Of a stretch of 64,000 nucleotides of DNA, positions 1 through 64,000 are shown one piece after another. This DNA comes from a virus. A program made the position numbers and the translations under genes. Where the stretch lies: positions 805-64,804 of IMG/VR virus record IMGVR_UViG_3300042195_000059, one strand, 5' to 3'. The number at the start of each line of letters is the position of its first letter. Position 1 is the first letter of the stretch. A model generated the notes under the pieces. That model was not told where the DNA came from. It worked only from the letters and a program-made list of their open reading frames with translations, and did not search any database.

Positions 1-538
1 TGCGCTCCGTAAGCGCCTGGTTCGCGGTCGTCCCGTATGCACTCAGATAATTCTGGTCATAGGCCGACTGCCGGTTCTGCGAATGCTCCTGCATCGCGCG
101 GGTGTAGGCTTCCGTTCCCGGATTGACACCCTGATTGGTGAGCTGCGTTTCAAGCGCTGCTTGCTGGCGGTCCCACTGCGGGTTCAAGAAAGTGTCTTGA
201 ATATCCGTCAGTTTCTTGGCCTGCGATGCTTCAAAGTTGAACGGTTGGCCCATCGTGCCGGCAACGTTATCAGCTTGCGTATTGCCGATCCCGCCGAGCT
301 TGCCAGACAGTGACATATACTGATCGTAAAGCGCCTGATTCTCCGGCGAAAGCGTTTGCGTCGCTGTGTATTGCGGCGTCCCAGATGCGCTCGTTCCGGT
401 TTGCTCATAGCTTAATGAGCCATAGGGCGTGTTCTGGTTCACCATATTCAACTCTTGCTGAGTTGTTGCGGTGGCTTTATTCATTTGGGTTTGCGCGGCG
501 GCTGTGGCTTCTGGCGATGGGGCCTTGGGTGTCTTCAT
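1..538 (-). CDS. virion-module protein, N-terminal fragment (ORF open to left window edge)
   Basis: ATG at 538 (minus strand) followed by 179 sense codons with no stop down to nt 2 (MKTPKAPSPEATAAAQTQMNKATATTQQELNMVNQNTPYGSLSYEQTG...). It is missing from the ORF track only because it has no stop inside the window. Q/N/T-rich composition resembles phage ejection or internal proteins. Confidence 0.6.
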   Translation of the reverse strand, partial: MKTPKAPSPEATAAAQTQMNKATATTQQELNMVNQNTPYGSLSYEQTGTSASGTPQYTATQTLSPENQALYDQYMSLSGKLGGIGNTQADNVAGTMGQPFNFEASQAKKLTDIQDTFLNPQWDRQQAALETQLTNQGVNPGTEAYTRAMQEHSQNRQSAYDQNYLSAYGTTANQALTER

Positions 539-609
539 CTTCGTTGTTTAATTCCTATTGCGCATACTTCGCAAATCAGGTAATCCCCTTCCTAGAAGGG
601 AGAACTTAC

Positions 610-1473
610 ATGACAGACGAAGAAAGATTTTGGGCAAAAGTAGCAAAAGCTGGTCCAGATGATTGCTGGCCGTGGACGGGGCATACTCATCCGAGAGGAT
701 ACGGAATTTTCTGGCTTGACGGCAAAAATGTCAGAGCGAACCGATACGCCTTGGAGCAAGTTGAAGGGCCGCCGCCGTTCGAAGGCGCGATGTCCCTTCA
801 CTCTTGCGATAATCCTCCATGCTGCAATCCAGGACACCTTCGCTGGGGAACGGGAGCGCAAAACTATAACGATATAGTCTTACGGCGAGGACCGATCAGG
901 GGCGAAGCTTCAGCAAGCGCCACTGTCACCAATGAGATCGTTGCAACGATCTATAAAATGCGCCTTGACGGATACATCATCACGGAGATTGCCGCAGAGC
1001 TAGGCATTCCAGAGACGACGGTCGAAAACATCTATGTGGGCAAGGCGTGGCCGCATCTTCTTGGCGTTGACGGAAACCCGACCCTCGAAGAACTCAAGGC
1101 GAAGAGGAAGCGCAAAAACCCTAAGCGCGCTCACAATCTGGTTGTCACTGACGACATTGCCGACGACATTCTTCGTTCCCGCATGGCTGGCGAATCCATC
1201 TCCGCTATCGCGACGCGCCTTGACCTGCCGCGCGGCACCATATCTCCAGTCTACTGCGGCCTCTCGTGCAAGCACAGACTTGGCGTGGATGGCAATCCAA
1301 CATTCGACGAGCTACGAACGGTTCAGGCTCCCAATCCAAAATACAAGCTAACAGAAGACGACATTATCGAAATCAGATCCCATCTAGGCAATGGTGTGGT
1401 TGGCGCTGATCTGGCGCGCCGATATGGTGTTAGTCGTGCCACTATTGCGAACATCAAGAGCGGGAAGAGGTAA
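610..1473 (+). CDS. HNH homing-type endonuclease with three C-terminal HTH repeats
   Basis: Track ORF 310..1473 trimmed to ATG 610, which is preceded by GAAGGGAGA. HNH motif HSCDNPPCCNPGHLRWGTGAQNYND. Three ~50-aa HTH-like repeats, two of them ending LGVDGNPT(L/F)(E/D)EL. It is the only plus-strand gene in a minus-strand virion block. Confidence 0.8.
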   Translation: MTDEERFWAKVAKAGPDDCWPWTGHTHPRGYGIFWLDGKNVRANRYALEQVEGPPPFEGAMSLHSCDNPPCCNPGHLRWGTGAQNYNDIVLRRGPIRGEASASATVTNEIVATIYKMRLDGYIITEIAAELGIPETTVENIYVGKAWPHLLGVDGNPTLEELKAKRKRKNPKRAHNLVVTDDIADDILRSRMAGESISAIATRLDLPRGTISPVYCGLSCKHRLGVDGNPTFDELRTVQAPNPKYKLTEDDIIEIRSHLGNGVVGADLARRYGVSRATIANIKSGKR

Positions 1474-1878
1474 CCACTTCCTAGCTTGATCGGGAAACAG
1501 GGCGTAGACGAAAGCATCGTCCCGCTTGAGGGGGCCGTAATAACGGCGCTGAACGCATTCGAACTTGAAGCCGAGCCGCGTGATCAGGTCACGCATGGTC
1601 TTGTTGTCGCGCCGGGTTGATGCGGTTACTCTGATGCAACCGAGATCGACGAACAGATGTGCGTAGCAAGCGCGGATGGTGCGGCGCGTCATCGCGCCCG
1701 GCGCATAGATCGTCAGATCGGCGTTGAAGCCGTTATAGCCTCCGACAACCCAGCCGCCGACAAGTTCTCCGGCATCGTTCAATATGCCGATTGCCCCGAA
1801 TGGAGGAACGATTTCCTGCCCGAGGCATGACCCGATCCATCTTCCGACTTCGGCGTCACACCCGACCAGTAACCGCAT
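1384..1878 (-). CDS. GNAT-family acetyltransferase-like protein
   Basis: 164-aa ORF. The C-terminal core ...TASTRRDNKTMRDLITRLGFKFECVQRRYYG resembles the GNAT motif A/B region. The last 30 codons overlap the convergent HNH gene. Confidence 0.5.
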   Translation of the reverse strand: MRLLVGCDAEVGRWIGSCLGQEIVPPFGAIGILNDAGELVGGWVVGGYNGFNADLTIYAPGAMTRRTIRACYAHLFVDLGCIRVTASTRRDNKTMRDLITRLGFKFECVQRRYYGPLKRDDAFVYALFPDQARKWLPLPALDVRNSGTTNTISARQISANHTIA

Positions 1879-3461
1879 CAGATAAAGGCTCCGGACTCCA
1901 TCAAGACATCAAAACCATTCACGCGCAGTGTCGGGGCCAGATCCGCGCCGCCAACTGAAAGCACGCTGACTTTGCCCCGGATCGAGGCGCAATACCCTAT
2001 GCCCGCAACGGTCGTCCAGTCCGCTATCGTCCGTTCCTCTTCCGGCCATACGTCTACGTCCCATACGGCTTCATCCCACTGAGCGCCCGGCGTTATGCTG
2101 CTGTCGGGGACGGATAGCGGGGCGTCGTCGCGAAAGTCCGTATTGAATGCGATGCCAAGCGAGACCTGCCCGTCCGTCGTCAGGATCGGGCGACACATGA
2201 CCCAGCGTTTCAGGTTGCCGCGCTGCTCGAAATAGTTGAAAGCCGTCTTGAACTCTGCCTCGATAGCCGAACCGTCGTCGGTCCCGCCTGTGTCAGCCTC
2301 GTAGACAATCCCGGCATTGCCGCCAAAGAACAGCCTGTCCTTGAACACCTCCCAGCAATTAGCCTCCTGGCCGAGGAACCGGCACCACGCGCCAGTCACG
2401 GTGTTCATGACATATTGCTGCTGCGATGCGTTAGCGGCGGCCGGAACGTTCAATATGGCGCGTGTTCCACGTGGATAGCTGATGAGCTGCCAGCCGAAAT
2501 TGTCCGCCCAGTTGCGCGCCGCCTGGTTCATGGTGGGCTGAATATTTGCCGTCAGGGAGACGCTGATCGCCGCGCCGCGCTCGATGACCAGAGCGCGGCT
2601 GATCGGCAGGACGCCGTCGATCGATATGATGACGAGATCCGCGCCAACCCGCGTAAAACACCGCATCCCGATCGGTGGCCCGATCTGGAATACGCCTTTC
2701 AGTTGCCATGTCGCAGCGCTGTCCGGATCGATGCCGGAATAAATCGCCACTTGCCCCTTGGAGGAAACGAACGCTGCATAGTCCTCCGGCCCGTCGCCGC
2801 CGTCGATCGACCATGTTCCCATCGCAACGAGATAGCCGCCCAGCGAGAACAGCTTGCCAAGATCGAAGGTTGTTGCATCCCCCTGAATGGAGTTTGTCGG
2901 AAGGTATGCGGCCTTTGTCGAATCTGCGAGAACGAACCACAGGCGGTTTTTATGCACGTTGATGTTGACGATTTCGGAACTTGTGATGCCGGTGATCGTC
3001 GGCGTTGCCCAGCTCGTGCCGTTGTAATATCTTGGCGCATCGGCTCCATTGCACACCCAGAGGAACTTGCCGCCGGTCGTGGTGAAGTTCACATGCTGGA
3101 AGCGGGCATTCGTCAGGGACGTGACATCAGCCGATGGCGTGTCCGTCGTCACATCATAGATCGTATCGTTCGCGGCGGCAAACAATGCATCGCCAGCGGC
3201 GGTATCGCCATGATACGCCATGAGGCTTTCAACAGGCGTCGTCTCGGTCGTGTCGCTGTGCTCGATGAACCCGTTACGGGTTTCGATATAGCCCGGCTGG
3301 GGAAACCAGTTGTCGATCTGGATCGCACGATCCGGGGCCATGTTTGCAAGAGGCGATATTGAATCCCAGCCCCCGGTCGGAGGCGGGACCGATGCACCGC
3401 GCGCGACAACACCGCCGCCGCCGGTTCGCCGCTTGCGTTGAAGAACTGCCGTCAGTCGCAT
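1878..3461 (-). CDS. virion structural protein (527 aa)
   Basis: Track ORF 1878..3650 trimmed to ATG 3461, which overlaps the upstream stop by 1 nt (TGATG). Assigned by its position in the structural operon. Confidence 0.6.
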   Translation of the reverse strand: MRLTAVLQRKRRTGGGGVVARGASVPPPTGGWDSISPLANMAPDRAIQIDNWFPQPGYIETRNGFIEHSDTTETTPVESLMAYHGDTAAGDALFAAANDTIYDVTTDTPSADVTSLTNARFQHVNFTTTGGKFLWVCNGADAPRYYNGTSWATPTITGITSSEIVNINVHKNRLWFVLADSTKAAYLPTNSIQGDATTFDLGKLFSLGGYLVAMGTWSIDGGDGPEDYAAFVSSKGQVAIYSGIDPDSAATWQLKGVFQIGPPIGMRCFTRVGADLVIISIDGVLPISRALVIERGAAISVSLTANIQPTMNQAARNWADNFGWQLISYPRGTRAILNVPAAANASQQQYVMNTVTGAWCRFLGQEANCWEVFKDRLFFGGNAGIVYEADTGGTDDGSAIEAEFKTAFNYFEQRGNLKRWVMCRPILTTDGQVSLGIAFNTDFRDDAPLSVPDSSITPGAQWDEAVWDVDVWPEEERTIADWTTVAGIGYCASIRGKVSVLSVGGADLAPTLRVNGFDVLMESGAFI

Positions 3462-4396
3462 CAGCTTGATGGCCCGGGGAAGTTGCCGTCCTGAATGTGG
3501 CCGGTGCTGATCAGGAACGAACGGGACTGCTTGCGGGACAGGGAAAGCGTCTTCTGGCCGCCGTCTCTGGCTTTCTCGCGGTTTACCCAATCGATATATT
3601 CCGCTTGAATATCGGCATAGGCGAAGCCCTTGATCTGCCAGAAGCGCCACTTGATGCCAAGCTGAAGCAGTCCGTCAGGGAAGACAACCTCGTCATCGTT
3701 CGCCGTCAGCTTGTTGGCAAATGTGCCATCAGCTTTCGAAACCCAGCCGTTCGAGATATATTCCCAGACAAGGGTGCCGGGATAATCTCCTGACGCCACG
3801 GGCGGCGGCCAGATCCGGAACGCGGTCGGCCGTCTGCCGACCTGCCGCCATTTACGCCGGGGGCCGAACGGAACGATGCCGGAGCGTTGCCACTGATCGA
3901 CCTGCGGGGATTGCGGACCGACAAGCTCCCATTGAAAACGCCGATCCCAGTGGGTCTGATCGATATAACGATCAAAGTCTGTCGGGATGTCGAACGTGTC
4001 TTTGGTGAAGGTGAGATCCACCGCCGTGCCGGTTTCGTCCACCTCCTGCGTCAACGTCACCTGTGTCGAACTATCGACAGAAGCGATCCGGGTGGCTTCC
4101 TGAATGCCTTCACCCGACACCGCATAGGCTGTTGACAGCCCGGTGGTATCCGAAATCCCCGTCACGACGCGAGAGCCTGCCGTGGTATTGCCGGCAAGTT
4201 CAGTCGGCCCCCCGAACTCGATTACATATTCGGTTTGCAGACCTGTCCAGTCAACGGCTTTCATCAGTTCGTTGCCGTCGCGATTTGCGAGAGCGACAAG
4301 CTGACGGGTTTGCAATTCCGTTGCCGTGACGGCAGAGGGGCGGACGAGACCAAGCTCGTCCGCGACCTCTTGAAGGATTTCGATGAATGTGGGCAT
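3461..4396 (-). CDS. virion structural protein (311 aa)
   Basis: Long ORF tightly packed in the structural operon. No motif recognised. Confidence 0.6.
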   Translation of the reverse strand: MPTFIEILQEVADELGLVRPSAVTATELQTRQLVALANRDGNELMKAVDWTGLQTEYVIEFGGPTELAGNTTAGSRVVTGISDTTGLSTAYAVSGEGIQEATRIASVDSSTQVTLTQEVDETGTAVDLTFTKDTFDIPTDFDRYIDQTHWDRRFQWELVGPQSPQVDQWQRSGIVPFGPRRKWRQVGRRPTAFRIWPPPVASGDYPGTLVWEYISNGWVSKADGTFANKLTANDDEVVFPDGLLQLGIKWRFWQIKGFAYADIQAEYIDWVNREKARDGGQKTLSLSRKQSRSFLISTGHIQDGNFPGPSS

Positions 4397-4397
4397 A

Positions 4398-4787
4398 TTA
4401 GCCGACAGTCCGCCAATTGGTAGCAGTCATCTTACGAAGGCGGATACCAGAATTTGCACTGGACCCAGCCGCAGTGATATCCAAATGCGCGTTTGCCGTC
4501 CCATTGTTGATCGTTCCGCCACTTTGTGGGAACACGCGTACAGCGTTTGAGCCGTCGAGATTGTAAACCTCGATCTCATCACCCAAGCCAGCGGCGCTAG
4601 GAAGCGTGACGGCCCCATTCGAACCCGCCGGAGTAGCCAGAACCGCTTTATTGCCGTCGCCCTTGAGAAGGCCGCCCGCGCTTCCCTGTGTGGCAGCGGT
4701 CGTCGTAACGCTGACGATAGTTACGCCAGTGCGCTTCGCCACCTCGTCCGGCACTCCAACTCCCATCAATCCACTTGCTGTCGCCAT
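4398..4787 (-). CDS. small virion-module protein (129 aa, Gly/Ala/Thr-rich)
   Basis: ORF track; tight packing within the structural operon. Confidence 0.5.
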   Translation of the reverse strand: MATASGLMGVGVPDEVAKRTGVTIVSVTTTAATQGSAGGLLKGDGNKAVLATPAGSNGAVTLPSAAGLGDEIEVYNLDGSNAVRVFPQSGGTINNGTANAHLDITAAGSSANSGIRLRKMTATNWRTVG

Positions 4788-4791
4788 AATA

Positions 4792-5415
4792 TCAAGTCTC
4801 CTCTTGCGCGCCGCGTCGGCCGCGTTTTGGTTTGTCGCTGTCCAACTCGTTTACGCGCTGCTCAAGCTTCGATACGATATCGCTCAGCTTGGCGATTTCA
4901 TTGTCCTTGGCGTCGAGCTTCGACTGAAACTCGTGGTAGTCCTTGCCTTTTTCGGCTGAATCCAGATAGCCTTGCGCCATCACCTGCCATTGCGATGCGC
5001 CAAGTCCGAGGTTCTGCAATTGCCCAGTGCCCAGCGTCGCCAGTTGCTCGATGGTCAGCACATGCATGAACTCCAGCGTCTTGACAGCGCCGGGATTGTG
5101 CGGGAACAGGACAGACAGCGGCGTGCCGTCGATCTTCTGCTGCTGCTTGGCTTCGAACGCCGCCCATTGCTGGGGAAAGCGTTGCTTGTCATCCGGACGG
5201 ACGCGGCGATCGCGCGTATCCTTCTCACCGGGTTGAATGATCGAGATATACGGGACCGATTCATAAATCGGGCGTCCCGCTTCCTGTGAGGCGGCCTTGC
5301 GCTGTTCCGGAAACATGTAGAATCTGGCCATCGCACGGTCCTGGAACTGAACGCGCTGGCCATTCTGGAATGACTTGTCGAAAGTCATCGGCAGGTTGGG
5401 GATTTCGGCTTCCAT
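4792..5415 (-). CDS. virion-module protein with C-terminal coiled coil (207 aa)
   Basis: ORF track. C-terminal segment KLDAKDNEIAKLSDIVSKLEQRVNELD has a heptad-like pattern. Confidence 0.5.
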   Translation of the reverse strand: MEAEIPNLPMTFDKSFQNGQRVQFQDRAMARFYMFPEQRKAASQEAGRPIYESVPYISIIQPGEKDTRDRRVRPDDKQRFPQQWAAFEAKQQQKIDGTPLSVLFPHNPGAVKTLEFMHVLTIEQLATLGTGQLQNLGLGASQWQVMAQGYLDSAEKGKDYHEFQSKLDAKDNEIAKLSDIVSKLEQRVNELDSDKPKRGRRGAQEET

Positions 5416-5442
5416 GATATTACCTTTTTGATCAGGCTGGGG

Positions 5443-6990
5443 TTAATTCCAGAACTCGGCCACCCACGGCAGGCGAGCCTGAACGTCCGCGTCACGCGGA
5501 TTGAATTTGCCGTGGAAATTGATGATGCGAGCATGCGCGGGCAGTTTGGTGCTACTGGGATGTGCAGCTTCGAGCGTGTCCGCTTTCAGAATGTCACGCT
5601 TGAACGACAAAACGCCATCAGCGGGCGTCCACACGGGCTGTGACGGCAGAACTTCGCTGATCCATGCCTGATCATAGCCGCTGAATTTGCCCGACGTGCG
5701 TAGCGCCAGCGCCTTCTCGGCATCAAACGTGTCGAGTACGTGCGGGAATGCTCCGGCGTTCATCTGGAAGACGGATGTGCAATACTGTCTTGGCCTGAAC
5801 GGATCTCGCCAGGCCTTGAACGGCGCGTCATGATCGAATAGCGGATCAAGCTTGTTGCAGATCACAACATCCAAGTCAGTGCAGGCAAAACGAGGGCCGA
5901 TGATGTCAGCCATTTCCGGCGCGAACAGTTTCAGGCGGTGCCAGTCCCGGCCATGCTCGAAATGATCGCGCCACATCGGCACGATGCGGATACTGCCGTC
6001 GATGCCTTCTGGATCGTCCGTGACGCAAACGAGTTCGCATGGCATGTCCAGCCAGCGGTCAACCATCCGCGCCCAGATATTCACGTCATTGGCATCATAG
6101 GCGATGTGTCCCTTCCACTTGAAGGTCACGACGCGAAGCTTATCAACCGCTCTCGCAGTCGATGGTTTTGGCGGTGTAGAAACAGTCTTTTCAGCTTCCG
6201 GCGGCGTCTCCAACCGCGCCTTGATCATTGCAGGAAGCAGCCCGTCGCCGAATATCTCGATGTCGATCCCAAAGCCGCGGAACAATTCATAGCGGCCAAA
6301 AAACGTTTCCGCGTGATGCGCCATTGTCGGCGTGGCGATGTACTTGAGACCCCTGAACCGGAATTCCCGGACTTCCTCGTCAAGGTTCTGCTTCTGGGTG
6401 AAAGCGTGCTTGTCGTCGCCGCGCATCGAGCCGTCATAGCCGAACAGATGCCATATGCGATAACCCTTCGCGAGGATTGGACCGAGGCATGATTGGCCGA
6501 CATTGTAGGCACCGCCGAAGATCGTGGCGCGCGGTGCCTGCTCGCGGATTGCCGCGGCCGCTCCTTCGTAATTATCGACCTGCCAGATCTCGACCTTGCG
6601 CCCCTCAAGGGCTTCGAAGATTTCCGGCTGACACTGAGAGCCGACGACATAGGTGGTATGGTCGTTCGCCTTGTCGAGAAACGACAGGTTTCCGGTTCGC
6701 GCATCGATCTGGAAATAGTAGTCCGGCACGATGCCGTGATCGATCAGGAAATTATGGCTCCCGTTCATCGAGGCAACGGAGAACCCGGCTTCCTGCCGCG
6801 CGCGGATATCGTCGATGTGATCGGCGAGCGACGGCCCGGAGGCGCAAATGCAAATGCTCTTGAATTCGACCTGCGGAAGGGGTCTGCCTGCATTCCGGCG
6901 GATGTTGTCGCACACCAGATCCGACGTTACATTGATGCCGTGAACGAATTTTGCTTCCGCCCACTTTTCTACGCCTTCGACGCTATCCAT
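5443..6990 (-). CDS. two-domain enzyme: DUF115/MptE (Maf-like) N-terminal domain plus GT-A-like glycosyltransferase C-terminal domain
   Basis: N-terminal ~270 aa carry ICASGPSL ... GGAYNVGQS ... LFGYDGS, the pattern of the MAF_flag10/DUF115 fold. A Pro-rich linker (TPPEAEKTVSTPPKPS) follows. The C-terminal ~220 aa contain a DXD-like TDLDVV. Confidence 0.7.
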   Translation of the reverse strand: MDSVEGVEKWAEAKFVHGINVTSDLVCDNIRRNAGRPLPQVEFKSICICASGPSLADHIDDIRARQEAGFSVASMNGSHNFLIDHGIVPDYYFQIDARTGNLSFLDKANDHTTYVVGSQCQPEIFEALEGRKVEIWQVDNYEGAAAAIREQAPRATIFGGAYNVGQSCLGPILAKGYRIWHLFGYDGSMRGDDKHAFTQKQNLDEEVREFRFRGLKYIATPTMAHHAETFFGRYELFRGFGIDIEIFGDGLLPAMIKARLETPPEAEKTVSTPPKPSTARAVDKLRVVTFKWKGHIAYDANDVNIWARMVDRWLDMPCELVCVTDDPEGIDGSIRIVPMWRDHFEHGRDWHRLKLFAPEMADIIGPRFACTDLDVVICNKLDPLFDHDAPFKAWRDPFRPRQYCTSVFQMNAGAFPHVLDTFDAEKALALRTSGKFSGYDQAWISEVLPSQPVWTPADGVLSFKRDILKADTLEAAHPSSTKLPAHARIINFHGKFNPRDADVQARLPWVAEFWN

Positions 6991-7484
6991 ACAGTGTCCT
7001 CAAATAGCTTTTTTTCCGGGAAAAATTCATTGACGGCGGCAACCACGCTGGGGAACTTCCGCAGGTCGTAGTCGTGACCGGTGACGAACCCGCCGGGCCT
7101 GACCTTGGGGGACCATGCGGCGATGTCTTCTGCGCATTCTTCCTGCGAGTGGCCGGCATCGATGAACACGAAGTCGAGCGATGCGTCATCGACCAAATCG
7201 GCGGCTTCGACGGAGGGTTTTTCGATCAGGCGGATTCTGTCGTCAAACGCCGCAGCCACACGCATGAACGCTGCTTTGTTGCCGTCTTGCTGCTCGCGGC
7301 TCCATTGTGTGCCCATCCACGTCAGATAGCCTTCCGGCCAGTAATCGACTGCTGTAAGGTGCAAGTTCGGAATGGCGCTGAGAAGTCCATTCGTGAAACG
7401 GCCCTCGGCAACGCCGATTTCCGCACCACTTTCCAGGCCATGCTCTTCGCACAGCCTGGAAAGAACTTCCCAGCGCCAGACCAT
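6969..7484 (-). CDS. class I SAM-dependent methyltransferase
   Basis: Motifs GAEIGVAEG and FVFIDAGHSQEECAEDIAAWSPKVRPGGFVTGHDY, typical of the Methyltransf_24 / O-methyltransferase type. Confidence 0.7.
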   Translation of the reverse strand: MVWRWEVLSRLCEEHGLESGAEIGVAEGRFTNGLLSAIPNLHLTAVDYWPEGYLTWMGTQWSREQQDGNKAAFMRVAAAFDDRIRLIEKPSVEAADLVDDASLDFVFIDAGHSQEECAEDIAAWSPKVRPGGFVTGHDYDLRKFPSVVAAVNEFFPEKKLFEDTVWIASKA

Positions 7485-8017
7485 TACGCGATAATGTTGG
7501 ACGGTCTGTTGTGGACCGTGAACTGCGGATAGGTGGCAATGATCGCTGTTGCTCCACCGCCCGAGGACGCAGACGCCACGGAACGGACGCCATCCACCAG
7601 AATCGGATCGCCAGTTGATGCAACTGCCGTCAGGACGCCAACGCTCGCAGATGTGTAAAGAGCATCGTTCGGGCCAACGGCGTCCTTGGTGAGAACTTGC
7701 AGGCCATGACCATGTACGGCGACCCAGCCATACTGATCCGTTGCGAATGCTACTTGTGCGGCACCGAACGAATTCGCCTGCAAGGCAAGGGTGGACGTGC
7801 AGGCCCGTGCCGTGAAGTCCTCGTCAATGCACACTGCCGCATATTGCGCCAATACACCGGACGATTTCACGAACACATAACGCTGGTCCTGCGTTGCCCG
7901 GACAGCCTGTCCGAGCGCAAACGGAAGTCCGGGGACCTCCGGATTTGTTGTGGTGTTTGGCGCGTCATAAACAGTGTCAAGCTTGACGCCAAGCTCACCG
8001 GAGACTACGAATGCCAT
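7484..8017 (-). CDS. capsid-associated protein (possible decoration protein)
   Basis: 177-aa ORF immediately downstream of the major capsid gene. The assignment rests on position only. Confidence 0.4.
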   Translation of the reverse strand: MAFVVSGELGVKLDTVYDAPNTTTNPEVPGLPFALGQAVRATQDQRYVFVKSSGVLAQYAAVCIDEDFTARACTSTLALQANSFGAAQVAFATDQYGWVAVHGHGLQVLTKDAVGPNDALYTSASVGVLTAVASTGDPILVDGVRSVASASSGGGATAIIATYPQFTVHNRPSNIIA

Positions 8018-8035
8018 TGTTTTATCTCCTTTGGC

Positions 8036-9061
8036 TTAGTCGTTGGTCAGAATGCCGTGGAACAGCATGCCTGATGCGGTCATGTTGCCTGCCCACCCGA
8101 TAAGTCTTATCATCGCATCTTGGTTCACCGAGAAGCGATCCGGATCGAGCGGGACCATGTTCCGCTGCGAATGGGGACGCCAATACAGGTAATCGGAGTT
8201 GATGAAGAACATCGTGCCCGATGGAGCGCCGCCAACCGCGCCGACGCCAGCAGCGCCGAAGGTGTTGCCGTCGTTCACCGAACCCTGGAACCCGCCGTCG
8301 AGAACCACATCCGCATCCATGAACTTCACGGACATGAATCCGGCCTTGGCCATGTCGCTCTTTTCGTCCGTGATGCGCGCGATCGCGTGCAGCGAACGAT
8401 TGTAGACTGACCATGCGGTATTGTCGGCGAGGATCAGGTCAACCCGATCCGGGCCGCGCATGGTGTTGGTCCACATGTTGAGCATGTACTCATAGATGTT
8501 CGACGGGCTGAGAGCCGCGCCGCCATCGGTGACTGCCCGGTAGGCATAGTTCTGCCAGAACTCCCAAGCAGAACGGTCGATGCCGCCAACGGTACCGGTA
8601 GTCGGAGAAGCATCGATCAGGGCCTGCAGGCCGGTGATCTGTCCCGTAAGGGAGCCGTCCGAATAGGCATCGTAGGCAAGACCGTTGCGGAAGGTACGCT
8701 CCGCATTCTCGACACGGCTTCCAAGCAGGTCGATGATCGCCTCGCGCCCGGAGTTCTGGAGAAGCTCCAGACCCGAGATGGAGACGGCCACGGCTGCCTG
8801 ACGGATGGGATATTCTGCCGCCGTGAAGACATCCGAAGGCTGGATGTTGAGCAGCTCATATCCGCTGTAACGCGAATAGGTGCTGTTATTGGCGTATTCG
8901 ATTTCCTGAACGATCGTGCGACCGCCAGAAAAAGGCTTCTGCTTGCCACGCGCTGACAGCCGGGTCAGGACTGCGTTATTGCGGGTGACAGAATCCGCTA
9001 ATTTGCCACTACGGTTCCGAAGTGTGGTAGTGACAATTTCGCTCAGATTGGGAGACACCAT
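8036..9061 (-). CDS. major capsid protein
   Basis: 341 aa, directly after the scaffold-like gene. The N-terminus MVSPNLSEIVTTTLRNRSGKLADSVTRNNAVL resembles coat proteins of P22-like/HK97-fold families as I recall them. Confidence 0.7.
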   Translation of the reverse strand: MVSPNLSEIVTTTLRNRSGKLADSVTRNNAVLTRLSARGKQKPFSGGRTIVQEIEYANNSTYSRYSGYELLNIQPSDVFTAAEYPIRQAAVAVSISGLELLQNSGREAIIDLLGSRVENAERTFRNGLAYDAYSDGSLTGQITGLQALIDASPTTGTVGGIDRSAWEFWQNYAYRAVTDGGAALSPSNIYEYMLNMWTNTMRGPDRVDLILADNTAWSVYNRSLHAIARITDEKSDMAKAGFMSVKFMDADVVLDGGFQGSVNDGNTFGAAGVGAVGGAPSGTMFFINSDYLYWRPHSQRNMVPLDPDRFSVNQDAMIRLIGWAGNMTASGMLFHGILTND

Positions 9062-9095
9062 CGTCTCTTTCTCCTATTGAATTGTCGGGAAGGGC

Positions 9096-10322
9096 TTAAG
9101 AGTGGGCGTCCCAGGCGGCGAGAAGATCATCACGCACGGTGCCCTTCGAATTGACAGGCGCTGATACCTGTCCGGAAGGTGCTCCTCTGACCGAAACCGA
9201 TGCGCGCTTGGCGGCTTCGGACTTGGCGCGTTTTTCTTCTGCTAGCCTGTCGGCCTGGGTCTTGCTCTCTTCATTGGTTTTGCGGAGGCGGTCGTTGATG
9301 AGCGCCTCGCGAACCTCCGGGTGGAGGTAGCAAGCCTGTTCGTATGCTTTGGCAAGATCGGTCCGGAAGTCTCCGGTGCGTTCGATCACGCCGGTCGTAA
9401 ACAGACGGTTGATCGTCTCTTCGACATCGGAAAAGTAGCGGTACTCAACTGACGATTTGAGTTCGTCGATAACCTTCTGAGCTTGCGAGATCTGGCGTTC
9501 TTGATCCGCCTCCTGCCTGCTTTGAAAGGTGCTTTCGAGAGTGCTCAGTTTCTGCGTCAATGGGTTCAGAGCGGATTGAAGCGCCCTGTTGACGGCATCT
9601 CTTACATAGGGGTCGTCATACTCGTCCTGACCCGCTGGGGCCGCGCCATTTGTCTGCCCGTTCTGATGGGGCTGGGAGGCTGGCGCTGCGCCTCCAAACA
9701 TCTGCTGAAGCTGCTGCCTGCTGATGCCTGCGTTCTGGGCGATCGCGAGCAGTCCGCGCATGGGGTCCTGATTAAGAAGATTTTCAAAGCCGACATAGTT
9801 TTTCAACGCGGCTTCCAGCGTCGTGCCGGAATTCTTCGCCATCTCGGCATATTGGTCAATGCCCTTGTAGTCTCTCAGCTTGGCGAAGCCGTTATTGACC
9901 TCCTGCTCACGCTTGATAATATCGGCGCGGATATGAGACGGGAGCTGCTCCCACTCGGATTTTGACTTGATCGACCACCCCGGAGGCGGTGCGCCTTCTG
10001 CCTCTGCCGCCAGCGGCTCAGGCTCTTCCTGTGGCGGCTGCTCTTCCGTGGCTGGCTTGTCGGGTGCGGGTTCAGCCTTCGGCTCTTCCTCGCGCTCCCA
10101 TTGCGCCCTGACATCTTCTTCCGTAGCTTCGGGAGCGGTTTCCGCCGCTTTGCGAAAGCGGCCTCTTTCATCACGGGCGCGGCTGTCTGTTGGCTCGGGC
10201 GCCGCAACATCCGTTGCAGGCGCGTCACTGTCCGTCCAGCTGTCGAATGCTGCCTCGAGATCGGCGCGCACGGAAGTGTCTTCGGTGGGCGTTGATGTCG
10301 CCTCCGTCAGGTCGTCTTGCAT
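9096..10322 (-). CDS. scaffolding protein
   Basis: 408 aa, acidic, Ala/Glu/Gln-rich and helical, located between the portal-side genes and the capsid gene. Confidence 0.55.
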   Translation of the reverse strand: MQDDLTEATSTPTEDTSVRADLEAAFDSWTDSDAPATDVAAPEPTDSRARDERGRFRKAAETAPEATEEDVRAQWEREEEPKAEPAPDKPATEEQPPQEEPEPLAAEAEGAPPPGWSIKSKSEWEQLPSHIRADIIKREQEVNNGFAKLRDYKGIDQYAEMAKNSGTTLEAALKNYVGFENLLNQDPMRGLLAIAQNAGISRQQLQQMFGGAAPASQPHQNGQTNGAAPAGQDEYDDPYVRDAVNRALQSALNPLTQKLSTLESTFQSRQEADQERQISQAQKVIDELKSSVEYRYFSDVEETINRLFTTGVIERTGDFRTDLAKAYEQACYLHPEVREALINDRLRKTNEESKTQADRLAEEKRAKSEAAKRASVSVRGAPSGQVSAPVNSKGTVRDDLLAAWDAHS

Positions 10323-10371
10323 GGTTTTCCCTTGAGAGTTACTATAAATAAAGGCCGCCGAAGCGACCTGA

Positions 10372-11496
10372 TCATCTGAACCTTACTATCTGCTGGTCGT
10401 CTGGAACGTCCTGCGTTTCCCACGGGGGAGTGGCGCGGCGGTCTTCAGCGCTGAACTTGCGGCGTCTCTGGACGTTGCGGGCTTCGGTTTCGCCAGCAAG
10501 ACGGCGATACGCGTCATGCGGATCTGCTGCGGCGCGCAAATTGTTCTCGATAACGAAATCAAAATCGCCGGTCACAGGATCGTAACCATCAGGATTTTTC
10601 CTTGCGCGTTCAAGCGCCTCCTGAAGGGTCTCCCTTGATGGGAATTGCATTGGGCTTCCACCGGGCGCAAAACCTTCTCGCCCTTGCACATTATGCTGAA
10701 GCTCGTGCAGGCCGATGCTCCTTGCGTCGTTCGGGTCAGTCCCTTCTACCAACATATAAGGCCACTTCTCATCGTGCCAATACGCGCCTTTCGGCTCCAA
10801 ATCCGGCCCGTAGCTTCCGTACATGTCGGGGACATCGCCGTAAGCGGCAGAATATTCGGGATGATCAAGCCCCGTGAACTTGCCGGACTTGCTTGTCTGG
10901 AACATACCGGCTTTATCCGGAGTGACGCCGCTGAGCTGCGCGGCGCTGTCGTCGATCTCGAACTTCCACTTGCCATCGACGCCTTGCATCCATCCGGTGT
11001 CGCGCCAGATGTCATCACGTGACGCGCCGGAGGATGCCATTTCCTGAGCTTGCGCGAGCGCCTGCTGGTCCGCAGTTTTCGCTGTCGGTCCTGCAAAGAT
11101 AGTCGTGGTGCTTCGCGGATCATCCGGATACACAGAGTCCAGCAGCCGGTTGAACCCTTCCGGCAAATTCCGGTCCATCCATGCAGCACCGCGTTTCGTG
11201 CCTCTGGCGACGATGCCAGCGCCGGGGATTGCGCCGACAAGCGCTGTCGCTAAATCACCGTAGTTTGAAGCGGCTTGCCCGTAATCGCCGCGCAAAAGTG
11301 CATCACCTCCCTGTCCGGAGGATTTCCACGCATCATAGAGGGACATCGCCTCGCCGGAGCCGGGAGCCATCCCGAGACCAAATTCAGCGGCTGGAATCAG
11401 GTTGCGCCATGTCGCTTCCGGCGATATGCCTTGGCCATACGCGAAGATATCGTCAGGCGAGCCTAGCGCCAGATTACGGGCCGTTTGGCTTGGCAT
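10372..11496 (-). CDS. HExxH metallopeptidase-like head-module protein
   Basis: GLHELQHNVQ (HExxH) followed by LAGETEARNVQRRR. Located between the portal and scaffold genes. Confidence 0.55.
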   Translation of the reverse strand: MPSQTARNLALGSPDDIFAYGQGISPEATWRNLIPAAEFGLGMAPGSGEAMSLYDAWKSSGQGGDALLRGDYGQAASNYGDLATALVGAIPGAGIVARGTKRGAAWMDRNLPEGFNRLLDSVYPDDPRSTTTIFAGPTAKTADQQALAQAQEMASSGASRDDIWRDTGWMQGVDGKWKFEIDDSAAQLSGVTPDKAGMFQTSKSGKFTGLDHPEYSAAYGDVPDMYGSYGPDLEPKGAYWHDEKWPYMLVEGTDPNDARSIGLHELQHNVQGREGFAPGGSPMQFPSRETLQEALERARKNPDGYDPVTGDFDFVIENNLRAAADPHDAYRRLAGETEARNVQRRRKFSAEDRRATPPWETQDVPDDQQIVRFR

Positions 11497-11500
11497 TTGC

Positions 11501-11812
11501 TCAGCGCGACGATAGATCGTCGTAAGCGCGCCCGATGTCTTCCCTCAAGCCGGATGGCAGGGAGCGGTCAACGCGATCGGGGATGGTTTCATTACCGACT
11601 TCGGTAAGACCGCGCGCCCGCGTCTCGGCGCGGAACATCGACTTGCTGTCATAGGTCTGGCCGGTTACGGGATGAACAACGGGGTCCATGACATCAGAAA
11701 TGACATGCAGACCTCGCCTTGAAAGCGGGCGCTGCTTCCGTCTGGTCTTGCGGTGCTCGGGAAGAGGGTTTTCTTTCATGAAATCGAGATTCAAGCCGGT
11801 CAGCGATATCAT
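11501..11812 (-). CDS. hypothetical head-module protein (103 aa)
   Basis: ORF track. Its start overlaps the stop of a 51-aa upstream ORF (ATGA). Confidence 0.5.
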   Translation of the reverse strand: MISLTGLNLDFMKENPLPEHRKTRRKQRPLSRRGLHVISDVMDPVVHPVTGQTYDSKSMFRAETRARGLTEVGNETIPDRVDRSLPSGLREDIGRAYDDLSSR

Positions 11813-11964
11813 TGGAGCGCCTTCATTTCCTTGCAGGCATCGCGGGCAAACTTAGGACGGGTGAACTTCTCCAATGATATCAGCACCAGCAGGGGGCCTC
11901 GGTATCCGACGACGGACCAGAGACCTTCTTTGCAGGCGATTGTAAATCGAAGCGGATAGCCCAT
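11809..11964 (-). CDS. small hypothetical protein (51 aa, below ORF-track cutoff)
   Basis: ATG 11964 is preceded by GAGGAAGG. Translation: MGYPLRFTIACKEGLWSVVGYRGPLLVLISLEKFTRPKFARDACKEMKALQ. The stop overlaps the next start (ATGA). Confidence 0.5.
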   Translation of the reverse strand: MGYPLRFTIACKEGLWSVVGYRGPLLVLISLEKFTRPKFARDACKEMKALQ

Positions 11965-11978
11965 AGCCTTCCTCAGTC

Positions 11979-12182
11979 TCATCCGTTATAGCCTCTCGCC
12001 TCTGCCGCCTGCCGCATCATGAGCCATTCCTCGTTCGATGGGTGATAGGCGTTGAAATAACGATCCGTCTCCCATTCGAATTGCCATTTGTTGGGGTCGA
12101 ATTCGATGAGCTTCTTGTCAGCCGAAGACATGGCGTCGTACTCGGCGCGGGTGATGTGTTGGGCGTCTTGCCAGTTGGTCAT
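11979..12182 (-). CDS. hypothetical protein (67 aa)
   Basis: ORF track. Start overlaps the portal stop (ATGA). Confidence 0.5.
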   Translation of the reverse strand: MTNWQDAQHITRAEYDAMSSADKKLIEFDPNKWQFEWETDRYFNAYHPSNEEWLMMRQAAEARGYNG

Positions 12183-14764
12183 TTGCTCGCACTCTTCCCT
12201 GCTGCATTCGCCTTGGCTTTCATCGCCTGCTCTGCAATGGTGGCCTTGCGTTCATCGGACTGCGCCTGACGCTCGGCGGAGCGATCATCATACTGCGCCT
12301 GGCGTTCTTGCGCCTCGGCATCGTAAGCGGCTTTCATCTGCATGTTCTGTGACTGAATCTGCAGTTTTTGACCTTCCATTGCAACATTCGCCTGGAGTTT
12401 TTCCATCTCCATTTGATGTTTCAGCATTTCGATCTGGGTTTTGCGGACCATCTCAGCCATTTTCATCTCGTATTCTTTTTCTTTGAACTGCATTTCCATT
12501 TGGCTGAGCTGGGCTTGCCGTTGGTCTTCAGCTTGCTGGCGCTGCGCTTCCGCCTGCATTTCTTGCTGACGGGCTTGCATCTCCATCTGCATCTTCTCGG
12601 CTTCGGCCTTCGCCTTGATCTCTTCCGGAGATGGCTGCGGAGGCTTGGGCTGCTTGGCGTCTTTTTCGAGGGCGTCTAAAGTTTCCTCGAAGCTGGTCTC
12701 CAACTCGCGCCCGGCGCGGAAGCCACGGACACCGAACAGAAGCATTTTGCCGAGCAGCGGGCGAAGCTCCGGCGCGGCCATCCCGATTTCGAGCGCCTGT
12801 CCGAGGAACCCGCTTGCCGCCGTCAGGAACTCGACGCGCGACTGCTTTTCGCTCTCGGGGTCAGGATCGATCGTCGAATCCGTCTCGATGTCAATCCTGA
12901 AGCCGCGCAGCTTGTCATTGCGCAGAAGCTCGACGGCGGCAGCGAAATCCGCCATTGCTTTTTCCCGGACCGCAACCATAGGATCGACGGGCGGCGGCAT
13001 CTGGATCGGCGTACCGCCTTGCGGCAGGGGCGGAGCCATTGGAAGCATGCCCTGCTGTGGCGGCATCGGTCCGGGCTGTGGCCCTTGCGGAGGCATCGCG
13101 CCTTGCGGCGGCATGGGAGGCGCACCGGCTGGCATCTCCGGGCCGCCTTGCATCGGAGGTGGCCCCTGCATTGGAGGCTGTGGCGGCCCTTGTGGCGGCA
13201 TCTGGGGACCGCCCATCGGTGGCCCGCCATTGTGGCCCATCATCGGAGGCGGTGCAGGCTGCTCCGGCATATCCGGCGGCAGATGGTCCTCGATACCCCA
13301 TTGCTCATAGCTTGACATCAGGAAGATCGTCTCCGGCGAGAAATGCTCGGCGATGATCTCCGCCATGATGATCAGCGTGTCACGCGTGAACCGGCTCAAC
13401 TCGGCCTGACGGTCCTGCAGGCGCAGATTGGCGAACTGCCCCTTGATGCGCTGCTCGGTCGCGGTCTTTGCCGACCCGCTCGACATGCCCCGCACAATAT
13501 CGGATATGCCGGTGATCTCGTAAAGATCGTTCTTGACCTGCTGGCGGGCTTCGTAAAGACGGATAAGGACTTCCGCCATTTCCTTGATCGGAAGGAACGA
13601 GACGCCGCCGGGAATGCCGCCCTTTTCGGACAACGCTGCCCAGTTGTCGCACGGATAGAGTTTGTTCTCGTCGCCGTCTTCCAGAAGCCTGCGAAGCTCG
13701 GGGATGCTGGCGTCATACACGCCGGCCGCCCTGATGGCATCCGTCAGTAGCGAAATCCGTGTCGTCAGGTCGTCAAGCTCTTGCGCCTGATCCTTGTACT
13801 GGTGATAATCAGGTACGGGAACGACGCTGTTTGTCGTCACCGTGGATACACATGCGTCAGGCGTTGGCCAGAAGCAATGCAGCTTCAGCGGATCGTCAAC
13901 CACTTCAAGCGGCTGCTCGGTCCAGGATTCAGCCAGGAAGATGACCTTACGGCTTTCCTTGTCCCATATTTCCCAGACGGTGGCCTTCTTCAGCAGCTCG
14001 TTTTCAGGCTTGGAGGCTTCGCTTGCATCCATTCCCGCCGGGCAGTGATCGAGCGGGATGGACTGAAGCTGCTGTTTCGTCAGCTTGCTGAAGCGCTTCT
14101 TCAGTTGATCCCGCGACAGGAATGCACGCTTGGCCTTCCATGTGATTTCATCTTCGACACGAGCCGGAGAGCATAGATAGTCTTCCCAATGCACGTAATC
14201 AACGCAGGTCTTTTCGCTGATGACGGCGGGATCATAGCTTTCTTCCGCAGCCATTGCCTCATCAGGCTGAGGTTGCGCCGCCTCGCCGCCTTCCGAGAGG
14301 GAAAGCTTGTCGTCAATCCCTTCGTACTCTGGCTCGTAGCGTATCCAGTTGACGCCCTGCCCGGTCAGCAGGTAATCGTCACGGCAAAGCTTGACCGTCT
14401 TGTGAAAATAGCCGACTTCGATCTGGTAGGCCAGCGTCCGTTCCAGCAATCGACAAGCAATGCGTCCGATAGGATCGCGGTCGCGGTAGCGGCGCTCGAC
14501 GATCGGCTGTGGCGCTTTGGAATAGACCGCCGGCCCGAGCGTCTGGACATTCGACCACAGGACATTGAACCGGCAGTTCGTGTCCTTCTCGCCGCGCTCG
14601 TCACGATAGCGCTTGATGATCTTGCGGCAATCCTTGACCCAGGTCTTGCGCTCTTTCTGAGCAAGAGCAATCTCGGTCTTCCAGCGGCGGGCCATAGACT
14701 CCGGCGTGCTGCCGAAGTCTGCAATGCTCTCTACGGAGCGCGTATCGGCAGCGGTTTCAGCCAT
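12179..14764 (-). CDS. portal protein with internal Pro/Gln/Met/Gly-rich insert and long C-terminal helical tail
   Basis: 861 aa, downstream of the TerL block. It has a ~100-aa low-complexity P/Q/M/G stretch (about nt 12975-13290) and a ~160-aa E/Q/M/K coiled-coil C-terminus (about nt 12179-12650) that recalls the P22 portal barrel. Confidence 0.7.
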   Translation of the reverse strand: MAETAADTRSVESIADFGSTPESMARRWKTEIALAQKERKTWVKDCRKIIKRYRDERGEKDTNCRFNVLWSNVQTLGPAVYSKAPQPIVERRYRDRDPIGRIACRLLERTLAYQIEVGYFHKTVKLCRDDYLLTGQGVNWIRYEPEYEGIDDKLSLSEGGEAAQPQPDEAMAAEESYDPAVISEKTCVDYVHWEDYLCSPARVEDEITWKAKRAFLSRDQLKKRFSKLTKQQLQSIPLDHCPAGMDASEASKPENELLKKATVWEIWDKESRKVIFLAESWTEQPLEVVDDPLKLHCFWPTPDACVSTVTTNSVVPVPDYHQYKDQAQELDDLTTRISLLTDAIRAAGVYDASIPELRRLLEDGDENKLYPCDNWAALSEKGGIPGGVSFLPIKEMAEVLIRLYEARQQVKNDLYEITGISDIVRGMSSGSAKTATEQRIKGQFANLRLQDRQAELSRFTRDTLIIMAEIIAEHFSPETIFLMSSYEQWGIEDHLPPDMPEQPAPPPMMGHNGGPPMGGPQMPPQGPPQPPMQGPPPMQGGPEMPAGAPPMPPQGAMPPQGPQPGPMPPQQGMLPMAPPLPQGGTPIQMPPPVDPMVAVREKAMADFAAAVELLRNDKLRGFRIDIETDSTIDPDPESEKQSRVEFLTAASGFLGQALEIGMAAPELRPLLGKMLLFGVRGFRAGRELETSFEETLDALEKDAKQPKPPQPSPEEIKAKAEAEKMQMEMQARQQEMQAEAQRQQAEDQRQAQLSQMEMQFKEKEYEMKMAEMVRKTQIEMLKHQMEMEKLQANVAMEGQKLQIQSQNMQMKAAYDAEAQERQAQYDDRSAERQAQSDERKATIAEQAMKAKANAAGKSASK

Positions 14765-15084
14765 TAGGAAGCGTTACCGTGGCCGGCGTAGCCAGCGGTG
14801 ACGTACACCGGACTTGCATCAGTGCCCACGCTCTCAATCGAGACATGCGTCGCACCAGCGGGCACCATGAAAAACGCGCGTTCGCCCGCCGCCACCGTCA
14901 CGTGAGTAGGCCCGGCCTCAACTGTCGAAGCCCCAAAGGCAATGAAAATCCCCTCTGAACTGGTGTTCAGAACGCATACAACAATTGCATTGCTCCCACT
15001 AGGTCTTGGCAGAACATCCGTGTCATGAGTTGCGCCTGATGTAAGCTCAACGCTGTTCGCAGCCTGCTGAAAGACTATTCCCAT
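14764..15084 (-). CDS. hypothetical protein between terminase and portal (106 aa)
   Basis: ORF track. It shares 1-nt overlaps with both neighbouring genes. Confidence 0.45.
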   Translation of the reverse strand: MGIVFQQAANSVELTSGATHDTDVLPRPSGSNAIVVCVLNTSSEGIFIAFGASTVEAGPTHVTVAAGERAFFMVPAGATHVSIESVGTDASPVYVTAGYAGHGNAS

Positions 15085-16445
15085 TATGATCTCCTGCGAG
15101 CCTTGCGCTCATGCTGAGCCCATAGGTCTTCGAGTGTAACTTGGTTGGGTGGCGGGTTAGGGCCGATCTGGAGGACGCGGCCGCGTTCCGGTGCTTCAGG
15201 CGCTTTAGATGCGAGCATCACCTGACAGCCGTAGGAGAACCCGTCACTCGGATGGCTTGCCCAATTATGCTTTGGCTCTTTCATGAAAACCTGAAGGTCT
15301 GGGTTCCACTCGTATTCCCAGGCTCTCAAGCCATCGAGGCCGCGCTCACAGTTGGTCTCATGAAACTCACACTTGCGGATAACTGTACGAGCTGCGTTGA
15401 TACGGTCAGACTTGGTGGCGACTGGAACGATCGCGACCTTGTCGCCACCAAACGCTGACAGGAACTGCTCAAGCGCAGTGTGCTTGCTCTGAAAAGTCTT
15501 GTTTCTGGCATCGTGCGGCAAGTAGATTTTGCCCAGATTCGTCCAGCCACGCATTGTCAGGCGTTCTTGCAGACGCGGAATCCACTCCTGCGCCTCTAGG
15601 CCGCTGTCCTCGTCATAGTCGAGCAGGCCGAAACCGCCAATGCGGCGTTGCCAGAACCACCATGAAGCCGTGTCACGAAAACCGATGTCGCTACTGATCT
15701 CGATCGGAGCACCGTTTGGCTCGTACTCGACGTGATCACCAATGCGACCTTCCTTCTCGGCGTTGCCGACCCATCTACCGAGGATCGCGCCTGCCTGAAG
15801 GCCATAGCCGCCTTCCCAGACGTGTTCCGCCGCATCGGGGTCGGTGGCGAAATCGTGGTCTCGCTCCTTGCGAAGCACTTCGGGAAACCATGGATTGTCC
15901 CGCCAGTTGACCTGTACGCTTACTGCATCAGGATGCGGGTTTTTACGGAAGAACATGTCCACCGCGTCGGTGCGGTTTCGAGGGTTCCAGCCAAACCACA
16001 GCTCGGAGCCTTCTTTACGTATCGTCGGCCGAAGCAATTCCAGCGACATGGCCGAAAGTGTTTGCGCTTCTTCAACCCAGGCGATGTCATACGCTTCAAG
16101 CGACTTAATGCTGTCTGCGTTGTAAGACTGCATGCCGCGAAAGATGATCAGCGAGCCGTTCTTGCCTCTGATCTCATTATCGAGAACGTCGAAGTGTCCA
16201 ACAAGATCAAGTTTGCGGATCTTATCGACGAGGAGCTGCCTAACGCTGTCCCGGATGGTGTTCTGAACTTCGCGAATGCAGACGATGCGGGTAGGCTTGG
16301 CGTAGCAGCGTATGATTGCCTGCTCGGCAAAGAAGTGTGACTTGGCCCCGCCTCTACCGCCATATGCGCCTTTGTATCGTGCTGGCTTTAAAAGTGGTGC
16401 CAGCGCACGAGGGACATCAACCCTCAGAAGCGTTGTCGATGACAC
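15084..16445 (-). CDS. terL: terminase large subunit
   Basis: Walker A motif YGGRGGAKSH, Walker B-like AWVEEAQ, and overall resemblance to PBSX/Terminase_3-type TerL. 453 aa. Confidence 0.9.
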   Translation of the reverse strand: MSSTTLLRVDVPRALAPLLKPARYKGAYGGRGGAKSHFFAEQAIIRCYAKPTRIVCIREVQNTIRDSVRQLLVDKIRKLDLVGHFDVLDNEIRGKNGSLIIFRGMQSYNADSIKSLEAYDIAWVEEAQTLSAMSLELLRPTIRKEGSELWFGWNPRNRTDAVDMFFRKNPHPDAVSVQVNWRDNPWFPEVLRKERDHDFATDPDAAEHVWEGGYGLQAGAILGRWVGNAEKEGRIGDHVEYEPNGAPIEISSDIGFRDTASWWFWQRRIGGFGLLDYDEDSGLEAQEWIPRLQERLTMRGWTNLGKIYLPHDARNKTFQSKHTALEQFLSAFGGDKVAIVPVATKSDRINAARTVIRKCEFHETNCERGLDGLRAWEYEWNPDLQVFMKEPKHNWASHPSDGFSYGCQVMLASKAPEAPERGRVLQIGPNPPPNQVTLEDLWAQHERKARRRS

Positions 16446-16926
16446 GAAATTCTACGACGCCGACTTGATGCTGAATTGGATTGTCTTTATCGCCGGCAAG
16501 TTGGATCTTGTCGCCATACTCAGCCCTGAAGCGAGCGGCCATTGACTTGTTCCAGAGATTGGCGTTGAAGTCTTTGTCTTTCAAATTGGTGCGAGCTTCT
16601 TTCTCCCAGAAAGCTTGCTCAAGCTCCTTTGCACGCGTTAAAGCTGACGAAAAGACAGGATGCACGTCACACCATGAACGCATCGTCGTGCGAGGCACAT
16701 TGATCTCAGCGGAGATTTCGCATTCGCTGTATCCATGCCTTCCGAGGTCCATCACAAGGGCGCACATTGAATCGTGATACTCAGGTACATTCATCCATGA
16801 CGGTCTGCCGCCAGTGCTGATAGGCTTCGTCTCCTCACTCACCTTTACCTTAAGCGCAATTCCATCAGATGATGATTTAGCGCGGGGCTTGCGTTTGGTG
16901 GTGGGTGATTTAGGAGCGCGGGGCAT
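16417..16926 (-). CDS. terS: terminase small subunit (HTH)
   Basis: 169 aa immediately upstream of TerL and overlapping it. Basic N-terminus and an HTH-like segment YSECEISAEINVPRTTMRSW. Confidence 0.6.
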   Translation of the reverse strand: MPRAPKSPTTKRKPRAKSSSDGIALKVKVSEETKPISTGGRPSWMNVPEYHDSMCALVMDLGRHGYSECEISAEINVPRTTMRSWCDVHPVFSSALTRAKELEQAFWEKEARTNLKDKDFNANLWNKSMAARFRAEYGDKIQLAGDKDNPIQHQVGVVEFRVIDNASEG

Positions 16927-17167
16927 GCTTATCTTTGTAGTACCCTGTTTTAAAATATGAGATCAAAGTCAGCACTGCGAACAAAAGTGCGCCGAGGCAG
17001 ACCGTTCCAACCACAAGTACGATAGCCACTTCCTGCGAAATTACGGCTAATGAAGCAAAAATCAGAATGCTGATCCCGAAAGCAGACCTTATCCCCTCCC
17101 AGTAATGGCGGGTTTCGTAATAAAACTGCTCACGGGCAGTCTTGGGCTCTAACTTAGGATTCGGCAT
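16910..17167 (-). CDS. small membrane protein (85 aa)
   Basis: Two hydrophobic helices: ISILIFASLAVISQEVAIVLVV and GTVCLGALLFAVLTLI. Confidence 0.5.
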   Translation of the reverse strand: MPNPKLEPKTAREQFYYETRHYWEGIRSAFGISILIFASLAVISQEVAIVLVVGTVCLGALLFAVLTLISYFKTGYYKDKHAPRS

Positions 17168-17348
17168 TGGTCTTCTTCATGGCGTCTAGCTTTAGATGCT
17201 GCATGAGCGGGCTGTTTCTGACCACATTATCAGAAAAGACTGTGTGGTTCTCACGCAAGGTGCTCGTGAGCATCTCCTGAATGACTGGCGGCTTTTCAAT
17301 ACCTAGTGCACGCAAGACTCGATGATATAGCCGATTGAAAAATGTCAT
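17154..17348 (-). CDS. hypothetical protein (64 aa)
   Basis: ORF track. It is the first ORF after the terminator hairpins. Confidence 0.4.
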   Translation of the reverse strand: MTFFNRLYHRVLRALGIEKPPVIQEMLTSTLRENHTVFSDNVVRNSPLMQHLKLDAMKKTNAES

Positions 17349-17404
17349 TCCTTAGCTCCTGCTCTACGCTTGCGCACACCAACACCCGAGAATCCAGAGA
17401 AAAT

Positions 17405-17450
17405 TTGATGTAAAAGACGCGGATGTCGGCCTTGTACCCGACATCCGCGT
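17405..17450 (-). terminator. intrinsic terminator-like hairpin at the early/late boundary
   Basis: Perfect 13-bp stem ACGCGGATGTCGG/CCGACATCCGCGT (17417-17429 / 17438-17450) with an 8-nt loop. On the minus strand it is followed by CTTTTACATCAAATTT. A second 8-bp hairpin lies at 17455-17484. Confidence 0.6.
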
Positions 17451-17495
17451 ATGCGTTCCCGCAGGATTTGCCTGACGCGGGAACCCGAATCAATA

Positions 17496-17762
17496 TTAGC
17501 CGTCATTATTAACTCGATTGTAGGCGATCACAAGTGAATGCGGCTTCTTCTGACGTAGCGCAATGACTAGAGCATCCGAACAGATAACATTCTCAATCCT
17601 GGCGACAGTGGCGACGTTCAGATATGAACCGTCTGGCATCTGCTTGAATTTTTGAATATTGGATAAAAGATGGTCAGCCTTGGCGCGAAGGCGTTCATAC
17701 GTGGCGTCTGGTATTTTTACGACCCTGGCGCGGTCATGACGCTTGAATGTTATTTCAGGCAT
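17496..17762 (-). CDS. hypothetical protein (88 aa)
   Basis: ORF track. Last gene of the leftward early operon. Confidence 0.5.
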   Translation of the reverse strand: MPEITFKRHDRARVVKIPDATYERLRAKADHLLSNIQKFKQMPDGSYLNVATVARIENVICSDALVIALRQKKPHSLVIAYNRVNNDG

Positions 17763-17767
17763 TTGCC

Positions 17768-18025
17768 TTAGCTCCCGTCATTGGCGGTCTCGGCTCCAAG
17801 TTCGGCAACGCGCTTCGCCAGCCGGTCGCGCTCATTCTTCAGCTCGATCAGATTGACGATTGCAGTCAATCGCTCGTTCTCGGCGTGCAGCCGGTCCAAC
17901 TCAACTCCCATATCGACAAGCTGAGGCAAATAGTTGATCAGCGTTACCTTGGCAAATTCCGGGCTTTTTCCGATACTGCGCCGGATTGCGTCGGTCAGTT
18001 CTTCCATGCGGTCACGGTAGCTCAT
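17768..18025 (-). CDS. coiled-coil protein (85 aa)
   Basis: ORF track; heptad-rich sequence. Confidence 0.5.
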   Translation of the reverse strand: MSYRDRMEELTDAIRRSIGKSPEFAKVTLINYLPQLVDMGVELDRLHAENERLTAIVNLIELKNERDRLAKRVAELGAETANDGS

Positions 18026-18284
18026 CTGTTAAGCTCCTTGAGCTTGGCGCTGGCGGGTCAGCGGAAGGCTCCTCATTGAGGATATCATTCAGCATCGCCG
18101 CGTCATAAGGCATCCGTTGAAGCCAAACGACGAGGATCGCCACCGGTCTCGGTATCGGATTTTCTCCGCTACACCAGCGGCGCACCTGGCGCGCGTCCCT
18201 GCCCATCATTTCGCCCCACTCCCTCTGGGTAATGTCCAGATCCTTCAGGAGCTTGTGCAGATCTTGTCCCGTCACGTTCTTCAT
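18012..18284 (-). CDS. HTH DNA-binding protein (XRE/Cro-like, 90 aa)
   Basis: Track ORF trimmed to ATG 18284 (MKNVTGQDLHKLLKDLDITQREWGEMMGRDARQVRRWCSGE). It is divergent from a strong plus-strand promoter. Confidence 0.6.
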   Translation of the reverse strand: MKNVTGQDLHKLLKDLDITQREWGEMMGRDARQVRRWCSGENPIPRPVAILVVWLQRMPYDAAMLNDILNEEPSADPPAPSSRSLTDELP

Positions 18285-18331
18285 GACAAGCACTATAGGA
18301 CATTTTTGCAGTGTTTTCCAGCGAAAAGAGC

Positions 18332-18360
18332 TTGACAAGCGGACGCTGGCGTCCTATATT
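18332..18360 (+). promoter_or_regulatory. sigma70-type promoter TTGACA-N17-TATATT
   Basis: TTGACA at 18332-18337, an exact 17-nt spacer, and TATATT at 18355-18360. It faces two small plus-strand ORFs. Confidence 0.65.
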
Positions 18361-18484
18361 GGAGTTATCAGCCACGGAAACCGACCTGGGACGTGCAGTC
18401 TAACAAACGGTCTCAGGTGCTACTCAGCAAAAACGGGCGGCGATACGATCTCTCTTCAAGGCGATTTCAACCTTGGAGGAAAAC

Positions 18485-18688
18485 ATGACCCCGCAAGACC
18501 AGAAAACAGTGGATATGGCTATGGGCCGCATTTTCGGAATGATGATGCGCCCAACGCAGGACGGCGATTTGCAAGAATACCAGCGTTGCCGCAACCTTAT
18601 CCTTGATCTGACTGAGGGCACAATCGACACATCAGACCGTAGCCCTTGCTATATCCGTGACCGCAATAAAGGCGCTCAGGGAGACTGA
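18485..18688 (+). CDS. small hypothetical protein (67 aa), moron gene 1
   Basis: Track ORF (TTG start) trimmed to ATG 18485, preceded by AACCTTGGAGGA. Followed by a UUCG-loop hairpin at 18701-18720. Confidence 0.55.
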   Translation: MTPQDQKTVDMAMGRIFGMMMRPTQDGDLQEYQRCRNLILDLTEGTIDTSDRSPCYIRDRNKGAQGD

Positions 18689-18782
18689 CGTAATCCTCTT
18701 GGCGGCTCTTCGGAGTCGCCTTGAAGGGAGATCGATAAGCGAAAGCCTTCAAGGAATGATCTGAACCTTGGAGGATTTAGAA

Positions 18783-19013
18783 ATGCTCAGGCCAACATCT
18801 AATCTAACAGCAGGTGAAACGAAGCAGTACGTCAACGATAAGCTATCCGAATACATCGTGATCGCATCGAGTAGGGCTTTTAGAGGTCAGCGCAAGCGAT
18901 TTCTTTTCCAGCCCCTCAGTGGCGATTATATCGTTGAACTTGATCTCGAAAAAATCGAGATCGGGCCTGCTACCGAACTTGACCGGCTGGTACAGGTTTT
19001 CAACGAAACCTAA
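18783..19013 (+). CDS. small hypothetical protein (76 aa), moron gene 2
   Basis: Track ORF trimmed to ATG 18783, preceded by the same AACCTTGGAGGA. Flanked by inverted 15-mers at 18740-18754 and 19045-19059. Confidence 0.55.
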   Translation: MLRPTSNLTAGETKQYVNDKLSEYIVIASSRAFRGQRKRFLFQPLSGDYIVELDLEKIEIGPATELDRLVQVFNET

Positions 19014-19285
19014 CCCCTCTCGGGACGGCCTTTACTGGTCGTTCCCTTGAAGGCTTTCGTAATCAGCTATTCAGGGAATACAGGTCCGCGCATTTCTACT
19101 TCCTCGGATTAAGTAAGTATTTGCGTAGCAGGCATGGCGCGAAGTCAACTCGCTCTTGCTCAAGATCACCTGAATTGTGTGGAGAGTGCTTGCTCATGCC
19201 GGAGCGCAAAAGGAATGATTTCTGCGTCGAGGCGCAAAATTAACCATTCTAGTAATTTCATCGATAATTCATGACATTACAAATG

Positions 19286-20272
19286 TCAAGCGCTTTCCTT
19301 CAATGAAGCTGTGGATAACTCCATCAACGATGAATTAACGTCCTTGCGCAAAGCTTTCCGCTCCTGTCGCTGCCTGAATTGGTTCATCTCCCACTCGACA
19401 TAGAGAAAGTTTAAATGCTGCGCCAGCTTGCGATAGTTGCCGATGTACGCGCCCTTGCCGACTCTATCGTCCGTCGATGACGATATTATCTTGCCTTGCT
19501 CGACTGGCGACAGGTAAAACTGATCTCGCTTTTTGTTTCGGTCGCGCGGCATGAGCTGATCGACAAGAATGTCCATATCCGCTTGAGATTGCTCGGGGAG
19601 GCGGGAATAAACATATTGCCGAGCACCGATCTCCATGCGCTCTTTCTCGCTGAACGGAAGCCGCCCGGAGACGTCCGAGGACTGGAACTCTGGCTGCCGG
19701 TTATCTTCGCCAGTCAACCGCATGAAGCCCTCGGACACCATCGTTCCGACAAAGAAACGGAAAATCGCCAGAGCCTCAATATCCTGGATTGCCTTATCGA
19801 GAAACGACGTGCGCTTGACGGCCTCCGGCGGCGTCAACGGCGCGCGATCGACGGCGCGCACAACCTTGGGAGCGCCGTTCGGGGCGAGGTTGTCCTCGTG
19901 GAAACCGAACTCCGTCTTGGCGTTCCGTTCGCGCGTCGGCTGTCCCATGTGTGCAGGATTGTACGGCTTCCTGGATCGCGGCGGCTTGCGTGTGTCGGCA
20001 ATGCGGCGAATTTCTTCAGCCTTCCGCACCACGCGAAGCTTACGGCGCTCTTCCTCGATGAACTCTTGCTGCTCTTCTGCATCCTGCTTTCGCTTGGCGA
20101 GCACTTCCTTTTGCTCAGGCGTTGCGCCGAGCCGGACCGCCCTATTGTCGCGGCGCTTGATCTCGCCGCTGTCCATCAGTTCGATCGTGACGGCCGGGTC
20201 TCGGTCTGGCGCTTCCGCCGACTGTTCATCCGGCGAACCCTTCAGGACGATTTTCTTCGTGCGTTTGCTCAT
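19286..20272 (-). CDS. hypothetical protein (328 aa, basic N-terminal half)
   Basis: ORF track. No motif recognised. Confidence 0.55.
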   Translation of the reverse strand: MSKRTKKIVLKGSPDEQSAEAPDRDPAVTIELMDSGEIKRRDNRAVRLGATPEQKEVLAKRKQDAEEQQEFIEEERRKLRVVRKAEEIRRIADTRKPPRSRKPYNPAHMGQPTRERNAKTEFGFHEDNLAPNGAPKVVRAVDRAPLTPPEAVKRTSFLDKAIQDIEALAIFRFFVGTMVSEGFMRLTGEDNRQPEFQSSDVSGRLPFSEKERMEIGARQYVYSRLPEQSQADMDILVDQLMPRDRNKKRDQFYLSPVEQGKIISSSTDDRVGKGAYIGNYRKLAQHLNFLYVEWEMNQFRQRQERKALRKDVNSSLMELSTASLKESA

Positions 20273-20472
20273 TCTGCCCTCGGCTTCACCAATTTCACCC
20301 TGAGCCCCTTGGCATCGGAGTATTCAAACTTCCGCCAGACCTCGTATTCGCCGTTCTGAAAATGCTTTTCGGGAATGAAAATCTCATCCTTGCCGAGCAT
20401 GTTCATGAGGCTGGCGACAATCTCCATGTACATCTGGTTGTCGTCCTCGTCTGGTTCAGGTAGGTTGCTCAT
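20269..20472 (-). CDS. hypothetical protein (67 aa)
   Basis: ORF track. Its stop overlaps the start of the downstream gene by 4 nt (ATGA). Confidence 0.5.
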   Translation of the reverse strand: MSNLPEPDEDDNQMYMEIVASLMNMLGKDEIFIPEKHFQNGEYEVWRKFEYSDAKGLRVKLVKPRAE

Positions 20473-20739
20473 TCAGTTTCCCCTCGGCTGCCGATTATCC
20501 AAAGTGACGTTGCAAAAGTCCTGAATGTCCAAGAAAATCTCCAATGGAACCTTATGGCCGGTCTTCTGAATCATGGTGAGAATTTTCGTGAAATCAGATA
20601 TGCTGTCCATTGACCAATGGAACTTATGAGCTTCGGCGAAGAGCGTGACGAGGAACTTCCCTTCGATGAAGCTCGCATCGATATCGCTTTTCTTGCCGAA
20701 ACTGGTAAACCGGATGCCGCCCGTTGAATCTGCGCTCAT
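20473..20739 (-). CDS. hypothetical protein (88 aa)
   Basis: ORF track. It abuts the next gene directly. Confidence 0.5.
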   Translation of the reverse strand: MSADSTGGIRFTSFGKKSDIDASFIEGKFLVTLFAEAHKFHWSMDSISDFTKILTMIQKTGHKVPLEIFLDIQDFCNVTLDNRQPRGN

Positions 20740-20745
20740 TCTGCC

Positions 20746-20955
20746 TCAATCCCCTCGATTTCCTGCCGGATGGCCTCGGCGCCAAGCCACGTATCGCAAA
20801 GCGCCACCGCAGTATGAGCCGACAGCGTCTCCTTGGTGGGTCTCCCATTCTTCGATGGCTTTCAAATCCATCTGCTCGCCGGGAGGCTTGGCGACCTCGG
20901 TGATGTAAGCCAACGCTTTCGAGCGGATGTGTTCGACGTATTCGCGTTCTGTCAT
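20746..20955 (-). CDS. hypothetical protein (69 aa)
   Basis: ORF track. Confidence 0.45.
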   Translation of the reverse strand: MTEREYVEHIRSKALAYITEVAKPPGEQMDLKAIEEWETHQGDAVGSYCGGALRYVAWRRGHPAGNRGD

Positions 20956-21002
20956 TCAAATGCACCTCAGATCTGGCGTATAGGGGTCGCACAGCGGCGA
21001 AG

Positions 21003-21581
21003 CTAGTCCTCGGCTCCGAATGTACCGGAGGAATTTGAAGCGGCTCCTGCGGCTTCCCTGCCGCCTTTCCCTTCGTTCCGAAGATGTGTGATTTCTTCAA
21101 CGTGCCTGTCTGCTTCGAGCGTGAGTTCTGCGACTTGGGCTTCAAGCTCCGCGACCCTACCCCGTGAGGCTTCAAGCTCCGCTATTCTGGCGTCCTTAAG
21201 AAAGCCTCGTTGTGTTAGATCGAACGTCGCCCTCGCCACTGTGAAAGCATTCGCCCATGCGGCTGACCGGCCTTTCTCCGTGACCAGCTTGTCGAACATG
21301 TGCCAGTAACCGCTTAGGGTTTCAGATTTCTCCATCTCATCCGCTTCAGCGCTGATCTTTTCGAGATACTCAAGCTCCGCGACCCGCTCCCGTGAGAGGT
21401 CTTCGCCTTCAGCTTCAAGAGCGGCGGCTATGGCGGAGACGAGATCGGCAGAAAGCTGAGCGCTGATCGATAATGCCATAGGCGGGTAAACGGATTTGGC
21501 GTTATCAACGATCGCGCGCGCCCGGTCTGCCGGGGTGTCAACGTTCGGTGACTTTTCCGAATTGTCAGTGATCGTTGTCAT
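21003..21581 (-). CDS. coiled-coil protein (192 aa)
   Basis: Repeated segment AELEASRGRVAELEAQVAELTLE. Confidence 0.5.
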   Translation of the reverse strand: MTTITDNSEKSPNVDTPADRARAIVDNAKSVYPPMALSISAQLSADLVSAIAAALEAEGEDLSRERVAELEYLEKISAEADEMEKSETLSGYWHMFDKLVTEKGRSAAWANAFTVARATFDLTQRGFLKDARIAELEASRGRVAELEAQVAELTLEADRHVEEITHLRNEGKGGREAAGAASNSSGTFGAED

Positions 21582-21835
21582 GCTGCCCTCCTCATGCGAT
21601 ATTTCGAAAGATCGATGATCTCTTCACCGCCGCCCGGATCATCGTCGGGACCGTCCTCGGGATCTGGATCGCCGTAGCGCCAGCCCTCGCAGACCAGCGC
21701 GAGACACGCGAGCGACTTGGTGGCAAACTCGTCACCGGCATCCGCCCGGCGCTCAAGCTCCTTGACGTGCTCGTAGTAGAGTTCGGAGACGGATTTCTCG
21801 GTCATTCCGGCGATTCCCTTGTCCAGCGTTTCCAT
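21578..21835 (-). CDS. hypothetical acidic protein (85 aa)
   Basis: ORF track. Its stop overlaps the start of the downstream gene by 4 nt (ATGA). Confidence 0.5.
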   Translation of the reverse strand: METLDKGIAGMTEKSVSELYYEHVKELERRADAGDEFATKSLACLALVCEGWRYGDPDPEDGPDDDPGGGEEIIDLSKYRMRRAA

Positions 21836-22089
21836 GTGTGCTGCTTGGCAGCCTCAAGCCAGCCAAGCTCCTCCGGCCGTGTCATGCCGCAACGATAGGA
21901 TTCAACCGTGGACGTGCCATCGCCTTCAACTTCGTCTATGATCACGATGATGGCCTTGGTCGGCTTCTGGAAATCGCCGCGGTCAATGTCGGCGAGAGCC
22001 AGCGCCAGCAGATCCCGGACGCTGACATCCTTGTTGTCGGGATTGCGGCGCAAGCGTTCGATGTGGAAATCTGCCGTGTTCTCGCTCAT
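21802..22089 (-). CDS. hypothetical protein (95 aa)
   Basis: Track ORF trimmed to ATG 22089 (MSENTADFHIERL...). Confidence 0.45.
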   Translation of the reverse strand: MSENTADFHIERLRRNPDNKDVSVRDLLALALADIDRGDFQKPTKAIIVIIDEVEGDGTSTVESYRCGMTRPEELGWLEAAKQHTWKRWTRESPE

Positions 22090-22142
22090 GTTCCATTTCC
22101 CTCTATGCGCAATGCGCAACTATCTGGCGCTCTATGCGCAAG

Positions 22143-22427
22143 TTACGCGGGTTGCTCATTGATATCGACACTCCCGATACAAACCTCTTCCGGCCATGTC
22201 TGCGGGGCAAGCGGTCCGGTTTTCAGCAGTTGCAAGATCCGCGCCGCAGCGGCCCGTGCCGTAGGATGTGTGGAAGGCGGCCCGATGCCGTCCGGGCGAT
22301 GATCGTGAACCTCGAACTGCCCGTCGATCTCGACGATCATCAGAGTTCTGTGCGCTGTCGCAATGCGTTTGAAGCTATCCTGCCGGATCTGTTCAATGTG
22401 GGCAGCGATCTTTTCTTCGTAGGTCAT
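22143..22427 (-). CDS. hypothetical protein (94 aa)
   Basis: ORF track; ATGA coupling with the upstream gene. Confidence 0.5.
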   Translation of the reverse strand: MTYEEKIAAHIEQIRQDSFKRIATAHRTLMIVEIDGQFEVHDHRPDGIGPPSTHPTARAAAARILQLLKTGPLAPQTWPEEVCIGSVDINEQPA

Positions 22428-22801
22428 ACATCCTCGCTTTGAGTGCCAGAATTGTCTGTTTGAGTGCCAGTTTCGGGGTTGAGTGCCAAACGGTCGAGAC
22501 GTTCGATCTCAGCGATGATAAGCGCGGCGGCGCGGATGAGATCATAGCGCCGAGTTTTTGGCTTCCACCAATATCCCGTCCAAGGCCACAGCCTTGGTGC
22601 TGTGACAAGAATAGACCGGTCCCGATCACTCAAGGCAGCATGTTCAGCATAGCAAGAGGCAGCCGCTGCCATCTGGCCGCCAGTGTGCGTATCATCATGC
22701 ACCGGAGTCCAATTTTCCGCGCCGATCTGCCGTGCGCGCTCATCCGCGATTTCCGAAAGTATCTCTGACGTTTTCATGCCGAGTTCGATGTCTTGTCTCA
22801 T
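22424..22801 (-). CDS. conserved phage protein (125 aa; ER..Q / HDD..H motif, possibly NTP-pyrophosphohydrolase-like)
   Basis: Track ORF 22424..23248 trimmed to ATG 22801, which overlaps the upstream stop (ATGA). Motif ADERARQIGAENWTPVHDDTHTGGQMAAAASCY. Confidence 0.5.
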   Translation of the reverse strand: MRQDIELGMKTSEILSEIADERARQIGAENWTPVHDDTHTGGQMAAAASCYAEHAALSDRDRSILVTAPRLWPWTGYWWKPKTRRYDLIRAAALIIAEIERLDRLALNPETGTQTDNSGTQSEDV

Positions 22802-23007
22802 TTGATTTTCCCTTCTCCCCGGAACCTGGCTCCACGCTGGTTGATCCCGCCGGTGTCCTTCCCGTAGAAAACCTCGTTTACAGCGTCCCGGTGCTTCTCG
22901 ACGATGCTGTCGTAGGTTTCGCCTCTTTGCTCGAACCGGTTCATTCCCTGATTGAGGGCTTCGCATAGCTGGGTGAGGATTTCGATTGTGGGGTCTGTTA
23001 TTCCCAC
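22798..23007 (-). CDS. hypothetical protein (69 aa)
   Basis: ORF track. Confidence 0.45.
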   Translation of the reverse strand: MGITDPTIEILTQLCEALNQGMNRFEQRGETYDSIVEKHRDAVNEVFYGKDTGGINQRGARFRGEGKIK

Positions 23008-23264
23008 GGCGCGGCTCCGTCATATGGATCGGGCGTTCCCTGCCAATCCGATGTTCGCTCAGTAATGCGCGGGCCATCGTCCGCCAGATAGCATTTGGCG
23101 TCCTCATAATGCTGGATATGGCGGCACTTCTTGCACGTGTCCCAATATTTAAAATAGTAAGGCGCTGCCGGTTTTGGCTTCCATCCAGACGGGTGCGCCT
23201 TTCTCGCCATTGGCTTCCTGCATTTTGGGCACGGGCTTCCCTTGCCAATCACTTTAGATTTCAT
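22998..23264 (-). CDS. zinc-ribbon protein (88 aa)
   Basis: Two cysteine pairs: CPKC ... CKKC. Confidence 0.5.
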   Translation of the reverse strand: MKSKVIGKGSPCPKCRKPMARKAHPSGWKPKPAAPYYFKYWDTCKKCRHIQHYEDAKCYLADDGPRITERTSDWQGTPDPYDGAAPWE

Positions 23265-23599
23265 GCCGCATCCTCACCGCCATTCAGCCCTTCATACGCT
23301 CGGCTGCTTTTCTCTATGACGCGGGCGACCGGCTCGCTGATATGCTCCCAGGCGTCGGGAAGCTCCGCGATGTGATCGTCCGGCCGATCCGCAAATGATC
23401 CGCACCAGTCGCCGCCGAAAGACTGCGGCCAAGCGCCCTCAATGGCGCGAGCCGGAGCCATTACGGGGACCGGCGGGGACACGCGGCATTCACCGGCGCG
23501 GCGCTCAACCGGCATCTCCGAAGCCGTGACGCCGCCGTAAAGAGCGTTCATCTTCCACCAGCGGCAGTACATGCAAATTCGTTTCTGATCGCTGCTCAT
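23261..23599 (-). CDS. hypothetical Cys-containing protein (112 aa)
   Basis: ORF track; ATGA coupling. Confidence 0.5.
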   Translation of the reverse strand: MSSDQKRICMYCRWWKMNALYGGVTASEMPVERRAGECRVSPPVPVMAPARAIEGAWPQSFGGDWCGSFADRPDDHIAELPDAWEHISEPVARVIEKSSRAYEGLNGGEDAA

Positions 23600-23856
23600 G
23601 CGTTAAATCCTTCCTCTTCCAGAACCCGGCGTTTTTCTGCTTCGAATTCCTCTCGGCCACAGATTTGCCAGTGTTTCAGACAAAGCCATTCGGGTATATC
23701 GAACTTTGCAAACTGGTTTTTCTTGACGGGTCCATATGGCTTTACCTGCGACTTCGGAAGATAGAATACATCTTCACCTTTTGCATTTCTTGAACATTTT
23801 AGCGCCTTGCCGCTAGATGTCTGCTCGATTACATAGATGTCCACAGTTCTTTTCAT
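23596..23856 (-). CDS. hypothetical protein (86 aa)
   Basis: ORF track; ATGA coupling. Confidence 0.5.
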   Translation of the reverse strand: MKRTVDIYVIEQTSSGKALKCSRNAKGEDVFYLPKSQVKPYGPVKKNQFAKFDIPEWLCLKHWQICGREEFEAEKRRVLEEEGFNA

Positions 23857-24632
23857 GTCAGCCTCACTTTTTTACGTGCGCTTGCTATAGTCTTTTCTGC
23901 CTCCATCTTGTCCAAGCCAGTGGCTTGCGCGGCTTCTGCCAGCGTGGCGGCCCCGCCTGCGTCCAGAAGGCCCGTCTCGGCAGCGCGGCAAGCCGCCCAG
24001 AAAAGGCTGTTGTTCCGGACGCCCTCGCCGGATCTGGCGACGAAATTGACGAGCGGTGCGATGTCGGCAGATGGCTTTTGATCCGACCGCTTGAAAACAG
24101 GTGGGGGCGCTGGCTTCAGCTTCTTGATTGCCCATGCCGGGAGTTTGGGGAAATCGCCGCCAAGCGGTGAATTTTCCCACCTATAGCGCTTGCCTCCGTC
24201 CAGGACGGAAGGCGGCGCGACCACATAGCCGCCCGTGGTTTTGATATCGATGCCGGGAGCCAGAACAGACTTGGAATTCTTCAGGCTCGGCTCATAGGCG
24301 TAATAAAAATGCGTCCCGCCGTTGGCCGTTCTGGCTGTCACCGTCGGCGGAAATTCAAAGCCTGCCTTCTTCAGATCGGCCACGGATTTGTCAGATCCAT
24401 TGCGCGGGTCCAGATCGATCACGATGCATTTCGACGGCAGCCCGGTCGCGATGCCGATGTTGGCCTTGGGTAAATGCCACGCCCAATCCTCGATTATGTC
24501 GTCATCGTCAGTCGCATCGAGGCATCCCCGGCCGCCTTTCGCCTTTGAAATGGCAGGGATTTTTGCACCAGCCAGGAGCGGAAAGATCTTGAATCCGAGC
24601 GGCACAAGATAGAACGCTGCATCAAGAAACAT
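23853..24632 (-). CDS. bifunctional primase/polymerase (Prim-Pol) N-terminal domain protein
   Basis: Motifs FPLLAGAKIP...GIATG...CIVIDLDPRNG...GGTHFYY, typical of archaeo-eukaryotic-primase-type Prim-Pol proteins. Confidence 0.75.
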   Translation of the reverse strand: MFLDAAFYLVPLGFKIFPLLAGAKIPAISKAKGGRGCLDATDDDDIIEDWAWHLPKANIGIATGLPSKCIVIDLDPRNGSDKSVADLKKAGFEFPPTVTARTANGGTHFYYAYEPSLKNSKSVLAPGIDIKTTGGYVVAPPSVLDGGKRYRWENSPLGGDFPKLPAWAIKKLKPAPPPVFKRSDQKPSADIAPLVNFVARSGEGVRNNSLFWAACRAAETGLLDAGGAATLAEAAQATGLDKMEAEKTIASARKKVRLT

Positions 24633-24635
24633 GGC

Positions 24636-25733
24636 TCAATCCTTCCAGATTTCTTTGACGCCCTGCGTAGCAATGGAGTCATGTGAAAGCCGGAATTCAT
24701 TGGCGATGAACTTCGCCGCGACGGTGCCTTTCCTGCCCATCTTGCGCTCGACCTTCGCCTTGTCGAGGCGGATGATCGAATGCCCGTTCTTGGGGTCAAA
24801 TTTCTTTGTGCGCGCAATGCAGATGCCCCGATCGGCCTTGTTCCCAAAGTTCGAAGATCCGAAGGCATGGCCGATCTTGAACGGCTCGATTCCGCCATCG
24901 CCCTTGATGAACTTGCCGGGGATATGCGTGGCAATCACCATGATGATTTGCAGCTCGTCCACGAGATCGCGGAAAGCGCGCATGACATCCTTGACGTAAT
25001 CGGTTTCCATCTGGCGCGGGTCGCGCTGATGATCCATTTCGTTCCATGGATCTAGGAAAAAAAACCGCGTTCCGTAGCGCCGGAAATGGTAGCGGACGAG
25101 ATCCATGTACCACGAGACAAGCCGATCCTCGGACGCACGCCGGCGAACGAAATGGATCTTGTTCATCAGGTCCGGCGCGCGGTTATCGTTGGCGAACAGG
25201 TTGATGTTGCGCTTGACCTCGCTGCCCAGATCTTCCCAGGAGCACAGCATAGCGCCGCTGCCCAGCATCCGGCCGGCTTCGCTCTCATGAACGAAGTTCG
25301 CTGCAAGGATCTGGCCGATTGTGGATTTGCCGCAGCCATAAGGCCCGCAGAGAATAACCAGTTCTGGCAAGCGCCAGTACCATCCAAGCTCAGCTTGCAG
25401 GAAGGGAATGCCGGTCGGGTAAACCTTGAAATCTTCTTCCGTGATCTGCGAAACCGGGACCACATCATCCCAGAACAGATGCTTCGGCGATCCGATCCGA
25501 ACAAACAGATCATCGCCTTTTTGGAGATCCACATAGCTTAGCCGAGACGCGTCGAGCCCCCTTGCCATCAGGGACAGAGCCGCATCTTTCGGCTCATCCC
25601 CACGTCCCAGCACGATCAGTTCTCCGCTCGACAAATCGGCCTGTTCCAGATCGGAAAGCATGTACGCCGTTTCGTTGACATCGCGCAGACTGTTGAAATC
25701 GTCCACGGACATCGTGAGCCACGTTCGGGTCAT
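24636..25733 (-). CDS. replicative helicase-type ATPase (DnaB C-terminal / RecA-like, AAA_25-like)
   Basis: Track ORF trimmed to ATG 25733 (ATGA overlap). Walker A GPYGCGKST and Walker B FFFLDPWNE. Confidence 0.75.
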   Translation of the reverse strand: MTRTWLTMSVDDFNSLRDVNETAYMLSDLEQADLSSGELIVLGRGDEPKDAALSLMARGLDASRLSYVDLQKGDDLFVRIGSPKHLFWDDVVPVSQITEEDFKVYPTGIPFLQAELGWYWRLPELVILCGPYGCGKSTIGQILAANFVHESEAGRMLGSGAMLCSWEDLGSEVKRNINLFANDNRAPDLMNKIHFVRRRASEDRLVSWYMDLVRYHFRRYGTRFFFLDPWNEMDHQRDPRQMETDYVKDVMRAFRDLVDELQIIMVIATHIPGKFIKGDGGIEPFKIGHAFGSSNFGNKADRGICIARTKKFDPKNGHSIIRLDKAKVERKMGRKGTVAAKFIANEFRLSHDSIATQGVKEIWKD

Positions 25734-26611
25734 AGCAGCTCTCCCGTGTAGGTTCCGTTCAAGCTGTATGAACCGTTCATTTTTCGGTGTTTTTGATCGA
25801 GATTTCCGAACTGCTTGGCCTTGCGCATCCAGGTCTGAAAAGCCTGATCCCAGTTCAAAAACCGATTTCCCTTCGACTGGTGGAAATCTCGAAATGCATC
25901 GAACTGCTCGGCGATTTGCTCCGCAGTGGCTCCGATCTTGTTCCCCTTCGCCCACGAAATCGTCTCAGCCGCTGGTTGCCAATCCGGGGGCATTCGACGA
26001 GCGCGTTTTTTGGGCTCTGCCGGTTCATCCGAATTTTCATCGTGGGGACCAACAGGGGTATTTTTATTGGTAGTATTTTCTTTAGGGGGTGTGGGGGGTA
26101 TTTCTTTTTGCGTGGCATCACCGTGACCCTCGCTTTTTGACACCTCGGTATCACCGTGACCCTTGCTCTGTGATACCTCGGTATCTGGGAGACCCTCGCT
26201 TTTTGAACCCGGTATCACAAAGAGACCGGCTTTCTGATACCTGGCTCTCAATGACCCGGTATCACTGTGACCCTTGGTTCTGACGGTCAAGCTCTCCAGC
26301 GCTGCTTCAATATCAGTGATGGTAATGCACGATTTTGGTGTATACTCAGTTGTTGCACCGTGGTTCGGATTGACCTCAAAGAACGCTTTCAGCAGCCCGT
26401 AGGAACGCTTGAACGTGGCCTCCGAACATGATGCATCAGCGAGAATTTCGGCTCGACGCGGCGACGCTTTGCCGCCGGCCTTCTGCGCACGGCGGGCGAT
26501 GACGAGCTGAATCAGCTTTTGCTGCGCGGATGCCGGCGATGAAACGACGAGATCGAAGAACTCGTTAAAATCGAACGGCGGGATATTATGCCCCTGTCCT
26601 GGTGGGTTCAT
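25730..26611 (-). CDS. replication initiator / replisome organiser (lambda O analogue) containing the iteron array
   Basis: Track ORF trimmed to ATG 26611 (ATGA overlap). Located upstream of the helicase and Prim-Pol genes. Contains 5-6 DNA iterons that translate to GHGDTEVS-like peptide repeats. Confidence 0.6.
   Translation of the reverse strand: MNPPGQGHNIPPFDFNEFFDLVVSSPASAQQKLIQLVIARRAQKAGGKASPRRAEILADASCSEATFKRSYGLLKAFFEVNPNHGATTEYTPKSCITITDIEAALESLTVRTKGHSDTGSLRARYQKAGLFVIPGSKSEGLPDTEVSQSKGHGDTEVSKSEGHGDATQKEIPPTPPKENTTNKNTPVGPHDENSDEPAEPKKRARRMPPDWQPAAETISWAKGNKIGATAEQIAEQFDAFRDFHQSKGNRFLNWDQAFQTWMRKAKQFGNLDQKHRKMNGSYSLNGTYTGELL
26114..26277. repeat. iteron array (putative origin of replication)
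   Basis: GG(T/C)ATCACCGTGACCCT(C/T)GC-like 20-mers start at 26114, 26147, 26180, 26211 and 26258 (spacings 33, 33, 31 and 47 bp). An A/T-rich tract lies alongside at 26056-26110. Confidence 0.7.
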
Positions 26612-26889
26612 GCTGCGCCTCCTTTCCGTAGGAGATTCATGCACTTCTTGCATTTTGTGAAATTTCCAGGTGCGAATAGCGGGCACTGGCCATTGTGGAG
26701 GAACGCCGGAGCGTCTACGCTCTCGCACAGGCTCTTGTAACCACGGTCGTGACGGAGCCAGAAATGCACCTTTTGCCGGCTGACGAAGCTTAGCTGCTTG
26801 GCCCAGACTTTTGAGATGCCGTGCGGAAGTTCTCCGCCTGTGCATTTGAAGCCGGTATCCGGCATCAGGGGAACGACGTTCTCACCCAT
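26608..26889 (-). CDS. Cys-rich hypothetical protein (93 aa)
   Basis: ORF track. Its stop overlaps the start of the downstream initiator gene by 4 nt (ATGA). Confidence 0.5.
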   Translation of the reverse strand: MGENVVPLMPDTGFKCTGGELPHGISKVWAKQLSFVSRQKVHFWLRHDRGYKSLCESVDAPAFLHNGQCPLFAPGNFTKCKKCMNLLRKGGAA

Positions 26890-27094
26890 TGACGCCTCCC
26901 TGAACAGGCTGGAGAAACGACACGTGGATCATTTCAGGCTGTTTCCGGCCGTCTAATAAGACCTTGAATCGCTGGTCTGTTCTTGGATGCGGCGCTACGA
27001 TGACGCCGGTTTTCGGAAGGATTCTGTCCCGCGGGAACATCCTTGCGAAAGCGTCGTTGGTTTCGATGCGATCTCCGGGTTTGAGCTTAGACAT
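26882..27094 (-). CDS. hypothetical protein (70 aa)
   Basis: ATG 27094 is preceded by AAGGGAGG. Confidence 0.5.
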   Translation of the reverse strand: MSKLKPGDRIETNDAFARMFPRDRILPKTGVIVAPHPRTDQRFKVLLDGRKQPEMIHVSFLQPVQGGVNG

Positions 27095-27563
27095 TTGCGC
27101 CTCCCTTTATGCGATCGATGATGGAGCGGAGGGCGCGGGCTTGGCCCAACGTGATGGTAAGATCGTTTCGATCCACGCCTCCGCGCGGGAGGCGACGCGG
27201 GAAGAACCGCTCCTGCAAGCGCTCAATGAGGTTTCGATCCACGCCTCCGCGCGGGAGGCGTGGATCGAAGTAGTCCGGTAATGGCGGCTCAGGGTATTTT
27301 TGCTCACGCTTCTCAAGCGCTTGCATGATAGGCTCTGCCGCCTCTATCAGATCTGTGACCCCAAGTGCCGAAAGGACTATCTCTGCAGAAATCTCGATGA
27401 TTTCCTCGTGGTCCCCTACGGCGACGCCCTCGGGAAGATTCCGTGGATCTCCGCTCTTGCCGATGATGGTGAGAGTCTTACCGTCTTCTGATTTGAGGAC
27501 AGCAGGGCATGCGCCGATAGAGCAACGATGCTGAGGGGTGGTGATGTTTATGAGTTTGGTCAT
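27087..27563 (-). CDS. hypothetical protein (158 aa) whose 3' third is occupied by the CRISPR-like repeat-spacer-repeat
   Basis: ORF with an ATGA-coupled start. The repeats translate in frame as RLPRGGVDRN twice. The coding status of the 3' third is uncertain. Confidence 0.45.
   Translation of the reverse strand: MTKLINITTPQHRCSIGACPAVLKSEDGKTLTIIGKSGDPRNLPEGVAVGDHEEIIEISAEIVLSALGVTDLIEAAEPIMQALEKREQKYPEPPLPDYFDPRLPRGGVDRNLIERLQERFFPRRLPRGGVDRNDLTITLGQARALRSIIDRIKGGANV
27165..27262 (-). CRISPR. mini-CRISPR array: two type I-C-like 32-nt repeats and one 34-nt spacer
   Basis: Repeats at 27165-27196 and 27231-27262 share 30 of 32 nt. The period is exactly 66 nt. Minus-strand sense: GTCGCCTCCCGCGCGGAGGCGTGGATCGAAAC. 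Spacer, minus-strand sense: CTCATTGAGCGCTTGCAGGAGCGGTTCTTCCCGC. Confidence 0.7.
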
Positions 27564-27973
27564 GCGCGCTCTCCCACTGGCTGGAAGGGCTTTGAACTGG
27601 ATACAGAGGGGATAGGGGCTGTAAGCCTCTCAGGAAGCGCGACAGGGCCAAGTTCGGAAAAAGCCAGCCGTGACATCAGCTCATAGAAATCGGCGTCCAC
27701 GGCGTCAGGAAGCAGCCTCAGGGCATATAGCCATCCAACGGCGACTTCCTCGTCATAACAGCCGGTAAGCCATTCATTGATGACGCCGTGAAGGATGATC
27801 TCGGTGGTGGTTTGATCCGCGTTGAGCTTTGCGCGCCATGCGGAGGTTTCACGGCGGCGGTATTCGCCGGAGTCAACGATGGTGGCGTCAAGCGTCACGT
27901 CGTCGAGGATGTTTCCACTGTCAAGATATGGCTCTTGATCTTGCCTCAATTCGGCGCTATATGGTGTAGACAT
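27560..27973 (-). CDS. hypothetical protein (137 aa)
   Basis: ORF track. Confidence 0.5.
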   Translation of the reverse strand: MSTPYSAELRQDQEPYLDSGNILDDVTLDATIVDSGEYRRRETSAWRAKLNADQTTTEIILHGVINEWLTGCYDEEVAVGWLYALRLLPDAVDADFYELMSRLAFSELGPVALPERLTAPIPSVSSSKPFQPVGERA

Positions 27974-28138
27974 GGTGTTCTGGCCTCATCTTTTTGAGGT
28001 TTGTGTTAATTCCTGTCGCTGAAAACTGATCTGCCCGATCACGTCTTCAGCACTCGGCTTGGTCAGCCCTTCGAAAGACTCAAAACTCAACAAACGTTTT
28101 TGCTTGGCACCCCGGTTCGCGGCCGGGGTCCAACACCT

Positions 28139-29446
28139 CTATGCCGCTTTCCTCTTCGCGATTGACTGGCGTATGACAGCGCCGTAAACGACGCCCTTGG
28201 AGTTGCGCGCCCTGTCGACAAATTCGCCGATGAAACGCCCAAAATGATTACGACCAACAGGGCTTCGGTCGTTGTCACGGCACCAGCGGCGGAAGTCGGT
28301 GTAGATGTCGTCGCCCGCCGTGCCGCCGGCCTTCCACCCGCCCTTTGAGGTCAGGTTGATTTCAGCTGATGACGACGCTGTATCCAGCCGCTCATCGACG
28401 TAAGAGCTTACGAGGGCACGGTTTTGCCGGTCGATGATCTCTTTCTTCCGGCGCTTCTCATCCCGCTTCTTGACGGGAGGTTCATAGAGCGTGACGACGT
28501 TGTTCTCAGGCTGTACGGTGTCGTCAGGCTTGCCGTCAGGCTCAGCAACCGGCGTGCCTCCATCGTCAGGCGCAGCCGGCGGTGCAGGCGGCTCCGGCGC
28601 TGCCGTGACGGAACGTGTCACAGGCTTTACAGGCAGCGTCAGGGACGGCGTGTAAGCCTTGCGGGGGATGATGATGGCAGGCGCCACGGGACGCCTTGCA
28701 AAGAATGGCGACCAGATCGCCCACAGTCCAAAGGCCGTTGCTGCCTCCACGAGAAGTGCGATGAAAATCTTGACGAACAGGACAATCGATCCGTCATCAA
28801 CGCCACTGACGGCAGATAGCGAATTGGTTCTCGGATCAACCACCGTCACGCGATCGGTTTTCTTCAGCTCTTCACGCTTGAGCGCAAGCTGTCCGTCCAG
28901 CCACATGGCGCGCTCAGCATGGCCGATCTCCGCCTCCAGCTTGCCGAATGTCGGGCAATGCTTCTCCGTAACGGGGCCGTCTATCTTGACGCACCCGTTG
29001 ATGCCGGGAATACGCAGGAGCGCGTCGATGTCGGCCTTGATGGTCTTCATCGGCCTGACATCAAGAACCTGTTCACGCTGCGCCTTCAGGCGCGTGATCT
29101 CTGCCGTCAGCTCATGCCATTCTGATGCCGCTTTTCCGCGCGAGTCTTGAAGCGTGGAGAATTTTGACGATATAAATCCTACGGCTGATATCATCGACCA
29201 CACCGTAAAGCCGATGAACAGGAGCAGGAGCGCGCCGCCCTGAAACCAGTGCCGATTGCGCCAGAGTGAGAACACGCCGATCAGAGCCACGACCTTGATG
29301 AGGTCAGAAGCAACCGACACTCCGCCGATGACCGGCCCACCGAAATCCATCCCATAGATGAAGTTCGCAGCGGTCGAAGCGGTTATGAGGACGAGCAGCG
29401 CCGCAGAGACCGGCAACACCCACCAGAGATCTTTTCGCTCAGACAT
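28139..29446 (-). CDS. multi-pass membrane protein with coiled coil, Pro-rich linker and a cytoplasmic C-terminal domain
   Basis: Four N-terminal TM helices, a coiled coil, a fifth TM helix, a PEPPAPPAAP linker, and a C-terminus DIYTDFRRWCRDNDRSPVGRNHFGRFIGEF that resembles the C-terminal segment of P4/D5-type primases. Confidence 0.6.
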   Translation of the reverse strand: MSERKDLWWVLPVSAALLVLITASTAANFIYGMDFGGPVIGGVSVASDLIKVVALIGVFSLWRNRHWFQGGALLLLFIGFTVWSMISAVGFISSKFSTLQDSRGKAASEWHELTAEITRLKAQREQVLDVRPMKTIKADIDALLRIPGINGCVKIDGPVTEKHCPTFGKLEAEIGHAERAMWLDGQLALKREELKKTDRVTVVDPRTNSLSAVSGVDDGSIVLFVKIFIALLVEAATAFGLWAIWSPFFARRPVAPAIIIPRKAYTPSLTLPVKPVTRSVTAAPEPPAPPAAPDDGGTPVAEPDGKPDDTVQPENNVVTLYEPPVKKRDEKRRKKEIIDRQNRALVSSYVDERLDTASSSAEINLTSKGGWKAGGTAGDDIYTDFRRWCRDNDRSPVGRNHFGRFIGEFVDRARNSKGVVYGAVIRQSIAKRKAA

Positions 29447-29552
29447 TTGACTTTCCCCGACTTGTGAGAGATACTTGATCGGTTTTTACGGGGACGCATT
29501 ACAGGGGGACTTCACAAGCAGGTTGGCTGGCGGGCCGCCTGCTTTCGCTTTT

Positions 29553-29672
29553 TTAGACGCCTGGCAGCATGCTAGTAGCCGCATCCAGATATTCAGCGGC
29601 GAAGTAGATAATCGCTATGACGGCAACGCCGATGGCGAGATACCAAAACCACTTCGGGATGTATGGGGGCAT
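29553..29672 (-). CDS. small single-TM protein (39 aa, below ORF-track cutoff)
   Basis: Translation: MPPYIPKWFWYLAIGVAVIAIIYFAAEYLDAATSMLPGV. It starts 3 nt after the upstream stop. Confidence 0.45.
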   Translation of the reverse strand: MPPYIPKWFWYLAIGVAVIAIIYFAAEYLDAATSMLPGV

Positions 29673-29675
29673 TGC

Positions 29676-29933
29676 TCAGTCTCCCTTGAGGTAAGTTGCA
29701 AAAACGCCTGCGGTCCTTACAATGGCTCCGGCGTCGAAGTTTTCAGCCTTGGCGCAAGCCTGTATCGCCAGTTCCAGCGCTGTATGACGGCGGCCTTCTT
29801 CTATTCCTTCGGACAACGCCGGAGAGAACATTCCGACGCCCTGACCGTTCGTTCCGACTGGACCGAAATTGTCCAAAATGTCGTCACCGTTCATTTTCTC
29901 AGTCTCCATATTCGCCCGGCAGCCTATTGCCAC
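29676..29933 (-). CDS. hypothetical protein (72-85 aa; start uncertain)
   Basis: ORF track. Alternative ATGs lie at 29909 and 29894. Confidence 0.45.
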   Translation of the reverse strand: MAIGCRANMETEKMNGDDILDNFGPVGTNGQGVGMFSPALSEGIEEGRRHTALELAIQACAKAENFDAGAIVRTAGVFATYLKGD

Positions 29934-29954
29934 CGGGCTTTGTGAAACGTTAGA

Positions 29955-30890
29955 TTAGAAGCTGTTGAGCTTGATTTTCAGCGTGCCGAGAATTTTGGTT
30001 TCGCTGAGATCATCGCTGACGCTAGCGCCGACGTTGCTGTCAGCGTCGTAGGCATCGAAGATCGTCTCTTTGTCGTAGAAGGTGTGGGTGCCTTCGATAC
30101 CGAAGAAGACATTGTTGGCCACGGCAAGCTCGATACCGGCTCCGACAGTGATGCCGTCGAAAGTGGTGGTCTTGCTGAGAGTGGCCGCGCCGTCTGTGAC
30201 GCTCAGATCGTATTCAGTCTGGGTGTAGGCAGCGAGGGCGTACAGCAGGGTGCTGTTGTTGACCAGCACACCGGCGCGAACGCCTGCCGACCAGTCATCG
30301 CCGCGTTCGAGTTTGAAGCTGCCGACGCCAGCAACAGAGCCGTCAGCGTCCATGTTCGAGAAGCCATAGGTGCCGAAGACGCCGACCAGAAAGCGGTTGC
30401 TGAGCTGCTGGTCATAGCCAGCGCGAACATCGCCGACGATGCCGGTGCTATTCAGGCCGTCGAGGTGAGCGATTTCGCGACTATCGCCGGGGACTGTAGC
30501 GAAATCGCCTTCTTTCGCAGGAAAGATTTTATACGGATTGCCATGAGTGACAGTTTCACAAGAAAGCCAATCTGTCGTCGGTACGACAGCTTTATCAATT
30601 CTTGTTGCTAAGGTATCATCACGATCCTTATTGCCAAATGGATCGAAGTCCAAGTCAGCGGTATCGTCTGAGCAATAGTCCTTGAAATAATCCCGCACGC
30701 TCAGATCATGGTTGGCATTCCCATACCCGATAGCGCCGCCGAGATAAAAGCCGCTCCAGTTCACCGCAGTTCCCTGTGGAGCTGGATCGTTAAGGGAGTC
30801 GAGAAGATCGCTGGATTGAGCGAAATTCGGCGAAAAAATGACCAGTGAGGCCGCAATCGCCATAGACAACTTTGAGATTTGCATGTACAA
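29955..30890 (-). CDS. outer-membrane beta-barrel protein (Omp25/Omp31-type porin family)
   Basis: Signal peptide MYMQISKLSMAIAASLVIFSPNFAQS, motif NWSGFYLGGAIGYG, alternating beta-strand pattern, and a terminal ...LKIKLNSF. Preceded by AGGAAAA. Confidence 0.8.
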   Translation of the reverse strand: MYMQISKLSMAIAASLVIFSPNFAQSSDLLDSLNDPAPQGTAVNWSGFYLGGAIGYGNANHDLSVRDYFKDYCSDDTADLDFDPFGNKDRDDTLATRIDKAVVPTTDWLSCETVTHGNPYKIFPAKEGDFATVPGDSREIAHLDGLNSTGIVGDVRAGYDQQLSNRFLVGVFGTYGFSNMDADGSVAGVGSFKLERGDDWSAGVRAGVLVNNSTLLYALAAYTQTEYDLSVTDGAATLSKTTTFDGITVGAGIELAVANNVFFGIEGTHTFYDKETIFDAYDADSNVGASVSDDLSETKILGTLKIKLNSF

Positions 30891-30961
30891 TTTTCCTATG
30901 TTGACAGTGACGTATTTACATCACCAGTGTACCCGGCGTTTCCCCCGCCGGGATCTCGTTT

Positions 30962-31531
30962 TCAAGCAGCCGCTTGATTGAATTTCCCTGTTTCGTCGCC
31001 CCATGAGTCCCAGCCGGTACGATCCGTGCGACTGAACAGCTCGACGCGCCAAGCATCCGGCAGATAGCGTTCTGCCCATGCGTAAGCTTCGTCCGGTTTG
31101 CGTGAGTGCTCTCTGACAAGTCCCTCGATGACGTTGCGCTCTGATCGCGAATTGATCGGATTGCCGATGAAGCCCAGAAGGAAGGGTTCGGAGGCGGAGC
31201 GCACGCGGTAGCCGGTGCCGAACGCCGTCTTGCCGTTCACGGTCTTCTTGTGCCAAACGCCGCCGGTTTTATAGTCGAAGCCCCAAGCGCTCATGACTTC
31301 GAACGCCTTGTCGAGCATGGGCCATGTCGCCCAGAGAAAGAGGCAGCAGTCGCCAGATGCGAGTTGTGAAACCGGAAGCGCTTTGATAGCCTCAAGATCC
31401 ATGCAATCGTAATGGTGCTTGGCGTTTTTCTTCTCGCCCTTGACGCTCCAGTTCATGAAGTTCCAAGGCGGGTCGGCGACAATCATTCCGTATGTGAGCG
31501 GGCGCAAGGGCGCGAAGGGCCAGTCTGTCAT
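30962..31531 (-). CDS. MT-A70-family N6-adenine DNA methyltransferase
   Basis: Track ORF trimmed to ATG 31531 (ATGA overlap). Motifs IVADPPWNF and REHSRKPDE. Confidence 0.8.
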   Translation of the reverse strand: MTDWPFAPLRPLTYGMIVADPPWNFMNWSVKGEKKNAKHHYDCMDLEAIKALPVSQLASGDCCLFLWATWPMLDKAFEVMSAWGFDYKTGGVWHKKTVNGKTAFGTGYRVRSASEPFLLGFIGNPINSRSERNVIEGLVREHSRKPDEAYAWAERYLPDAWRVELFSRTDRTGWDSWGDETGKFNQAAA

Positions 31532-31677
31532 ACGACCTCCCCACGCTTGGCGAATCTCGTCTTCGCGTAACGAGCGCATACAGGCTTACGTGACTTGACC
31601 TTGGCCTCATCGCGTTCGACTTTGACTTTTCCGTCACTGTCGATTTTGAGTTTGAAAATGTCGCCGAGCTTGGTCAT
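31528..31677 (-). CDS. small basic protein (49 aa)
   Basis: Track ORF trimmed to ATG 31677 (ATGA overlaps at both ends). Confidence 0.4.
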   Translation of the reverse strand: MTKLGDIFKLKIDSDGKVKVERDEAKVKSRKPVCARYAKTRFAKRGEVV

Positions 31678-32687
31678 GCTTCGCACACTCCCCACTGATC
31701 GCAGGCGGTGCCGAAATCGATTGCCGTCACCAAATTGTATTGACGCCCGCCCCGATCCGTTTTCGACCACTCGACGTGATTACGGACGCCGTGTGTCTGG
31801 TGGGAAATTTCTCCGCGCTCGCGAACGGCAGGATCATCGCAAGCGGCGAAAAACGTGGCCTGCCCACGTTTTGACACTTCGCTGACGAGGCTTTCCCATG
31901 CTTCAATGCGTTCGATGTGCTCCGGGAAACGGCGCGAAATTTCTCGCAGTTCCGACTTCCGGCACATGATGCAAGGCATGCATCCGACGCGGTTCATGCC
32001 TTGCTCGTAAAGCGGGTTAGGCTTGAGATCGTGGCGCTTGTGCATTGCCCACACGTCATCGATCGTCCAGCGCAGCAACGGGCGGTAGGCGTATAGCCGC
32101 CCCGGCAGGTCAGTGATTTCCCGCTGTTCGAGGTGCTGCCACGCTGGGAGGAACGACCGGGCAACGCTTTCATCCGCTCGGACGCCCTGCCACGAGATAA
32201 CGCGCCGCCCTTCGGACAGGATCGGGCAATTGACCTGCTTGTTGATCGGCTTGACCTTAAGCTCTTCGGTGCAGAACCGGGCCTTCGTCGAAGGAAAGCG
32301 GCCTTTCATCATGCACAGGTCAAGGAACGGATTGCCGGTCGGATGGAACAGTTGCAGCGCGCGCTTGATCTTGTCGGCAGGAACGCCATCAAGTGGCCAT
32401 TTCTCTGCGATAAATTTGCGCTTGCGCTCGAAATCTGCGGTGAAGTCAGCTCTCACCCATTGGATTTTAGGACCGCCGGTTTTCTTCGGCAGCGCGCGGA
32501 CAAAATCATAGGTGGCTTCGTGCTCGTTGCCGGTGTCGGCGAAGACGGCTTTGAACGGCCTGCCACGCTCCATCGCCAGCAGATACAGTGCGGTGCTGTC
32601 TTTGCCGCCAGAGACAGAAACGATGTGCTCATATGGTCTGGCGCCGTTGACGATGACGCGCTTTGCGTTCGGGGGAAGCTTTTTCAT
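31674..32687 (-). CDS. PAPS-reductase / PP-loop ATPase family protein
   Basis: ATG 32687 is preceded by GAGGG. PP-loop motif VSVSGGKDSTAL. A Cys-rich C-terminal part includes CMPCIMC. Confidence 0.75.
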   Translation of the reverse strand: MKKLPPNAKRVIVNGARPYEHIVSVSGGKDSTALYLLAMERGRPFKAVFADTGNEHEATYDFVRALPKKTGGPKIQWVRADFTADFERKRKFIAEKWPLDGVPADKIKRALQLFHPTGNPFLDLCMMKGRFPSTKARFCTEELKVKPINKQVNCPILSEGRRVISWQGVRADESVARSFLPAWQHLEQREITDLPGRLYAYRPLLRWTIDDVWAMHKRHDLKPNPLYEQGMNRVGCMPCIMCRKSELREISRRFPEHIERIEAWESLVSEVSKRGQATFFAACDDPAVRERGEISHQTHGVRNHVEWSKTDRGGRQYNLVTAIDFGTACDQWGVCEA

Positions 32688-32998
32688 GCTGCCCTCGCCT
32701 TGCACGAAGGCTCTGCAGAAACAGAATTCCGAACGGCATATTCAGTCTCGCCAAGATCGCGGGCGATGAAGCGGATGCTGAACCCGCAGGCGTAAAGGAT
32801 GTTTGCGGCCTTCAGTTTGATATGGGGCAGGCGTTTGATACGCTCATGGATCGCGTCATTTCTGGCGCGCGCTTCTTCCGTGCAGGCTTTGCACCGCTCC
32901 GAATATCCGGTGTCTCTTGTCTTGTTACGGTTGAAGTTGCATGGCCTCAGTTCAAGCTCTTCCTTGCAAGGGCCTGTGCAAATGGCGGTTTTGATCAT
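32684..32998 (-). CDS. zinc-finger plus HTH-like small protein (104 aa)
   Basis: Track ORF trimmed to ATG 32998, preceded by GAGGG. Motifs CTGPC ... CKAC, then FIARDLGETEYAVRN. Confidence 0.5.
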   Translation of the reverse strand: MIKTAICTGPCKEELELRPCNFNRNKTRDTGYSERCKACTEEARARNDAIHERIKRLPHIKLKAANILYACGFSIRFIARDLGETEYAVRNSVSAEPSCKARAA

Positions 32999-33046
32999 GC
33001 GGCCCTCGCCGTTTTCGTCCAGCATCGTTCCGTTCCGTCTAGGGTT

Positions 33047-33074
33047 GGCCCCTGCCGGGGGTGTGGCAGGGGCC
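33047..33074 (-). terminator. GC-rich hairpin (terminator-like, no U tract)
   Basis: Perfect 10-bp stem GGCCCCTGCC/GGCAGGGGCC with an 8-nt loop, in the 163-nt gap between genes. Confidence 0.35.
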
Positions 33075-33161
33075 AAGGGCACTATGAGAAAGTACTCAGC
33101 GGTGACGCTGGACGAGCCGCTTACACAACCAAACGCAACGCTTACGAAACTGGGAAGGCAC

Positions 33162-33641
33162 TTAAACCAGAACCTGAAATGCAGCCGCGTCCGCCTCACG
33201 CGTGGCCGTGACTTCTTGGTAAAGAAGGTCGAGGCGCTCGGCTTCCGCGATGCATTCCTCACCCTTTCGGCGCATGAATTTGCGCGCATCATCCAAAAGG
33301 TCAGGTTCGTCGATAAGGCCTTGAATGCTGACGTATTCCTGCGCGCTCTCGACGTAGTATGAAGAGCTGCGGAGTTCTTTCACCAGAAGGCCGAACTGCG
33401 GTTCTTTCTCAGCGAAGTCGTGTTGGTTCTCATCGCACGCGTTCTGACGCAGAATGCGCGATACGTGACCGATAAACCCACGGCGCAGGATCGAATAAGC
33501 ACCTTCATGGTGCGCCTCTGCGCACGTCCGAGGGAAGACCGCTTCTAGGATTTCGTCGGCAACCTTCGGAGCGTTGTTGCCAACCCGTGATGCCGCTATG
33601 ACGATGGCTTCATTGACTTCGCGGAGCTGTTCATTCAGCAT
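33162..33641 (-). CDS. hypothetical protein (159 aa)
   Basis: Track ORF trimmed to ATG 33641 (MLNEQLREVNEAI...). Confidence 0.5.
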   Translation of the reverse strand: MLNEQLREVNEAIVIAASRVGNNAPKVADEILEAVFPRTCAEAHHEGAYSILRRGFIGHVSRILRQNACDENQHDFAEKEPQFGLLVKELRSSSYYVESAQEYVSIQGLIDEPDLLDDARKFMRRKGEECIAEAERLDLLYQEVTATREADAAAFQVLV

Positions 33642-34413
33642 TTGCCGCCTCCAGAATATCGTTGAGGAAGTCGCGGCATTCCGTGATGACAGCAAGGCTG
33701 CGGGCGCGTTCGCCTTCGGATCTGAAGCCGCCGATAATGTACTCAGGCGCATACTCACCCGCACCGTCGAGAAGACGCTGACACGACCCGACGATAACGC
33801 GGACTGCCTCAGCCTGAGCGCTGGGCTGATACATGGGGTTCTTGCGGCTGACGCTTGTTCCGTTCCCGCCTCGCAAACCTTGAATTGATGCCGCGATAAT
33901 GCCTTGCCGAAGCGCCGCCTTGGACGGTTCCCCGCCGCTCTTTATGCGGTCATTCAGTATGCGCTTCGTTACGCCGGGGTCTGCCTTTTCAGCATCACGC
34001 AGAGTGCGGGCTTCGTGGATGTCTTTCGATGTCAATCCAAGGTCGCTGACCGAAGGGATATTCTCGTTGGGAATATCCCTCTTGCCCTGACCGCCGCGTC
34101 CTTGGACTTCGCCGCGATCCTGCGCCGCATCGTATTCGTCAGCCAACCGACGTTTCGCGCCAGCCTCGATTTCCAGAGCGTCGGCTTGTGCGCGATAGAC
34201 ACGCTGGATAATATCGTCGTGAGCATCCTTCGCCTTGGCGAGGCGCGCCGTCTTCTTCGCCGCGTCATAGGCGAAAGAGGCTATCTCTTTGGCTTCAAGG
34301 ATTTCCGCCGATGTCCGTGCGCCAGCCAGCGCTTTCGCGGCCCGGTCTATGAGCACGGGAAGCGACTGCATTTGAATCTGCTGCTCTACGGGCTGGTCTA
34401 CAGCGGTCAACAT
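33631..34413 (-). CDS. hypothetical early protein (260 aa)
   Basis: ATG 34413 is preceded by AGGA. Helical N-terminal half. No motif recognised with confidence. Confidence 0.55.
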   Translation of the reverse strand: MLTAVDQPVEQQIQMQSLPVLIDRAAKALAGARTSAEILEAKEIASFAYDAAKKTARLAKAKDAHDDIIQRVYRAQADALEIEAGAKRRLADEYDAAQDRGEVQGRGGQGKRDIPNENIPSVSDLGLTSKDIHEARTLRDAEKADPGVTKRILNDRIKSGGEPSKAALRQGIIAASIQGLRGGNGTSVSRKNPMYQPSAQAEAVRVIVGSCQRLLDGAGEYAPEYIIGGFRSEGERARSLAVITECRDFLNDILEAANAE

Positions 34414-34463
34414 TGCTCAATCCTTGTTTAGGCAAATACTTGGAACGCTGTACTGGGAACTGT

Positions 34464-34733
34464 TCAGGCGGCGGCGCACTCGTAGCCAATCAGTTCGTCA
34501 GCGGACAGGGCAATTCCCCGATCTCTCGCAGCCGTTAGAATTGGCTTGTGGTGTCGCGGCGGGATCATTCCGTCGGTCCCGCCAAACTCACTCCCGTACA
34601 TCCACCGATAAACGCGCGATTGGTCTACCCCGCAGATTTCTGCGAGCACTTTCACGCCCGCATCATCTTGATTTGTGAACTTTCTCACAATAGAAGCAGC
34701 AGGCGACAATCTGCGACGGTTCAAATCACTCAT
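34464..34733 (-). CDS. Cro-like HTH regulator
   Basis: First gene of the leftward operon and divergent from the CI-like gene. HTH-like segment VKVLAEICGVDQSRVYRW. The start (34733 or 34757) lies within or next to the operator. Confidence 0.6.
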   Translation of the reverse strand: MSDLNRRRLSPAASIVRKFTNQDDAGVKVLAEICGVDQSRVYRWMYGSEFGGTDGMIPPRHHKPILTAARDRGIALSADELIGYECAAA

Positions 34734-34741
34734 GATGGTGT

Positions 34742-34790
34742 TTTGCGTTATTCGCAAAGCCTTGTCAATAGCATTTGCGATTTCGGCAAT
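34742..34790 (-). promoter_or_regulatory. leftward early promoter/operator region
   Basis: Minus strand reads TTGACA (34768-34763), then AGGC, then the 17-bp palindromic operator TTTGCGAATAACGCAAA (34758-34742). A second, imperfect site TTTGCG-N5-GGCAAT lies at 34774-34790. Confidence 0.65.
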
Positions 34791-34824
34791 TTGAATAAGG
34801 GGAAAGGCATGTCAAAAACGAGCT

Positions 34825-35550
34825 ATGGAAGAGGATCTGTCAGAGTACTACAGGCGTCTGTTCAACGCCGAGCTGGTTGCACAAAACAAGAAGCGCTCGG
34901 AGCTGGCGCGTTATTTGCAGGTCAATCCCTCGCAGATATCCAGGCTGCTTGGCGTGGAGGAAAAAAACAAGGGCAAGGGCCCGCCCATAAAACTCGCGCA
35001 GCTGACGCTCGACAAGGTCGAACAAATTTCGAGATTCCTAGATATTAAAATGTCGCCAGAGATTTTGATTGCCAGAGGAAAGTCTTATGTTAAGTTTGCT
35101 CCCTTTAGAGGCGAACTAGCACACGGCGTATGGCTCGAAAAGATAATGGTGAGACAAAAGCATGTAAGGCAAATCCCTTATTTGCCTGTTGCTGAATTTG
35201 CACATTTAGAACAGTATGCCTACACGATTATAGACAATCATGCCAAAAGTTTTGCTGAGCAGGACTCTTTCGTAATCTGCGTCGATTATAACAAAGCCCG
35301 CAGCTCTCCCAAAGACGAGGATGTTGTCGTAATTGAGCGGGTCAACACTCTTGCGGGTGGCAAAAGCAATGTCGTGGCGATTGAGCGAACCTTACGGATC
35401 GTCTCGCTACAAGATGACAAGGTTGTTCTCATCCCCCTCACGGATGATCCGGACGTGCAAGAGATCTCATATGATCCCAAAGGCACAGACATCACAATAA
35501 AAGCCTTAGTCCTCGGCACCTTCAATCTCTCCACCAACATCTCCTTATAA
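34825..35550 (+). CDS. CI-like prophage repressor (N-terminal HTH, C-terminal LexA/S24-like beta domain)
   Basis: HTH segment KKRSELARYLQVNPSQISRLLG. The 241-aa size and architecture fit CI/LexA-type repressors. I could not see a clear catalytic Ser (G-[DS]-S-M) motif. Confidence 0.65.
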   Translation: MEEDLSEYYRRLFNAELVAQNKKRSELARYLQVNPSQISRLLGVEEKNKGKGPPIKLAQLTLDKVEQISRFLDIKMSPEILIARGKSYVKFAPFRGELAHGVWLEKIMVRQKHVRQIPYLPVAEFAHLEQYAYTIIDNHAKSFAEQDSFVICVDYNKARSSPKDEDVVVIERVNTLAGGKSNVVAIERTLRIVSLQDDKVVLIPLTDDPDVQEISYDPKGTDITIKALVLGTFNLSTNISL

Positions 35551-35570
35551 ACAGGAAAGACTGCGACTTT

Positions 35571-35652
35571 TTCGCATCAGACGCAAAGGCTGACGTTTGA
35601 TTTGCGAAAAACGCAAAAATTACGATTGACATGCCTTTGCGAATAACGCAAA
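35571..35652 (+). promoter_or_regulatory. rightward early promoter with three operator sites
   Basis: TTTGCGAAAAACGCAAA at 35601-35617. TTGACA at 35626-35631, then TGCC, then TTTGCGAATAACGCAAA at 35636-35652. An imperfect site lies at 35571-35587. Confidence 0.65.
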
Positions 35653-35750
35653 GATGACCCTATCAGCCGCCCCAATGGCTGAACTCTACCAAACCCCGGC
35701 GTTGCCCATAAAGCTTCGCCGGGTCCAAAGAGCAAAAGGATCAAGGGAAT

Positions 35751-36020
35751 ATGAAACCAGTCTTAATCACAACTCAGCATCGCGGCGTCTTCGCCGGTCT
35801 GGTCGAAGACGATCAGGACATCAACGCACGCTCCATGCCGCTGAAAGCAGCGAAGATGGCTATCTACTGGGGCACGACGCGCGGCGTCATGGAACTGGCA
35901 CAGTCCGGCCCCACCGGTAAGAGCCGCATTAGTCTTCCCGCTGACATTCCGGCCTTACACGACATTACAGCCGTTTTCGAAATCTCCCCGGAAGCTTGGG
36001 CCAAGTGGCTGGAGGCTTGA
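35751..36020 (+). CDS. hypothetical protein (89 aa)
   Basis: First ORF of the rightward operon. Confidence 0.5.
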   Translation: MKPVLITTQHRGVFAGLVEDDQDINARSMPLKAAKMAIYWGTTRGVMELAQSGPTGKSRISLPADIPALHDITAVFEISPEAWAKWLEA

Positions 36021-36024
36021 TCCA

Positions 36025-36447
36025 ATGGATGACCTCCTAATCACGCGCGATGACCTCATTAAGGGCGGCCTTTGCATGGAAGGCGTGAATGAGGTCATCA
36101 GCAGGGTTTGGCCAATCGCTGCGGCGATGCCGATCAGCGCCATTCTGCCAAGCCTCGACGAAGACGAGAAAGACCAGATGCTAACCGCCGTCAAGGCGGA
36201 CGGCTACGGCAACGGCAACGGCAACGGCGACGGCTCCGGCTACGGCTCCGGCGACGGCTACGGCAACGGCAACGGCAACGGCGACGGCTACGGCTACGGC
36301 TACGGCAACGGCGACGGCGACGGCTACGGCTACGGCTACGGCTACGGCTACGGCAACGGCGACGGCTCCGGCTACGGCTCCGGCGACGGCTACGGCAACG
36401 GCAACGGCAACGGCGACGGCGACGGCTACGGCTACGGCTACGATTAG
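36025..36447 (+). CDS. protein with a 57-aa N-terminal domain and 41 consecutive [D/Y/N/S]-Gly dipeptides
   Basis: The ORF continues from a non-repetitive N-terminus (MDDLLITRDDLIKGGLCMEGVNEV...) into DGYGNGNGNGDGSGYGSGDGYG...GYGYGYD. Confidence 0.6.
   Translation: MDDLLITRDDLIKGGLCMEGVNEVISRVWPIAAAMPISAILPSLDEDEKDQMLTAVKADGYGNGNGNGDGSGYGSGDGYGNGNGNGDGYGYGYGNGDGDGYGYGYGYGYGNGDGSGYGSGDGYGNGNGNGDGDGYGYGYD
36199..36444 (+). repeat. GGC-NAC hexanucleotide tandem repeat (246 nt) with a ~63-nt higher-order duplication
   Basis: Units GGCTAC, GGCAAC, GGCGAC and GGCTCC. The block GGCGACGGCTCCGGCTACGGCTCCGGCGACGGCTACGGCAACGGCAACGGCAACGGCGACGGC occurs twice. Confidence 0.9.
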
Positions 36448-36500
36448 TCTATTTCACCAAACTCTCTGCCTCCTCCCTCAGTAATGGAAGAGAGCAACTA

Positions 36501-36545
36501 AGCCCCAGCCGCACAGCCAAACCAACTAAGGCTGGGGCTTTTTTC
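36501..36545 (+). terminator. intrinsic terminator
   Basis: 10-bp stem AGCCCCAGCC/GGCTGGGGCT (36501-36510 / 36530-36539) followed by TTTTTT. The 19-nt loop is long. Confidence 0.55.
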
Positions 36546-36561
36546 AAAGAAGGTTGAGATC

Positions 36562-37083
36562 ATGATTTTCAATTCTGCCCCCAGCGATGAGCGTCACCAC
36601 TTTAGCTCCGGCGACACTAGTGCCCGTTGCCGTTATGCGGGGGCGGAAGCGCGTCAGTCGTCACGACATATAGCCCAGAGGCGGCTGACGCGCAGCTATT
36701 GGCTGGCGGTAACGCTCGGAACGGTTCTGGCGATCCTGATGCTGCTGTTCGCCCTCACATCCATCTATTTCAATTACACGCCGATCGGCATTTTCTACAC
36801 GGTCGTCGTGGGCAACATCGTCTTCATACTGAAGGTGCTTCAAACATTCCGCAAGCACTACGAGGCGGCGAACAAGACCTGCTGCCTTCAAGCGGAGGTC
36901 ATCGAGAAACTCGGTCAAGACAACATCGATCTCCAGCATGACGTTGAATACTGGAAAGCAATTTCCTTCACCAAGCGGGGTGGACTGACGGTGGTGGGGG
37001 AAGCGGCGGCGGGGCAATCCCGTTCGGAAAATCAGGAGGGCTCCGCCGCCGTTGTTCCTTTCAAGACAGATGGAGCGGCGTGA
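36562..37083 (+). CDS. membrane protein (2 TM) with C-terminal coiled coil (173 aa)
   Basis: TM helices WLAVTLGTVLAILMLLFALTSIYF and IGIFYTVVVGNIVFIL. Located just after a terminator. Confidence 0.5.
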   Translation: MIFNSAPSDERHHFSSGDTSARCRYAGAEARQSSRHIAQRRLTRSYWLAVTLGTVLAILMLLFALTSIYFNYTPIGIFYTVVVGNIVFILKVLQTFRKHYEAANKTCCLQAEVIEKLGQDNIDLQHDVEYWKAISFTKRGGLTVVGEAAAGQSRSENQEGSAAVVPFKTDGAA

Positions 37084-37331
37084 TGAAACTGCGCAAGAGC
37101 TTCTACGAGGTAGCCGAAGCAGACCCAGCAATGGCGACGGCCATGTTCCACGCAGCGCTTAAGCGCTTGGGCGGAAGCTTGTGCCTCACGCAAGAAGAGC
37201 TTGAAGCCTACGAGGGCGTCGGGTCCGCCAAAGCGCTTGTCGCGGGTGAAATGACCGAAGAGCCGGATATTGCCCATGTGGAATGGACTGCCGCCGTTTT
37301 CCAATTCACCAAGCCAGAGGGAGCCGCGTAG
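37083..37331 (+). CDS. hypothetical protein (82 aa)
   Basis: ATG 37083 overlaps the upstream TGA. Confidence 0.45.
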   Translation: MKLRKSFYEVAEADPAMATAMFHAALKRLGGSLCLTQEELEAYEGVGSAKALVAGEMTEEPDIAHVEWTAAVFQFTKPEGAA

Positions 37332-37333
37332 TC

Positions 37334-37618
37334 ATGAGCAAGCTTGTCACATGCGCAGTCAGCCACCTTCCTGCCGGTCATCCGAACGCTTGCGGCGATT
37401 GCGATCCCTGCATCGTGCACGACCGCCCGAAGCAGCTCGAAGCGCTCTATGTGGACTGGGAGCGCATGTACTGGAACATCAAATCTCTCATGAGCTCCGC
37501 ACAAGCCGCAAGCTATGCGCTGAAAAGCTACGAGTACGGTAATTCGTCACCGGAGCTTGCACAAGAGGTGATCGTGGCGCTTGAAGCAGATCTAGCCAAA
37601 GCAAGAGGCGCACAATGA
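37334..37618 (+). CDS. Cys-rich hypothetical protein (94 aa)
   Basis: Track ORF trimmed to ATG 37334 (MSKLVTCAVSHLPAGHPNACGDCDPCIVH...). Confidence 0.5.
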   Translation: MSKLVTCAVSHLPAGHPNACGDCDPCIVHDRPKQLEALYVDWERMYWNIKSLMSSAQAASYALKSYEYGNSSPELAQEVIVALEADLAKARGAQ

Positions 37619-37950
37619 CCCCATCCGTAGAAGCCTACATCTCTCTCGACGGCACCGGCTACACGATCAGCGACAAGGGCGGAATGTTCCCCTGCGATCT
37701 GTACGCGGATATCGCGCCGGGAATGATGCCGGGAGATTTCGAGATCACCGCCATTTATGTCGGCTCTGAACACGTCAGTTTCAAGGAACGCCTTACCGGA
37801 GATCGTCACGACGAAGCCGCTCTCATTCTGATCAAGGATCACGACTGGCTTGAATGGGCGGAAGAACAAGGCGGCGTTGATGCTGATTGTCGGCGTCCTG
37901 CTGGCGGCGATGTTGGTTCAACGCATGTCGATGCGGGGGCACAGATATGA
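37615..37950 (+). CDS. hypothetical protein (111 aa)
   Basis: ATGA coupling at both ends. Confidence 0.5.
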   Translation: MTPSVEAYISLDGTGYTISDKGGMFPCDLYADIAPGMMPGDFEITAIYVGSEHVSFKERLTGDRHDEAALILIKDHDWLEWAEEQGGVDADCRRPAGGDVGSTHVDAGAQI

Positions 37951-38198
37951 CCGTTGAAGACAGGGTGAAGCGGGTAATCGGAAGCCATTTCGATCTCGAT
38001 CCGGACATGATCAAGGTCACTTCTGAACTCGAAGTTCTTGGCGCGGATAGTCTCGACCTCATCGAACTGCTCATGGCCCTTGAGGAAGAATTCAGAGTTG
38101 AACTGCCAGACAATGACGAGATCTGCCACATCGCGACAGTGAAAGACGTGGTGAGGATGGTCAAGGATCATCTCTCCCATCAGGGAGTAACAGCATGA
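37947..38198 (+). CDS. acyl carrier protein
   Basis: Track ORF trimmed to ATG 37947 (ATGA overlap). 83 aa with the canonical ACP helix-II motif LGADSLDLIELLMALEEEF, which includes the DSL phosphopantetheine-attachment serine. Confidence 0.85.
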   Translation: MTVEDRVKRVIGSHFDLDPDMIKVTSELEVLGADSLDLIELLMALEEEFRVELPDNDEICHIATVKDVVRMVKDHLSHQGVTA

Positions 38199-38422
38199 CC
38201 TCAGACCGCGAACGCAAGCTCAAATTCATCGCCGAAGCTGGCTTCACCGATTTCCGCAAGAGCGTCATCGAAATGCTCTCAAGGCGCGGCCCCGATTGGC
38301 TCACAGACGATCAGATCGATGATCTTTACAGGGCAGAAGCCGCTGCCTGGGAACGGGCGCAGAGGCGGAATGCAGAGAACCGTGAACTTGCAGCCAGCGC
38401 CAAGCACGGGAGAGCGGCATGA
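38195..38422 (+). CDS. hypothetical protein (75 aa)
   Basis: ATGA coupling. Confidence 0.5.
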   Translation: MTSDRERKLKFIAEAGFTDFRKSVIEMLSRRGPDWLTDDQIDDLYRAEAAAWERAQRRNAENRELAASAKHGRAA

Positions 38423-38538
38423 GCGACATCCTCCACTTTCTCAATCTCCGCGAAGCCTACCGTACCGGGATAATAGACCGCGCTGAATTTGTCCGCCGGT
38501 TTAACGAGGCGATGAAAGAGGCTGCAAATGACAAATGA
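38419..38538 (+). CDS. small protein (39 aa, SHOCT-like motif; below ORF-track cutoff)
   Basis: Translation: MSDILHFLNLREAYRTGIIDRAEFVRRFNEAMKEAANDK. ATGA-coupled to the upstream gene; the next ORF starts within its last codons. Confidence 0.4.
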   Translation: MSDILHFLNLREAYRTGIIDRAEFVRRFNEAMKEAANDK

Positions 38539-38761
38539 TCTGAACCTTTTCGAACGCCCCGCAGAGATTTGCTACTGCGTCGGCAATGGCGCTGCGACTT
38601 GTGCGCCATGCCGGGAACGTCGCGCGGGCAAAACCGCACAAAGCGAAGTCGTGCAGGCTGACACCTCGAAGCATCCCTTTCAGTGGCTACTGGATGCGTT
38701 GCCGGAGGCGGGAAAAGCAACCACCGACGATAACAATACCTGCTGGAGCAATGGCCAATAG
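38528..38761 (+). CDS. Cys-containing hypothetical protein (77 aa)
   Basis: ORF track. Confidence 0.45.
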   Translation: MTNDLNLFERPAEICYCVGNGAATCAPCRERRAGKTAQSEVVQADTSKHPFQWLLDALPEAGKATTDDNNTCWSNGQ

Positions 38762-38969
38762 CGGAAACTGCGATTACGAATGCAGCGTTTTTCTCGCTGG
38801 CCGCTGTGATGCTCAGGCCGACGCAGCAGAACACTTTGTTTATGAGGCAGAAGGCCGTGAATGGGCGATGACGCGCATTGAAGAAGATGCTGACGAGGAA
38901 GTCTATTCTTCCGTCAAAGCCATGATTGACGATCAGCGCGCGAAGGATGGAGGCTCTGATGCAGTCTAA
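38751..38969 (+). CDS. hypothetical acidic protein (72 aa)
   Basis: Track ORF 38586..38969 trimmed to ATG 38751 (MANSGNCDYECSVF...). Confidence 0.4.
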   Translation: MANSGNCDYECSVFLAGRCDAQADAAEHFVYEAEGREWAMTRIEEDADEEVYSSVKAMIDDQRAKDGGSDAV

Positions 38970-39270
38970 GACCATCAATTTCCGCGACCTGCCGCCAGAC
39001 GAGCGGAAAGAGCTTATCGCAGCGCTTGAGAGCGATGTTGCAACCCTGCGATACGTCGCCGGGGACCGCATAGAAGACCTATGTGAAACCGTACAGGACG
39101 CTGTTCGCGAAGTCATAGAGGAATGCCGCCAGCGTGGCAAGCGCTGCGCCCGTGAGCATGAAGATCTGAGAATTTCCGTCTACGCCTATCTGCATCAATC
39201 AGGCGACGGAATTTGCTGGGGAATTGATGGCTGTACGGGCGTCAATACAAAGCGGGGGATCGTGGAATGA
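38959..39270 (+). CDS. hypothetical protein (103 aa)
   Basis: ATG 38959 is preceded by GGAGG at a 6-nt spacing. Confidence 0.45.
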   Translation: MQSKTINFRDLPPDERKELIAALESDVATLRYVAGDRIEDLCETVQDAVREVIEECRQRGKRCAREHEDLRISVYAYLHQSGDGICWGIDGCTGVNTKRGIVE

Positions 39271-39452
39271 CCTGGGAAGAGCGCTGCAAAGCCGTGCCCC
39301 TCGGCACGAAGGCCCCAGCCATTGGCGGAGGCTACTGGATCAAAACCGATCGCGGATGGAAATGGCACAACGGAGCTACCTTTCCTTGTCCAGGAGGGGA
39401 TTGGACCGGGGAATTGATTGAACCCGCGAAGAAGGAAGAGGACGGGAAATGA
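39267..39452 (+). CDS. hypothetical Trp/Gly-rich protein (61 aa)
   Basis: ATGA coupling. Confidence 0.45.
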   Translation: MTWEERCKAVPLGTKAPAIGGGYWIKTDRGWKWHNGATFPCPGGDWTGELIEPAKKEEDGK

Positions 39453-39952
39453 CCACAATTCGCGACCTTGCCAGAGAAACAGAAGCCGCCCGCGCCCTCC
39501 GCGCGAACCTGGCTGACATTATTCAGGATGAAGACGACGCCCGTGATTTTGTCGAAGGCGAAACCAACCTTCTGGAAGCCATTGAGCTTGCCGTCAAGCA
39601 GACCGGTGAAGACGAGGCCGCTATCGAAGCGATCGACAATTACGTCGCCAAGCTTAAGGGCCGGAAGGATCGTCTCAAGAGCCGCTTGGAGGCCACACGC
39701 ACCGCTATTGCCGTTGCGATGAACCAAGCCAGCCAGAAGAAGATGGAGACGCCTTACGGCACCGTGACGCGGAAGTACACCATCAAGACCGCGATCATCA
39801 CCGATGAAACCAGCATACCCACACATTACTGGAAACCGCAAGACCCGAAGCTGGACAAGGCGAAGCTCGCTTCCGACATGCGTGCCGGCCAACGGATCGA
39901 AGGCGCAACGCTGTCCAACGGCGGCGAAACTGTAGCGATTAAGAGGGGCTGA
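39449..39952 (+). CDS. Siphovirus Gp157-like protein
   Basis: 167 aa with an acidic helical N-terminus, immediately upstream of RecT as is usual for the Gp157 family. Recognised from memory of the family. Confidence 0.5.
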   Translation: MTTIRDLARETEAARALRANLADIIQDEDDARDFVEGETNLLEAIELAVKQTGEDEAAIEAIDNYVAKLKGRKDRLKSRLEATRTAIAVAMNQASQKKMETPYGTVTRKYTIKTAIITDETSIPTHYWKPQDPKLDKAKLASDMRAGQRIEGATLSNGGETVAIKRG

Positions 39953-39954
39953 CC

Positions 39955-40938
39955 ATGAACGCACTCGTCAGATTTGATCCGAAACAAGTTGCTCTCATCA
40001 AGCAGACAGTCGCCAAAGACGCTGACGATGACGAGTTCAATCTCTTTGTCGAGATGTGCAAGGCGCGCGGACTCAATCCACTGACGCGGCAAATCTTCTG
40101 CCAGATATACAACAAAGACAATCCAGCCAAGCGTCAGATGGTCATCGTCGTGTCTCGCGAGGGGCAGCGCTCCATTGCCGAGCGCACCGGTTCCTATCGC
40201 CCCGACGAACAGCCAACCCGATTTGTAACATGCGAGAAGGTGCCAGCATCAAACCCTGCCGGTCTCGTCAGTGCAGAAGTGGCAGTCTACAAATACGCGA
40301 AAGACGGATGGTATCCGGTTCCCGCCGTTGTCTATTGGGAAGAATTCGCTCCCTTGATTGAAGCGGCTGAGGATGAGCGTTGGGAAGAGACGGGCGAAGT
40401 CTGGCCTGACACAGGGAAGCCCAAAAAGAAGAAAATTACCAGCGGCGAAATCATCACCAAGCTTGATCCGTCAAAACAGAACTGGCGCAAAATGCCTCGC
40501 CTGATGCTGGAAAAGTGCGCGGAAATGGCTGCGTTGCGCAAGGCATTTCCTGACGATTTCGGCGGGCTGTATGGCGAAGAGGAAATGGATCGGGGTGACA
40601 TCATAGATCTGACGCCAACTGAGATGGCCGAGAAATCCGCGCGCGAAGATCGCCTCGCCAAGATAGGCGGTCCTGATACCTACATCATCGATTGGCTTGA
40701 CGGCAACGAGCTTCAAAACGTGCCCGGCGGTAAGTTCGCCGATCAGGTCATGGCCTTCATCACGAGCTGCAAAGACGAACCGAGCGCCATCCGCACATGG
40801 AAAGATCGCAATAAGCATAGTTTCCGCCAGTTTTGGGCAGCGCACAAGGGCGAAGCGCTTGAACTAAACAAAGCCCTTGAGGCTGCAAGTCAGCCCGTCA
40901 CCGCCGGTCATGACCCTATAGGGGAGGAAGCGGCGTAA
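39955..40938 (+). CDS. recT: RecT/Bet-family single-strand annealing recombinase
   Basis: Motifs DEFNLFVEMCKARGLNPLTRQIFCQ ... VSREGQRSIAERTG ... EKCAEMAALRKAFPD, typical of RecT. Confidence 0.8.
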   Translation: MNALVRFDPKQVALIKQTVAKDADDDEFNLFVEMCKARGLNPLTRQIFCQIYNKDNPAKRQMVIVVSREGQRSIAERTGSYRPDEQPTRFVTCEKVPASNPAGLVSAEVAVYKYAKDGWYPVPAVVYWEEFAPLIEAAEDERWEETGEVWPDTGKPKKKKITSGEIITKLDPSKQNWRKMPRLMLEKCAEMAALRKAFPDDFGGLYGEEEMDRGDIIDLTPTEMAEKSAREDRLAKIGGPDTYIIDWLDGNELQNVPGGKFADQVMAFITSCKDEPSAIRTWKDRNKHSFRQFWAAHKGEALELNKALEAASQPVTAGHDPIGEEAA

Positions 40939-41204
40939 TGGCAGAGTACAATCAGCAATTCGACAGCTTTACGGAATGGGAGTGCAAGGCCCGCTCCTGG
41001 CTGACGCGCCGGCAGCGCTTCGATTCAAGCGGCCACCCGTACAACCGCGCCGTCTGCTTCGATATGAAGGGGCGACTTGTCCAGAACGGCGGCGACTTCA
41101 TGCGCGCGCGGGATGATGGATCGTTCCCTGTCCGCTGGCTATGGCCGGATCAAATCGCAGAGATCGGAAATCAGCACCCGTTCTTTCAGGATGAAGCGGC
41201 ATGA
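40938..41204 (+). CDS. hypothetical protein (88 aa)
   Basis: TAATG overlap with recT. Confidence 0.5.
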   Translation: MAEYNQQFDSFTEWECKARSWLTRRQRFDSSGHPYNRAVCFDMKGRLVQNGGDFMRARDDGSFPVRWLWPDQIAEIGNQHPFFQDEAA

Positions 41205-41452
41205 GCGACCGGCAGGACTGGCTGACATTTCGCGACATGCTCAGAGGCTACCGCAAGGATGTCGGCATGACGCAGGCAAAGTTCGGCGAGGCTATCGGCT
41301 ATTCCACGGCCTACGTGTGCGACATCGAGCTAGGGCATCGGAAGCCGTCAGTCCAGTTCGTCGAAAATTTCACCAGCAGGATGAGCATGCCGGAAGGCGA
41401 AGCCACAATCTGGCACAGGCTCGGCGCGAAAGCAAACGGGTGGAAGATATGA
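41201..41452 (+). CDS. XRE-family HTH protein
   Basis: Motif RKDVGMTQAKFGEAIGYSTAYVCDIELGHRKPS. Confidence 0.7.
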   Translation: MSDRQDWLTFRDMLRGYRKDVGMTQAKFGEAIGYSTAYVCDIELGHRKPSVQFVENFTSRMSMPEGEATIWHRLGAKANGWKI

Positions 41453-41544
41453 CCGAAACCGATCCAAACGCCTGGGTAATCATAGCCCTGCTTTGCGTCT
41501 GCATTGTTGTCTGGGGGATGGTTTTTTTGAGGCCGATGAAATGA
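41449..41544 (+). CDS. small single-TM protein (31 aa)
   Basis: Translation: MTETDPNAWVIIALLCVCIVVWGMVFLRPMK. ATGA overlaps at both ends. Confidence 0.4.
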   Translation: MTETDPNAWVIIALLCVCIVVWGMVFLRPMK

Positions 41545-42053
41545 GACAGGGCGCTCCGCTATCATATCGCTGGTCAGGCGACAGCTTCGAGATCCTCCCG
41601 CGCCATCAGAAGGCGGCAGACGCGGAGTTTGTGATCGGCCAAGTCTACACCTTGGAAGAGGTCAAGGGCCGGTCGCAGGTCAGTCACAACCACTATTTTG
41701 CAGCGATCCAATCCGGCTGGATGAATTTGCCGGAGCAGGTTGCTGAACGCTTTCCGACGACTGAGCATTTGCGCAAGTGGTGCTTAATTCGTTCTGGCTA
41801 CCACGATCAGCGATCCATCGTAGCAGCATCGAAGGCGGAGGCCCGGCGTGTCGCCGCATTCATCAAGCCTATCGACGAGTTCGCCGTCGTTGTCGTCTCA
41901 GAATGCACTGTAACGGTCTACACGGCAAAAAGCCAGAGCAAGAAGGCGATGGGCGCGGCTGATTTTCAGGCATCCAAACAAGCCGTCCTTGATCTGATTG
42001 CCGAGATGATCGGCGTCGAAACGAAGCAGTTGAAACAGGAGCAAGCAGCATGA
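41541..42053 (+). CDS. hypothetical protein (170 aa)
   Basis: Track ORF trimmed to ATG 41541. Confidence 0.5.
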   Translation: MRQGAPLSYRWSGDSFEILPRHQKAADAEFVIGQVYTLEEVKGRSQVSHNHYFAAIQSGWMNLPEQVAERFPTTEHLRKWCLIRSGYHDQRSIVAASKAEARRVAAFIKPIDEFAVVVVSECTVTVYTAKSQSKKAMGAADFQASKQAVLDLIAEMIGVETKQLKQEQAA

Positions 42054-42310
42054 GCAAGCGTTTTTGGATGGTCTGGAATTCGAACGGCCGCGCGCCGTGT
42101 CATCGCCATCTTACCGAAGCTGAGGCGATCAAGGAAGCCGAAAGGCTCATGAACTCATGCGCGCGTGGCGATGATGTCTTCTACGTGCTGGAAGCCAAGC
42201 ACCGCATCAAGATTGCAGATCGCCCGGTCGAGAAAGTCGAATTGGCTAATGAGCCGTTCACGGATGAAGAACGCCGGGCGATCGAGCACGATCAGGAAAT
42301 TCCATTCTGA
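42050..42310 (+). CDS. hypothetical protein (86 aa)
   Basis: ATGA coupling. Confidence 0.5.
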   Translation: MSKRFWMVWNSNGRAPCHRHLTEAEAIKEAERLMNSCARGDDVFYVLEAKHRIKIADRPVEKVELANEPFTDEERRAIEHDQEIPF

Positions 42311-42522
42311 TGACCAGCCGCCGCGCCATCCTCTTCCAAGATCTTGAGGCTGATATAGAGGCCCGTATGCATCCCCTCGAAGCAAAGAGACCGGGACGCA
42401 TCGTTACGGCTGCCTATGTCGCCACGGGCTTTCTGACAGGGATTGGGATGGTGTTCGGCTATCTGTTCGGTCTGGTTTTCATTCTGCCGGTGGCGGCTGT
42501 TTTCAGGAGGGTTAGGCGATGA
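42310..42522 (+). CDS. small membrane protein (70 aa)
   Basis: Hydrophobic segment VATGFLTGIGMVFGYLFGLVFILPVAAVF. Confidence 0.5.
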   Translation: MTSRRAILFQDLEADIEARMHPLEAKRPGRIVTAAYVATGFLTGIGMVFGYLFGLVFILPVAAVFRRVRR

Positions 42523-42893
42523 CGGAGCGCTGGACGATCCCCGAAGACCGCAAGCCACTGACACGCAAGCAGATTGCTGAGTTGTTCCTACGCCAGCAAG
42601 GGCGCTGCCCGATCTGCACCATGCGCCTCGAAACGAAGGGCCATGAGCCGGTGGAATTCATCGACGAGCACATGGATCCGCTCTGGCGCGGAGGATCGAA
42701 CGAACTGAACAACAGGGCTCTGGTCTGCAAACCTTGCGCCAATGCGAAGACTGTAAAGGAAACCTCAGAGCGCGCCAAGGGCTATCGGGTGAGGGATAGA
42801 TTCATCGGGGCGAAGAAGCCCCGTAACCCAATGCCGGGTTCGCGCAATTCGAAATGGAAAAAACGTATGGATGGGACGGTAGTGCTGAGATGA
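42519..42893 (+). CDS. HNH endonuclease
   Basis: Motifs CPIC ... DEHMDPLWRGGSNELNNRALVCKPCANAKT. Confidence 0.75.
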   Translation: MTERWTIPEDRKPLTRKQIAELFLRQQGRCPICTMRLETKGHEPVEFIDEHMDPLWRGGSNELNNRALVCKPCANAKTVKETSERAKGYRVRDRFIGAKKPRNPMPGSRNSKWKKRMDGTVVLR

Positions 42894-43111
42894 CCCCCCT
42901 ACAATCAATAACCAAGGCTGCATACGAGGCAGAATGGGGACCGGGAAGCTGGGATCTCGTGTCTGAAGATCGCCAGATGGAGCGGTGCCGGTATATGAGC
43001 GCCGGGTTGATGGCGCTCGCTGCATTCGATTTCAAAGGCCCTCATCTTCTACCCGATGAAGCATTCAAGGCAAGGCTACGCACCATTGCAACGGAGAACA
43101 CCGATGGCTGA
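42890..43111 (+). CDS. hypothetical protein (73 aa)
   Basis: Track ORF trimmed to ATG 42890 (ATGA overlap). Confidence 0.45.
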   Translation: MTPLQSITKAAYEAEWGPGSWDLVSEDRQMERCRYMSAGLMALAAFDFKGPHLLPDEAFKARLRTIATENTDG

Positions 43112-43490
43112 CGATCCAACAGAAGACGAAAAGCTTCCTGCATTTCTTGAACGCATGGCAGGAGAGACTGGTAGTTTTAAAGCGCTCAGCGTCGGTGATG
43201 CCGCCCGGCTTTGCAGCATTGCCGCAAGCTTCTTCGATCTGGATTGCCAAGCTGCAACGCACGTCGAAAGCGTCATCTGCATGCGCTCCGCTCATTTTAC
43301 TGGCGAGCCACCTTACACCGGATGGAAGGGCTTGGGCAAAGCTCTTCGCGAAGATTATGACGACCTTTCAGCGCTAAAGGAAAAGCTGAACGAGGCGAGG
43401 GAAATCATCACCGGACTGCTTGATTTTCCTTTGTCTCCTTCATGGCTTGCCCGCGCCCGCGCTTTCCTGAAGGAGAACGCCAATGGCTGA
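43104..43490 (+). CDS. hypothetical protein (128 aa)
   Basis: Start lies in the conserved ATGGCTGA junction. Confidence 0.5.
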   Translation: MADDPTEDEKLPAFLERMAGETGSFKALSVGDAARLCSIAASFFDLDCQAATHVESVICMRSAHFTGEPPYTGWKGLGKALREDYDDLSALKEKLNEAREIITGLLDFPLSPSWLARARAFLKENANG

Positions 43491-43719
43491 CATGGACAAG
43501 CTGAGAGCAGACCTCCTTGAAACGATAGCCGACGCCATTGCGGATGAATGGTCAGCAAGACCCGGCTGGCATCAGCATTGTGCGGCTGCCGCTCTCTCAG
43601 CGATAGAATCCGCAGGCTACGTCCTTATGCCTAAGGATCAGATCCTCCGCAAGATGAGCCACGAGGAATTCACCGAGATGGTGGAGCGGATCAGGTTCAG
43701 GGAGAATGCAGATGGCTGA
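43483..43719 (+). CDS. hypothetical protein (78 aa)
   Basis: Start lies in the conserved ATGGCTGA junction. Confidence 0.5.
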   Translation: MADMDKLRADLLETIADAIADEWSARPGWHQHCAAAALSAIESAGYVLMPKDQILRKMSHEEFTEMVERIRFRENADG

Positions 43720-44386
43720 TCAGGACAAGACCCCCGGCCAGATCGCATTCGATGCATGGATTGCACATCGGATTGGCGAAGCGACCCATGAAGAAGAGCT
43801 TCTGTGGGGCAATCAACTCACAGAAGACAGATCGATCTGGGAAGCCTCCGCCTCTGCCGTATGGGATCAAGCAGTAGAGGCTTGCATCAGCGCGATTTGC
43901 GAGGATTGCGCCGAGGGTAAACCTATCAGTTACGGCTATACGCATAAGCGGCTCACGCTGACAAAAGATGTTTACGAGGTCAATTGCCCTGCCGAGACCA
44001 TTCACCTCTTAAAGCGCTCTCACCAGAGCCAGACGGGTACGGATGTTCTGTGTCAGGCGAAATCCTCGACGCAAGGCGAGACCGTATCGCGCGAAGGCGC
44101 TCTTCAATTGGACTTGGTTGCGGAAGCGGAAAAGCGGGAATCGCAGCCAGCATGGATGGAAGCACGCAAGATTATCCATCTGTTGGTCCTCCATTGCAAC
44201 GGGCACGTCGATCACTTCGGATCGCATTGTTCGCAATGCAAGGAGGCCACTGCAATCGTCGCCGGACTCATCGCAGCAAATACCCAAGGCCAGATTGATG
44301 AGCCCGGCACGGGCGATGAGATGACCGCTGCAAGTGACGGCGTTTGCCTGACACCAACTATCAATCAGGAGTCGGACAATGGCTGA
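43712..44386 (+). CDS. hypothetical protein (224 aa)
   Basis: ATG 43712 lies in an ATGGCTGA junction with GGGAGA 6 nt upstream. The track start 43706 is also possible. Confidence 0.5.
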   Translation: MADQDKTPGQIAFDAWIAHRIGEATHEEELLWGNQLTEDRSIWEASASAVWDQAVEACISAICEDCAEGKPISYGYTHKRLTLTKDVYEVNCPAETIHLLKRSHQSQTGTDVLCQAKSSTQGETVSREGALQLDLVAEAEKRESQPAWMEARKIIHLLVLHCNGHVDHFGSHCSQCKEATAIVAGLIAANTQGQIDEPGTGDEMTAASDGVCLTPTINQESDNG

Positions 44387-44609
44387 TCTATCCAGAGAAG
44401 AGATAAAAGACTTGGCCGACGAACACGAACTTTCTGGCAATGCATTTGATATGGATGATGAGCCGCAAGCGGTTGGCCATTGCGTCGTGGAAACGCCCGT
44501 TACTCTCAAGGGGCAGCTCACGCTCATGATTAACGTTCAGGGTCTCACCGCGCATGATTTCCACTGTGATTCATACATCCCGGATACGGCGGAGAAGACA
44601 GATGAATGA
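44379..44609 (+). CDS. hypothetical acidic protein (76 aa)
   Basis: Start lies in the conserved ATGGCTGA junction. Confidence 0.5.
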   Translation: MADLSREEIKDLADEHELSGNAFDMDDEPQAVGHCVVETPVTLKGQLTLMINVQGLTAHDFHCDSYIPDTAEKTDE

Positions 44610-45066
44610 CCCCACGCGCAGCGAGCTTCTGGACGAATACTACACCGTTTTGCATCAAGCCCATGCGGCTATGCGGCTTGCCATGAAGGACAGCGGACTG
44701 TCGAATGAAGAAATTTCCTCGAAACTTGGCAAAGAGACGCCGACACTAAAAACGCTGAGCTTCATGGCAACCGAAATCGGTTGTCGCGTGGAATTGATGT
44801 TCACTCCGTTCAGCGAAATTGGCAAATCAAAATCCCGGCCGATGGAAGAAGCCCCATTGGATGGAACACCGCTTCTTCTGTTTGCCCGACACCCGGATGC
44901 TGAAGTCGAAGCACCAATAATCGGAGCATGGCGAGACGGCAATTGGTGGGCTGTACGCTTCATTGGCGAAGCGCCTTGCCGCGTCATCCCGATCGCATGG
45001 ATGCACATACCTGAGTTTACAGACGCGACCCATGCTCCGTTTCACAACCCAGGAGCCGACCAGTGA
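44602..45066 (+). CDS. protein with DUF551-like C-terminal domain (154 aa)
   Basis: Track ORF trimmed to ATG 44602. The C-terminus PLDGTPLLLF...GAWRDGNWW...IAWMHIPE resembles DUF551. Confidence 0.45.
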   Translation: MNDPTRSELLDEYYTVLHQAHAAMRLAMKDSGLSNEEISSKLGKETPTLKTLSFMATEIGCRVELMFTPFSEIGKSKSRPMEEAPLDGTPLLLFARHPDAEVEAPIIGAWRDGNWWAVRFIGEAPCRVIPIAWMHIPEFTDATHAPFHNPGADQ

Positions 45067-45362
45067 GCAGATGCCCTGAATGCCAATACCGCAAGACCAT
45101 GGTAGCGGATTCCCGCCCTCGCGATAACTGGAAAATCGTATTTCGCCGGAGACGATGCGCCAAGTGTGGGCACAGGTTCAATACTATCGAGTCATACGAA
45201 ATGGCGGGCGGAAATGTGGTTGGACCGGCCAAGAGGCGCGCGATTGCAGAGGCAAGGCGCGCTTTGCAATCTGGCATTCGCGTGCTCGATGAAATCGACA
45301 TCTCCGACGAGATCGCCAGAGGCGCCAGCCAGTTTCAGAATACCGGAGGCGACAATGAGTGA
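45063..45362 (+). CDS. NrdR-like zinc-ribbon protein lacking the ATP-cone
   Basis: MSRCPECQYRKTMVADSRPRDNWKIVFRRRRCAKCGHRFNTIE matches the NrdR N-terminal pattern CP.C...T.V.DSR......RRRR.C..C..RF.T.E. At 99 aa it is too short to hold an ATP-cone. Confidence 0.6.
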   Translation: MSRCPECQYRKTMVADSRPRDNWKIVFRRRRCAKCGHRFNTIESYEMAGGNVVGPAKRRAIAEARRALQSGIRVLDEIDISDEIARGASQFQNTGGDNE

Positions 45363-45690
45363 CGGCTACCACGATGACGAGGTGCTGACCCAGACGGAAG
45401 CCGCGCGGCGTCTCAAATACTCGGTCCGCTATTTCTCGACACTGGACATTCCCTATATAGGCCGACACAAGGCGAAGCGCTATCGTTGGGGTGACATAGC
45501 AGCGTGGCAGGAGAGAAATAAAACATGCCCAGCATCTACGTCTTCCGGCGCAAGTGGAAGGACAAGGAAGGCAAGCAGCAAATCGCAAAAGAGTTCTCCG
45601 CAGAGATACGATTCTCAGGCGGTGCCAGATATCTCCGACGTACTGGAGAGACTGAGGAACGGCGCGCAAAAGCGGCTGCCCGCGGCCTAG
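45355..45690 (+). CDS. xis: excisionase-like HTH protein (3' end overlaps int by 166 nt)
   Basis: Track ORF 45166..45690 trimmed to ATG 45355. Motif LTQTEAARRLKYSVRYFSTLDIPYIGRHKAKRYRWGDIAAWQERN (HTH_17/MerR-type). The low-complexity tail continues in frame into int. Confidence 0.55.
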   Translation: MSDGYHDDEVLTQTEAARRLKYSVRYFSTLDIPYIGRHKAKRYRWGDIAAWQERNKTCPASTSSGASGRTRKASSKSQKSSPQRYDSQAVPDISDVLERLRNGAQKRLPAA

Positions 45691-46664
45691 CGGCCGATAT
45701 CGAGGCCAAGGAGCTTCCCAGGCGCGGCAAGGAAGTCATGACGCTGGGGAAGATGTTCGCCAAATGGGGGATGGAGAAGGGCAACGAGCTGCGATCCGGT
45801 AAGGACGTTGCTTGGCAGATCGAGAAGCTCATGCAGTTCATTGGAGAAGCTCGCGAGGTCGCGGAAATCGGCAACAAGAATGTAAACGGATTCGTGCAGG
45901 ACGCCAAGCTGGCTGGTCACGGCCCCGTCGTAATCAACCGATGCCTTGAGCGGCTGCGCGCCACGATGAACTTTGCGGCGAAGCGTTGGGAAGAACCCGT
46001 GCGGGTAATCGATTGGAGAGAATTCCGGCAGAAGGAACCGAAGGCGAGAGAAGTTTATCTGTCGCCGCCCGAAGCGCGCAGATTGATGGAGGCGCTGCCA
46101 AAGCATATTGCGCTGGCGTTTGCATTCACGCTGTACACGGGATGTCGTCTGAACGAGATGCAGACGCTTCGATGGGATTGGATCGACTTCGGGCGCGGCG
46201 TGGCTAATGTGATCACGAAAGCTCAGGGCGCGGAGATTGTCACGCGGCTACTGTGGTTGTCCGAAAAGGCTATGCGCGTGCTTCACGGTGTCGGCGTTCC
46301 GCCAGAGATCGAAATCGGCGCATGCGTGCCAATCGAGAGAGTCAGGGTCTTCACGTTGACGAACCGGCGGCGACATTGGGAAGCCGCTCGCAAGAAGATC
46401 GGGCGGGAGGATCTGCACTGGCATGACATCCGCGCAATGACCGCCAGTTGGGCGCGGCAGTACACGCGAGCGGACAACACGCTGATTGCCGAAACGCTCG
46501 GACACTCTGACGTTGAAGTGACAAGAAGATACACGCGCGTCGTGGACAGGGAGATTGTGGAGATGCTGAATCAGTTGCCGGACATCGACGTTGCAGATGC
46601 CGCGACGGCTGCACCTATCGAATCTACCATCAATCTTATTGACCAGAAGGCGCGGAACACTTAG
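45525..46664 (+). CDS. int: tyrosine integrase
   Basis: Arm-binding-like N-terminus and a C-terminal region HWHDIRAMTASW...LGHSDVEVTRRYTRV (the His/Arg/Tyr catalytic region of tyrosine recombinases). Confidence 0.9.
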   Translation: MPSIYVFRRKWKDKEGKQQIAKEFSAEIRFSGGARYLRRTGETEERRAKAAARGLAADIEAKELPRRGKEVMTLGKMFAKWGMEKGNELRSGKDVAWQIEKLMQFIGEAREVAEIGNKNVNGFVQDAKLAGHGPVVINRCLERLRATMNFAAKRWEEPVRVIDWREFRQKEPKAREVYLSPPEARRLMEALPKHIALAFAFTLYTGCRLNEMQTLRWDWIDFGRGVANVITKAQGAEIVTRLLWLSEKAMRVLHGVGVPPEIEIGACVPIERVRVFTLTNRRRHWEAARKKIGREDLHWHDIRAMTASWARQYTRADNTLIAETLGHSDVEVTRRYTRVVDREIVEMLNQLPDIDVADAATAAPIESTINLIDQKARNT

Positions 46665-46689
46665 AATCGTTGTGAATTAAGGATTTTGT

Positions 46690-46735
46690 TGGTCGGGGCG
46701 GGGTGATTCGAACACCCGACCCTCTGGTCCCAAAA
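46690..46735 (-). other. attachment-site core: 3' 45-46 nt of a tRNA-Pro(UGG) gene (fragment, not a functional tRNA)
   Basis: Minus-strand sense: TTTTGGGACCAGAGGGTCGGGTGTTCGAATCACCCCGCCCCGACCA. This covers an anticodon loop with UGG, a variable loop, the T arm GGGTG/CACCC, the acceptor 3' strand and CCA. The 31 nt where the 5' half should lie (46736-46766) have no tRNA character. Confidence 0.8.
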
Positions 46736-46826
46736 CATAGGGATTGAGGCCAGAACCCTTAGTTTACTAGGGAATTGACAGCGCGAAAGCCGCATATTCG
46801 CGCAAGAACGGTTCATAAACATACGC

Positions 46827-47489
46827 ATGACTTACCATCAAAAGTGTCATCAAGAAACATCCATGAATGATGTGGCCGACATTCCGCGTTGCGCAGATTG
46901 CACATCCTATCCGCTCAGCTTCTGCGATCAGGAGCGCTTTTGCCGGACCGTGATGAAGACCGTCTCGTTTATGCGTCCGGCTTGCGACAAGCAGTCAGAG
47001 CGAGCACGGGGGTGGTCGGCCAATGTGGAACTGCTGAAAGTTCAGGTCCGCCGTCGAAGGGTCAATTTGTTGGGCATGCGCATGGAGAGTGCACTAACGC
47101 GCGCCCATGAACTCGACAAGCAGCGTCAAGTGGATCTTGCCGAGCGTCAGATGGTCGAAGCGTTTCGAGCGGGTCAGTCTGGGGACATTCTTCACAAGGA
47201 GTGGGGCGGGGTCGTTTACTTCGTGCGCTGCGGTGAGTTCATGAAGATCGGGCACACGGCGCATTCAATCAAGAAACGCTTCGACGGGCTGATGAATGGA
47301 AATCCGTACGAGCTGGATTTGATTGGATTAGTGCGCGGCACCGTTCAATTGGAACGACGCTTTCATGCGCATCTGAAAGAGCATCATCATCGTTTGGAGT
47401 GGTTTCGCATTGATCTGCGATTTATGAGGCGTGCCCGTTTACTGATCACGCGCAACGGTGGGCACTTTTTCGGACAGCACCTGTTCTAA
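46827..47489 (+). CDS. T5orf172 / GIY-YIG-like domain protein with Cys-rich N-terminus
   Basis: Motif VYFVRCGEFMKIGHTAHSIKKRFDGL...LERRFHAHLKEHHHRLEWF. Confidence 0.6.
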   Translation: MTYHQKCHQETSMNDVADIPRCADCTSYPLSFCDQERFCRTVMKTVSFMRPACDKQSERARGWSANVELLKVQVRRRRVNLLGMRMESALTRAHELDKQRQVDLAERQMVEAFRAGQSGDILHKEWGGVVYFVRCGEFMKIGHTAHSIKKRFDGLMNGNPYELDLIGLVRGTVQLERRFHAHLKEHHHRLEWFRIDLRFMRRARLLITRNGGHFFGQHLF

Positions 47490-47555
47490 CCGCACGCGCC
47501 ATGCTCTCCGTGGGGTAGAGGGGAGCCGCGACTGTTCTGGAGAAAGGAGAGAAGG

Positions 47556-48122
47556 ATGGCAGAAGCCTATCCGTTACATTGGCCCGCCGGTTGGCCTCGG
47601 ACACGATCGCCGCAGCGGTCGCGCTTCGACGTGACCTTCGAGAAGGCTCGGCAGGAGCTTGTCTGGGAGATCGAGCGCATGGGCGGCCGCTATCCCTTGA
47701 TCTCAACAAACATTGCGTTGCGTCGCGATGGCTATCCCTATGCGAGCGCGAAAGCGCCGGATGATCCTGGCGTCGCCGTCTATTTCCAGAAAGGTGACAA
47801 GCAGATGGTGTTCGCCTGCGATCGCTGGGATCTGGTAAAGGACAATATCAGAGCGATCACGAAGACGATAGAGGCTTTACGCGGGATTGAGCGCTGGGGC
47901 GCGTCGGACATGATGGAGCGGGCGTTCTCAGCGTTCGAAGCTCTCCCGCCGCCGAGCGACTGGCGCGACACTTTCAAGGGCTGCCGGACGGCTGACGACG
48001 TGCAGCGGGAGTTCCGCCGCAAGGCCAAGGAATGTCACCCTGACAGCGGCGGCAATAATACGGCGTTCGCGAAGCTCACAGAGCATTATGAACAGGCAAA
48101 ACGGGAGATGGCTTCAACATGA
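47556..48122 (+). CDS. J-domain (DnaJ-like) protein
   Basis: The C-terminus FRRKAKECHPDSGGNNTAFAKLTEHYEQAK carries the HPD tripeptide. Preceded by AAAGGAGAGAAGG. Confidence 0.7.
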   Translation: MAEAYPLHWPAGWPRTRSPQRSRFDVTFEKARQELVWEIERMGGRYPLISTNIALRRDGYPYASAKAPDDPGVAVYFQKGDKQMVFACDRWDLVKDNIRAITKTIEALRGIERWGASDMMERAFSAFEALPPPSDWRDTFKGCRTADDVQREFRRKAKECHPDSGGNNTAFAKLTEHYEQAKREMAST

Positions 48123-48373
48123 GCCGGATGTCGTTTGACGATCCTCATGGCACCAGCGACCAAGCGCGTCAGCATCTTCTGGATAACCGGTGCGAGCACG
48201 CCACGAAGCGTCACCGCACTCGCAAGCGTCGCATTAAAGTGAGCGCCAAGAAGAAGGCCCGCGTTGCCCATGTGAACGCTCTATATAAAGCACGGCAGCG
48301 GAAATGGAACAAGGCGGCACGGGACTATTGGCAGGGCAGGCGGGACAGCCATCCATGTGGCGGTGATTGGTGA
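48119..48373 (+). CDS. highly basic small protein (84 aa)
   Basis: ATGA coupling. Contains an RKRRIKVSAKKKAR stretch. Confidence 0.45.
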   Translation: MSRMSFDDPHGTSDQARQHLLDNRCEHATKRHRTRKRRIKVSAKKKARVAHVNALYKARQRKWNKAARDYWQGRRDSHPCGGDW

Positions 48374-48421
48374 CCCCTATTCCAACCCTCTCCCTATACG
48401 GGGGAGATTGAGAGGATTAAA

Positions 48422-48865
48422 ATGAGCCTCGATGTTTATTTGAACGAAGGCAGCGCGGGACCGGAGCGCTGGGCGATCTTCATTCGTGAAGACGGCCAGA
48501 ATAAGGAAATCACGCTGGAGGAATGGAACCGGAGATTTCCGGGGCGTCAGCCAGTGCTGGCGAAAGTCGGCGGCGGCAGCACGATCTACGAAGGCAACAT
48601 CACGCACAATCTCACGGAGATGGCCGAAGCAGCCGGACTTTGCAAGCCACTGTGGCGACCAGAAGAAATCGGCATCGAACGCGCTGAGCAGCTTATCGAT
48701 CCGCTCGAAAGCGGTTTGATCGAACTTCGCGCTGACCCCGACAAATACAAGCCGTTCAATCCTGAAAACGGCTGGGGTCATTATGAACTGCTCGTCAGAT
48801 TTGTCGATGACTATCTACAGGCTTGCAAGGAAAATCCTGAAGCCAAGGTTAGCGTTTCACGTTGA
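48422..48865 (+). CDS. hypothetical protein (147 aa)
   Basis: ORF track. Confidence 0.5.
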   Translation: MSLDVYLNEGSAGPERWAIFIREDGQNKEITLEEWNRRFPGRQPVLAKVGGGSTIYEGNITHNLTEMAEAAGLCKPLWRPEEIGIERAEQLIDPLESGLIELRADPDKYKPFNPENGWGHYELLVRFVDDYLQACKENPEAKVSVSR

Positions 48866-48906
48866 TGATCTGGCGCGGGATATGGCGTCAGCCTGATGGA
48901 GGGGAA

Positions 48907-49191
48907 ATGAGCGCTTTCAAGCTGGACATAGACGACAGATCAAGAAATGCTGGTCGCTTCATTAGCCGTGTCCGGCGCGAACTTGCCAAAACATTCACGA
49001 TCGAAGTCGCTAAAGGGAATATAACCAAAGATGGCTTGGCAGCAAAGCTTGAAGTTGAATGGTCAACAATTCAGGCCAAGCTCAATGGTGAGGAAGCCAT
49101 GTCCTGGCGGGACGTTGCCGACATCGCGTGGGCAATGGGGTGTGAAGTGGTCTTGGAGGTGAAGCCGAAGCCGGAGGAAGGGAAGCTATGA
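48907..49191 (+). CDS. hypothetical protein (94 aa, HTH-like)
   Basis: Track ORF trimmed to ATG 48907, preceded by GGAGGGG. Confidence 0.5.
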   Translation: MSAFKLDIDDRSRNAGRFISRVRRELAKTFTIEVAKGNITKDGLAAKLEVEWSTIQAKLNGEEAMSWRDVADIAWAMGCEVVLEVKPKPEEGKL

Positions 49192-49442
49192 CCAACAGAA
49201 TTTTAGAACTCGCACAAGCGAAAGCGCAAGCTGAAAATTTCGTCAACATGCTCGGCATGGTGAACACGCCGACAGACCTGAACGAGCGCATCGCGTCAGA
49301 CGCCAGATACAGGCTTGCAGTTGACGCCGCTATGAAGGCTGATGCCGAGTATAGGGAAGCTATTTCGAATTTGACGCCGGGGGAGTTGCAGGAGCTTGCG
49401 TTGAACGGTGGCTCCGGGAGTAATGGCGGTCAGGTGAAATGA
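49188..49442 (+). CDS. hypothetical protein (84 aa)
   Basis: ATGA coupling. Confidence 0.45.
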   Translation: MTNRILELAQAKAQAENFVNMLGMVNTPTDLNERIASDARYRLAVDAAMKADAEYREAISNLTPGELQELALNGGSGSNGGQVK

Positions 49443-49675
49443 ACGATGATGAAGTGGCCGCAATCGCGGAGCAGCATGACGGCCGGTATTTGATTTCGCG
49501 CTCGGACTGGCGGAATAAGGAAGGCGCATACGATGCGTGCGCCAAGCTGGTTTCCAGTGGACGTGCGCGATGGCTCGGCATCAAGACGTACGCATCAGAA
49601 GGATGCGGCGATCCAGGGCCAGGCATTGAACTGACCCGGCGTCAGGGGCACCTCACCCAATCAGGCGGCGAGTAG
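49439..49675 (+). CDS. hypothetical protein (78 aa)
   Basis: ATGA coupling. Confidence 0.45.
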   Translation: MNDDEVAAIAEQHDGRYLISRSDWRNKEGAYDACAKLVSSGRARWLGIKTYASEGCGDPGPGIELTRRQGHLTQSGGE

Positions 49676-49766
49676 CAGGACACTGGCGCGGCAAAGAGAT
49701 CATCATCAGCCGCCCAATGCCGTCCCGCATTGAAGATCAGTAGCCCAATCGCTATACTGGCAAATA

Positions 49767-50030
49767 TTACGGCGAAAGCAAGGGTGCGATCGCCTTTATC
49801 CAGTCGATCACTACAGGCAGCGGGGCTTGCATCAGCAACGCGATCCCGCCGCCGATGTACAGTAGCGCCTGAGGCTGCGCCAGCTTGCTGAGGTCGAGGC
49901 GCTTGGGCGCTGGCTTGTGGTCCAGTTGCCCTTTGATCTCGGATAGTTCGTTCAGGATCGCCATGATCAGAACTGCCAAATCGGGATGGTCTTGCCGGAG
50001 CCGCCTCAAACTGTCCTCGATGAAATCCAT
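49767..50030 (-). CDS. small protein with C-terminal hydrophobic segment (87 aa)
   Basis: Track ORF trimmed to ATG 50030 (MDFIEDSLRRL...). Preferred over the overlapping Arg/Ala-rich 142-aa ORF. Confidence 0.4.
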   Translation of the reverse strand: MDFIEDSLRRLRQDHPDLAVLIMAILNELSEIKGQLDHKPAPKRLDLSKLAQPQALLYIGGGIALLMQAPLPVVIDWIKAIAPLLSP

Positions 50031-50167
50031 TCGTCTTCCCCGACTCCGCAATATATTCACTGGTTGTCATGTCTTCGCCTGTTTTTCAGAGTTGATTGTT
50101 GTCAGCCATTTGGCGAAACCTTCTTTCGTCTTTTGGTCAGCAGCGGCGTCGATGGTCTAGATCGGCG

Positions 50168-50197
50168 TTGCTGCGCTGCTTGTAGTTGGTGTATAAT
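50168..50197 (+). promoter_or_regulatory. sigma70-like promoter TTGCTG-N18-TATAAT
   Basis: TTGCTG at 50168-50173 and TATAAT at 50192-50197. Confidence 0.45.
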
Positions 50198-50276
50198 CTA
50201 CGGATGATTCAATCGGTTAAGGAGACTCTCATGACCATGTCCACGCGGGTAGCGCCCGCTTCCAAGGAGATGATCG

Positions 50277-50498
50277 ATGAGAGGACGCGCGTTTCGCCGT
50301 CACAAGGCGTACACGAAGATGATGCGCCGGTTGAAGGAAGATCGTAACGAGCACTATGACGATCTGACCTGCGCCTGCTGGCATGATCCCCGCGCAATGG
50401 CGCGGTTCAAAGAGCAACCACAAGTTTGCAGCGGTCGCTGTTGCGGCAACCAGCGGAAGCACGAGGGACCGACGATGCAGGAACGCCGCTGGCTTTAG
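50277..50498 (+). CDS. small Cys-rich basic protein (73 aa)
   Basis: AAGGAG lies 8 nt upstream. Motifs CACW ... CSGRCCGNQRKHEGPTMQE. Confidence 0.5.
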   Translation: MRGRAFRRHKAYTKMMRRLKEDRNEHYDDLTCACWHDPRAMARFKEQPQVCSGRCCGNQRKHEGPTMQERRWL

Positions 50499-50924
50499 TG
50501 TCTTGAATTCAGTGTAAAGCCATGCACAAATGGTTTTGTGTATCGCGGACCCTCACCCCAATGGGATGGAGGTGCCATCACCCTATGGGAGAGGGCTGGA
50601 TCACCTTCGACACGTGTCGAACATGTTAAGGGAACCCCGTTTCCCTTACCTTAGCGCTGGGATATGTAAAGGCTTCTTGCCCTACAAACGCTATCTGTAG
50701 GGCAATGCGGATTTACTTGCGGTGCGTTCAGTCGAACATTTTCAAATGTGCGCTGTCTCGAACATGCGGATTTATTGGACACGACTGCACGATGTCCAAT
50801 AAACTGGTTATTTAACCGGGCGGAAAAGGTACCTTATGGAACAGAAACCGTTGCTGCGTAAGGCTTTCAGGCTGGGTAAAACCGGACAAAAAACCGGGCA
50901 TAAATAGTGGTTTTAAACCACCAT

Positions 50925-51278
50925 TTACACCGCCACCCAGACGAAGTAACCAGCCCCGGCACCGGCGATCCCGCTTACAACCAACGGAATGAACGCCAGC
51001 GGCGCGGCAAACAGTGCGCTGAGCGATCCGATCACAAGCCCGATCGTCAGCAGGAGTATGGCAGCTTCGAAATATTCAGCTTTTGCCCGCGCCTGATTAC
51101 GCATGGTGCCCATGCGATCAATCACGGCGGACTGGCCTTTCAGTTCCAGCGTCATGACTTTCAGATCAATGCGTGAGGCCCGCGAGCGGTAATCGTCTTC
51201 CTTCATGGAGACGACGGCGAGAGCGCAGCCGAGAATGACGAGATAGAGCGCGGTGAGGGATTTGAGGCGGTCAACCAT
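50925..51278 (-). CDS. three-TM membrane protein, candidate holin
   Basis: Three hydrophobic helices; last gene of the lysis cassette. Confidence 0.45.
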   Translation of the reverse strand: MVDRLKSLTALYLVILGCALAVVSMKEDDYRSRASRIDLKVMTLELKGQSAVIDRMGTMRNQARAKAEYFEAAILLLTIGLVIGSLSALFAAPLAFIPLVVSGIAGAGAGYFVWVAV

Positions 51279-51537
51279 CTTTACAGAAACTCGGCTGTGG
51301 TTTCTTACAGGTGCATGCGTGCTTCCGATTATGCGCCCTCACTCCGTCCGCTGTTGGGATCGTATCATCGACGTGCCACGTTAGTTGCGAGAAGTCCTCG
51401 CAGGCCGTATTAACTACCTTTACGGCAGGTTGGACTTTGCTCGCAGAGCCGCACCCGATCAGGGCGAGCGGCAGGAGTAGGGGGAGTGCGGTCAGCAGCC
51501 TGACGCGCCTGCCTGCGTATGGCGTCGAGTTCATCAT
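51271..51537 (-). CDS. o-spanin (outer-membrane lipoprotein, Rz1-like)
   Basis: Track ORF trimmed to ATG 51537. Signal peptide with lipobox LALIGC. It starts inside the i-spanin gene in another frame. Confidence 0.65.
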   Translation of the reverse strand: MMNSTPYAGRRVRLLTALPLLLPLALIGCGSASKVQPAVKVVNTACEDFSQLTWHVDDTIPTADGVRAHNRKHACTCKKPQPSFCKDG

Positions 51538-51694
51538 TTGCCTCTTGGATCTGGGTCTGCCAATGGATATCGCGCGCGGTGACCGCTGCGGCTTTACCAT
51601 TTGCCCCGGTGGAATATCCATGTGTCCATATAGAGATGATTGCGCCAGCGCCAGCGAGCGCCGCAATCAGGTACTTGCTTCCAAAGCCAAGCAT
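51410..51694 (-). CDS. i-spanin (Rz-like)
   Basis: N-terminal TM helix KYLIAALAGAGAIISIW followed by a helical periplasmic part. Overlaps the o-spanin ORF by 128 nt. Confidence 0.65.
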   Translation of the reverse strand: MLGFGSKYLIAALAGAGAIISIWTHGYSTGANGKAAAVTARDIHWQTQIQEANDELDAIRRQARQAADRTPPTPAARPDRVRLCEQSPTCRKGS

Positions 51695-52449
51695 CAGCGG
51701 CCTTTCTCGCGATTGTCGTCATAGCGTGCCCACACGATCAGCAGGAAGGCAGCAATCGACAGCGCGCTGGTCAGCAGCATCAGTTGCGGCAGCGACGTTC
51801 CCAGATCCTTCAAGACACCGATGATGCCCATGATCTGGGTTTGGCTATCCAAGATCGCCGTGCCGGTCGCGCCCGCCGAGACAATGCCGAGCGCGGCAGA
51901 TTGCACCGTCCGGGAATTCATCGCTGTGGATGGCTTCCTGTAGCCGAGCAGCCGCGATTTCGCCTGCGGGGCGATGCTGACCTGATTGGACTGATTGCCA
52001 CCCAGCACCTGCACGTTGCCGCCAGATTCGCCGACGTAGAAACCAACGTGCCCCGTCCAGCTTCTGGGATCGCCTCTTGAAAAGACTGCGATGCAACCCG
52101 GATAGGGTTTGTCCACCGGCTTGCCCCATGTTAGAAAGGAGCGTGCTGCGAGTGACTTTGATCCGGCATATCCGGCGCGCTGAAGCATCGCGTTTGTAAA
52201 GCCGGCGCACCAAGCCGTTTCATCGTCATTGATCTCCGGGAAACCAGCGTCGCGGAAATAGGCAAGCACCGATGGATTGTGCTCCGGCCCGACTACTTCC
52301 TTGGTCCCGATCTCAGATCGAGCCAGCCTCATCCACTTCGGCTCACCGGACACCGGCTCATCTGCCGACTTCTCCGGCCTCGGAACCGTAGCCTTCCCGC
52401 CGAATATAGCGGCAAAGATCGCCTTGATGATGTCAATCAACCATTGCAT
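51694..52449 (-). CDS. endolysin (NlpC/P60-CHAP-like, TIGR02594-type) with hydrophobic N- and C-terminal segments
   Basis: Motifs DETAWCAGFTN (Cys) and WTGHVGFYVG (His). The N-terminus WLIDIIKAIFAAIFGG is weakly hydrophobic. C-terminal TM helix LMLLTSALSIAAFLLIVW. Confidence 0.7.
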   Translation of the reverse strand: MQWLIDIIKAIFAAIFGGKATVPRPEKSADEPVSGEPKWMRLARSEIGTKEVVGPEHNPSVLAYFRDAGFPEINDDETAWCAGFTNAMLQRAGYAGSKSLAARSFLTWGKPVDKPYPGCIAVFSRGDPRSWTGHVGFYVGESGGNVQVLGGNQSNQVSIAPQAKSRLLGYRKPSTAMNSRTVQSAALGIVSAGATGTAILDSQTQIMGIIGVLKDLGTSLPQLMLLTSALSIAAFLLIVWARYDDNREKGR

Positions 52450-52469
52450 TCGCTATGTCCTTCTGGCTT

Positions 52470-52498
52470 TTCAAAGAAAAAGCCCCTGAGAAGGGGCT
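52470..52498 (-). terminator. intrinsic terminator/attenuator just upstream of the lysis cassette
   Basis: Minus-strand sense: AGCCCCT-TCTC-AGGGGCT followed by TTTTTCTTT. Confidence 0.55.
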
Positions 52499-52693
52499 GG
52501 ATTTGAGATTGCTTGGTTCAAGTCAATCTTGTAAAAGACTGCTTCTCATGTTAGGCAATAAATCCATTTATGCCCATAGATGGAACGCAGGCCCGCTCCT
52601 CTTTTATCTCAAGAGGGGAGCGGGCTTTCTAATGTTTGGATCATGTCGTGTGCGGCGGCAAGTCTGCCATATCGGGATTGCTGGCGTCCATGT

Positions 52694-53413
52694 TCACGCC
52701 ATTTGCAGATAACAACTCACGAGCCCATTGGTCCCTTCGTCGTCCATATCCACAGTCGTGTCTTGCGGCGCTGAATTGTAGATTCTGAATTTCAGAAACA
52801 GGATGGTATCGGGATTAATTTCCCCGCCTGCCGCTGGGGTAAATGTACGTGGGTCAACCCCGCCTGTGCCGTAATATGCAGCGATTACCACCAAGGGGGC
52901 ATCACCCCCGGACGCAGCGACATTCTGGCTCGATGGATTTCCCGTTGTGCCCTCGCTGTTGACTGTAGAAGGCGTGATCATTGTCGCCGCCGGAGAACGC
53001 CGGAACACCGCCAACGCCTTCTTGTTTGCAAAGACAGGATCAATCCCCGCGATTGATGTACTACCTTCGCTTCCGTCAGCCTCCTTATAGCTGACAACCA
53101 TTGCGGTCGTAGCGGAGGGGGTGAAACTAGCAAGCGCAGTAAAGTCCGTCGGCGTAGCAGGAGTGACAGCCCCGAAATCCTGACCGATATCGGCAAGGAC
53201 CAGTAAATCGCCAGCCTGAATGTTAGGAGGCACCGTGATTGTATCATCAGTGCTAACGGCTGAATCGAAAAAAAGAATAGCTGCAGCGGACGAAGCAGCC
53301 ATCATCAGCCCCGGAAACATCCCCGGCAAAAAGCTCGCCTTCTGAACAGGCGCGGGCCGGATGATTGCAGGCTTTGCAGGCAGCCAGATTTTCGGCGGAA
53401 GATCCCAGATCAT
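52694..53413 (-). CDS. tail-associated protein (239 aa)
   Basis: ATGA-coupled to the collagen-like fibre gene. Confidence 0.5.
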
Positions 53414-54837
53414 GCCGGACTCCCATCAACCGCAGTCACGATGAACTGACCGGTCGCGCGGCAATAAATCGTAAGCAGATAGCCCTTCGTCGTCGTGATA
53501 TCGTCGAGCGTTGGCGGTGCGCCGCCATACTCACTGCCGAAAGTAAGCGTGTCCGGTCCGCCATCACTAATGACGAACACCGTTCGGAACGTGCCGGGGA
53601 TTTCATTGGTAGGATTGCCGAGAATGCGATTCGTGGTGAGCGTCAGCGTGAAGTTGATTCCCGCCGTCCAGTCGATTGCGACGGTGGCGGCATCTGTGAG
53701 CGCCACGAGGGCGTTCGCTGTTTGCAAATCTTGCGCCGTGATGGCGTGAGCGCCTGATGTGGCGGCGTAGATTTCTGCATCTGTTGCCAGATCAACGATG
53801 CCTTCTGTGCCCTCAGTCGCTGTCGCGGGGGTTGGTCCAGTTGGGCCGGTCGGCCCAGTCGCTCCCGTGACGCCCGTGGGACCAGTCGGGCCTGTAACGC
53901 CAGTTGGCCCCGTTGCGCCAAGGTCTCCGGCTCGCGCAAATTCCAGAACGCAAGGATCAGTGTTTGATAGCGTTCCAGCGCTCACGACATGAGTTAGTGC
54001 GAGCTGCGTCCAACCAGTATCGTCTGTACTGGCTCCGGTAATATTATATATCGCAAAATTTGCCGGGTCAGCGATCTGCTTGATATATAGCGTACCGCGA
54101 ACCGAATTCGTACTATCATCCCATGCGAGGATGGCGTTGGTCACCGCTGGATTGCCTGTATCAGCAGAATTATCCGATACAGCCGCTGCTGTGACTGAGG
54201 CGAGCGTCGCATTGTTGAGGCGGAAATCACCGGCCCCAGGGTCAGCCATGGCGGTCGCGCTGTCGAACAGGAACCGATAACCGGGATGCGCACCATCAAC
54301 GCCGGTTGGCCCTGTCGGTCCTGTTGCGCCGGTCGGCCCAGTGACACCAGTCGGCCCCGTTGGCCCGGTAACACCAGTGGGGCCAGTTGGCCCCGTTGCG
54401 CCAGTGACCCCCGTTGGTCCGGTAGGTCCAGTTGCGCCAGTCGGGCCTCCTGATGGCCCTGTCGGACCTTCCGGCCCTGTCGGTCCCGTTGGACCCGTTG
54501 GACCCGTTAACCCTGTTGACGCGTCAACCAAGCGCCCGCCAGTCAAGATCAGATCGCCGCCGTCGCCGTCGCAAAATATCGAAAGATGCGTCTCGCCAGC
54601 GAGAACCCCTATATAAGCAGGATCAGCCGTAGACCCCGGCAAAAGCCGCATCGACGTGTCTTTGTCGCCCGTGACCGTACCGTCGCCGAGCTTGATCCAT
54701 ATCGCATCCATGTTCCCCTGACGCGAGGTCAGGCGGATCATCGGAGCATCAGCAGGCAGCGGCGGGAGTTCGACGCGTTGATCCGTTTGCGTGACGGTGA
54801 TTATATCACCATCACCCAAGGGGGCGAATATCGTCAT
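53410..54837 (-). CDS. tail fibre with collagen-like Gly-X-Y repeats
   Basis: (GPT/GAT/GVT)n blocks at aa 109-182 (nt 54292-54513) and aa 307-335 (nt 53833-53919). Confidence 0.75.
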
Positions 54838-54852
54838 GTTGTGTGGAGATCC

Positions 54853-55926
54853 TTAGAGGGCGTAGAAGCCGTCACCCCAGAGGGTGGCCAATCTTTCGAA
54901 ATGGGTCTGGTATTTTTGCGCGACGGTATCGGTCGAATAGAGACTTACGGCGCGGTCTCGGATATAATGCGGATCGAGATCACGCACAGCGTCAGCCGCC
55001 GCCATGAACTCTTTGAGCGTGTGGCATCTGAACCCGGTCTTGCCGTCTTCGACGGTCTCTGTCGCGGCCCCGAATGGGGTGGCAATGACAGGGGTGCCGC
55101 AAAGCTGGGCTTCAACCGCCACATTTCCGAAGCACTCGACATACAGCGAAGGCATCCAGAGCGCCTGCGCCCCGGACATGAGCCGCCCGCGCTCCTCCGG
55201 TCCGACGACGCCGACATATTCGATATGATCGCCCTTTGGCGGCTCGCCCTGCCCGGCGATGATGAGGCGCTTTCCTAGGCGTTGGCAGGCTTCAACGGCT
55301 ATGCCGTAGCCTTTGCGCTCGATCAACCTGCCCATGAACAGATGGTAATCGTCTTTCTCCGCACGGAAGGGGAAATCCCTAGGATCGAATGAGCCAGGAA
55401 TGACGCAATCAAACAGGAGACCATCAATCGCGTTCGGATTGCTGTTTGCCGATCCCCAGCACAGATGCTGCCACGCCGCCGATTCCCAAATCCGATACTT
55501 GGCAAAGGTGCCGCCATAGCCGATACTATGTTCGACGGTCATCATGTGAGGGAAAGCGTCGGCAATTTCCTTGTGAGCCAGACCGCCCTGCACGCAGATG
55601 AAATCATGAGGCTGGGCGCGCGCTCTGATACCCTCGATTGCGCGCTGATTAAATGCCCGCCAATGTGGCAAGCTATAGTCGAAACTCGCTTCCACAAAAT
55701 GTTTCGGCCCGACCGCTGCGGCGCGTTCTTCCTCGGAGATGCAAGGAATATGCTCTGTGCATTCTGCATCGCTCTCAGGCCCGGCGTAGAGAAACACCTC
55801 GTGGCCGTTCGTCGAGTGCATCATTCCACAGAACTTCCGCACTCTCTCGGTAAACGCACAAGCTGTGAAAGCTTCCGTAACGGAAGTATGCGGGAGTCCA
55901 ACACAGTGTATGCGAAATTTTTGCAT
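54853..55926 (-). CDS. GT-B (GT1/GT4-like) glycosyltransferase
   Basis: Track ORF trimmed to ATG 55926. The C-terminal half LFMGRLIERKGY...PSLYVECFGNVAVEAQLCGTPVIATPFGAATETV carries the E-x7-E-type GT4 signature. Confidence 0.7.
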   Translation of the reverse strand: MQKFRIHCVGLPHTSVTEAFTACAFTERVRKFCGMMHSTNGHEVFLYAGPESDAECTEHIPCISEEERAAAVGPKHFVEASFDYSLPHWRAFNQRAIEGIRARAQPHDFICVQGGLAHKEIADAFPHMMTVEHSIGYGGTFAKYRIWESAAWQHLCWGSANSNPNAIDGLLFDCVIPGSFDPRDFPFRAEKDDYHLFMGRLIERKGYGIAVEACQRLGKRLIIAGQGEPPKGDHIEYVGVVGPEERGRLMSGAQALWMPSLYVECFGNVAVEAQLCGTPVIATPFGAATETVEDGKTGFRCHTLKEFMAAADAVRDLDPHYIRDRAVSLYSTDTVAQKYQTHFERLATLWGDGFYAL

Positions 55927-56078
55927 ATTTGTTTGCTGCTTGCTTTCTGGCGGATGTTTTGTAGAGTTTGTTGCCGCGTTTTTAAAGCGCTGCAACGTGC
56001 AATTTGCATCTATTTTTATGGGCAAGTGATTTGTTGGTTTTATTGAAAAAGAGCTTACCATTTTACAGTGCGTGCGCC

Positions 56079-56732
56079 ATGAACTGTGGGGTCAAGCTTC
56101 CCTTGGACACTAAGATCATGTCGAGAAAAGTCCGTCGAGGACTACGCAAGGGAACCTATGAGATTGAAGAGGCTGAAGCAGCCAGAGATCTTTTTCTCGC
56201 AAATGACACTGTACTGGAACTCGGTGCTGGTATCGGCTTCATGTCTAGCTATCTGCGCAAATACACAGGTGTTGGGCGAATTGTTGCATATGAAGCTGAC
56301 GCCAGGCTAATCCCTTGCATCGAGCGCACTCACACGCTAAACGACGTCACCTCGATTGAAGTTCACAACGCTGTCGTTACGCATTCAGATGGCTCTGGAG
56401 CACTGCCTTTCTATATCAGAGATGAGTTTTGGGCCAGCTCGCTCTCGCCAAATCAGAAAGGGGTTGTTAATACGACATCGGTCCCAACAAAGAATTGGGC
56501 CGAGGTGCTTGCAGACATCAGGCCGACTGCGTTGGTCATGGACATTGAAGGCGGTGAAGTAGATCTGCTGGAAAATTGCGACTTGGGGTCTATCGACCGC
56601 GCTGTCATAGAACTTCACCCATCGAGAGGCGGCATTATCGGAATGGCGAAAGTATATACTGCCATCGTTAATCAGGGATTCACTCTCATCAGGGAGAGTG
56701 CAGATCGATCTGTGATTTCCATACGGCGGTAA
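56079..56732 (+). CDS. FkbM-family methyltransferase
   Basis: Motifs VLELGAGIGFMSSY...AYEADARL...LVMDIEGGEVDLL. The start is uncertain (56079 or 56118). It is divergent from the glycosyltransferase gene. Confidence 0.7.
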   Translation: MNCGVKLPLDTKIMSRKVRRGLRKGTYEIEEAEAARDLFLANDTVLELGAGIGFMSSYLRKYTGVGRIVAYEADARLIPCIERTHTLNDVTSIEVHNAVVTHSDGSGALPFYIRDEFWASSLSPNQKGVVNTTSVPTKNWAEVLADIRPTALVMDIEGGEVDLLENCDLGSIDRAVIELHPSRGGIIGMAKVYTAIVNQGFTLIRESADRSVISIRR

Positions 56733-56741
56733 AGGCGCACT

Positions 56742-58010
56742 TTAGTTCGCATTAACTGCATCTACCCAGCCGAGGCAGGCTAACCTGCTTGCGCTTATGG
56801 CGCCGACCCAAAAAAGATCTGATGTCTCCAGCGTGATATAAGCTACGTTGGAACTGGCAGCGCCTGACCCGGTGTCTAAAACCAGAAAAGGCGAGTTTGT
56901 CGCATCGTCAAACGCACCTGTGTCATCATTGGGAGAAACCATTGTCGTGCCATTGATCGCATGCACACGTACTTGTATAATGGGCGCGGTAGGCGGTACG
57001 TAAGATCCAGTTGCTACCGCGACATAGGTAGGGTTGGATCTATTGCCAGCGACACCGGAAGCCATAATCGGATAATTCGGCGTCGTGGAACCGGTAACGA
57101 CCACATATTGCGCCCGGTTACCGACCTGCCTGACCCTGGTGAACGTCGCGCTACCACCTGTCCGTATCGCCCCGACGCGGTATTTATAGGTATAGCCGCT
57201 CGGCATGGTCGGTGTTGTGGCGGATGTGCTGGCCAGCCCTGCCGTCGTAGTGCCGTTGCTGATAATGAATAAGTTGTACCACGTATTGTTCGCAAGCGAG
57301 CCAGCATCAAGACCATTCGCGCCGGTTCCTGCGCACGCGACCGTAAGGTTGACAGAGCTTATCAAGATCGCGTTGTTGGACGTATCAAGCAGAATTGCAT
57401 TATCTGCATCGATATCGATCGAGGTCGTCGGCGTTCCCGAATTGTTGGTGATAACGAGAGCATTGACGGCTGGCAATGCCGCAATGCCGAGACTGGCGCG
57501 CGCCGTCGCCCCGCTCTCAGCAACCCAGTTTGATCCATCCCCGACAATGATATTGCCGTCTGTCGGCGTCAGTGCGGCGATATCGTCGAGTTGATCATCA
57601 TGCGCTTGCACATCCGTTCCGATTACATGGCCGGTTATGTCTCCCGTGACCGTCAGAGCGCCATCGATTTGCGCGTCGCCGGCAACATCAATGTCATCGA
57701 GCGCAAAGAGCTTGCCTGCATCGTCGATATAAACCCGCTCACTCCCCGCCGTGGCAAAGCCGAGACTGTCCGCGCCCTTCCGGTACATACCGGTGTTCGG
57801 GTCCGAGGCGAAGCCATAAGCGGGCGCTGCCGCCGATCCGTTCGCCCCCTTCAGAGCACCCGTCAGCGTCGTTTGACCGTCAGCCGCTACGGAGTTCGTG
57901 ATCTCGTCGCCTGCGTCCGTGAAGTTGGCATTCACAGCCGAACTTGATATTGTCGTCGCTGGCGTAAAGCTGTTTGGCACCGAGTATGTGCCGGACCCGT
58001 TTCTGCTCAT
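56742..58010 (-). CDS. tail fibre / receptor-binding protein
   Basis: The N-terminus MSRNGSGTYSVPNSFTPATTISSSAVNANFTD... is typical of alphaproteobacterial phage fibre proteins. Gly/Thr/Ala-rich overall. Confidence 0.65.
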   Translation of the reverse strand: MSRNGSGTYSVPNSFTPATTISSSAVNANFTDAGDEITNSVAADGQTTLTGALKGANGSAAAPAYGFASDPNTGMYRKGADSLGFATAGSERVYIDDAGKLFALDDIDVAGDAQIDGALTVTGDITGHVIGTDVQAHDDQLDDIAALTPTDGNIIVGDGSNWVAESGATARASLGIAALPAVNALVITNNSGTPTTSIDIDADNAILLDTSNNAILISSVNLTVACAGTGANGLDAGSLANNTWYNLFIISNGTTTAGLASTSATTPTMPSGYTYKYRVGAIRTGGSATFTRVRQVGNRAQYVVVTGSTTPNYPIMASGVAGNRSNPTYVAVATGSYVPPTAPIIQVRVHAINGTTMVSPNDDTGAFDDATNSPFLVLDTGSGAASSNVAYITLETSDLFWVGAISASRLACLGWVDAVNAN

Positions 58011-58035
58011 ATCATTTTCCTTGTGGCTTGGCCGG

Positions 58036-59667
58036 TCACATTGCCCCCTGCTGTGCTGCGATGTGGTTGAGGTAGCTCGCGATCAATTCCGGCGGCACGC
58101 CCTCATTGATGAGCATCTGGACTTCTGACGGATCGTTTTGAGGGATGGACTGTGGATCGCGTGGGATCTGCCCTCTTGCCGGGTTCGGTGGCGGCATCTG
58201 GGCCATGTCATAGGCCTCCTTGGGATACCCGCCGACAAACTGTGAAACTTCCGGCATGTTGCGCGCCGTCCAGTTGCGCGCCATGTTCGTTTCTTCCGGC
58301 GTGTAATCTGTCATTTCAGCGGCGGCAGTCGGCATCATCATCTGCATGCCGCCGCCCATTGCCTTCATCGCAGTCGGGGCATAATTGGCAAGCGTGTTGG
58401 CAAGCTTGCGGCCGCCTGCGTATCCTGTCACGCCCATTGCGCCGCCGGTCAGACCGCGCGCCGTTTCGTCGAGCGCTCCGACTGTGCTCCCGTCAGCAGC
58501 CTGCGCATCGCCTGTTGCCAGATCATAGCCGACTAGCCCTGCAACAAGCGGCCCGGCAACGCCGACTTTCGGAAGCTTCTTGACGCGCGATGCAATCGTG
58601 CGCTTACCGCCGTGCTCGATATTCGCATCGGCTAGCGCTATCGCAAGATCGGATTTCGTCATCTTGCTGCGGCCGGGGATTTTCAGATCCTTGGCCTGCT
58701 GATACATGTAGGCTTTGGTGCCGGGGGAGAGCGCCGTTGGCTGGGGATCGGAAAGCGTCTTGGCCAGCGTGCCCTCTATGGTCTTTGAGGCCGCTGGCTG
58801 TGCCGGGCCGCGCCTAAGCTGATCAGACTCAATGATGGCGATGGATTTAGCGTCTGGGGCAACGCCGGGATTGACGGCATACGATCCGCCCTTTTCGAGA
58901 ATCCCGGTTCCTGCGCCCATCATCCCCCAGCCAAGCGCCTGATTTGCCTGATCCGCATAATAGGAGTCACCGCCCTCATCGCCAAAGGCCAGCAGCGCGC
59001 CCTTGCCGAGCATAGCGCCGCCGCCGATTGTGTGTGGTAGTTGACGGCCAAAGACCCGCAATGCGGAGTTGCGGGACGGCATCGCACCGGATCGCTCTGC
59101 GCCAGTGCGCGCTCCCTTCGTTGTCGTGCGGCCTGCCATGCGATCGTCGGCAACGCCCTGTAGAACCTGATTACGCGATGTCTGAGAAACATTCGCTTCG
59201 CGGTTTGCTAAAGCGCCGAGCTTGCGTCCACCAAGATACCCAGCGGCAGGTGCAAGGCTGTGCGCGGCAATGTTTGAGGTGATGCCCCAGCCTGAACCAG
59301 CATCCTCCTGATACTGCTTCTTGCGCGCAGTGTCGATTTGGAGCGCTTCCGTTTCAGCATCACCCTTCTTGCCCTGCTGTTCAAGCTGTAGCCGCTGATT
59401 GGCGAGTTCCTGCTCCCGCAATCTGTCGGTCCGCGCCTGCGCTTCAGCCTCTTGTTGATTTGCCCGCTGCTCCAGTTGTCTGGTATACTGAAGTTTGTAC
59501 TGGTTGAGGGCCTTGACGGTTCCGCTTTCTTTAGGCTTCTTTCCAAGCGATCCGTCGATTGAGCCATCGTAAAGACCCTTGCGCTGCAATTCTGTCTGCG
59601 CGGCGCGGATCTGTTCTGGCTTGCCAGAATCTATCATTTCCTGTAACTGGATCGGGTCTATATCCAT
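58036..59667 (-). CDS. internal virion/ejection protein with N-terminal peptidoglycan-binding-like motif
   Basis: Motif AAQTELQRKGLYDGSIDGSLGKK...VKALNQYK, then a coiled coil and a Gly/Ala-rich remainder. Confidence 0.5.
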   Translation of the reverse strand: MDIDPIQLQEMIDSGKPEQIRAAQTELQRKGLYDGSIDGSLGKKPKESGTVKALNQYKLQYTRQLEQRANQQEAEAQARTDRLREQELANQRLQLEQQGKKGDAETEALQIDTARKKQYQEDAGSGWGITSNIAAHSLAPAAGYLGGRKLGALANREANVSQTSRNQVLQGVADDRMAGRTTTKGARTGAERSGAMPSRNSALRVFGRQLPHTIGGGAMLGKGALLAFGDEGGDSYYADQANQALGWGMMGAGTGILEKGGSYAVNPGVAPDAKSIAIIESDQLRRGPAQPAASKTIEGTLAKTLSDPQPTALSPGTKAYMYQQAKDLKIPGRSKMTKSDLAIALADANIEHGGKRTIASRVKKLPKVGVAGPLVAGLVGYDLATGDAQAADGSTVGALDETARGLTGGAMGVTGYAGGRKLANTLANYAPTAMKAMGGGMQMMMPTAAAEMTDYTPEETNMARNWTARNMPEVSQFVGGYPKEAYDMAQMPPPNPARGQIPRDPQSIPQNDPSEVQMLINEGVPPELIASYLNHIAAQQGAM

Positions 59668-59678
59668 GAGGACACCTT

Positions 59679-59900
59679 ATGATTAGAGAGATTGTTTACG
59701 AGGAGACCTCTAGAGGGGTCATGGAGCCCAAGCCATCGCCGCACCAACGCCGGAAGATGCGCGAAGCAGAAAAGCGCAAGGCTGAAAAACGCGAAGCTTT
59801 CTGGGGTAATCTGTTCGGCACTCTTGGCTTGCTTCTGGCATTTGCCATGTGGGCACTAGGTTCATGGCTTGCTTTCGGTGGAGGCGCACGCTATCTGTGA
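59679..59900 (+). CDS. small membrane protein (73 aa)
   Basis: GAGGA lies 6 nt upstream. C-terminal TM helices LFGTLGLLLAFAMWALGSWLAF. Confidence 0.5.
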   Translation: MIREIVYEETSRGVMEPKPSPHQRRKMREAEKRKAEKREAFWGNLFGTLGLLLAFAMWALGSWLAFGGGARYL

Positions 59901-59983
59901 TTGATCCCTGCCATCCGGCCTTGGACTGGCTGGAATTCTTCGCCCTTAACATCGCCCCGTTCATGATCGTGTATCTGCAATGA
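59897..59983 (+). CDS. micro-ORF (28 aa, GTG start)
   Basis: GTGA overlap with the upstream stop and ATGA overlap with the downstream start. Hydrophobic: (M)IDPCHPALDWLEFFALNIAPFMIVYLQ. Confidence 0.3.
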   Translation: MIDPCHPALDWLEFFALNIAPFMIVYLQ

Positions 59984-60150
59984 TAAGCCGCAAGACCGAA
60001 CAGACCATTCAACTGATCTTTGTCTTAACCATGCTAATCACAGGATCATCTGGGATTGTTGCGCTGTTTCTCGGCGCAATCGGTCCGGCGCTGGGGCTAT
60101 TGGTAATCGCCGCCATTTCCTATTACTTTTCCGATCTGGGGGCGGTCTAG
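59980..60150 (+). CDS. small two-TM membrane protein (56 aa, below ORF-track cutoff)
   Basis: Translation: MISRKTEQTIQLIFVLTMLITGSSGIVALFLGAIGPALGLLVIAAISYYFSDLGAV. Confidence 0.45.
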   Translation: MISRKTEQTIQLIFVLTMLITGSSGIVALFLGAIGPALGLLVIAAISYYFSDLGAV

Positions 60151-62381
60151 TCGTCCTCACCAGAAGCTGCCACGGTGCCTAGTTCGGTGGCCGGACGACG
60201 ACCAACGCGCCGATATTCCCGCATCATCGCCTGATACGAGGCGCGCTCTCCTGCCGTTGTCGCCTCTTCTGACAGTCTGCGAAGCATTGGAAGAAGCTGG
60301 GCCGGGTCCGTTTCGGTCAAAATACGAATGCGCTCCTGCGCAGCACGCTTCCCGATCCTGCGCGTCAGATTATTGGATAGATCTTCCAGAAGCTTTCCAA
60401 ATCGTCCAGTTGCAAGATTGGCGGCCGTTCGTGCGCCTTCCATCATTTCGGCCATGTCATCTTGCAACGGAGCCGTTCTTGATCCGCTCAGCACGTCGCG
60501 TGTCGTCTCCGTCGTCCGCCCCTCGCGCTGCAAGCGTTGAAGAAGGCGCTGGCCGCGATCATACACTTGCTGTTGCTGCGTTCTGGTAGGTCCGCGCCGC
60601 GCCGTTGGTTGCGGATATAATTGCTCGACAATCTGTGTGAAACTGTCGGAATTGAACCGATCGGCAACCGCTGTGCCACGCCTCGCCCCTAGGGCTTCGC
60701 TGGCCATTTCCTTCTCGAAGGCCACGCGGGTCAATTCCTGCTGTGTCGGTGTCAGATCGTTGAATTCCCGCAACGCTCTGCGCGTGCGCGGCGTCAATCG
60801 TTTGCCTATGTCACCCCCGCGATCAAGGATGCGCTGCGTTGTGCGATTTTCCGCAAATCTCTGGTCAGCAGCAAGCAGATCAGGATTGTTTCGGCGTGCT
60901 GCATTATTCAGATCGGTTCGAAGCTGGGTCAGTTCACGCGTCAGCGGTGTGGGGCGGCCATCCTGCATCGAGCGGGAGATCATCTGGTCCAGTTCTTGGC
61001 GACGCTCCAAGTAAGTCGGCACATCATCGATGACATCCATTGCGCGGGTATAGCGCATGCGACCGCGCTGGCCCTCAACCATGCCGCCACGGAAAAACAT
61101 GTCGATCGCATTATTCACCGAATTGTTGATCTCGCCGCCTTGTTGCGGACGCCGCGCACGCCAGCGGCGAATGACGGGAAGGATGCCAACAGGCTGCGCA
61201 TTGTCGCGGGCGAGAGTGTAGGCAGCGCGCTCTTCCTGCCTGGCGGTCGTGGTGAGCCGCTGGATCTCATCATCGAAGTTGCGACCCTCCACACCAGACT
61301 GCTCAATAATGTCAGCCACACGCCCTGTCTGTCCTCTCTGACGGCTGATAAGCCGTTCAGCCGCGAGGGGATCGTCGGCAATCGCCATATCCGTGCGCGC
61401 TTGGTTGGAAAGCGGCATCGCATTGCCGGAACCGCGAAGCTCTTTCGCGGCGTCAACAACGTTGATCGGCGTCGGGTTTTGATCCAGATAACGCTGATGA
61501 TATGCTCTAGCCGTGGGGGCTGTCAGCGGACGGCCGCGAGAGGCAAAGTCCGATACGATATCCTCTGCGGCTTCACCGGCCATCTGCCGCGAGATAATCT
61601 CGGCGATATCATCCTCTGAAAACCCGCGCCCGCGCAAATTGGCGCTGCCCGCAGGCGTGACGAGTTGACGGACATCATCAGGGTTGACGCCTGCTTCAAC
61701 CATGCGACCGGCAATATCCTGATAGGCTGCTTGCTCTGGATTCCTGGCGCGCTGTATCTGTTGATTGGCATAGCGGCCAGCTTCACGCGTTCCGCTTACA
61801 AATCGACCGCCAAGGTTCAAGGCATTTGGAGCCGCGAAGCCACCGATAAGCCCTAACCCAGCCTCTGCGACAGGACCAAGCTCTTTCTCACGGGCATAGC
61901 CGACACCAGTCCCGGCTCCTGTCGTGGAAGCTGCTTCAATTGTCGCCGCCTTTCTGGGATTGCTGGCCATCGTCTGCAACATGCCCGGCGCGCGTGACCC
62001 CATTTGTGTTCCGGCCTTGAGCATTCCGCCGAATGGAATTGTTGAAGCTCCGGCAACTTCGCCGGTTGCCTGCGCATATCGGCCAGCTTCGGTTTCAGCC
62101 GGGCCGGCAACGTTGGCCCGCTTGGCAAGATCGAGTTGCGGGATGAGTTCGCCTTCGTATCCCATCAGCCGAGCCGCTTCATTGATCGGGACGCGCACGG
62201 GCGAACCGATCACATTCAGCATATCGTCAATGCCGGTGTTCGCGCCGTACCCGAAGCCCTTGGCCATATCGACAGCAACATCGGGCTGCTCGCCAGGCTG
62301 CCCACCGAGAGCTTGCGCAATATCGTCCTCGGTGAAGTCGTCCGGGAATTCGTGAACACTGCCTTCAAATTCAATGCGCAT
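60147..62381 (-). CDS. large internal virion/ejection protein (744 aa)
   Basis: Long Arg/Gln-rich helical ORF between the transglycosylase gene and the next ejection-type gene. Confidence 0.55.
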   Translation of the reverse strand: MRIEFEGSVHEFPDDFTEDDIAQALGGQPGEQPDVAVDMAKGFGYGANTGIDDMLNVIGSPVRVPINEAARLMGYEGELIPQLDLAKRANVAGPAETEAGRYAQATGEVAGASTIPFGGMLKAGTQMGSRAPGMLQTMASNPRKAATIEAASTTGAGTGVGYAREKELGPVAEAGLGLIGGFAAPNALNLGGRFVSGTREAGRYANQQIQRARNPEQAAYQDIAGRMVEAGVNPDDVRQLVTPAGSANLRGRGFSEDDIAEIISRQMAGEAAEDIVSDFASRGRPLTAPTARAYHQRYLDQNPTPINVVDAAKELRGSGNAMPLSNQARTDMAIADDPLAAERLISRQRGQTGRVADIIEQSGVEGRNFDDEIQRLTTTARQEERAAYTLARDNAQPVGILPVIRRWRARRPQQGGEINNSVNNAIDMFFRGGMVEGQRGRMRYTRAMDVIDDVPTYLERRQELDQMISRSMQDGRPTPLTRELTQLRTDLNNAARRNNPDLLAADQRFAENRTTQRILDRGGDIGKRLTPRTRRALREFNDLTPTQQELTRVAFEKEMASEALGARRGTAVADRFNSDSFTQIVEQLYPQPTARRGPTRTQQQQVYDRGQRLLQRLQREGRTTETTRDVLSGSRTAPLQDDMAEMMEGARTAANLATGRFGKLLEDLSNNLTRRIGKRAAQERIRILTETDPAQLLPMLRRLSEEATTAGERASYQAMMREYRRVGRRPATELGTVAASGEDD

Positions 62382-64000
62382 TATTGAACTCTCCGGGGCT
62401 TGCCGTCAGGACCGCGCTCCCATTTTACCACGCCTCCAGCATCCGTCTTCATCGGATCCAACCCCGCCTTTGTGCGCAAATCATTGTACGATGCCTGCAT
62501 CATCTTTTCGAGCGTATCGAGCATTTCAAGATACTGCTCTTTCGACTGAGCTGTCTCAAGGCTGGCAATGGCCTCCTCACCTTTTTTGCCTTCGAAGTCA
62601 GTAACCTGGCCAGCGCCTTTCAAGGCTTCGCGGGCTGTCATGAAGCTTTGGCCCATAGCCTGCCGGTTTTTGACCTGGAAGTCGTAGGAATCACTGCCAG
62701 GGATCCAGCTTCTCGGATCGAATACCGATGATGCGCCTGTCCCGGTATCAAGTCCGGGATGCGTCCTGAGTGACTTTATCGTTGCGAAGGCATTCTGCAT
62801 TGTCGTTTCGGCTGCGGGCAACGCCTGTCGTGCCTGCGTCTGGGACTTGCCAAGCTCTCTTTGCCCCGACTCACCTGCAACATCCTTCGGTATCATCGGG
62901 CCAGTCGGTTGAGCTGTGCGTTTGTTCAACGGTATAACGCCGGTGCCGACATCCTGGAACTGAATGCCAGGGAGCCATTGCGCACCCTCGGGAAGATCCA
63001 CATCCTTGCGTCCACCGCCTTTGCTGAGTTGCGAGACGCGAACGTTGCCTTCGGCATCCTGATAATATTGCGGCGACGTGCCATATTCAGCATCGCCGGC
63101 TGCCTGCTCAGTCCCCGGCACGATCTGCCCCGTGACCGTATCGACAACGCCTTGCTTCGACGGACGATAGCGTCCAACCTTGTTCTGTGGCGTCATCGCT
63201 GCTTCAAGCAACTTCATCGCCAACGGAGCTGTCAGCCTGTTCCCAGACAATTTCTGGATCACCTGTGCTGTCTGCTGATCAATGCCGAATGGAGAACGCG
63301 GCGATGTAGGGGATGACTGACCGGCTTGCGGCTGCATGCCCGGTTGCCCGGCAGGCTGCGCCGATGGCTGTGCGCCCGGCTGCATCGCGTTGCCCGTATA
63401 GGGATCGATGGTCTGCGTCTGGACAGAGCGGGGGGCATCAAGATTGGCTTGGGGCTGCTGAGGAGCCTGCCCGCCCGCCCCGCCGCCTTTGCGGTCTGCC
63501 CATGCCCGAACATCGCCGACATTCATGTTGGCAAGAAACGGATTGGCTTCGACGGCCTGCTGTCCGAGCACCTGCGAGACCGGCGCGGATGGATCGGCCC
63601 TGAGCAGCCGCGTTGCGCCGCCGGGGCCGGCAAAATGTGCAAGGTAGACATTCCCCGGCGTCGCCTCAAACCCGTATTTCTGGAGGATCTGGCCGTTGTC
63701 CTGCGCATAAAGACCGGTTATTTCACGTGAAAGCGCGGGATCGGCGCGCATGGCGAGAAGTTCTTCATTACTCTGCCCTTGCGCCAGTTCCGGCTTGTGG
63801 CGCCGTACCATGTCCAGCCATGTGGCGTCGATGAACTGGCCGGAGCCGTAAGCTGATGAACGCGGGTTTTTCGCAGTCGGATTGCCGCCGCTTTCCGCCA
63901 TGATGATGTTATCGACAACGCTTCCGCCTTGCGGACGTGCAGCCGCGCCGGTCCCCGCCTCGATCTCTGGTCTTGCGGGCTGGCTCGAACGCCACGGCGC
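62381..64000 (-). CDS. virion-associated lytic transglycosylase (SLT domain), 5' end beyond the window
   Basis: The ESGGNPTAKNPRSSAYGSGQF...YLAHFAGPGG pattern fits family-1 transglycosylases. The frame upstream of the track start (63901) stays open to nt 64000 (...GGSVVDNIIMAESGGNP), so the gene probably begins outside the window. Confidence 0.7.
   Translation of the reverse strand, partial: APWRSSQPARPEIEAGTGAAARPQGGSVVDNIIMAESGGNPTAKNPRSSAYGSGQFIDATWLDMVRRHKPELAQGQSNEELLAMRADPALSREITGLYAQDNGQILQKYGFEATPGNVYLAHFAGPGGATRLLRADPSAPVSQVLGQQAVEANPFLANMNVGDVRAWADRKGGGAGGQAPQQPQANLDAPRSVQTQTIDPYTGNAMQPGAQPSAQPAGQPGMQPQAGQSSPTSPRSPFGIDQQTAQVIQKLSGNRLTAPLAMKLLEAAMTPQNKVGRYRPSKQGVVDTVTGQIVPGTEQAAGDAEYGTSPQYYQDAEGNVRVSQLSKGGGRKDVDLPEGAQWLPGIQFQDVGTGVIPLNKRTAQPTGPMIPKDVAGESGQRELGKSQTQARQALPAAETTMQNAFATIKSLRTHPGLDTGTGASSVFDPRSWIPGSDSYDFQVKNRQAMGQSFMTAREALKGAGQVTDFEGKKGEEAIASLETAQSKEQYLEMLDTLEKMMQASYNDLRTKAGLDPMKTDAGGVVKWERGPDGKPRRVQ

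What the first reader, a model, noticed from the sequence alone, without database searches (positions are those of the whole stretch)
5443..8017. Maf-like (DUF115) plus glycosyltransferase fusion and a SAM methyltransferase wedged between capsid and tail genes: candidate virion glycosylation module
Directly downstream of the major capsid gene and a 177-aa capsid-associated ORF, and in the same operon with 1-22 nt overlaps, lie two enzymes.
- A class I SAM methyltransferase.
- A 515-aa protein. Its N-terminal half has the DUF115/MptE fold pattern (ICASGPSL...LFGYDGS) found in Maf flagellin nonulosonic-acid transferases. Its C-terminal half looks like a GT-A glycosyltransferase (TDLDVV).

Enzymes placed inside the head module and co-translated with structural proteins suggest that the substrate is a virion protein, meaning an O-linked and possibly methylated sugar on the capsid or decoration protein, rather than host LPS. 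Capsid glycosylation is documented for a few actinophages, but I am not aware of a Maf-type system in phages of this host group.
Basis: partly seen in the sequence, partly recalled or inferred. Interest (0 to 1): 0.75.

Follow-up and report, generated by a model that had tools for sequence, protein, structure and literature searches.

The report
Sugar-adding enzyme cassette beside phage capsid gene
An uncultured temperate phage carries, inside its head-gene operon, a flagellin-glycosyltransferase-like (Maf-type) enzyme fused to a second glycosyltransferase, plus a sugar-type O-methyltransferase. The same kind of cassette sits in the same slot in about a fifth of related phages, so the particle itself is probably sugar-coated, but no experiment has tested this.

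Summary
- **Methyltransferase:** window 6969-7484 (-) encodes a 171-aa Methyltransf_24 enzyme whose solved-structure relatives are all cation-dependent O-methyltransferases.
- **Fusion protein:** 5443-6990 (-) encodes a soluble 515-aa fusion. Its N-terminal ~260 aa form a PF01973 domain closer to the flagellin glycosyltransferase Maf than to archaeal MptE, with invariant Asp at both Maf catalytic positions. Its C-terminal ~230 aa form a retaining-type GT-A (GT8/GT6-like) domain with an invariant DLD motif.
- **Operon placement:** both genes overlap their neighbours in the late operon, between the capsid gene plus a 177-aa protein and the head-tail adaptor.

In 13 of 70 capsid-related viral contigs, the same slot holds a cassette that always contains the Maf-like domain. 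Most cassettes also carry an O-methyltransferase and several a GT8; one carries GDP-mannose dehydratase. Domains are fused in several orders. Here the 177-aa protein is inherited with the enzymes, not with the capsid gene. An unrelated siphovirus (TvV-S20) has an analogous cassette between its head and head-closure genes.

Best reading: late, cytoplasmic assembly of a short O-methylated glycan on a head protein. The acceptor, the sugars and the glycosylation itself are inferred. I rate it a new variant of a known kind.

The parts
8036..9061 (-). Major capsid protein (341 aa). It forms the upstream boundary of the slot and is a possible glycan acceptor.
   Evidence: phrog_9953 'major head protein', E 3e-103. 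67% nt identity to the annotated MCP of Bradyrhizobium phage ppBjS10J-1.
7484..8017 (-). p177, a small protein encoded just after the MCP. It is a putative minor head or decoration protein, is co-inherited with the enzymes, and is my leading candidate acceptor.
   Evidence: Weak phrog_29386 'virion structural protein' hit. A profile of the family finds the post-MCP small protein in nearly all related loci. Its closest relatives (39-52% identity) lie in cassette-bearing phages whose MCP is only ~30% identical. It has an AAGGAG ribosome-binding site 18 nt after the MCP stop. By position it matches SU10 gp10, an Ig-like minor-capsid-like protein (PMC9509320).
6969..7484 (-). Class I SAM-dependent O-methyltransferase (171 aa, Methyltransf_24).
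   Evidence: PF13578, E 1.8e-19. A family profile hits only cation-dependent O-methyltransferases in the PDB: 3NTV at 3.7e-10, with NovP and MycF weaker. Its start overlaps the p177 stop in TAATG. It has no transmembrane segment.
6205..6990 (-). N-terminal Maf-type (PF01973) transferase domain of the 515-aa protein, residues 1-262. It carries the GPS motif (6826-6843), D96 (6703-6705) and D186 within FGYDGS (6427-6444).
   Evidence: PF01973, E 1.8e-17. The AF2 model has pLDDT 93. Foldseek finds MptE 8SD5 at E 8e-7 and Maf 5MU5 at E 1.9e-5 with TMq 0.56. The family profile hits Maf at E 1.8e-14 and MptE at 1.1e-7. D96 and D186 align to Maf E324 and D415.
5446..6141 (-). C-terminal GT-A (retaining, GT8/GT6-like) glycosyltransferase domain of the 515-aa protein, residues 284-515. 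It carries the invariant DLD motif (5869-5877) and an FHG motif.
   Evidence: phrog_1962, E 6e-17. Foldseek finds ABO GT6, LgtC and glycogenin at E ~1e-7. The profile hits glycogenin-2 at E 1.3e-3 with the DxD aligned. D372-L373-D374 are invariant in 35 homologues.
4792..5415 (-). p207, a conserved backbone gene that marks the downstream boundary of the slot.
   Evidence: phrog_20268. It is present in both cassette-less and cassette-bearing relatives and follows the MCP backbone rather than the cassette.
3461..4396 (-). Head-tail adaptor, where the tail module begins.
   Evidence: PF24175 SU10_adaptor, E 9e-7; phrog_6013 'tail protein', E 4e-39.

Best explanation
The three genes p177, the methyltransferase and the 515-aa fusion form a mobile, late-expressed unit in the head module. 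It most likely puts a short, O-methylated glycan on a surface protein of the phage head while the particle assembles in the cytoplasm.

**Proposed steps, all inferred**
1. The Maf-like N-domain uses a host-made activated sugar to glycosylate a hydroxyl residue of a head protein. By analogy with Maf, the donor would be a CMP-activated ulosonic acid such as Kdo, pseudaminic acid or legionaminic acid. p177 is the best candidate acceptor and the MCP the second.
2. The fused GT-A domain adds a hexose from a UDP-sugar. Alternatively it primes the site and the Maf-like domain caps it.
3. The O-methyltransferase methylates a sugar hydroxyl.

**Shown here**
- The domain identities and the conserved catalytic-type residues.
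- That the proteins are soluble.
- The operon placement with overlapping reading frames.
- That the slot is conserved, and what the cassettes in it contain.
- That p177 is inherited together with the enzymes.

**Inferred**
- That the transferases are active.
- The donor sugars and the order of steps.
- That the acceptor is a virion protein.
For: **Enzyme identities**
- All three catalytic modules are glycan-type enzymes with strong statistics.
- The two acidic residues essential for Maf activity (E324 and D415 of M. magneticum Maf; bioRxiv 10.1101/2020.06.03.131540) align to D96 and D186. Both are invariant in A1, A2 and A7; in A5, D96 is invariant and D186 is at least 90% conserved.

**Expression context**
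- The genes are translationally coupled within the late operon and show no compositional anomaly: GC3 is 0.69-0.70 against 0.72 for the MCP.
- Neither enzyme has a transmembrane segment.

**The slot**
- The order MCP, ~165-aa protein, Maf-like gene is found in every context examined: L001-L006, L008, L009, L095-L097 and 13 of 70 MCP-recruited IMG/VR loci. The basal slot holds only the small protein.
- Cassette contents are those of glycan assembly and tailoring. They include methyltransferases of at least three families, GT8, GDP-mannose 4,6-dehydratase (E 1e-106) and sulfotransferase. The domains occur fused in different orders, the Rosetta-stone pattern.

**Co-inheritance**
- Identity to L001 peaks over the unit: p177 44%, methyltransferase 50%, Maf-like domain 55%, GT domain 65%. 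It falls to 32% for the MCP and 21% for the adaptor.
- Phages whose MCP is 66-74% identical lack the cassette, and their p177 is only 28-31% identical or undetected.

**Independent analogue**
- TvV-S20, an unrelated siphovirus-like phage, carries a homologue of the GT domain (33% identity, E 1e-24), sialyltransferase-annotated/weak PF01973 genes, a GT-D, a GT2 and two methyltransferases between its putative MCP and its head-closure gene.

**Precedents**
- Virus-encoded capsid glycosylation that includes a methyltransferase exists: PBCV-1 A064R (PMC7826918) and the cluster F mycobacteriophages (PMC11256854).
Against: - There is no biochemical or mass-spectrometry evidence, and the phage is uncultured.
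- No acceptor signature was found. The Ser+Thr content of the MCP and of the small protein does not differ between cassette-bearing and cassette-less phages (p = 0.07 and 0.46).
- p177 has no recognisable fold or family, so its capsid location rests on position alone.
- PF01973 also contains a pyrophosphokinase (MptE), and Foldseek ranks MptE slightly above Maf by E-value.
- The phage encodes no nonulosonic-acid or CMP-sugar synthesis genes, so the donor would have to come from the host.
- The phage is temperate (integrase at 45525-46664), so lysogenic conversion is possible in principle.
- GT-A/GT8-like phage enzymes are known to act on DNA-linked glycans (bioRxiv 10.1101/2023.12.21.572611).
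Confidence: 0.55

Rival explanations
1. The cassette remodels a host-cell glycoconjugate (LPS O-antigen or core, capsule, EPS, or even flagellin) rather than the virion. This could be lysogenic conversion or receptor masking late in infection.
For: - The phage is temperate (integrase).
- Maf enzymes naturally act on a host surface protein, flagellin.
- GT8 enzymes such as LgtC, WaaJ and WaaO act on LPS.
- PHROG files the GT domain under 'moron, auxiliary metabolic gene and host takeover'.
- A second GT4 and FkbM methyltransferase pair in the tail-fibre region does look moron-like, with lower GC and one gene on the opposite strand.
Against: - The genes overlap structural genes in the late operon, with no minus-strand promoter-like site between the p177 start and the 515-aa stop and only weak 5-6-bp terminator-like stems, no more than in shuffled sequence. 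They lie ~38 kb from the integrase.
- Their composition matches the neighbouring genes.
- There are no membrane segments, unlike the Gtr-type seroconversion proteins.
- The slot next to the capsid gene is conserved down to ~30% MCP identity and recurs in an unrelated siphovirus. A host-targeted moron would not be expected to keep that position.
- No prophage copy was found in 185,579 species-representative genomes.
Confidence: 0.2
2. The N-domain is not a glycosyltransferase. It would instead be an MptE-like pyrophosphokinase or another nucleotide-dependent transferase acting on a small molecule or activating a sugar. The cassette would then be metabolic and would not modify proteins.
For: - The Pfam family is named for MptE.
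- Foldseek's best E-value goes to MjHPPK 8SD5 (8e-7), and thiamin pyrophosphokinases also appear in the list.
- UniProt auto-annotates the viral relatives as 'MptE-like'.
Against: - The family profile matches Maf seven orders of magnitude better than MptE, and over the whole domain including the D...H...Q second motif. MptE matches only profile positions 8-95.
- The TM-score to Maf (0.56) is higher than to MptE (0.47-0.49), and GT29 and GT42 sialyltransferases follow in the hit lists.
- The fusion partners are glycosyltransferases, O-methyltransferases and sulfotransferases; the only nucleotide-metabolism partner seen was one CTP-dependent riboflavin-kinase-like domain (PF01982) in 1 of 90.
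- There are no pterin or folate genes nearby.
Confidence: 0.1
3. The enzymes hypermodify phage DNA by glycosylating and methylating modified bases, to evade restriction.
For: - Phage GT-A enzymes, including WaaJ/WaaO-like ones, decorate 5hmC in DNA (bioRxiv 10.1101/2023.12.21.572611).
- PHROG labels the methyltransferase family 'DNA methyltransferase'.
- The genome carries other candidate DNA-modification genes, MT-A70 and a PAPS-reductase-like gene.
Against: - Known DNA-glycan glycosyltransferases cluster with C5-methyltransferase, 5mYOX or ThyS genes. None was found among the window ORFs scanned, which include every ORF of 200 aa or more kept in the non-overlapping gene set.
- The methyltransferase profile hits only small-molecule and sugar O-methyltransferases, never DNA methyltransferases.
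- The location is the head module, not the replication module.
- One related cassette carries GDP-mannose dehydratase.
Confidence: 0.06

Closest known systems
Maf (motility accessory factor) flagellin nonulosonic-acid O-glycosyltransferases, e.g. Magnetospirillum magneticum Maf (PDB 5MU5) and Clostridium botulinum CbMaf
   Same: - They share the PF01973 catalytic domain (profile E 1.8e-14, TMq 0.56).
- The GPS motif and both catalytically essential acidic positions are conserved.
- Both are soluble cytoplasmic enzymes that would modify a self-assembling structural protein before assembly.
- Maf systems are often accompanied by methylation of the sugar.
   Different: - The phage domain is ~260 aa and lacks the Maf N- and C-terminal domains; only ~232 of 632 residues align.
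- It is fused to a GT-A domain.
- There are no flagellin or nonulosonic-acid synthesis genes nearby.
- The context is a phage head operon.
- Sequence identity is only ~17%.
Mycobacteriophage virion glycosylation (Che8 and other cluster F, O and C phages; Freeman et al. 2023, cited in PMC11256854)
   Same: Phage-encoded glycosyltransferases modify capsid proteins and produce a glycan shield.
   Different: - The hosts are actinobacterial.
- The glycosyltransferase genes lie near the right end of the genome, not in the head operon.
- No Maf or PF01973 enzyme is reported, to my knowledge and by the literature searches.
- I could not read the primary paper.
Chlorovirus PBCV-1 A064R and A111/114R, multidomain capsid-glycan enzymes
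   Same: A single virus-encoded polypeptide combines two glycosyltransferase domains with a methyltransferase that O-methylates the terminal sugar of the capsid-protein glycan (PMC7826918). Functionally this is the closest analogue of a GT+GT fusion plus O-methyltransferase.
   Different: - It is a giant virus of a eukaryote.
- The glycans are N-linked, with rhamnosyltransferase domains.
- There is no PF01973 domain and no detectable homology.
Archaeal MptE (6-hydroxymethyl-7,8-dihydropterin pyrophosphokinase, PDB 8SD5)
   Same: The Pfam family, the Rossmann-like fold and the N-terminal GPS nucleotide-binding motif are shared.
   Different: - Only the N-terminal half aligns by sequence.
- The functional context is unrelated.
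- The phage domain's second motif (FG-D...H...Q) is shared with Maf and GT42 sialyltransferases, not with MptE.
GT8 and GT6 retaining GT-A glycosyltransferases (glycogenin, LgtC, ABO transferases)
   Same: - The GT-A fold is shared (Foldseek E ~1e-7).
- The DxD motif aligns with that of glycogenin.
- An H-G-K-x-x-P motif near the C-terminus resembles the GT8 HxxGxxKPW motif.
- Glycogenin is itself a protein-glycosylating enzyme.
   Different: - There is no Pfam GT8 hit for the window protein.
- Identity is 9-17%.
- The GT8 genes in related slots (L021, L064, L068) are not demonstrably orthologous to this domain.
Tetraselmis viridis virus S20 (NC_020840) head-module glyco-cassette, unstudied
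   Same: - It carries a homologue of the window's GT domain (33% identity).
- It also has sialyltransferase-annotated/weak PF01973 genes, a GT-D, a GT2, and Methyltransf_23 and FkbM methyltransferases.
- All sit between the putative MCP and the head-closure gene.
   Different: - It is a siphovirus-type backbone.
- The genes are unfused, and there are more of them.
- The protein after its MCP is a disordered Pro/Lys/Ser-rich protein unrelated to p177.

Membership tests
Maf flagellin nonulosonic-acid glycosyltransferase | Central PF01973 (Maf_flag10/DUF115) catalytic domain | tested here: met
   PF01973 at E 1.8e-17, above the gathering score. The family profile hits 5MU5 at E 1.8e-14 over residues 247-432. 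Foldseek gives TMq 0.56.
Maf flagellin nonulosonic-acid glycosyltransferase | Acidic residues equivalent to MmMaf E324 and D415, which are essential for activity | tested here: met
   They align to D96 and D186. Both are invariant in A1, A2 and A7; in A5, D96 is invariant and D186 is at least 90% conserved. The residue roles come from bioRxiv 10.1101/2020.06.03.131540.
Maf flagellin nonulosonic-acid glycosyltransferase | Three-domain, ~600-700-aa architecture with flanking domains | tested here: not met
   The phage unit is ~260 aa, and only 232 columns of the 632-residue 5MU5 align. The rest of the protein is a GT-A domain.
Maf flagellin nonulosonic-acid glycosyltransferase | Genomic linkage to flagellin and CMP-nonulosonic-acid biosynthesis genes | tested here: not met
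   No such genes turned up among the window ORFs scanned, which include every ORF of 200 aa or more kept in the non-overlapping gene set. The neighbours are head genes.
Maf flagellin nonulosonic-acid glycosyltransferase | Transfer of a CMP-activated ulosonic acid to Ser/Thr of a protein | not testable with these tools
   This needs co-expression followed by mass spectrometry, or an in-vitro assay.
MptE-type pterin pyrophosphokinase | Full-length similarity to archaeal MptE | tested here: not met
   The profile matches 8SD5 only over profile positions 8-95 (E 1.1e-7). The fold-level match has TMq 0.47-0.49 with rmsd ~13.5 Å.
MptE-type pterin pyrophosphokinase | Pterin or folate biosynthesis context | tested here: not met
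   The neighbours and fusion partners are glycosyltransferases, methyltransferases and sulfotransferases, with one CTP-dependent riboflavin-kinase-like domain (PF01982) in 1 of 90; none is a pterin or folate gene.
GT8-like retaining GT-A glycosyltransferase | GT-A fold with a DxD metal/nucleotide-sugar motif | tested here: met
   Foldseek finds LgtC, glycogenin and ABO GT6 at E ~1e-7. DLD 372-374 is invariant and aligns to the glycogenin DAD.
GT8-like retaining GT-A glycosyltransferase | Sequence membership in PF01501 | tested here: inconclusive
   The window protein has no Pfam GT8 hit. The profile hits glycogenin-2 at E 1.3e-3. Separate GT8 genes reach or approach the PF01501 gathering score in related slots (L064 27.2 bits, L068 24.6, L021 20.0, against a cut-off of 24.3), but they are not shown to be orthologues.
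Cation-dependent class I SAM O-methyltransferase (Methyltransf_24 / family 3 OMT-like) | SAM-binding Rossmann domain above the Pfam threshold, with relatives that are O-methyltransferases | tested here: met
   PF13578 at 71 bits against a cut-off of 26.3. Nearly all of the 60 PDB profile hits shown are O-methyltransferases, with a few weak tRNA and unnamed methyltransferases and no DNA methyltransferase. Homologues in related slots also hit Methyltransf_3 and TylF.
Phage-encoded virion glycosylation system | Glycan demonstrated on virion proteins and dependent on phage glycosyltransferases | not testable with these tools
   Only indirect evidence is available: late-operon placement, slot conservation and co-inheritance with p177.
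Seroconversion (Gtr-type or O-antigen-modifying) prophage module | Membrane-embedded modifying enzymes expressed from the prophage, usually near the integrase or attachment site | tested here: not met
   There are no hydrophobic segments (maximum KD19 score 1.1). The genes overlap late structural genes and lie ~38 kb from the integrase.
Phage DNA glycosyl-hypermodification pathway | Glycosyltransferase clustered with C5-methyltransferase/5mYOX or ThyS-type base-modifying enzymes | tested here: not met
   None was found in the window. The criterion comes from bioRxiv 10.1101/2023.12.21.572611.

The most novel reading that the evidence does not exclude
A large phage-borne family of minimal Maf-like protein glycosyltransferases exists, with at least 1,750 clusters at 50% identity. 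It decorates the heads of Gram-negative podoviruses, and some siphoviruses, with acidic ulosonic sugars taken from the host CMP-sugar pool, for example CMP-Kdo. The sugars are then tailored by fused O-methyltransferases, sulfotransferases and GT8 domains. The cassette moves between capsid lineages together with its dedicated acceptor protein, p177. This would be a second, independent and much more widespread origin of phage virion glycosylation, outside the actinophages.
Probability: 0.3. Interest if true: 0.82.

Novelty: new variant of a known kind. Interest (0 to 1): 0.68.

Why it matters
Virion glycosylation by phage-encoded enzymes has been shown only for a few mycobacteriophages and for giant algal viruses. 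If this cassette does what its anatomy suggests, three things follow.

- **Prevalence.** Sugar-coated capsids would be common in environmental phages of Gram-negative bacteria. About one in five relatives of this capsid lineage carries a cassette, and the N-domain family has about 1,750 clusters at 50% identity.
- **Enzymology.** Maf-type enzymes would no longer be flagellin-specific. They would become a general tool for glycosylating self-assembling protein shells.
- **Applications.** A compact soluble enzyme paired with a small acceptor protein would be useful for glyco-engineering phage particles and for altering immune recognition or stability in phage therapy.

The idea can be tested directly by co-expression in E. 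coli.

Tried and rejected
- **Acceptor signature.** I compared Ser+Thr content of the MCP and of the post-MCP protein between cassette-bearing (n=20) and cassette-less (n=43) loci. There was no significant difference.
- **p177 identity.** No Pfam or NCBIfam family matches. A PDB profile search gave only a chance hit. About 200 metagenomic homologues are all 'hypothetical'.
- **NCBIfam on both enzymes.** No hits.
- **tblastn of the N-domain against 50,697 GenBank phage genomes.** No match even at E 0.1. The full-length query found only hits to the GT domain.
- **Scan of GTDB species-representative genomes for prophage copies.** Only three distant GT-domain hits in Enterobacteriaceae MAGs, which I did not follow up.
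- **hhalign of the family against the GT8 protein of L064.** No relationship was detected, so I do not claim orthology. Against TvV-S20 TVGG_46 there was only a weak local match.
- **TvV-S20 TVGG_50 against p177.** Unrelated.
- **Literature searches for phage-encoded Maf, DUF115 or MptE.** Nothing relevant. Freeman et al. 2023 was not retrievable. No paper on the MptE structure was found.
- **Rejected explanations.** The PHROG label 'DNA methyltransferase' for the methyltransferase is contradicted. A simple moron insertion is unlikely, since composition, overlaps and slot conservation argue against it.

Full report
**What the window is.** It covers 64.0 kb of a 64.8-kb JGI metagenome contig and is a temperate tailed phage. 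It carries an integrase at 45525-46664, RecT, a primase-polymerase, a large terminase, a portal and an SU10-type adaptor. The nearest deposited genome is Bradyrhizobium phage ppBjS10J-1, which matches only over the capsid gene at 67% nt identity. The late operon runs on the minus strand and appears to wrap around the contig ends.

**Checking the observation.** On the minus strand the order is:
- MCP, 8036-9061 (phrog_9953, E 3e-103);
- a 177-aa ORF, 7484-8017;
- a 171-aa Methyltransf_24 protein, 6969-7484 (E 1.8e-19);
- a 515-aa protein, 5443-6990;
- 207-aa and 129-aa ORFs;
- the adaptor, 3461-4396.

In the 515-aa protein, residues 43-187 match PF01973 (E 1.8e-17) and residues 297-514 match phrog_1962 'glycosyltransferase' (E 6e-17). 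The junctions are an 18-nt gap with AAGGAG, a TAATG overlap, a 22-nt overlap and a 27-nt gap. In the region scanned (3000-10500), terminator-like sites are no more frequent than in shuffled sequence; the minus-strand ones inside the unit are weak 5-6-bp stems, and no minus-strand promoter-like site lies between the p177 start and the 515-aa stop. Codon-position GC matches the structural genes. None of the three proteins has a hydrophobic segment.

**Anatomy of the 515-aa protein.**
- *Model.* An AlphaFold2 model built on 35 homologues is confident (pLDDT 88.6). It shows two domains joined by a low-confidence linker at about residues 263-283.
- *C-terminal domain.* The whole model retrieves retaining GT-A enzymes: ABO GT6, LgtC and glycogenin at E ~1e-7. 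The family profile aligns its invariant D372-L373-D374 with the DxD of glycogenin-2 (E 1.3e-3).
- *N-terminal domain, by fold.* Modelled alone (pLDDT 93.4), it retrieves MjHPPK/MptE 8SD5 (E 8e-7, TMq 0.47-0.49), Maf 5MU5 (E 1.9e-5, TMq 0.56), then SteA, GT29 sialyltransferases and thiamin pyrophosphokinases. Fold alone therefore does not decide between Maf and MptE.
- *N-terminal domain, by sequence.* A profile of 42 diverse family members does decide. Maf scores E 1.8e-14 in one alignment that spans the whole central domain. MptE scores 1.1e-7 and aligns only over its N-terminal GPS-motif half. Cst-II (GT42) sialyltransferases appear just below threshold on the second motif.
- *Catalytic residues.* E324 and D415 were shown by mutagenesis to be essential in M. 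magneticum Maf (bioRxiv 10.1101/2020.06.03.131540). They align with D96 and D186, which are invariant or nearly invariant in every alignment I made. H195 and Q199 also match Maf residues.

'Maf-like' is therefore justified for the catalytic domain. The flanking Maf domains and the flagellin and nonulosonic-acid gene context are absent.

**The methyltransferase.** A profile of seven homologues hits almost only cation-dependent O-methyltransferases in the PDB. The best is 3NTV at 3.7e-10, and the sugar O-methyltransferases NovP and MycF score more weakly. Homologues in related phages also hit the Methyltransf_3 and TylF models. The PHROG label 'DNA methyltransferase' is not supported.

**Comparative genomics, the main new result.**
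- *Full-length homologues.* There are about 55, all metagenomic. Every context I fetched shows portal, scaffold, MCP, a ~165-aa protein, the methyltransferase, the Maf-like/GT gene, a ~200-aa protein and the adaptor.
- *How often the slot is filled.* I recruited 79 IMG/VR loci through the capsid protein and mapped the window's proteins onto them. Of the 70 with a complete slot, 57 hold no Maf-like gene; in most of these the slot is only ~520-700 nt, room for the small protein alone, though some run to 1-2.2 kb with contents I did not examine. The other 13 carry a PF01973 gene immediately after it.
- *Cassette architectures.* They vary widely:
  - the Maf-like domain alone (L039, L074);
  - Maf-like fused to Methyltransf_25 (L027, L081-L083);
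  - the GT, Maf-like and Methyltransf_24 domains fused in a different order (L006, L084), or GT plus Maf-like only (L086);
  - unfused Maf-like, Methyltransf_24 and GT8 genes (L064);
  - Maf-like, Methyltransf_24, GDP-mannose 4,6-dehydratase (E 1e-106) and GT8 (L068).
- *Size of the family.* In 1.84 billion cluster representatives, the N-domain has 1,753 relatives at E ≤ 1e-3. Among 90 fused representatives the recognisable partners were methyltransferases of several families (20 hit Methyltransf_23, 18 Methyltransf_25, 7 Methyltransf_24, 1 FkbM; the first two overlap), 2 sulfotransferases, 1 GT7 and 1 CTP-dependent riboflavin-kinase-like domain.
- *Absence from cultured phages.* ppBjS10J-1 lacks the cassette. 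The N-domain has no tblastn match in 50,697 GenBank phage genomes even at E 0.1. BFVD holds only uncultured-phage relatives, auto-named 'MptE-like'.

**The mobile unit.** Compared with L001-type phages, the window's identity peaks over the unit and collapses on both sides:

| Protein | Identity to L001 |
|---|---|
| MCP | 32% |
| p177 | 44% |
| methyltransferase | 50% |
| Maf-like domain | 55% |
| GT domain | 65% |
| adaptor | 21% |

Phages whose MCP is 66-74% identical (L013-L018) lack the cassette. Their post-MCP protein is only 28-31% identical to p177 or is undetectable by BLAST, although it is still homologous at profile level. A true close relative from a sediment metagenome (L097) keeps everything: MCP 84%, p177 83%, Maf-like domain 77%, GT domain 75%. 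So p177 is inherited with the enzymes. For that reason I rank it first as candidate acceptor, ahead of the MCP. By position it corresponds to SU10 gp10, an Ig-like, minor-capsid-like protein encoded between the MCP and the adaptor (PMC9509320).

**An independent analogue.** The GT domain's best deposited relatives are in 'Tetraselmis viridis virus' S20 and SI1. These are regarded as ordinary bacteriophages from co-cultured bacteria (PMC9356565). In S20 the homologue (33% identity, E 1e-24) ends a ~5-kb block that lies between the putative MCP plus a 188-aa protein and the head-closure gene. The block holds two genes annotated as sialyltransferases (one with a weak PF01973 hit), a GT-D, a Methyltransf_23, a GT2 and an FkbM methyltransferase. 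Finding the same kind of cassette at the same kind of position in an unrelated morphotype argues that the position has functional meaning.

**Mechanism.**
- *Shown.* The domain identities, the conserved catalytic-type residues, solubility, late-operon coupling, slot conservation, the glycan-type content of the cassettes, and co-inheritance with p177.
- *Inferred.* The Maf-like domain transfers a host-made, probably CMP-activated, sugar to a head protein. The GT-A domain adds a UDP-hexose. The O-methyltransferase caps a hydroxyl.
- *Why the donor must be host-derived.* The phage has no sugar-nucleotide synthesis genes. CMP-Kdo is universal in Gram-negative bacteria, and a Maf enzyme can use it.
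- *Why the Maf-like domain is probably the priming transferase.* Cassettes exist with the Maf-like domain alone, or with only a methyltransferase added.

**Rivals.**
- *Host-envelope remodelling (confidence 0.2).* The phage is temperate and GT8 enzymes act on LPS. Against this are the overlap with late genes, the native composition, the absence of membrane segments, the strict capsid-side slot and the absence of prophage copies in 185,579 reference genomes.
- *A non-glycosyl MptE-like activity (0.1).* Argued against and by the fusion partners.
- *DNA hypermodification (0.06).* GT-A enzymes can act on 5hmC. However, no C5-methyltransferase, 5mYOX or ThyS gene is present, and the methyltransferase is an O-methyltransferase.

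**Comparison with what is known, and novelty.** Functionally the closest systems are the mycobacteriophage virion glycosylation genes and PBCV-1 A064R, which combines two glycosyltransferase domains with an O-methyltransferase acting on the capsid glycan. Enzymatically the closest are Maf for the N-domain and GT8/GT6 for the C-domain. New here are the use of a minimal Maf-type domain by phages, its fixed slot in the head operon, its modular fusions, its apparent travel with a small head-associated protein, and its breadth in metagenomes. Literature searches found no description of any of this. I rate it a new variant of a known kind, with interest 0.68. It is a coherent, widespread and directly testable system, but it is entirely inferential and comes from an uncultured phage.

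Noticed in passing
window 54853-56732: A second glycosyltransferase/methyltransferase pair sits inside the tail-fibre region. It comprises a GT4 (GT-B) glycosyltransferase at 54853-56061 (-) (PF00534/PF13692, E ~1e-17; PDB relatives 7FG9 and the pterin glucosyltransferases) and an FkbM-family methyltransferase at 56004-56732 on the opposite (+) strand (E 1e-8). Both lie in a lower-GC patch (0.536). The pair looks moron-like. It could extend the same glycan, modify the adjacent collagen-like fibre, or act on the host.
   Followed up: partly
window 53410-54837 and 56742-58010: A collagen-triple-helix-repeat protein (475 aa, PF01391, E 7e-14) and a protein with a weak Mtd-second-domain hit flank the GT4 and FkbM pair. 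They are probably tail fibre or receptor-binding proteins. Collagen-like fibres are often glycosylated in other systems.
   Followed up: no
L092 (NC_020840.1, Tetraselmis viridis virus S20), locus 1122-6705: A deposited siphovirus-like phage has a ~5-kb block between its putative MCP and its head-closure gene. The block contains 2 genes annotated 'alpha-2,3-sialyltransferase', a GT-D, a Methyltransf_23, a GT2, an FkbM methyltransferase and a homologue of the window's GT domain. The protein just after its MCP (TVGG_50) is a disordered Pro/Lys/Ser/Gly-rich polypeptide.
   Followed up: partly
L068 4477-5457: A GDP-mannose 4,6-dehydratase (PF16363, E 1e-106) sits inside the capsid-side slot of a related phage, next to Maf-like, Methyltransf_24 and GT8 genes. 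That cassette would therefore make its own 6-deoxyhexose donor.
   Followed up: partly
L095 8001-10775 (P0205): A 924-aa slot protein gave two PF01973 hits around a Methyltransf_24 hit, while tblastn aligned the window's GT domain to its N-terminal ~210 residues. Either way, the family forms multi-enzyme polypeptides.
   Followed up: no
L097 11521-12309: The closest relative, from a sediment metagenome, has an extra 262-aa gene directly after the 514-aa fusion gene. The window lacks it. It has no precomputed Pfam hit and no PDB sequence match.
   Followed up: partly
window 310-1473 (+): A 387-aa ORF on the opposite strand carries an HNH_3 endonuclease motif and several HTH repeats. It interrupts the tail end of the late operon and looks like a homing endonuclease.
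   Followed up: no
window 29955-32705: Three genes lie in a row on the minus strand: an outer-membrane beta-barrel protein (PF13505, E 3e-10), an MT-A70 adenine methyltransferase (E 2e-26) and a PAPS-reductase-domain protein (E 1e-28). The outer-membrane protein could be a lysogenic-conversion or exclusion factor. The other two are candidates for DNA modification.
   Followed up: no
window 12179-14764: The 861-aa portal has a ~100-residue Pro/Gln/Met/Gly-rich low-complexity insert and a long Gln/Glu/Met-rich C-terminal tail that is probably a coiled coil. Both are unusual for portals.
   Followed up: no
window 10372-11496: A 374-aa protein with an LPD23 'large polyvalent protein-associated' domain (E 1e-24) lies between the portal and scaffold genes. 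In relatives the same domain sits after the adaptor and nozzle genes instead (L001).
   Followed up: no
window 1384-1878: A 164-aa ORF lies downstream of the 590-aa tail protein, at the position where ppBjS10J-1 annotates a GNAT N-acetyltransferase. It had no Pfam hit at E < 1e-3.
   Followed up: no
L010-L012 (Pseudescherichia / Enterobacteriaceae MAGs): These are the only genome-collection hits to the family. They are 24-26% identical relatives of the GT domain alone. I did not examine their context.
   Followed up: no

Follow-up and report, generated by a model that had tools for sequence, protein, structure and literature searches.

A type I-C CRISPR repeat-spacer-repeat unit in frame within an early gene of a phage

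Solitary CRISPR repeats and mini-arrays borne by phages are known devices of counter-defence and competition (PMC10651486; PMC6858448; PMC11656645). Solitary type I-C repeats have been experimentally validated as anti-CRISPR RNAs (RacrIC1; PMC10651486), and the SRUFinder pipeline masks ORFs and counts intragenic matches as false positives (PMC10651486), so that an intragenic class of such elements would be missed by it. Cracr spacers possess at least 9 PAM-proximal matches to the promoters of host cas or toxin genes and are accompanied by degenerate repeats (bioRxiv 10.1101/2024.10.29.618823). As for the processing of type I-C repeats, what Cas5c reads is the cleavage site together with the single-stranded 3' tail, and neither the 5' overhang nor the loop (PMC8524198).

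The locus described here, found in a 64,000-nt stretch of viral DNA (hereafter the window), belongs to a type of element that is already known; what is unusual is its position inside a gene. One spacer lies between host-identical repeats in a viral genome devoid of cas genes, as in virus-borne mini-CRISPR arrays, which have 1-2 spacers. The adjacent cas genes and the AT-rich, promoter-bearing leader of a canonical CRISPR-Cas locus are absent and the unit is located inside an ORF. Where a Racr is intergenic and solitary, lacking any further copy within about 100 bp, this unit comprises two repeat copies 66 nt apart, both within ORF 27087-27563. The features referred to below are the following:

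27087..27563, minus strand: early ORF of 158 aa (from the program-made ORF list), harbouring the insertion
27165..27266, minus strand: insertion of 102 nt (GATC, repeat copy 1, spacer, repeat copy 2), coding for residues 100-133 (DPRLPRGGVDRNLIERLQERFFPRRLPRGGVDRN)
27231..27262, minus strand: repeat copy 1, the first to be transcribed, CACGCCTCCCGCGCGGAGGCGTGGATCGAAAC, type I-C but with CA in place of GT at positions 1-2
27197..27230, minus strand: spacer of 34 nt, CTCATTGAGCGCTTGCAGGAGCGGTTCTTCCCGC, unique in the window
27165..27196, minus strand: repeat copy 2, canonical type I-C, GTCGCCTCCCGCGCGGAGGCGTGGATCGAAAC, an exact match to 171 array repeats
27233..27269, minus strand: perfect palindrome of 16 bp with a 5-nt loop, TTCGATCCACGCCTCC / CGCGC / GGAGGCGTGGATCGAA, from an inverted repeat search

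The unit, its phage and its bacterial counterparts

Genes for a terminase, RecT, an integrase, PrimPol and an SU10 adaptor protein mark the window as viral; its large terminase is at most 39% identical to that of any GenBank phage. The 158-aa ORF is placed in the replication/early module on the minus strand, where it overlaps ORF 27560-27973 upstream and ORF 26882-27094 downstream, both on the same strand, and is followed by genes for a replication initiator, a helicase and PrimPol. It belongs to a small, conserved family without matches in Pfam or PHROG, in which an N-terminal Cys-containing domain and a C-terminal RALRSIIDRIKGG helix are conserved. The original prediction had noted no cas genes nearby, and indeed none of the 90 window ORFs scanned against PADLOC and Pfam matches a Cas family. 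No promoter-like site was found upstream of the unit on the minus strand, nor any dedicated promoter or leader. An alphaproteobacterial host is only indirectly supported, the sole hints being a GcrA-like gene in relatives and the taxa that bear the exact 32-mer; the window contains no tRNA genes, and matches of its outer-membrane-protein gene to plasmids were not informative on the host.

A repeat search confirmed the predicted arrangement of two repeat units lying 66 nt apart, sharing 30 nt and enclosing a unique 34-nt spacer: two 30-nt copies, at 27165-27194 and 27231-27260, are 100% identical. The full 32-mer GTCGCCTCCCGCGCGGAGGCGTGGATCGAAAC matches the minus strand at 27165-27196 with 0 mismatches and at 27231-27262 with 2 (CA for GT); the window contains no further site at up to 3 mismatches and no meaningful one at up to 9, and 0.00 chance matches are expected (100 shuffles). 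Copy 2 reads GT-CGCCTCC-CGCGC-GGAGGCG-TGGATCGAAAC, that is, a 2-nt 5' overhang, a 7-bp stem, a 5-nt loop and an 11-nt 3' tail ending in GAAAC, which is the type I-C architecture; copy 1 differs only in its 5' dinucleotide. As had been proposed, the transcribed (minus) strand carries the unit in crRNA sense, and the ORF translation agrees that it is read in frame, RLPRGGVDRN being encoded twice in the 158-aa ORF. Simple tandem duplication, already dismissed in the original prediction, is rejected: Tandem Repeats Finder reports no array at the unit, so only the 30-32-nt repeat is doubled. Rfam returned no CRISPR family, only two chance matches below threshold, one to a miRNA and the other to an sRNA from Streptomyces (E about 0.7).

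The assignment to type I-C was borne out by bacterial genomes. Long arrays with a period of 66 nt at 10 genomic loci contain 171 copies of the exact 32-mer; they come from Sphingomonas (S. flavalba among them), Sphingobium, Pedomonas, Xanthobacter, Sphingosinicella and Rhodobacteraceae. In Pedomonas sp. V897 (L070), the array is preceded on its own strand by a full set of I-C effector and adaptation genes (cas5c, cas8c, cas7/Csd2, cas4, cas1c and cas2), recognised by I-C-specific NCBIfam models with E-values of 1e-51 to 1e-154. A variant with one mismatch adjoins an annotated I-C operon of the same arrangement on Rhizobium sp. Q54 plasmid LR606150.1. The predicted array geometry likewise holds, as 34 nt is the length found most often in the 1,898 spacers that accompany this repeat family. 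The unit is thus almost certainly a genuine repeat-spacer-repeat of a host type I-C array, placed in crRNA sense inside an early phage gene.

The same repeat is also present in other phage contigs. One relative (L126), collinear with the window over 18.0-22.1 kb at 92-100% identity in patches, bears the identical 32-mer at another locus; this solitary repeat precedes a small ORF by 19 nt and lies within an accessory island of roughly 730 nt. Neither of the 2 island ORFs matches a PHROG, and the 92-aa ORF, the only one compared with the PDB, has no match there. Other phage contigs have solitary copies as well, and in a second contig (L123) the 5' flank of the repeat is again complementary to the handle. 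A survey of IMG/VR with the 14-mer handle GCGTGGATCGAAAC found the hairpin in 4 of the 120 matches listed, most of which are chance matches.

Insertion site and origin of the unit

That orthologues might reveal the unit as an insertion had been suggested, and they do. Two related contigs (L121 and L122) display an empty site at the DNA level, TACTT-CGATC-TCACC, with flanks about 95% identical to those of the window, whereas in the filled site CGATC is found at both junctions (27263-27267 and 27161-27165). The insert is absent from all 21 homologues of the ORF (110-193 aa), and the protein alignment has the same gap as the DNA alignment. RLPRGGVDRN occurs in none of the homologues, and a selected protein repeat is therefore rejected; nothing else that the original prediction had named as speaking against it was encountered either. 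The insert region varies in length across the family and is modelled by AlphaFold as a low-confidence linker (pLDDT 53-67) between helices 69-89 and 139-152, the spacer-encoded peptide being predicted as helical. Judged by this alignment, the unit is a recent in-frame insertion of 102 nt into a variable linker. The repeats have not drifted away from the host consensus, so the event is very recent. Read-through of the insert is unremarkable, since 4 of the 6 combinations of frame and orientation are free of stops. The element is carried by one contig, itself outside the IMG/VR and metagenome collections searched, so the insertion has no independent replicate.

Copy 1 has been altered in a peculiar manner. 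The original prediction had extended its hairpin to a perfect 15-bp stem; the stem is indeed perfect, but 16 bp long, its arms (27233-27248 and 27254-27269) being 100% complementary. The left arm consists of TTCGATC, which the empty site shows to be native to the phage, followed by CA and the repeat stem. Direct reading shows this arm to be the same as positions 3-18 of the reverse-complemented repeat. The left junction has 16 nt in common with the antisense repeat strand, 7 of them native to the phage, which we read as the signature of a template switch. According to RNA folding, the palindrome would base-pair 9 of the 11 nt of the crRNA 5' handle. The CA variant was found in none of 1,966 repeats from 120 genomic CRISPR loci, nor in the metagenome collection, and none of about 2,000 array repeats has either CA or a stem extension of at least 2 bp. 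By contrast, 2 of the 5 phage-borne copies seen (copy 1 and that of L123) have an extended stem, against 0 of the about 2,000 array copies.

Quasipalindrome or template-switch mutagenesis and microhomology-mediated break-induced replication are general mechanisms by which such junctions may form. From the junction sequence, we infer that the unit was probably copied into the phage recently, by replication template switching onto a host array. A nascent phage strand ending in TTCGATC would have annealed to the complementary GATCGAA of an array repeat and copied CA-CGCCTCC from the antisense direction; a strand switch within the 7-bp palindromic stem would then have led to copying of the sense strand, namely the loop, the handle, one spacer and the next repeat, before a return to the phage template 4-5 nt upstream of the point of departure, which would have duplicated (C)GATC. 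The insert would be tolerated because 36 + 66 nt maintain the frame, the frame is stop-free and the site is a hypervariable linker. Features in common with these general mechanisms are the concerted 2-nt change (GT>CA) that perfects the hairpin and the location of the junctions at short microhomologies (7 nt TTCGATC and 7 nt CGCCTCC). What differs is that copying would have run from a host CRISPR array into the genome of a phage, as judged from the junctions only. A point against the model is that the return junction offers just 0-1 nt of microhomology. Donor arrays were sought with the four stop-free translations of the insert, so as to catch spurious ORFs called across arrays, and the peptide encoded by the spacer was absent from the best 120 of 286 array-derived ORFs in the protein database.

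Possible roles of the unit

If transcribed with the early leftward operon, the unit would place two Cas5c recognition hairpins on the mRNA at the start of infection. Our tentative reading, to which we give somewhat less than even weight, is that the unit acts as an early-expressed CRISPR-RNA mimic or competitor that engages host Cas5c/Cascade, with a Racr-like net effect; its two serious competitors are a neutral scar and a guide-producing mini-array. Copy 2, being canonical, is a predicted Cas5c substrate; in copy 1, the handle nucleotides read by Cas5c (U22-G23-G24 and the 3' tail) would be locked in the 16-bp stem. Such a mimic would bind Cas5c and nucleate Cascade on non-targeting or aberrant RNA, and the phage-targeting crRNAs of the host would be diluted. 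Consistent with this are the sense orientation of the unit in an early operon, the identical 32-mer retained by L126 as a solitary repeat, the complementarity of the L123 5' flank to the handle and a spacer without detectable target. Nevertheless, the unit is known from one contig and from a very recent event, with no sign of conservation or purifying selection, and validated Racrs are solitary, intergenic and often located beside acr genes, while this unit contains a spacer, lies inside a gene and is flanked by no recognisable acr gene. Moreover, copy 1 supplies an intact 11-nt handle and copy 2 an intact 21-nt hairpin, the two parts required for one canonical crRNA of 66 nt, so that a guide function would be equally feasible if copy 1 were cleaved. 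Translating ribosomes may also melt the hairpins, and Cas5c cutting of an essential early mRNA could be costly to the phage. A distinctly unlikely elaboration would be a dual-use sequence, at once a translated segment and a Cas-binding RNA, in which copy 1 would serve as a non-cleavable Cas5c trap and copy 2 would recruit Cas5c/Cascade onto the early mRNA.

It is possible, albeit doubtful, that the unit has no adaptive role and is a neutral or slightly harmful scar, an array unit captured by accident through template switching or illegitimate recombination, which persists only because it is in frame, stop-free and situated in a permissive linker. The junction anatomy points to a replication accident; 4 of 6 frame-orientation combinations would have been open, the linker is variable in length across the family, and the undrifted repeats, a mark of a very recent event, are carried by a single contig without conservation. 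The lack of a dedicated promoter or leader and of a spacer target also fits a scar. It is harder to reconcile with the fact that the insertion is the consensus genotype of an assembled phage population, despite adding 34 aa to a conserved protein and Cas5c sites to the mRNA of an essential operon. Furthermore, L126 has the same repeat independently at another locus and other phage contigs have solitary copies, which suggests recurrent retention in this phage lineage.

An unlikely alternative function is that of a guide-producing mini-array, in which host Cas5c would cut both repeats to release one canonical crRNA, aiming the I-C Cascade-Cas3 of the host at a competing phage or plasmid in interviral conflict or superinfection exclusion. 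Copy 1 has a sequence-perfect handle and copy 2 a sequence-perfect hairpin, and the two changed bases fall outside the mature crRNA (architecture per PMC8524198); the spacer has the commonest length of 34 nt and the unit is in sense orientation; and viruses are known to carry mini-arrays whose repeats are identical to those of the host and which have been shown to act in interviral conflict (PMC6858448; PMC11656645). In known mini-arrays, however, most spacers match related viruses, and the proposed search of phage and plasmid databases with this spacer yielded no protospacer. There was no match to the exact 34-mer in IMG/VR and no protospacer for two 20-mers of the spacer there, only chance matches (E of at least 0.1) by blastn against GenBank phages and PLSDB plasmids, no target in the metagenome collection when every sixth position was left free, and none in the retrieved parts of related phages. 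The 3' 20-mer does match two related contigs in a coding motif for QERFFP, but these are not protospacers because the PAM-proximal 14 nt are unrelated. When the 1,898 array spacers were compared with the window and with the spacer, the single match was a low-complexity one to a hexamer repeat at 36.2 kb. A related virus or mobile element with a matching sequence and the correct PAM, as looked for in a mini-array, was thus not found in this sparsely sampled phage lineage, and that sparse sampling limits the power of the search. Against a guide also speaks the 16-bp stem sequestering the copy 1 handle, whose nucleotides Cas5c needs to be accessible, and a lytic early operon, silent in the lysogen, is a poor fit to prophage-mediated exclusion.

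It is very improbable that the unit encodes a Cracr-type regulatory RNA, whose spacer would pair partially with the promoter of a host cas or CRISPR-guarding toxin gene so that Cascade represses immunity genes. Viral Cracr mini-arrays have been described, type I-C included (bioRxiv 10.1101/2024.10.29.618823), and the site expected for this spacer would be TTC followed by CTCATTGAG... in a host cas3 or cas5 promoter. In 120 I-C loci, including the cas3-cas5c intergenic region of L070, no TTC PAM adjoins 9 or more PAM-proximal matches, and the only match in the fully annotated Rhizobium I-C locus, 8 positions (seven bases and one free), falls inside cas8c and is at chance level. Seed pairing of the spacer to cas loci is accordingly weakly disfavoured, with nothing beyond chance in these 120 loci and the Rhizobium locus. 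Furthermore, the repeats are non-degenerate and the spacer is of full length, unlike those of typical crRNA-like regulatory RNAs.

Finally, although the unit is translated in frame with a spacer-encoded part predicted to be helical and is supported by a single contig, a selected protein repeat or a metagenome assembly artefact unrelated to CRISPR is hardly tenable, given that the peptide is found in no homologue, that the copies agree at 30 of 30 nucleotides with each other and with a CRISPR repeat present in hundreds of copies elsewhere, and that a chimera would need two junctions sharing only 4-7 nt, far below assembler k-mer sizes.

Comparison with described systems

The locus offers a view of the route by which phages gain solitary repeats and mini-arrays, as the filled and empty sites can here be compared base by base, and the junctions suggest that replication switched template to a host array. 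The case also shows that elements of this kind can lie within genes and undergo translation, a location deliberately masked by the published solitary-repeat search. Were the insert active, RNA-based anti-CRISPR activity or Cas hijacking would extend to dual-coding sequences in essential early operons, with a handle-sequestering hairpin as a suggested design feature. Should the dual-use reading be true, this would be the first captured intermediate showing that Racr and mini-array elements are gained by template switching onto host arrays, and ORF-masking pipelines would systematically miss an intragenic class of CRISPR mimics.

Chromosomal or plasmid I-C arrays, such as those of Pedomonas sp. 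V897 and Rhizobium sp. Q54 (LR606150.1), share with the unit the 32-nt repeat, the 34-nt spacer, the 66-nt period and the orientation relative to transcription; the unit differs in having one spacer, no leader, no adjacent cas genes, a location in a phage ORF and altered positions 1-2. Cracr, of which type I-C examples are known, has in common with the unit a repeat-spacer-repeat architecture carried by a phage, but the repeats of the unit are canonical and no promoter site with at least 9 matches was found for its spacer in the I-C loci searched. Like RacrIC1 (Camara-Wilpert et al. 2023, PMC10651486), it is a phage copy of a host I-C repeat, transcribed in a setting without cas genes, and the relative L126 bears a true solitary unit beside a small ORF; unlike RacrIC1, it lies within a gene, comprises two repeats around a full-length spacer and is accompanied by no recognised acr gene. 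In virus-borne mini-CRISPR arrays (Medvedeva et al. 2019, PMC6858448; PMC11656645), one spacer likewise lies between repeats identical to cellular ones, in a virus that has no cas genes and depends on the Cas proteins of its host. The present unit departs from these in being in frame in a conserved coding gene rather than intergenic, with no leader or promoter of its own, in having a spacer for which no target was found in related viruses, and in the remodelling of its first repeat into a long perfect palindrome; here, in addition, a relative with the empty site directly displays the acquisition of the unit.

A type I-C repeat pair inside an early phage gene

On its minus strand the region reads ...GACTACTTCGATC-CACGCCTCCCGCGCGGAGGCGTGGATCGAAAC-CTCATTGAGCGCTTGCAGGAGCGGTTCTTCCCGC-GTCGCCTCCCGCGCGGAGGCGTGGATCGAAAC-GATCTTACC..., and is made up of three parts:

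27231-27262, minus strand: copy 1 of the repeat, transcribed first, starting with CA
27197-27230, minus strand: spacer
27165-27196, minus strand: copy 2, the canonical 32-mer

A repeat search of the window recovered two 30-nt copies (27165-27194 and 27231-27260) that are 100% identical and spaced by 66 nt, and the 34-nt spacer occurs only once in the window, in agreement with the original prediction of repeats sharing 30 nt, 66 nt apart, around a unique spacer. The 32-mer matches two window sites (with 0 and 2 mismatches), against a chance expectation of none; when up to 9 mismatches were allowed across the window, the sole extra match was this site again, read in reverse through its palindrome. 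Tandem Repeats Finder did not call the region. The unit lies within the 158-aa ORF 27087-27563(-), whose translation (...DYF-DPRLPRGGVDRN-LIERLQERFFPR-RLPRGGVDRN-DLTITLG...) bears out the predicted in-frame reading of RLPRGGVDRN. Copy 1 is embedded in a perfect inverted repeat with a 5-nt loop (arms 27233-27248 and 27254-27269); the perfect stem predicted at this copy is therefore real, although it measures 16 bp and not 15.

A scan of one genome per species with the query GTCGCCTCC-N5-GGAGGCGTGGATYGAAAC retrieved at least 120 loci, of which the majority are long arrays repeating every ~66 nt. Among the matches listed, the exact 32-mer occurs at least 171 times in at least 10 loci, including Sphingomonas flavalba, two Sphingomonas MAGs, a Sphingobium MAG, Pedomonas sp. 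V897, Xanthobacter sp. V8C-5, a Sphingosinicella MAG and a Rhodobacteraceae MAG. In the Pedomonas locus (L070), cas5c, cas8c/Csd1, cas7/Csd2, cas4, cas1c and cas2 precede the array on its own strand, with every gene match above curated NCBIfam cut-offs, so that both the type I-C assignment and the expectation of cas-linked copies held. A Rhizobium plasmid carries a one-mismatch repeat in an annotated cas3-cas5-cas8c-cas7-cas4-cas1-cas2-array locus of the same orientation. The modal spacer length, 34 nt, accounts for 836 of the 1,898 spacers extracted from the listed array loci. As described for type I-C, the window repeat has a 2-nt overhang, a 7-bp stem, a 5-nt loop and an 11-nt tail; Cas5c cleaves such repeats after nucleotide 21, leaving an 11-nt 5' handle and a 21-nt 3' hairpin (PMC8524198). 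The element is securely identified as a type I-C repeat-spacer-repeat and, since GTCGC...GAAAC reads on the minus strand, the early mRNA carries it in crRNA sense.

The window represents a phage genome or prophage and encodes a large terminase, RecT, an integrase, PrimPol and a DnaB-like helicase, as well as a replication initiator with a DnaT-like domain, an SU10-type adaptor, an MT-A70 methylase and a PAPS-reductase/DndC-like protein. The 158-aa ORF belongs to a series of overlapping, co-oriented minus-strand ORFs, with the initiator, helicase and primase genes following directly downstream. As predicted, no cas genes are nearby: a scan of 90 ORFs against PADLOC and Pfam gave no match to a Cas family. 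The unit has neither a sigma-70-like promoter nor a terminator associated with it on the minus strand. Hints on the host come from a GcrA-like protein encoded in relatives and from the occurrence of the exact repeat mainly in Alphaproteobacteria.

Several other repeats were noted in the window. A 33-nt tandem repeat (26117-26218; 3.2 copies, 78% matches) within the replication-initiator ORF 25730-26845(-) resembles iterons and may mark the phage replication origin. The hexamer ACGGCT is repeated 40 times at 36200-36442, within ORF 36108-36557(+); a I-C spacer of a Desulfovibrionaceae locus matches this run at 31 of 33 positions, which we rejected as a low-complexity coincidence and not true targeting. 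Repeats with periods of 9 and 27 nt (54305-54530) in ORF 53410-54837(-) would be consistent with a Pfam collagen triple-helix match located somewhere in the window (the scan does not specify the ORF), which suggests a collagen-like tail fibre.

Insertion of the unit and origin of copy 1

The ORF family is small (21 other proteins among 5.8 billion); its N-terminal part and C-terminal RALRSIIDRIKGG helix are conserved, while the intervening stretch varies in length. RLPRGGVDRN is absent from every homologue. In the nearest one (P0002), ...PLPDYF is directly followed by DLTITLGQ..., and the two contigs encoding it (L121 and L122) match the window DNA at ~95% identity on either side of a gap of exactly 102 nt, as the proposed alignment of orthologues would reveal for an insertion. 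The empty site reads TACTT-CGATC-TCACC and the filled site TACTT-CGATC-[CACGCC...GAAA-CGATC]-TTACC; the insert therefore consists of GATC, copy 1, spacer and copy 2, with (C)GATC at both junctions. The unit is securely a recent insertion, and a protein repeat was rejected on the same evidence. The frame is preserved because 102 = 36 + 66, and the insert has no stop codon in four of its six possible combinations of frame and orientation, so the in-frame read-through is unremarkable. AlphaFold (mean pLDDT 69.6) renders residues 100-133 as a lower-confidence linker between helices 69-89 and 139-152.

Two further observations concern this family. In P0018 (193 aa, on a 5,075-nt JGI contig), the C-terminal half of the ORF family is preceded by the N-terminal portion of a cytosine methylase, probably through deletion or frameshift, since the fused genes are neighbours in relatives. 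IS605-type OrfB/TnpB (Cas12f1-like) genes lie near the homologue in related phages (L127, 8945-10108; L129, 4762-5886 and 8285-9199), and mobile inserts seem to build up in the early regions of this phage group.

Copy 1 is canonical except at positions 1-2, where CA replaces GT. Joined to the native TTCGATC upstream, this CA produces TTCGATCCACGCCTCC, which corresponds to positions 3-18 of the repeat reverse complement and is the perfect complement of GGAGGCGTGGATCGAA; CA itself is complementary to TG at repeat positions 22-23. The phage already had TTCGATC before insertion, as seen in the empty site, and the insertion site therefore offered a 7-nt inverted microhomology to the repeat handle (chance ~6e-5 per site). 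Neither a CA start nor a stem extension of at least 2 bp occurs in any of 1,966 repeats of genuine arrays, and the CA variant was likewise not found in the metagenome collection. Other variants of positions 1-2 (AT, GC and GG twice) appear in 4 of 1,965 repeats of the retrieved genuine arrays (L022 at 1284, L067 and L076, minus strand); the AT copy (L022) is the 5'-most repeat of its array, a hint of weaker constraint on the 5' dinucleotide in first repeats.

On the simplest reading, copy 1 would result from templated synthesis by one of two routes. Capture may have involved a double template switch, from the phage strand to the repeat in antisense direction at TTCGATC and then from antisense to sense strand inside the 7-bp stem CGCCTCC; alternatively, quasipalindrome correction could have followed capture. 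A different origin, in which a solitary repeat inserted first and host Cas1-Cas2 then added the spacer, may also apply, as the exact 30-nt duplication fits if the spacer is counted as 36 nt.

Predicted RNA and search for a target

The copy 1 handle (UGGAUCGAAAC) and the copy 2 hairpin (GUCGCC...GGCG) are both intact, so one canonical 66-nt crRNA could be released if both sites were cut. Folding of the unit RNA (minimum free energy -69.3 kcal/mol, z-score -3.9) predicts that the copy 1 handle is paired, whether within the local 16-bp hairpin or to copy 2. BhaCas5c reads U22-G23-G24 and the 3' tail, and not the loop or 5' overhang (PMC8524198); judged by its sequence, copy 2 would be a normal Cas5c substrate.

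The suggested spacer query against phage and plasmid databases returned no target: no protospacer or identical spacer was found in IMG/VR (exact 34-mer and two 20-mers), GenBank phages, PLSDB, the metagenome collection, the 1,898 array spacers and 0.9 Mb of CRISPR loci, or related phage loci, nor was a donor spacer found in the best 120 of 286 spurious ORFs translated from arrays of the repeat family. None of the 1,898 array spacers targets the window. The spacer shares 23 of 34 positions with the opposite strand of the 158-aa ORF ~90 nt upstream (27309-27342, plus strand; core AGCGCTTGCA) and 21 of 34 with the equivalent segment of L121; the former match ranks close to the top of the background distribution, though probably due to chance because PAM-proximal positions mismatch.

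Other phage-borne copies and possible functions

Three IMG/VR contigs carry a single copy of the repeat family (L123, L124 and L126). L126 (IMGVR_UViG_3300026196_000022), which has the exact 32-mer, is a relative of the window phage, with equal GC content and collinear patches 92-100% identical to window 18.0-22.1 kb. In place of the 58 nt that separate 19062 and 19120 in the window, it holds an island of ~730 nt (8935-9663) with the following features:

9588-9617, minus strand: solitary repeat, 19 nt upstream of a 92-aa ORF (MTPLEFKAWFEG...)
second ORF, 85 aa, convergent

The 92-aa ORF has no known relatives and no PHROG or PDB match, and the 85-aa ORF no PHROG match. With its solitary repeat beside a small ORF, the island resembles published racr-acr loci (PMC10651486) and is a candidate for one. 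The solitary I-C repeat of L123 (6510-6552; T variant) lacks the 5' GT, and its 5' flank ATCCA (one bulged A) is complementary to the handle TGGAT; with it, two phage-borne copies have an extended stem, a feature that none of ~2,000 array repeats shows. The L124 copy is canonical. As copies occupy different loci in the lineage, the same host repeat was acquired at least twice.

We tentatively rank first an early-expressed CRISPR-RNA mimic or competitor, because of early-operon expression, the sequestered handle, the lack of a target and the solitary-repeat relative. A neutral scar is a possible but more doubtful reading, in keeping with the single observation, the very recent date of the event and junctions that look accidental. 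A guide-producing mini-array is less probable again; every crRNA part is intact, and guide production is a known behaviour of viral mini-arrays (PMC6858448; PMC11656645). Regulation of the Cracr type (viral crRNA-like regulatory RNA) is unlikely, no target with TTC and at least 9 PAM-proximal matches having been found in the cas loci examined, and so are a protein repeat and an assembly artefact.

That phages carry mini-arrays and solitary repeats is established. What is new here is the intragenic, translated position of the unit, of a kind that the SRUFinder pipeline masks by design (PMC10651486), the empty site directly visible beside the filled one, and a first repeat perfected into a palindrome.

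Follow-up and report, generated by a model that had tools for sequence, protein, structure and literature searches.

A temperate phage whose early operon contains a single-gene accessory cassette for a predicted AcpP-type acyl carrier protein

The window, i.e. the whole stretch of 64 000 nucleotides that was analysed, represents a phage genome, complete or in large part. The gene of interest, coding for a predicted acyl carrier protein (ACP), stands in the series of small genes that separates the immunity region from the recombination genes (Gp157-like and RecT). It had been assigned from the sequence to the rightward early operon of a temperate phage, and the integrase, terminase, Prim-Pol, RecT, CHAP lysin and collagen-repeat fibre encoded in the window bear out the phage context. 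Also encoded are an 861-aa portal-like protein, an SU10-type adaptor, an LPD23 domain, MT-A70, a PAPS-reductase-like protein, a NinB-like protein and an HNH endonuclease. The features used below are the following (positions in the window).

37947–38198, + strand: ACP gene, 83 aa, predicted AcpP type (PF00550, PHROG 5934, NCBIfam, ACP fold)
38037–38093, + strand: residues 31–49, LGADSLDLIELLMALEEEF, the end of loop I and helix II (recognition helix), from the alignment with E. coli AcpP
38049–38051, + strand: Ser35 codon AGT, predicted 4′-phosphopantetheine attachment site, read directly from the sequence
38109–38141, + strand: residues 55–65, DNDEICHIATV, loop II and helix III, from alignments
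37947–37952, + strand: left cassette border ATGACC, sharing bases with the upstream stop codon
38195–38200, + strand: right cassette border, a second ATGACC, start of the downstream gene
37615–37950, + strand: upstream gene, 111 aa, no family assignment, not a constant ACP partner
38195–38422, + strand: downstream gene, 75 aa, no family assignment, a frequent, non-obligate ACP neighbour
15087–16445, – strand: terminase, phage hallmark
23856–24632, – strand: Prim-Pol, phage hallmark
39449–40935, + strand: Gp157-like protein and RecT, recombination genes
45525–46661, + strand: tyrosine integrase
5446–6990: MptE-like protein
6972–7484: Methyltransf_24
54856–56061: GT4 glycosyltransferase
56004–56729: FkbM methyltransferase

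The ACP open reading frame runs from the ATG at 37947 to the TGA at 38196–38198, and its 83-aa product is MTVEDRVKRVIGSHFDLDPDMIKVTSELEVLGADSLDLIELLMALEEEFRVELPDNDEICHIATVKDVVRMVKDHLSHQGVTA. ATGA overlaps are present at both ends, with the ORF at 37615–37950 and with the ORF at 38195–38422; the position and overlaps given in the original prediction were exact. The translational coupling read from them is present on both sides of the gene and is not specific to it: 4-nt overlaps were found at 15 of the 31 successive gene junctions of the rightward operon. Since this coupling is generic in the operon, it means ‘same operon’ and not ‘same pathway’. An alternative TTG start at 37887 (giving 103 aa) was rejected, as it overlaps the upstream gene and all homologues begin at the ATG. 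The G+C content of the gene (50.8%) is the lowest in the operon, in which the other non-repeat genes range from 55 to 59%. A recent capture was considered on this ground and rejected because GC3 is like that of the neighbouring genes. Promoter and terminator scans gave signals at or below chance level and were uninformative.

Pfam scans of the approximately 125 window ORFs detected no phosphopantetheinyl transferase (PPTase/ACPS), ketosynthase, acyltransferase, AMP-binding or thioesterase domain, and no fab gene was found anywhere in the window. The ‘orphan’ status that had been claimed for the gene (no ketosynthase, acyltransferase, adenylation enzyme or PPTase in the window) was confirmed at Pfam sensitivity. 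Neither flanking gene received a Pfam, PHROG or PADLOC assignment, and most of the small early ORFs of the window have no family assignment either. No tRNA was detected by tRNA scan and no RNA family by Rfam in the window. In megablast searches with 10–20 kb around the ACP gene, no match was obtained in the cultured-phage or plasmid collection. At the protein level, the window RecT is 47% identical to the RecT of Rhizobium phage RHph_N28_2, the portal-like protein has its closest counterparts in phages of Bradyrhizobium, Rhizobium and Brucella, and related metagenomic contigs point to Alphaproteobacteria through their GcrA-like genes. The host of this temperate, podovirus-like phage is likely to belong to the Rhizobiales, an assignment based on distant phage relatives.

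The assignment of the protein to the carrier family was examined with profiles, sequence searches and a structural model. PF00550 (PP-binding) matched with 40.6 bits (gathering score 20.8, E 3e-10) over profile positions 1–67 of 67. The best PHROG was 5934, ‘acyl carrier protein’ (E 1.8e-13, 51.4 bits, profile positions 17–90 of 93). The six top NCBIfam models were all of the housekeeping ACP type (PRK00982 variants, TIGR00517 and PRK08172), with approximately 56–67 bits, and the remaining, non-AcpP-type ACP models scored 31 bits or less. The protein falls just under the AcpP equivalog/subfamily cut-offs of NCBIfam, the trusted cut-off being missed for TIGR00517 (64.7 vs 70.45 bits), NF002148 (66.9 vs 71) and NF002149 (64.5 vs 106). 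A sequence search of the PDB returned E. coli AcpP chains, from complexes with FabH and FabD, as best matches (E 1e-13). The match to the Brucella melitensis ACP reached 50.3 bits, and E. coli and Brucella AcpP together span 50–54 bits. The AlphaFold model computed from the single sequence was poor (pLDDT 68) and was replaced by an AF2 model made from an eight-sequence alignment (pLDDT 84.8). Helices I, II and IV are clear in this model and helix III is a three-residue helical turn. Foldseek aligned it to E. coli acyl-ACP with a probability of 1.00, an rmsd of 1.4 Å and a TM score of 0.78–0.89. With these scores and this model, the resemblance to an ACP is not a matter of chance.

Comparison with the housekeeping AcpP (references: E. 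coli AcpP; NCBIfam TIGR00517/PRK00982; PDB 1T8K and 9KA6) revealed a similar length (83 vs 78 aa), the same fold and the same acidic character. The window protein is about 41–43% identical to E. coli AcpP and has the DSL serine. Both have the termini (M)T-(V/I)-E-(D/E)-RVK on the N-terminal side and HQ on the C-terminal side. Helix II is almost identical in the two proteins (LGADSLDLIELLMALEEEF in the window, LGADSLDTVELVMALEEEF in AcpP), and the helix II motif with its DSL serine that had been noticed from the sequence is located at residues 31–49, with Ser35. D34-S35-L36-D37 corresponds to AcpP D35-S36-L37-D38, and D34, D37, E40, E46, E47 and E48 match AcpP D35, D38, E41, E47, E48 and E49. 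The acidic face of the recognition helix is the surface used by AcpS and the fatty acid synthase (FAS) enzymes. The hydrophobic core positions are also kept. Each of the eight sequences in alignment A1 has a serine at the position of Ser35, as does each of five other phage ACPs, from which it can be argued that the prosthetic group matters. Several differences from AcpP were observed. The protein is acidic (pI 4.5, net charge –11) but less so than AcpP (–15). Loop I is one residue shorter. The helix III region contains one extra residue (DNDEICHIATV vs DEEAEKITTV in AcpP), I-C-H replacing A-E-K. The genetic setting differs as well: the gene is located in a phage early operon, next to small phage ORFs, and not in a fabD-fabG-acpP-fabF cluster. 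Profile scores and the predicted fold show the window protein to be a true acyl carrier protein of the AcpP type, i.e. like those of type II fatty acid synthases, and its predicted phosphopantetheine site is intact.

When 1.84 billion cluster representatives were searched exhaustively with phmmer, 9733 ACP-like matches were obtained. Above about 50% full-length identity, only the cluster of the window ACP itself was recovered. The next single-domain match, P0015, is 49% identical and is encoded on a small contig with the same kind of operon. The one-residue insertion in helix III and the Cys/Trp-His pair are common to the window ACP and P0015 (in which this region reads LPDNEKIWHIAT), partly so to P0090, and are absent from AcpP; the signature common to the first two is LPDN-x-x-I-[CW]-H-I-A-T. 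The window ACP, P0001, P0015 and perhaps P0090 form a small separate lineage marked by this insertion. Identity to alphaproteobacterial-type AcpP sequences is 40–43%, the same as to E. coli AcpP, which marks the lineage as old and separate and not as the recent capture of a host gene. No related prophage was found in the GTDB representative genomes: the ACP query matched only AcpP-like proteins of unrelated bacteria (36–48% full-length identity) and the RecT query gave no match. Scans of IMG/VR and of the JGI metagenomes recovered only relatives at 47% identity or less to the window ACP.

The close relatives of the locus were found in metagenome contigs. The ACP is 100% identical in L092 and L093 and 96% identical in L001 and L002; in L001 and L092, the genes upstream of it are unrelated to those of the window. 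At the DNA level, the ACP gene and the first 64 codons of the downstream gene show 97% identity. Between the window and L001, the ACP gene has four synonymous and three conservative non-synonymous changes (dN/dS about 0.2), and dN/dS is 0.11 for the ACP and downstream genes together. By this substitution pattern, the ACP gene was shown to be under purifying selection. Contig L097 encodes no ACP at the corresponding place. Its homologue of the upstream gene (94.5% aa identity) joins its homologue of the downstream gene (75% aa identity) at a single ATGA, window positions 37618–37950 aligning to L097 5672–6004 and window positions 38195–38386 to L097 6001–6192. Since the flanking genes meet directly in L097, the ACP gene is a single-gene cassette with exact borders, which close relatives either have or lack. 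L098–L100 likewise gave no ACP, and neither did the part of Rhizobium phage RHph_N28_2 retrieved around recT. Sequence alignment of these relatives showed the ACP gene to be a dispensable accessory cassette.

The 75-aa downstream gene adjoins the ACP gene in the window, L093, L092 and L001 and lies two genes further on in L095. Its product was considered as an obligate ACP partner and rejected because the gene is also present, without any ACP, in L097–L100. All-against-all BLASTP of the ORFs within 5 kb of the ACP gene at 11 loci revealed no conserved partner gene outside the immediate clade.

Orphan ACPs are common in phages, with annotated copies in dozens of them, alphaproteobacterial phages and prophages included, and the window ACP is a further member of this already known class. 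In the phage collection, tblastn detected ACPs in 43 records, including some unannotated contigs and misfiled bacterial records. Named matches include Brevundimonas phage Bajun, Erythrobacter phage R6L, Ralstonia phiRSL1, Prochlorococcus P-HM2 and Pseudomonas pf16, to which Foldseek against viral models added phiCbK, Seuss, ViI and others. The DS(L/F)D serine is kept in all phage ACPs compared. At five other phage ACP loci, the ACP gene is found among small, mostly unassigned genes, and none of these neighbourhoods contains an FAS partner. Phages as different as jumbo phages, cyanophages, phiCbK-like phages and alphaproteobacterial prophages have such stand-alone ACP genes, which are labelled ‘auxiliary metabolic genes’ (AMGs). 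Of the ACP of R6L, it was written that ‘their function remains unclear’ (PMC5463345). An acpP gene was reported in eight Rhodobacteraceae prophages and is the sole AMG in one of those described (PMC8224337). Flavobacterial jumbo phages have duplicated ACPs in a ‘host-interface island’ (PMC13573597), and a proteome-wide computational prediction paired a phage ACP with host FabZ (PMC13291599). The roles given to phage ACPs in these last three articles are predictions, and no experimental characterization of a phage orphan ACP was found in the literature.

The window ACP resembles the orphan phage ACPs of PHROG 5934/4154 (e.g. gp32 of Erythrobacter phage vB_EliS_R6L, Bajun, Caulobacter phiCbK-like phages, phiRSL1, cyanophage P-HM2 and the Rhodobacteraceae prophage acpP ‘AMGs’) in being a small stand-alone ACP with the DS(L/F)D serine in a partner-less locus. 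It differs from them in sequence, with just 35–47% identity, in its own small lineage with the helix III insertion, and in that the single-gene cassette is directly visible through an ACP-less relative. What the locus adds, modestly, is the demonstration of this cassette nature, together with a natural ACP-minus comparator. The locus is no new kind of system, yet it is a favourable test case, being a one-gene cassette with natural relatives that lack exactly that gene. As the phage is temperate, genetic work in a lysogen should be feasible. The protein appears to keep everything needed for host AcpS and for FAS docking and yet has a distinctive helix III, which adds to its value as a test case. 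Its modification, cargo and binding partners would tell whether the acyl-ACP metabolism of the host is fed, diverted or blocked by phage ACPs.

The explanation that we tentatively put first, giving it somewhat under an even chance, is that the ACP is the product of an early accessory gene, would depend on host AcpS, and would dock on the clients of AcpP as a surrogate or competitor. Because the phage encodes no recognizable PPTase or acyl-handling enzyme, its ACP presumably must depend on the host. Because the serine and the whole recognition helix are conserved, conversion to the holo form by host AcpS and docking on AcpP clients would be the most likely outcome. Host AcpS would attach 4′-phosphopantetheine to Ser35. 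The acidic helix II would then let the holo-protein dock on host clients of AcpP, such as FabD, FabH, FabF, FabG, FabZ, FabI, PlsX, LpxA and LpxD and possibly AHL synthases. Early in lytic growth, a phage-made AcpP surrogate or competitor could in this way tap or skew host acyl-ACP metabolism, and the altered helix III may bias the range of clients served. The ACP would be a conditional fitness factor, outside the core of phage replication. As AcpP is usually a highly abundant host protein, the effect of a simple ‘extra carrier’ may be negligible, which would favour a specific or inhibitory role. A precedent by role, not by sequence, is the auxiliary second ACP of Enterococcus faecalis, AcpB (PMC6509188): an extra AcpP-like protein can feed or alter the way in which host fatty acid synthesis is regulated and need not run its own pathway. 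Unlike the phage gene, acpB is located in the chromosome and linked to plsX and fakB-type functions.

Further observations were weighed beside the surrogate or competitor explanation. The predicted pairing of a phage ACP with host FabZ (PMC13291599) was counted for it as an independent hint. Counted on the same side were the 96–100% identity of the ACP in four contigs with differing upstream genes and the persistence of the helix III motif in P0015 at 49% identity. On the other side, the protein may not serve all FAS enzymes, with its shortened loop I and altered helix III, and it scores below the AcpP equivalog cut-offs (64.7 vs 70.45 bits).

The main rival, plausible though we consider it rather unlikely, is a decoy: an AcpP mimic that would titrate one host protein rather than carry acyl groups, leading to host shut-off or anti-defence. 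The original prediction had named a decoy beside the hijack of a host acyl-transfer pathway, and both ideas are plausible. The protein titrated might be AcpS (together with the CoA pool), a phospholipid acyltransferase, SpoT/Rel or an SMC/MukB-like complex, or else an immune sensor. In E. coli, apo-ACP is toxic because it inhibits glycerol-3-phosphate acylation, and this toxicity speaks for a decoy, as does the small size and very acidic character of the ACP. AcpP also binds SpoT, MukB and IscS, and its interaction with SpoT is the subject of PMC3340395. Its presence or absence among relatives is behaviour typical of counter-defence cassettes. The slot occupied by the ACP gene holds host-takeover or anti-restriction genes in related phages (Lar_restr_allev, a pentapeptide-repeat protein and Phage_P22_Y8K6), and another phage ACP, P0006, is encoded two genes from an Acb2/Tad1-hairpin protein. 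This neighbourhood argument is, however, circumstantial, and no match to a PADLOC or anti-defence family was found. The attachment serine, moreover, is invariant in every phage ACP examined; it would be needless for a pure surface mimic, though not for a decoy that acts in the holo form.

The ACP could also be a hub-protein mimic, acting as a counter-defence or host-takeover effector and not as a metabolic helper. It would copy the recognition helix, need the 4′-phosphopantetheine arm and disable one AcpP-binding host factor, for which an SMC/MukB-like or other immune complex, SpoT/Rel, AcpS and an AHL synthase are candidates. We consider this role improbable; if true, it would supply a function for the whole class of orphan phage ACPs.

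The ACP might instead be a dedicated carrier for a pathway of the phage itself, working with unrecognized phage enzymes or with the MptE-like, Methyltransf_24, GT4 and FkbM proteins to give an acylated virion, surface glycan or lipid. The window does encode these modification enzymes, the many small early ORFs without family assignment leave room for others, and at IMG/VR locus L088 an ACP domain is fused to a 310-aa region without known function. No acyl-activating, condensing or transferring domain was found, however, in the approximately 125 ORFs. The transferases lie 17–32 kb away in late/virion (tail-fibre) blocks, and three of these four genes are on the opposite strand. The cooperation with phage glycosyl- and methyltransferases that had been suggested found no support, since these genes are at least 17 kb away among late and tail-fibre genes and the ACP gene is an independently exchangeable cassette: it swaps in and out as a single gene, both flanking genes persisting without it. 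Moreover, no neighbour is conserved across different phage ACP loci. A pathway of this kind is quite improbable.

It is very unlikely that the gene is a functionless passenger, i.e. a recently captured acpP-like gene drifting with a mosaic operon. Its dispensability, its absence from relatives and its G+C content, the lowest in the operon, would fit a passenger. The intact reading frame, the perfect motifs and the dN/dS of about 0.2 do not, and neither does the presence of an identical protein in contigs with different neighbours. A recent capture from the host is countered by the low identity both to alphaproteobacterial-type AcpP (40–43%) and to anything in the 1.84 billion representatives (about 50% at most), and by a GC3 like that of the neighbours.

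The original prediction had also linked the ACP to the specialized rhizobial carriers. Extra ACPs of this kind exist beside AcpP in the Rhizobiales, the hosts of the nearest cultured phage relatives, and NodF, AcpXL and RkpF belong to the same fold family and have the serine attachment site. These carriers are divergent in sequence. The NodF reference was the authentic S. meliloti protein, encoded on pSymA directly upstream of a 402-aa ORF presumed from its size and position to be nodE. The window ACP scored 14.5 bits against NodF and 50–54 bits against AcpPs; by these scores, it is AcpP-like and not NodF-like. In tblastn of the plasmid collection with the window ACP as query, no Sym-plasmid nodF gene passed E 0.01. 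AcpXL and RkpF were judged from their partner genes, which are absent from the window, and from NCBIfam models and replicon tblastn; the whole 3.5-Mb Sinorhizobium replicon gave one match only (E ≤ 0.01), the acpP-like locus H78, and the non-AcpP-type models stayed at the low scores given above. An AcpXL, NodF or RkpF analogue that would bring about lysogenic conversion of lipid A, Nod factor or capsule acylation is scarcely credible, given these scores, the absence of the dedicated ketosynthase or acyltransferase that defines such systems and an early-operon position that argues for lytic, not lysogenic, expression. The specialized carriers are encoded next to their partners (NodE for NodF; acpXL-fabZXL-fabF1/2XL-lpxXL for AcpXL; rkpA-E for RkpF), whereas the neighbours of the window ACP are two small genes whose homologues join each other directly in its ACP-less relative.

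In the window, the ACP gene (an 83-aa AcpP-type carrier protein) is held by an accessory-gene position of the rightward early operon. In two metagenomic contigs, the same position was occupied by genes for a pentapeptide-repeat protein, a Lar restriction-alleviation protein and Phage_P22_Y8K6, and by an HNH_3 gene (L097, a related phage without the ACP, 2698-4780; L092, which carries an identical ACP, 365-961). This region of the early operon is therefore a hot spot at which accessory genes are exchanged. Two genes lying upstream of the ACP gene in the window were described:

36025-36447, + strand: early protein of 140 aa, made of a 58-aa N-terminal domain followed by a tail of about 80 aa rich in Gly, Tyr, Asn and Asp
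36562-37080, + strand: putative membrane protein of 173 aa

A 6-nt repeat, present in about 40 copies, codes for the tail of the first protein; the gene as a whole has a GC3 of 0.89. Since the L092 homologue has 122 aa and its repeats are arranged differently, the repeat tract differs in length among relatives. In the second protein, two hydrophobic, apparently membrane-spanning stretches were recognized by reading the sequence by eye. Against PADLOC, this protein matched an RT-associated SLATT effector domain weakly (E 0.0018). The protein is kept (55% aa identity) in L092 and in L001, a contig whose ACP is 96% identical to that of the window.

Other phage ACPs were found in different arrangements. 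In the AT-rich phage contig L088 (IMG/VR UViG_3300030361_000004), a 391-aa ORF (2758-3933) begins with an ACP domain that is 47% identical to the window ACP and retains the serine. The remaining ~310 aa had no match in Pfam, and the ORF is either a fusion or an assembly read-through. The orphan ACP of the metagenomic podovirus-like contigs L003-L006 (P0006) is N-terminally extended (116 aa), and a protein with the Acb2/Tad1-hairpin domain (anti-CBASS/anti-Thoeris sponge family) is encoded two genes upstream of it.

Genes for modification functions and several other genes were located elsewhere in the window:

5446-7484, - strand: MptE-like/DUF115 protein (PF01973, 515 aa) and Methyltransf_24 protein
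53413-54837, - strand: collagen-repeat tail-fibre-like protein, with internal 27-nt tandem repeats
54856-56061, - strand: GT4 glycosyltransferase, adjoining the fibre gene
56004-56729, + strand: FkbM-family methyltransferase, neighbour of the fibre and GT4 genes
29958-30890, - strand: outer-membrane beta-barrel protein encoded by the phage (PF13505); its gene is moron-like and belongs to the leftward block
30965-34413, - strand: DNA-modification cluster (MT-A70 methyltransferase, PAPS-reductase-like protein and a 260-aa protein)
45063-45362, + strand: NrdR-like zinc-ribbon protein, immediately 5' of the integrase
310-1470, + strand: homing-endonuclease-like ORF of 387 aa (HNH_3 and multiple HTH), amid virion genes

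The location of the MptE-like and Methyltransf_24 genes within the virion-gene block suggests a possible modification of virion proteins. The fibre, GT4 and FkbM genes (53413-56729) may form a surface-glycan or lysogenic-conversion module. When the beta-barrel protein was compared with a plasmid collection, only two matches were obtained, both weak and partial (32-33% identity). The 260-aa protein of the DNA-modification cluster matched PHROG 799 (DNA methyltransferase).
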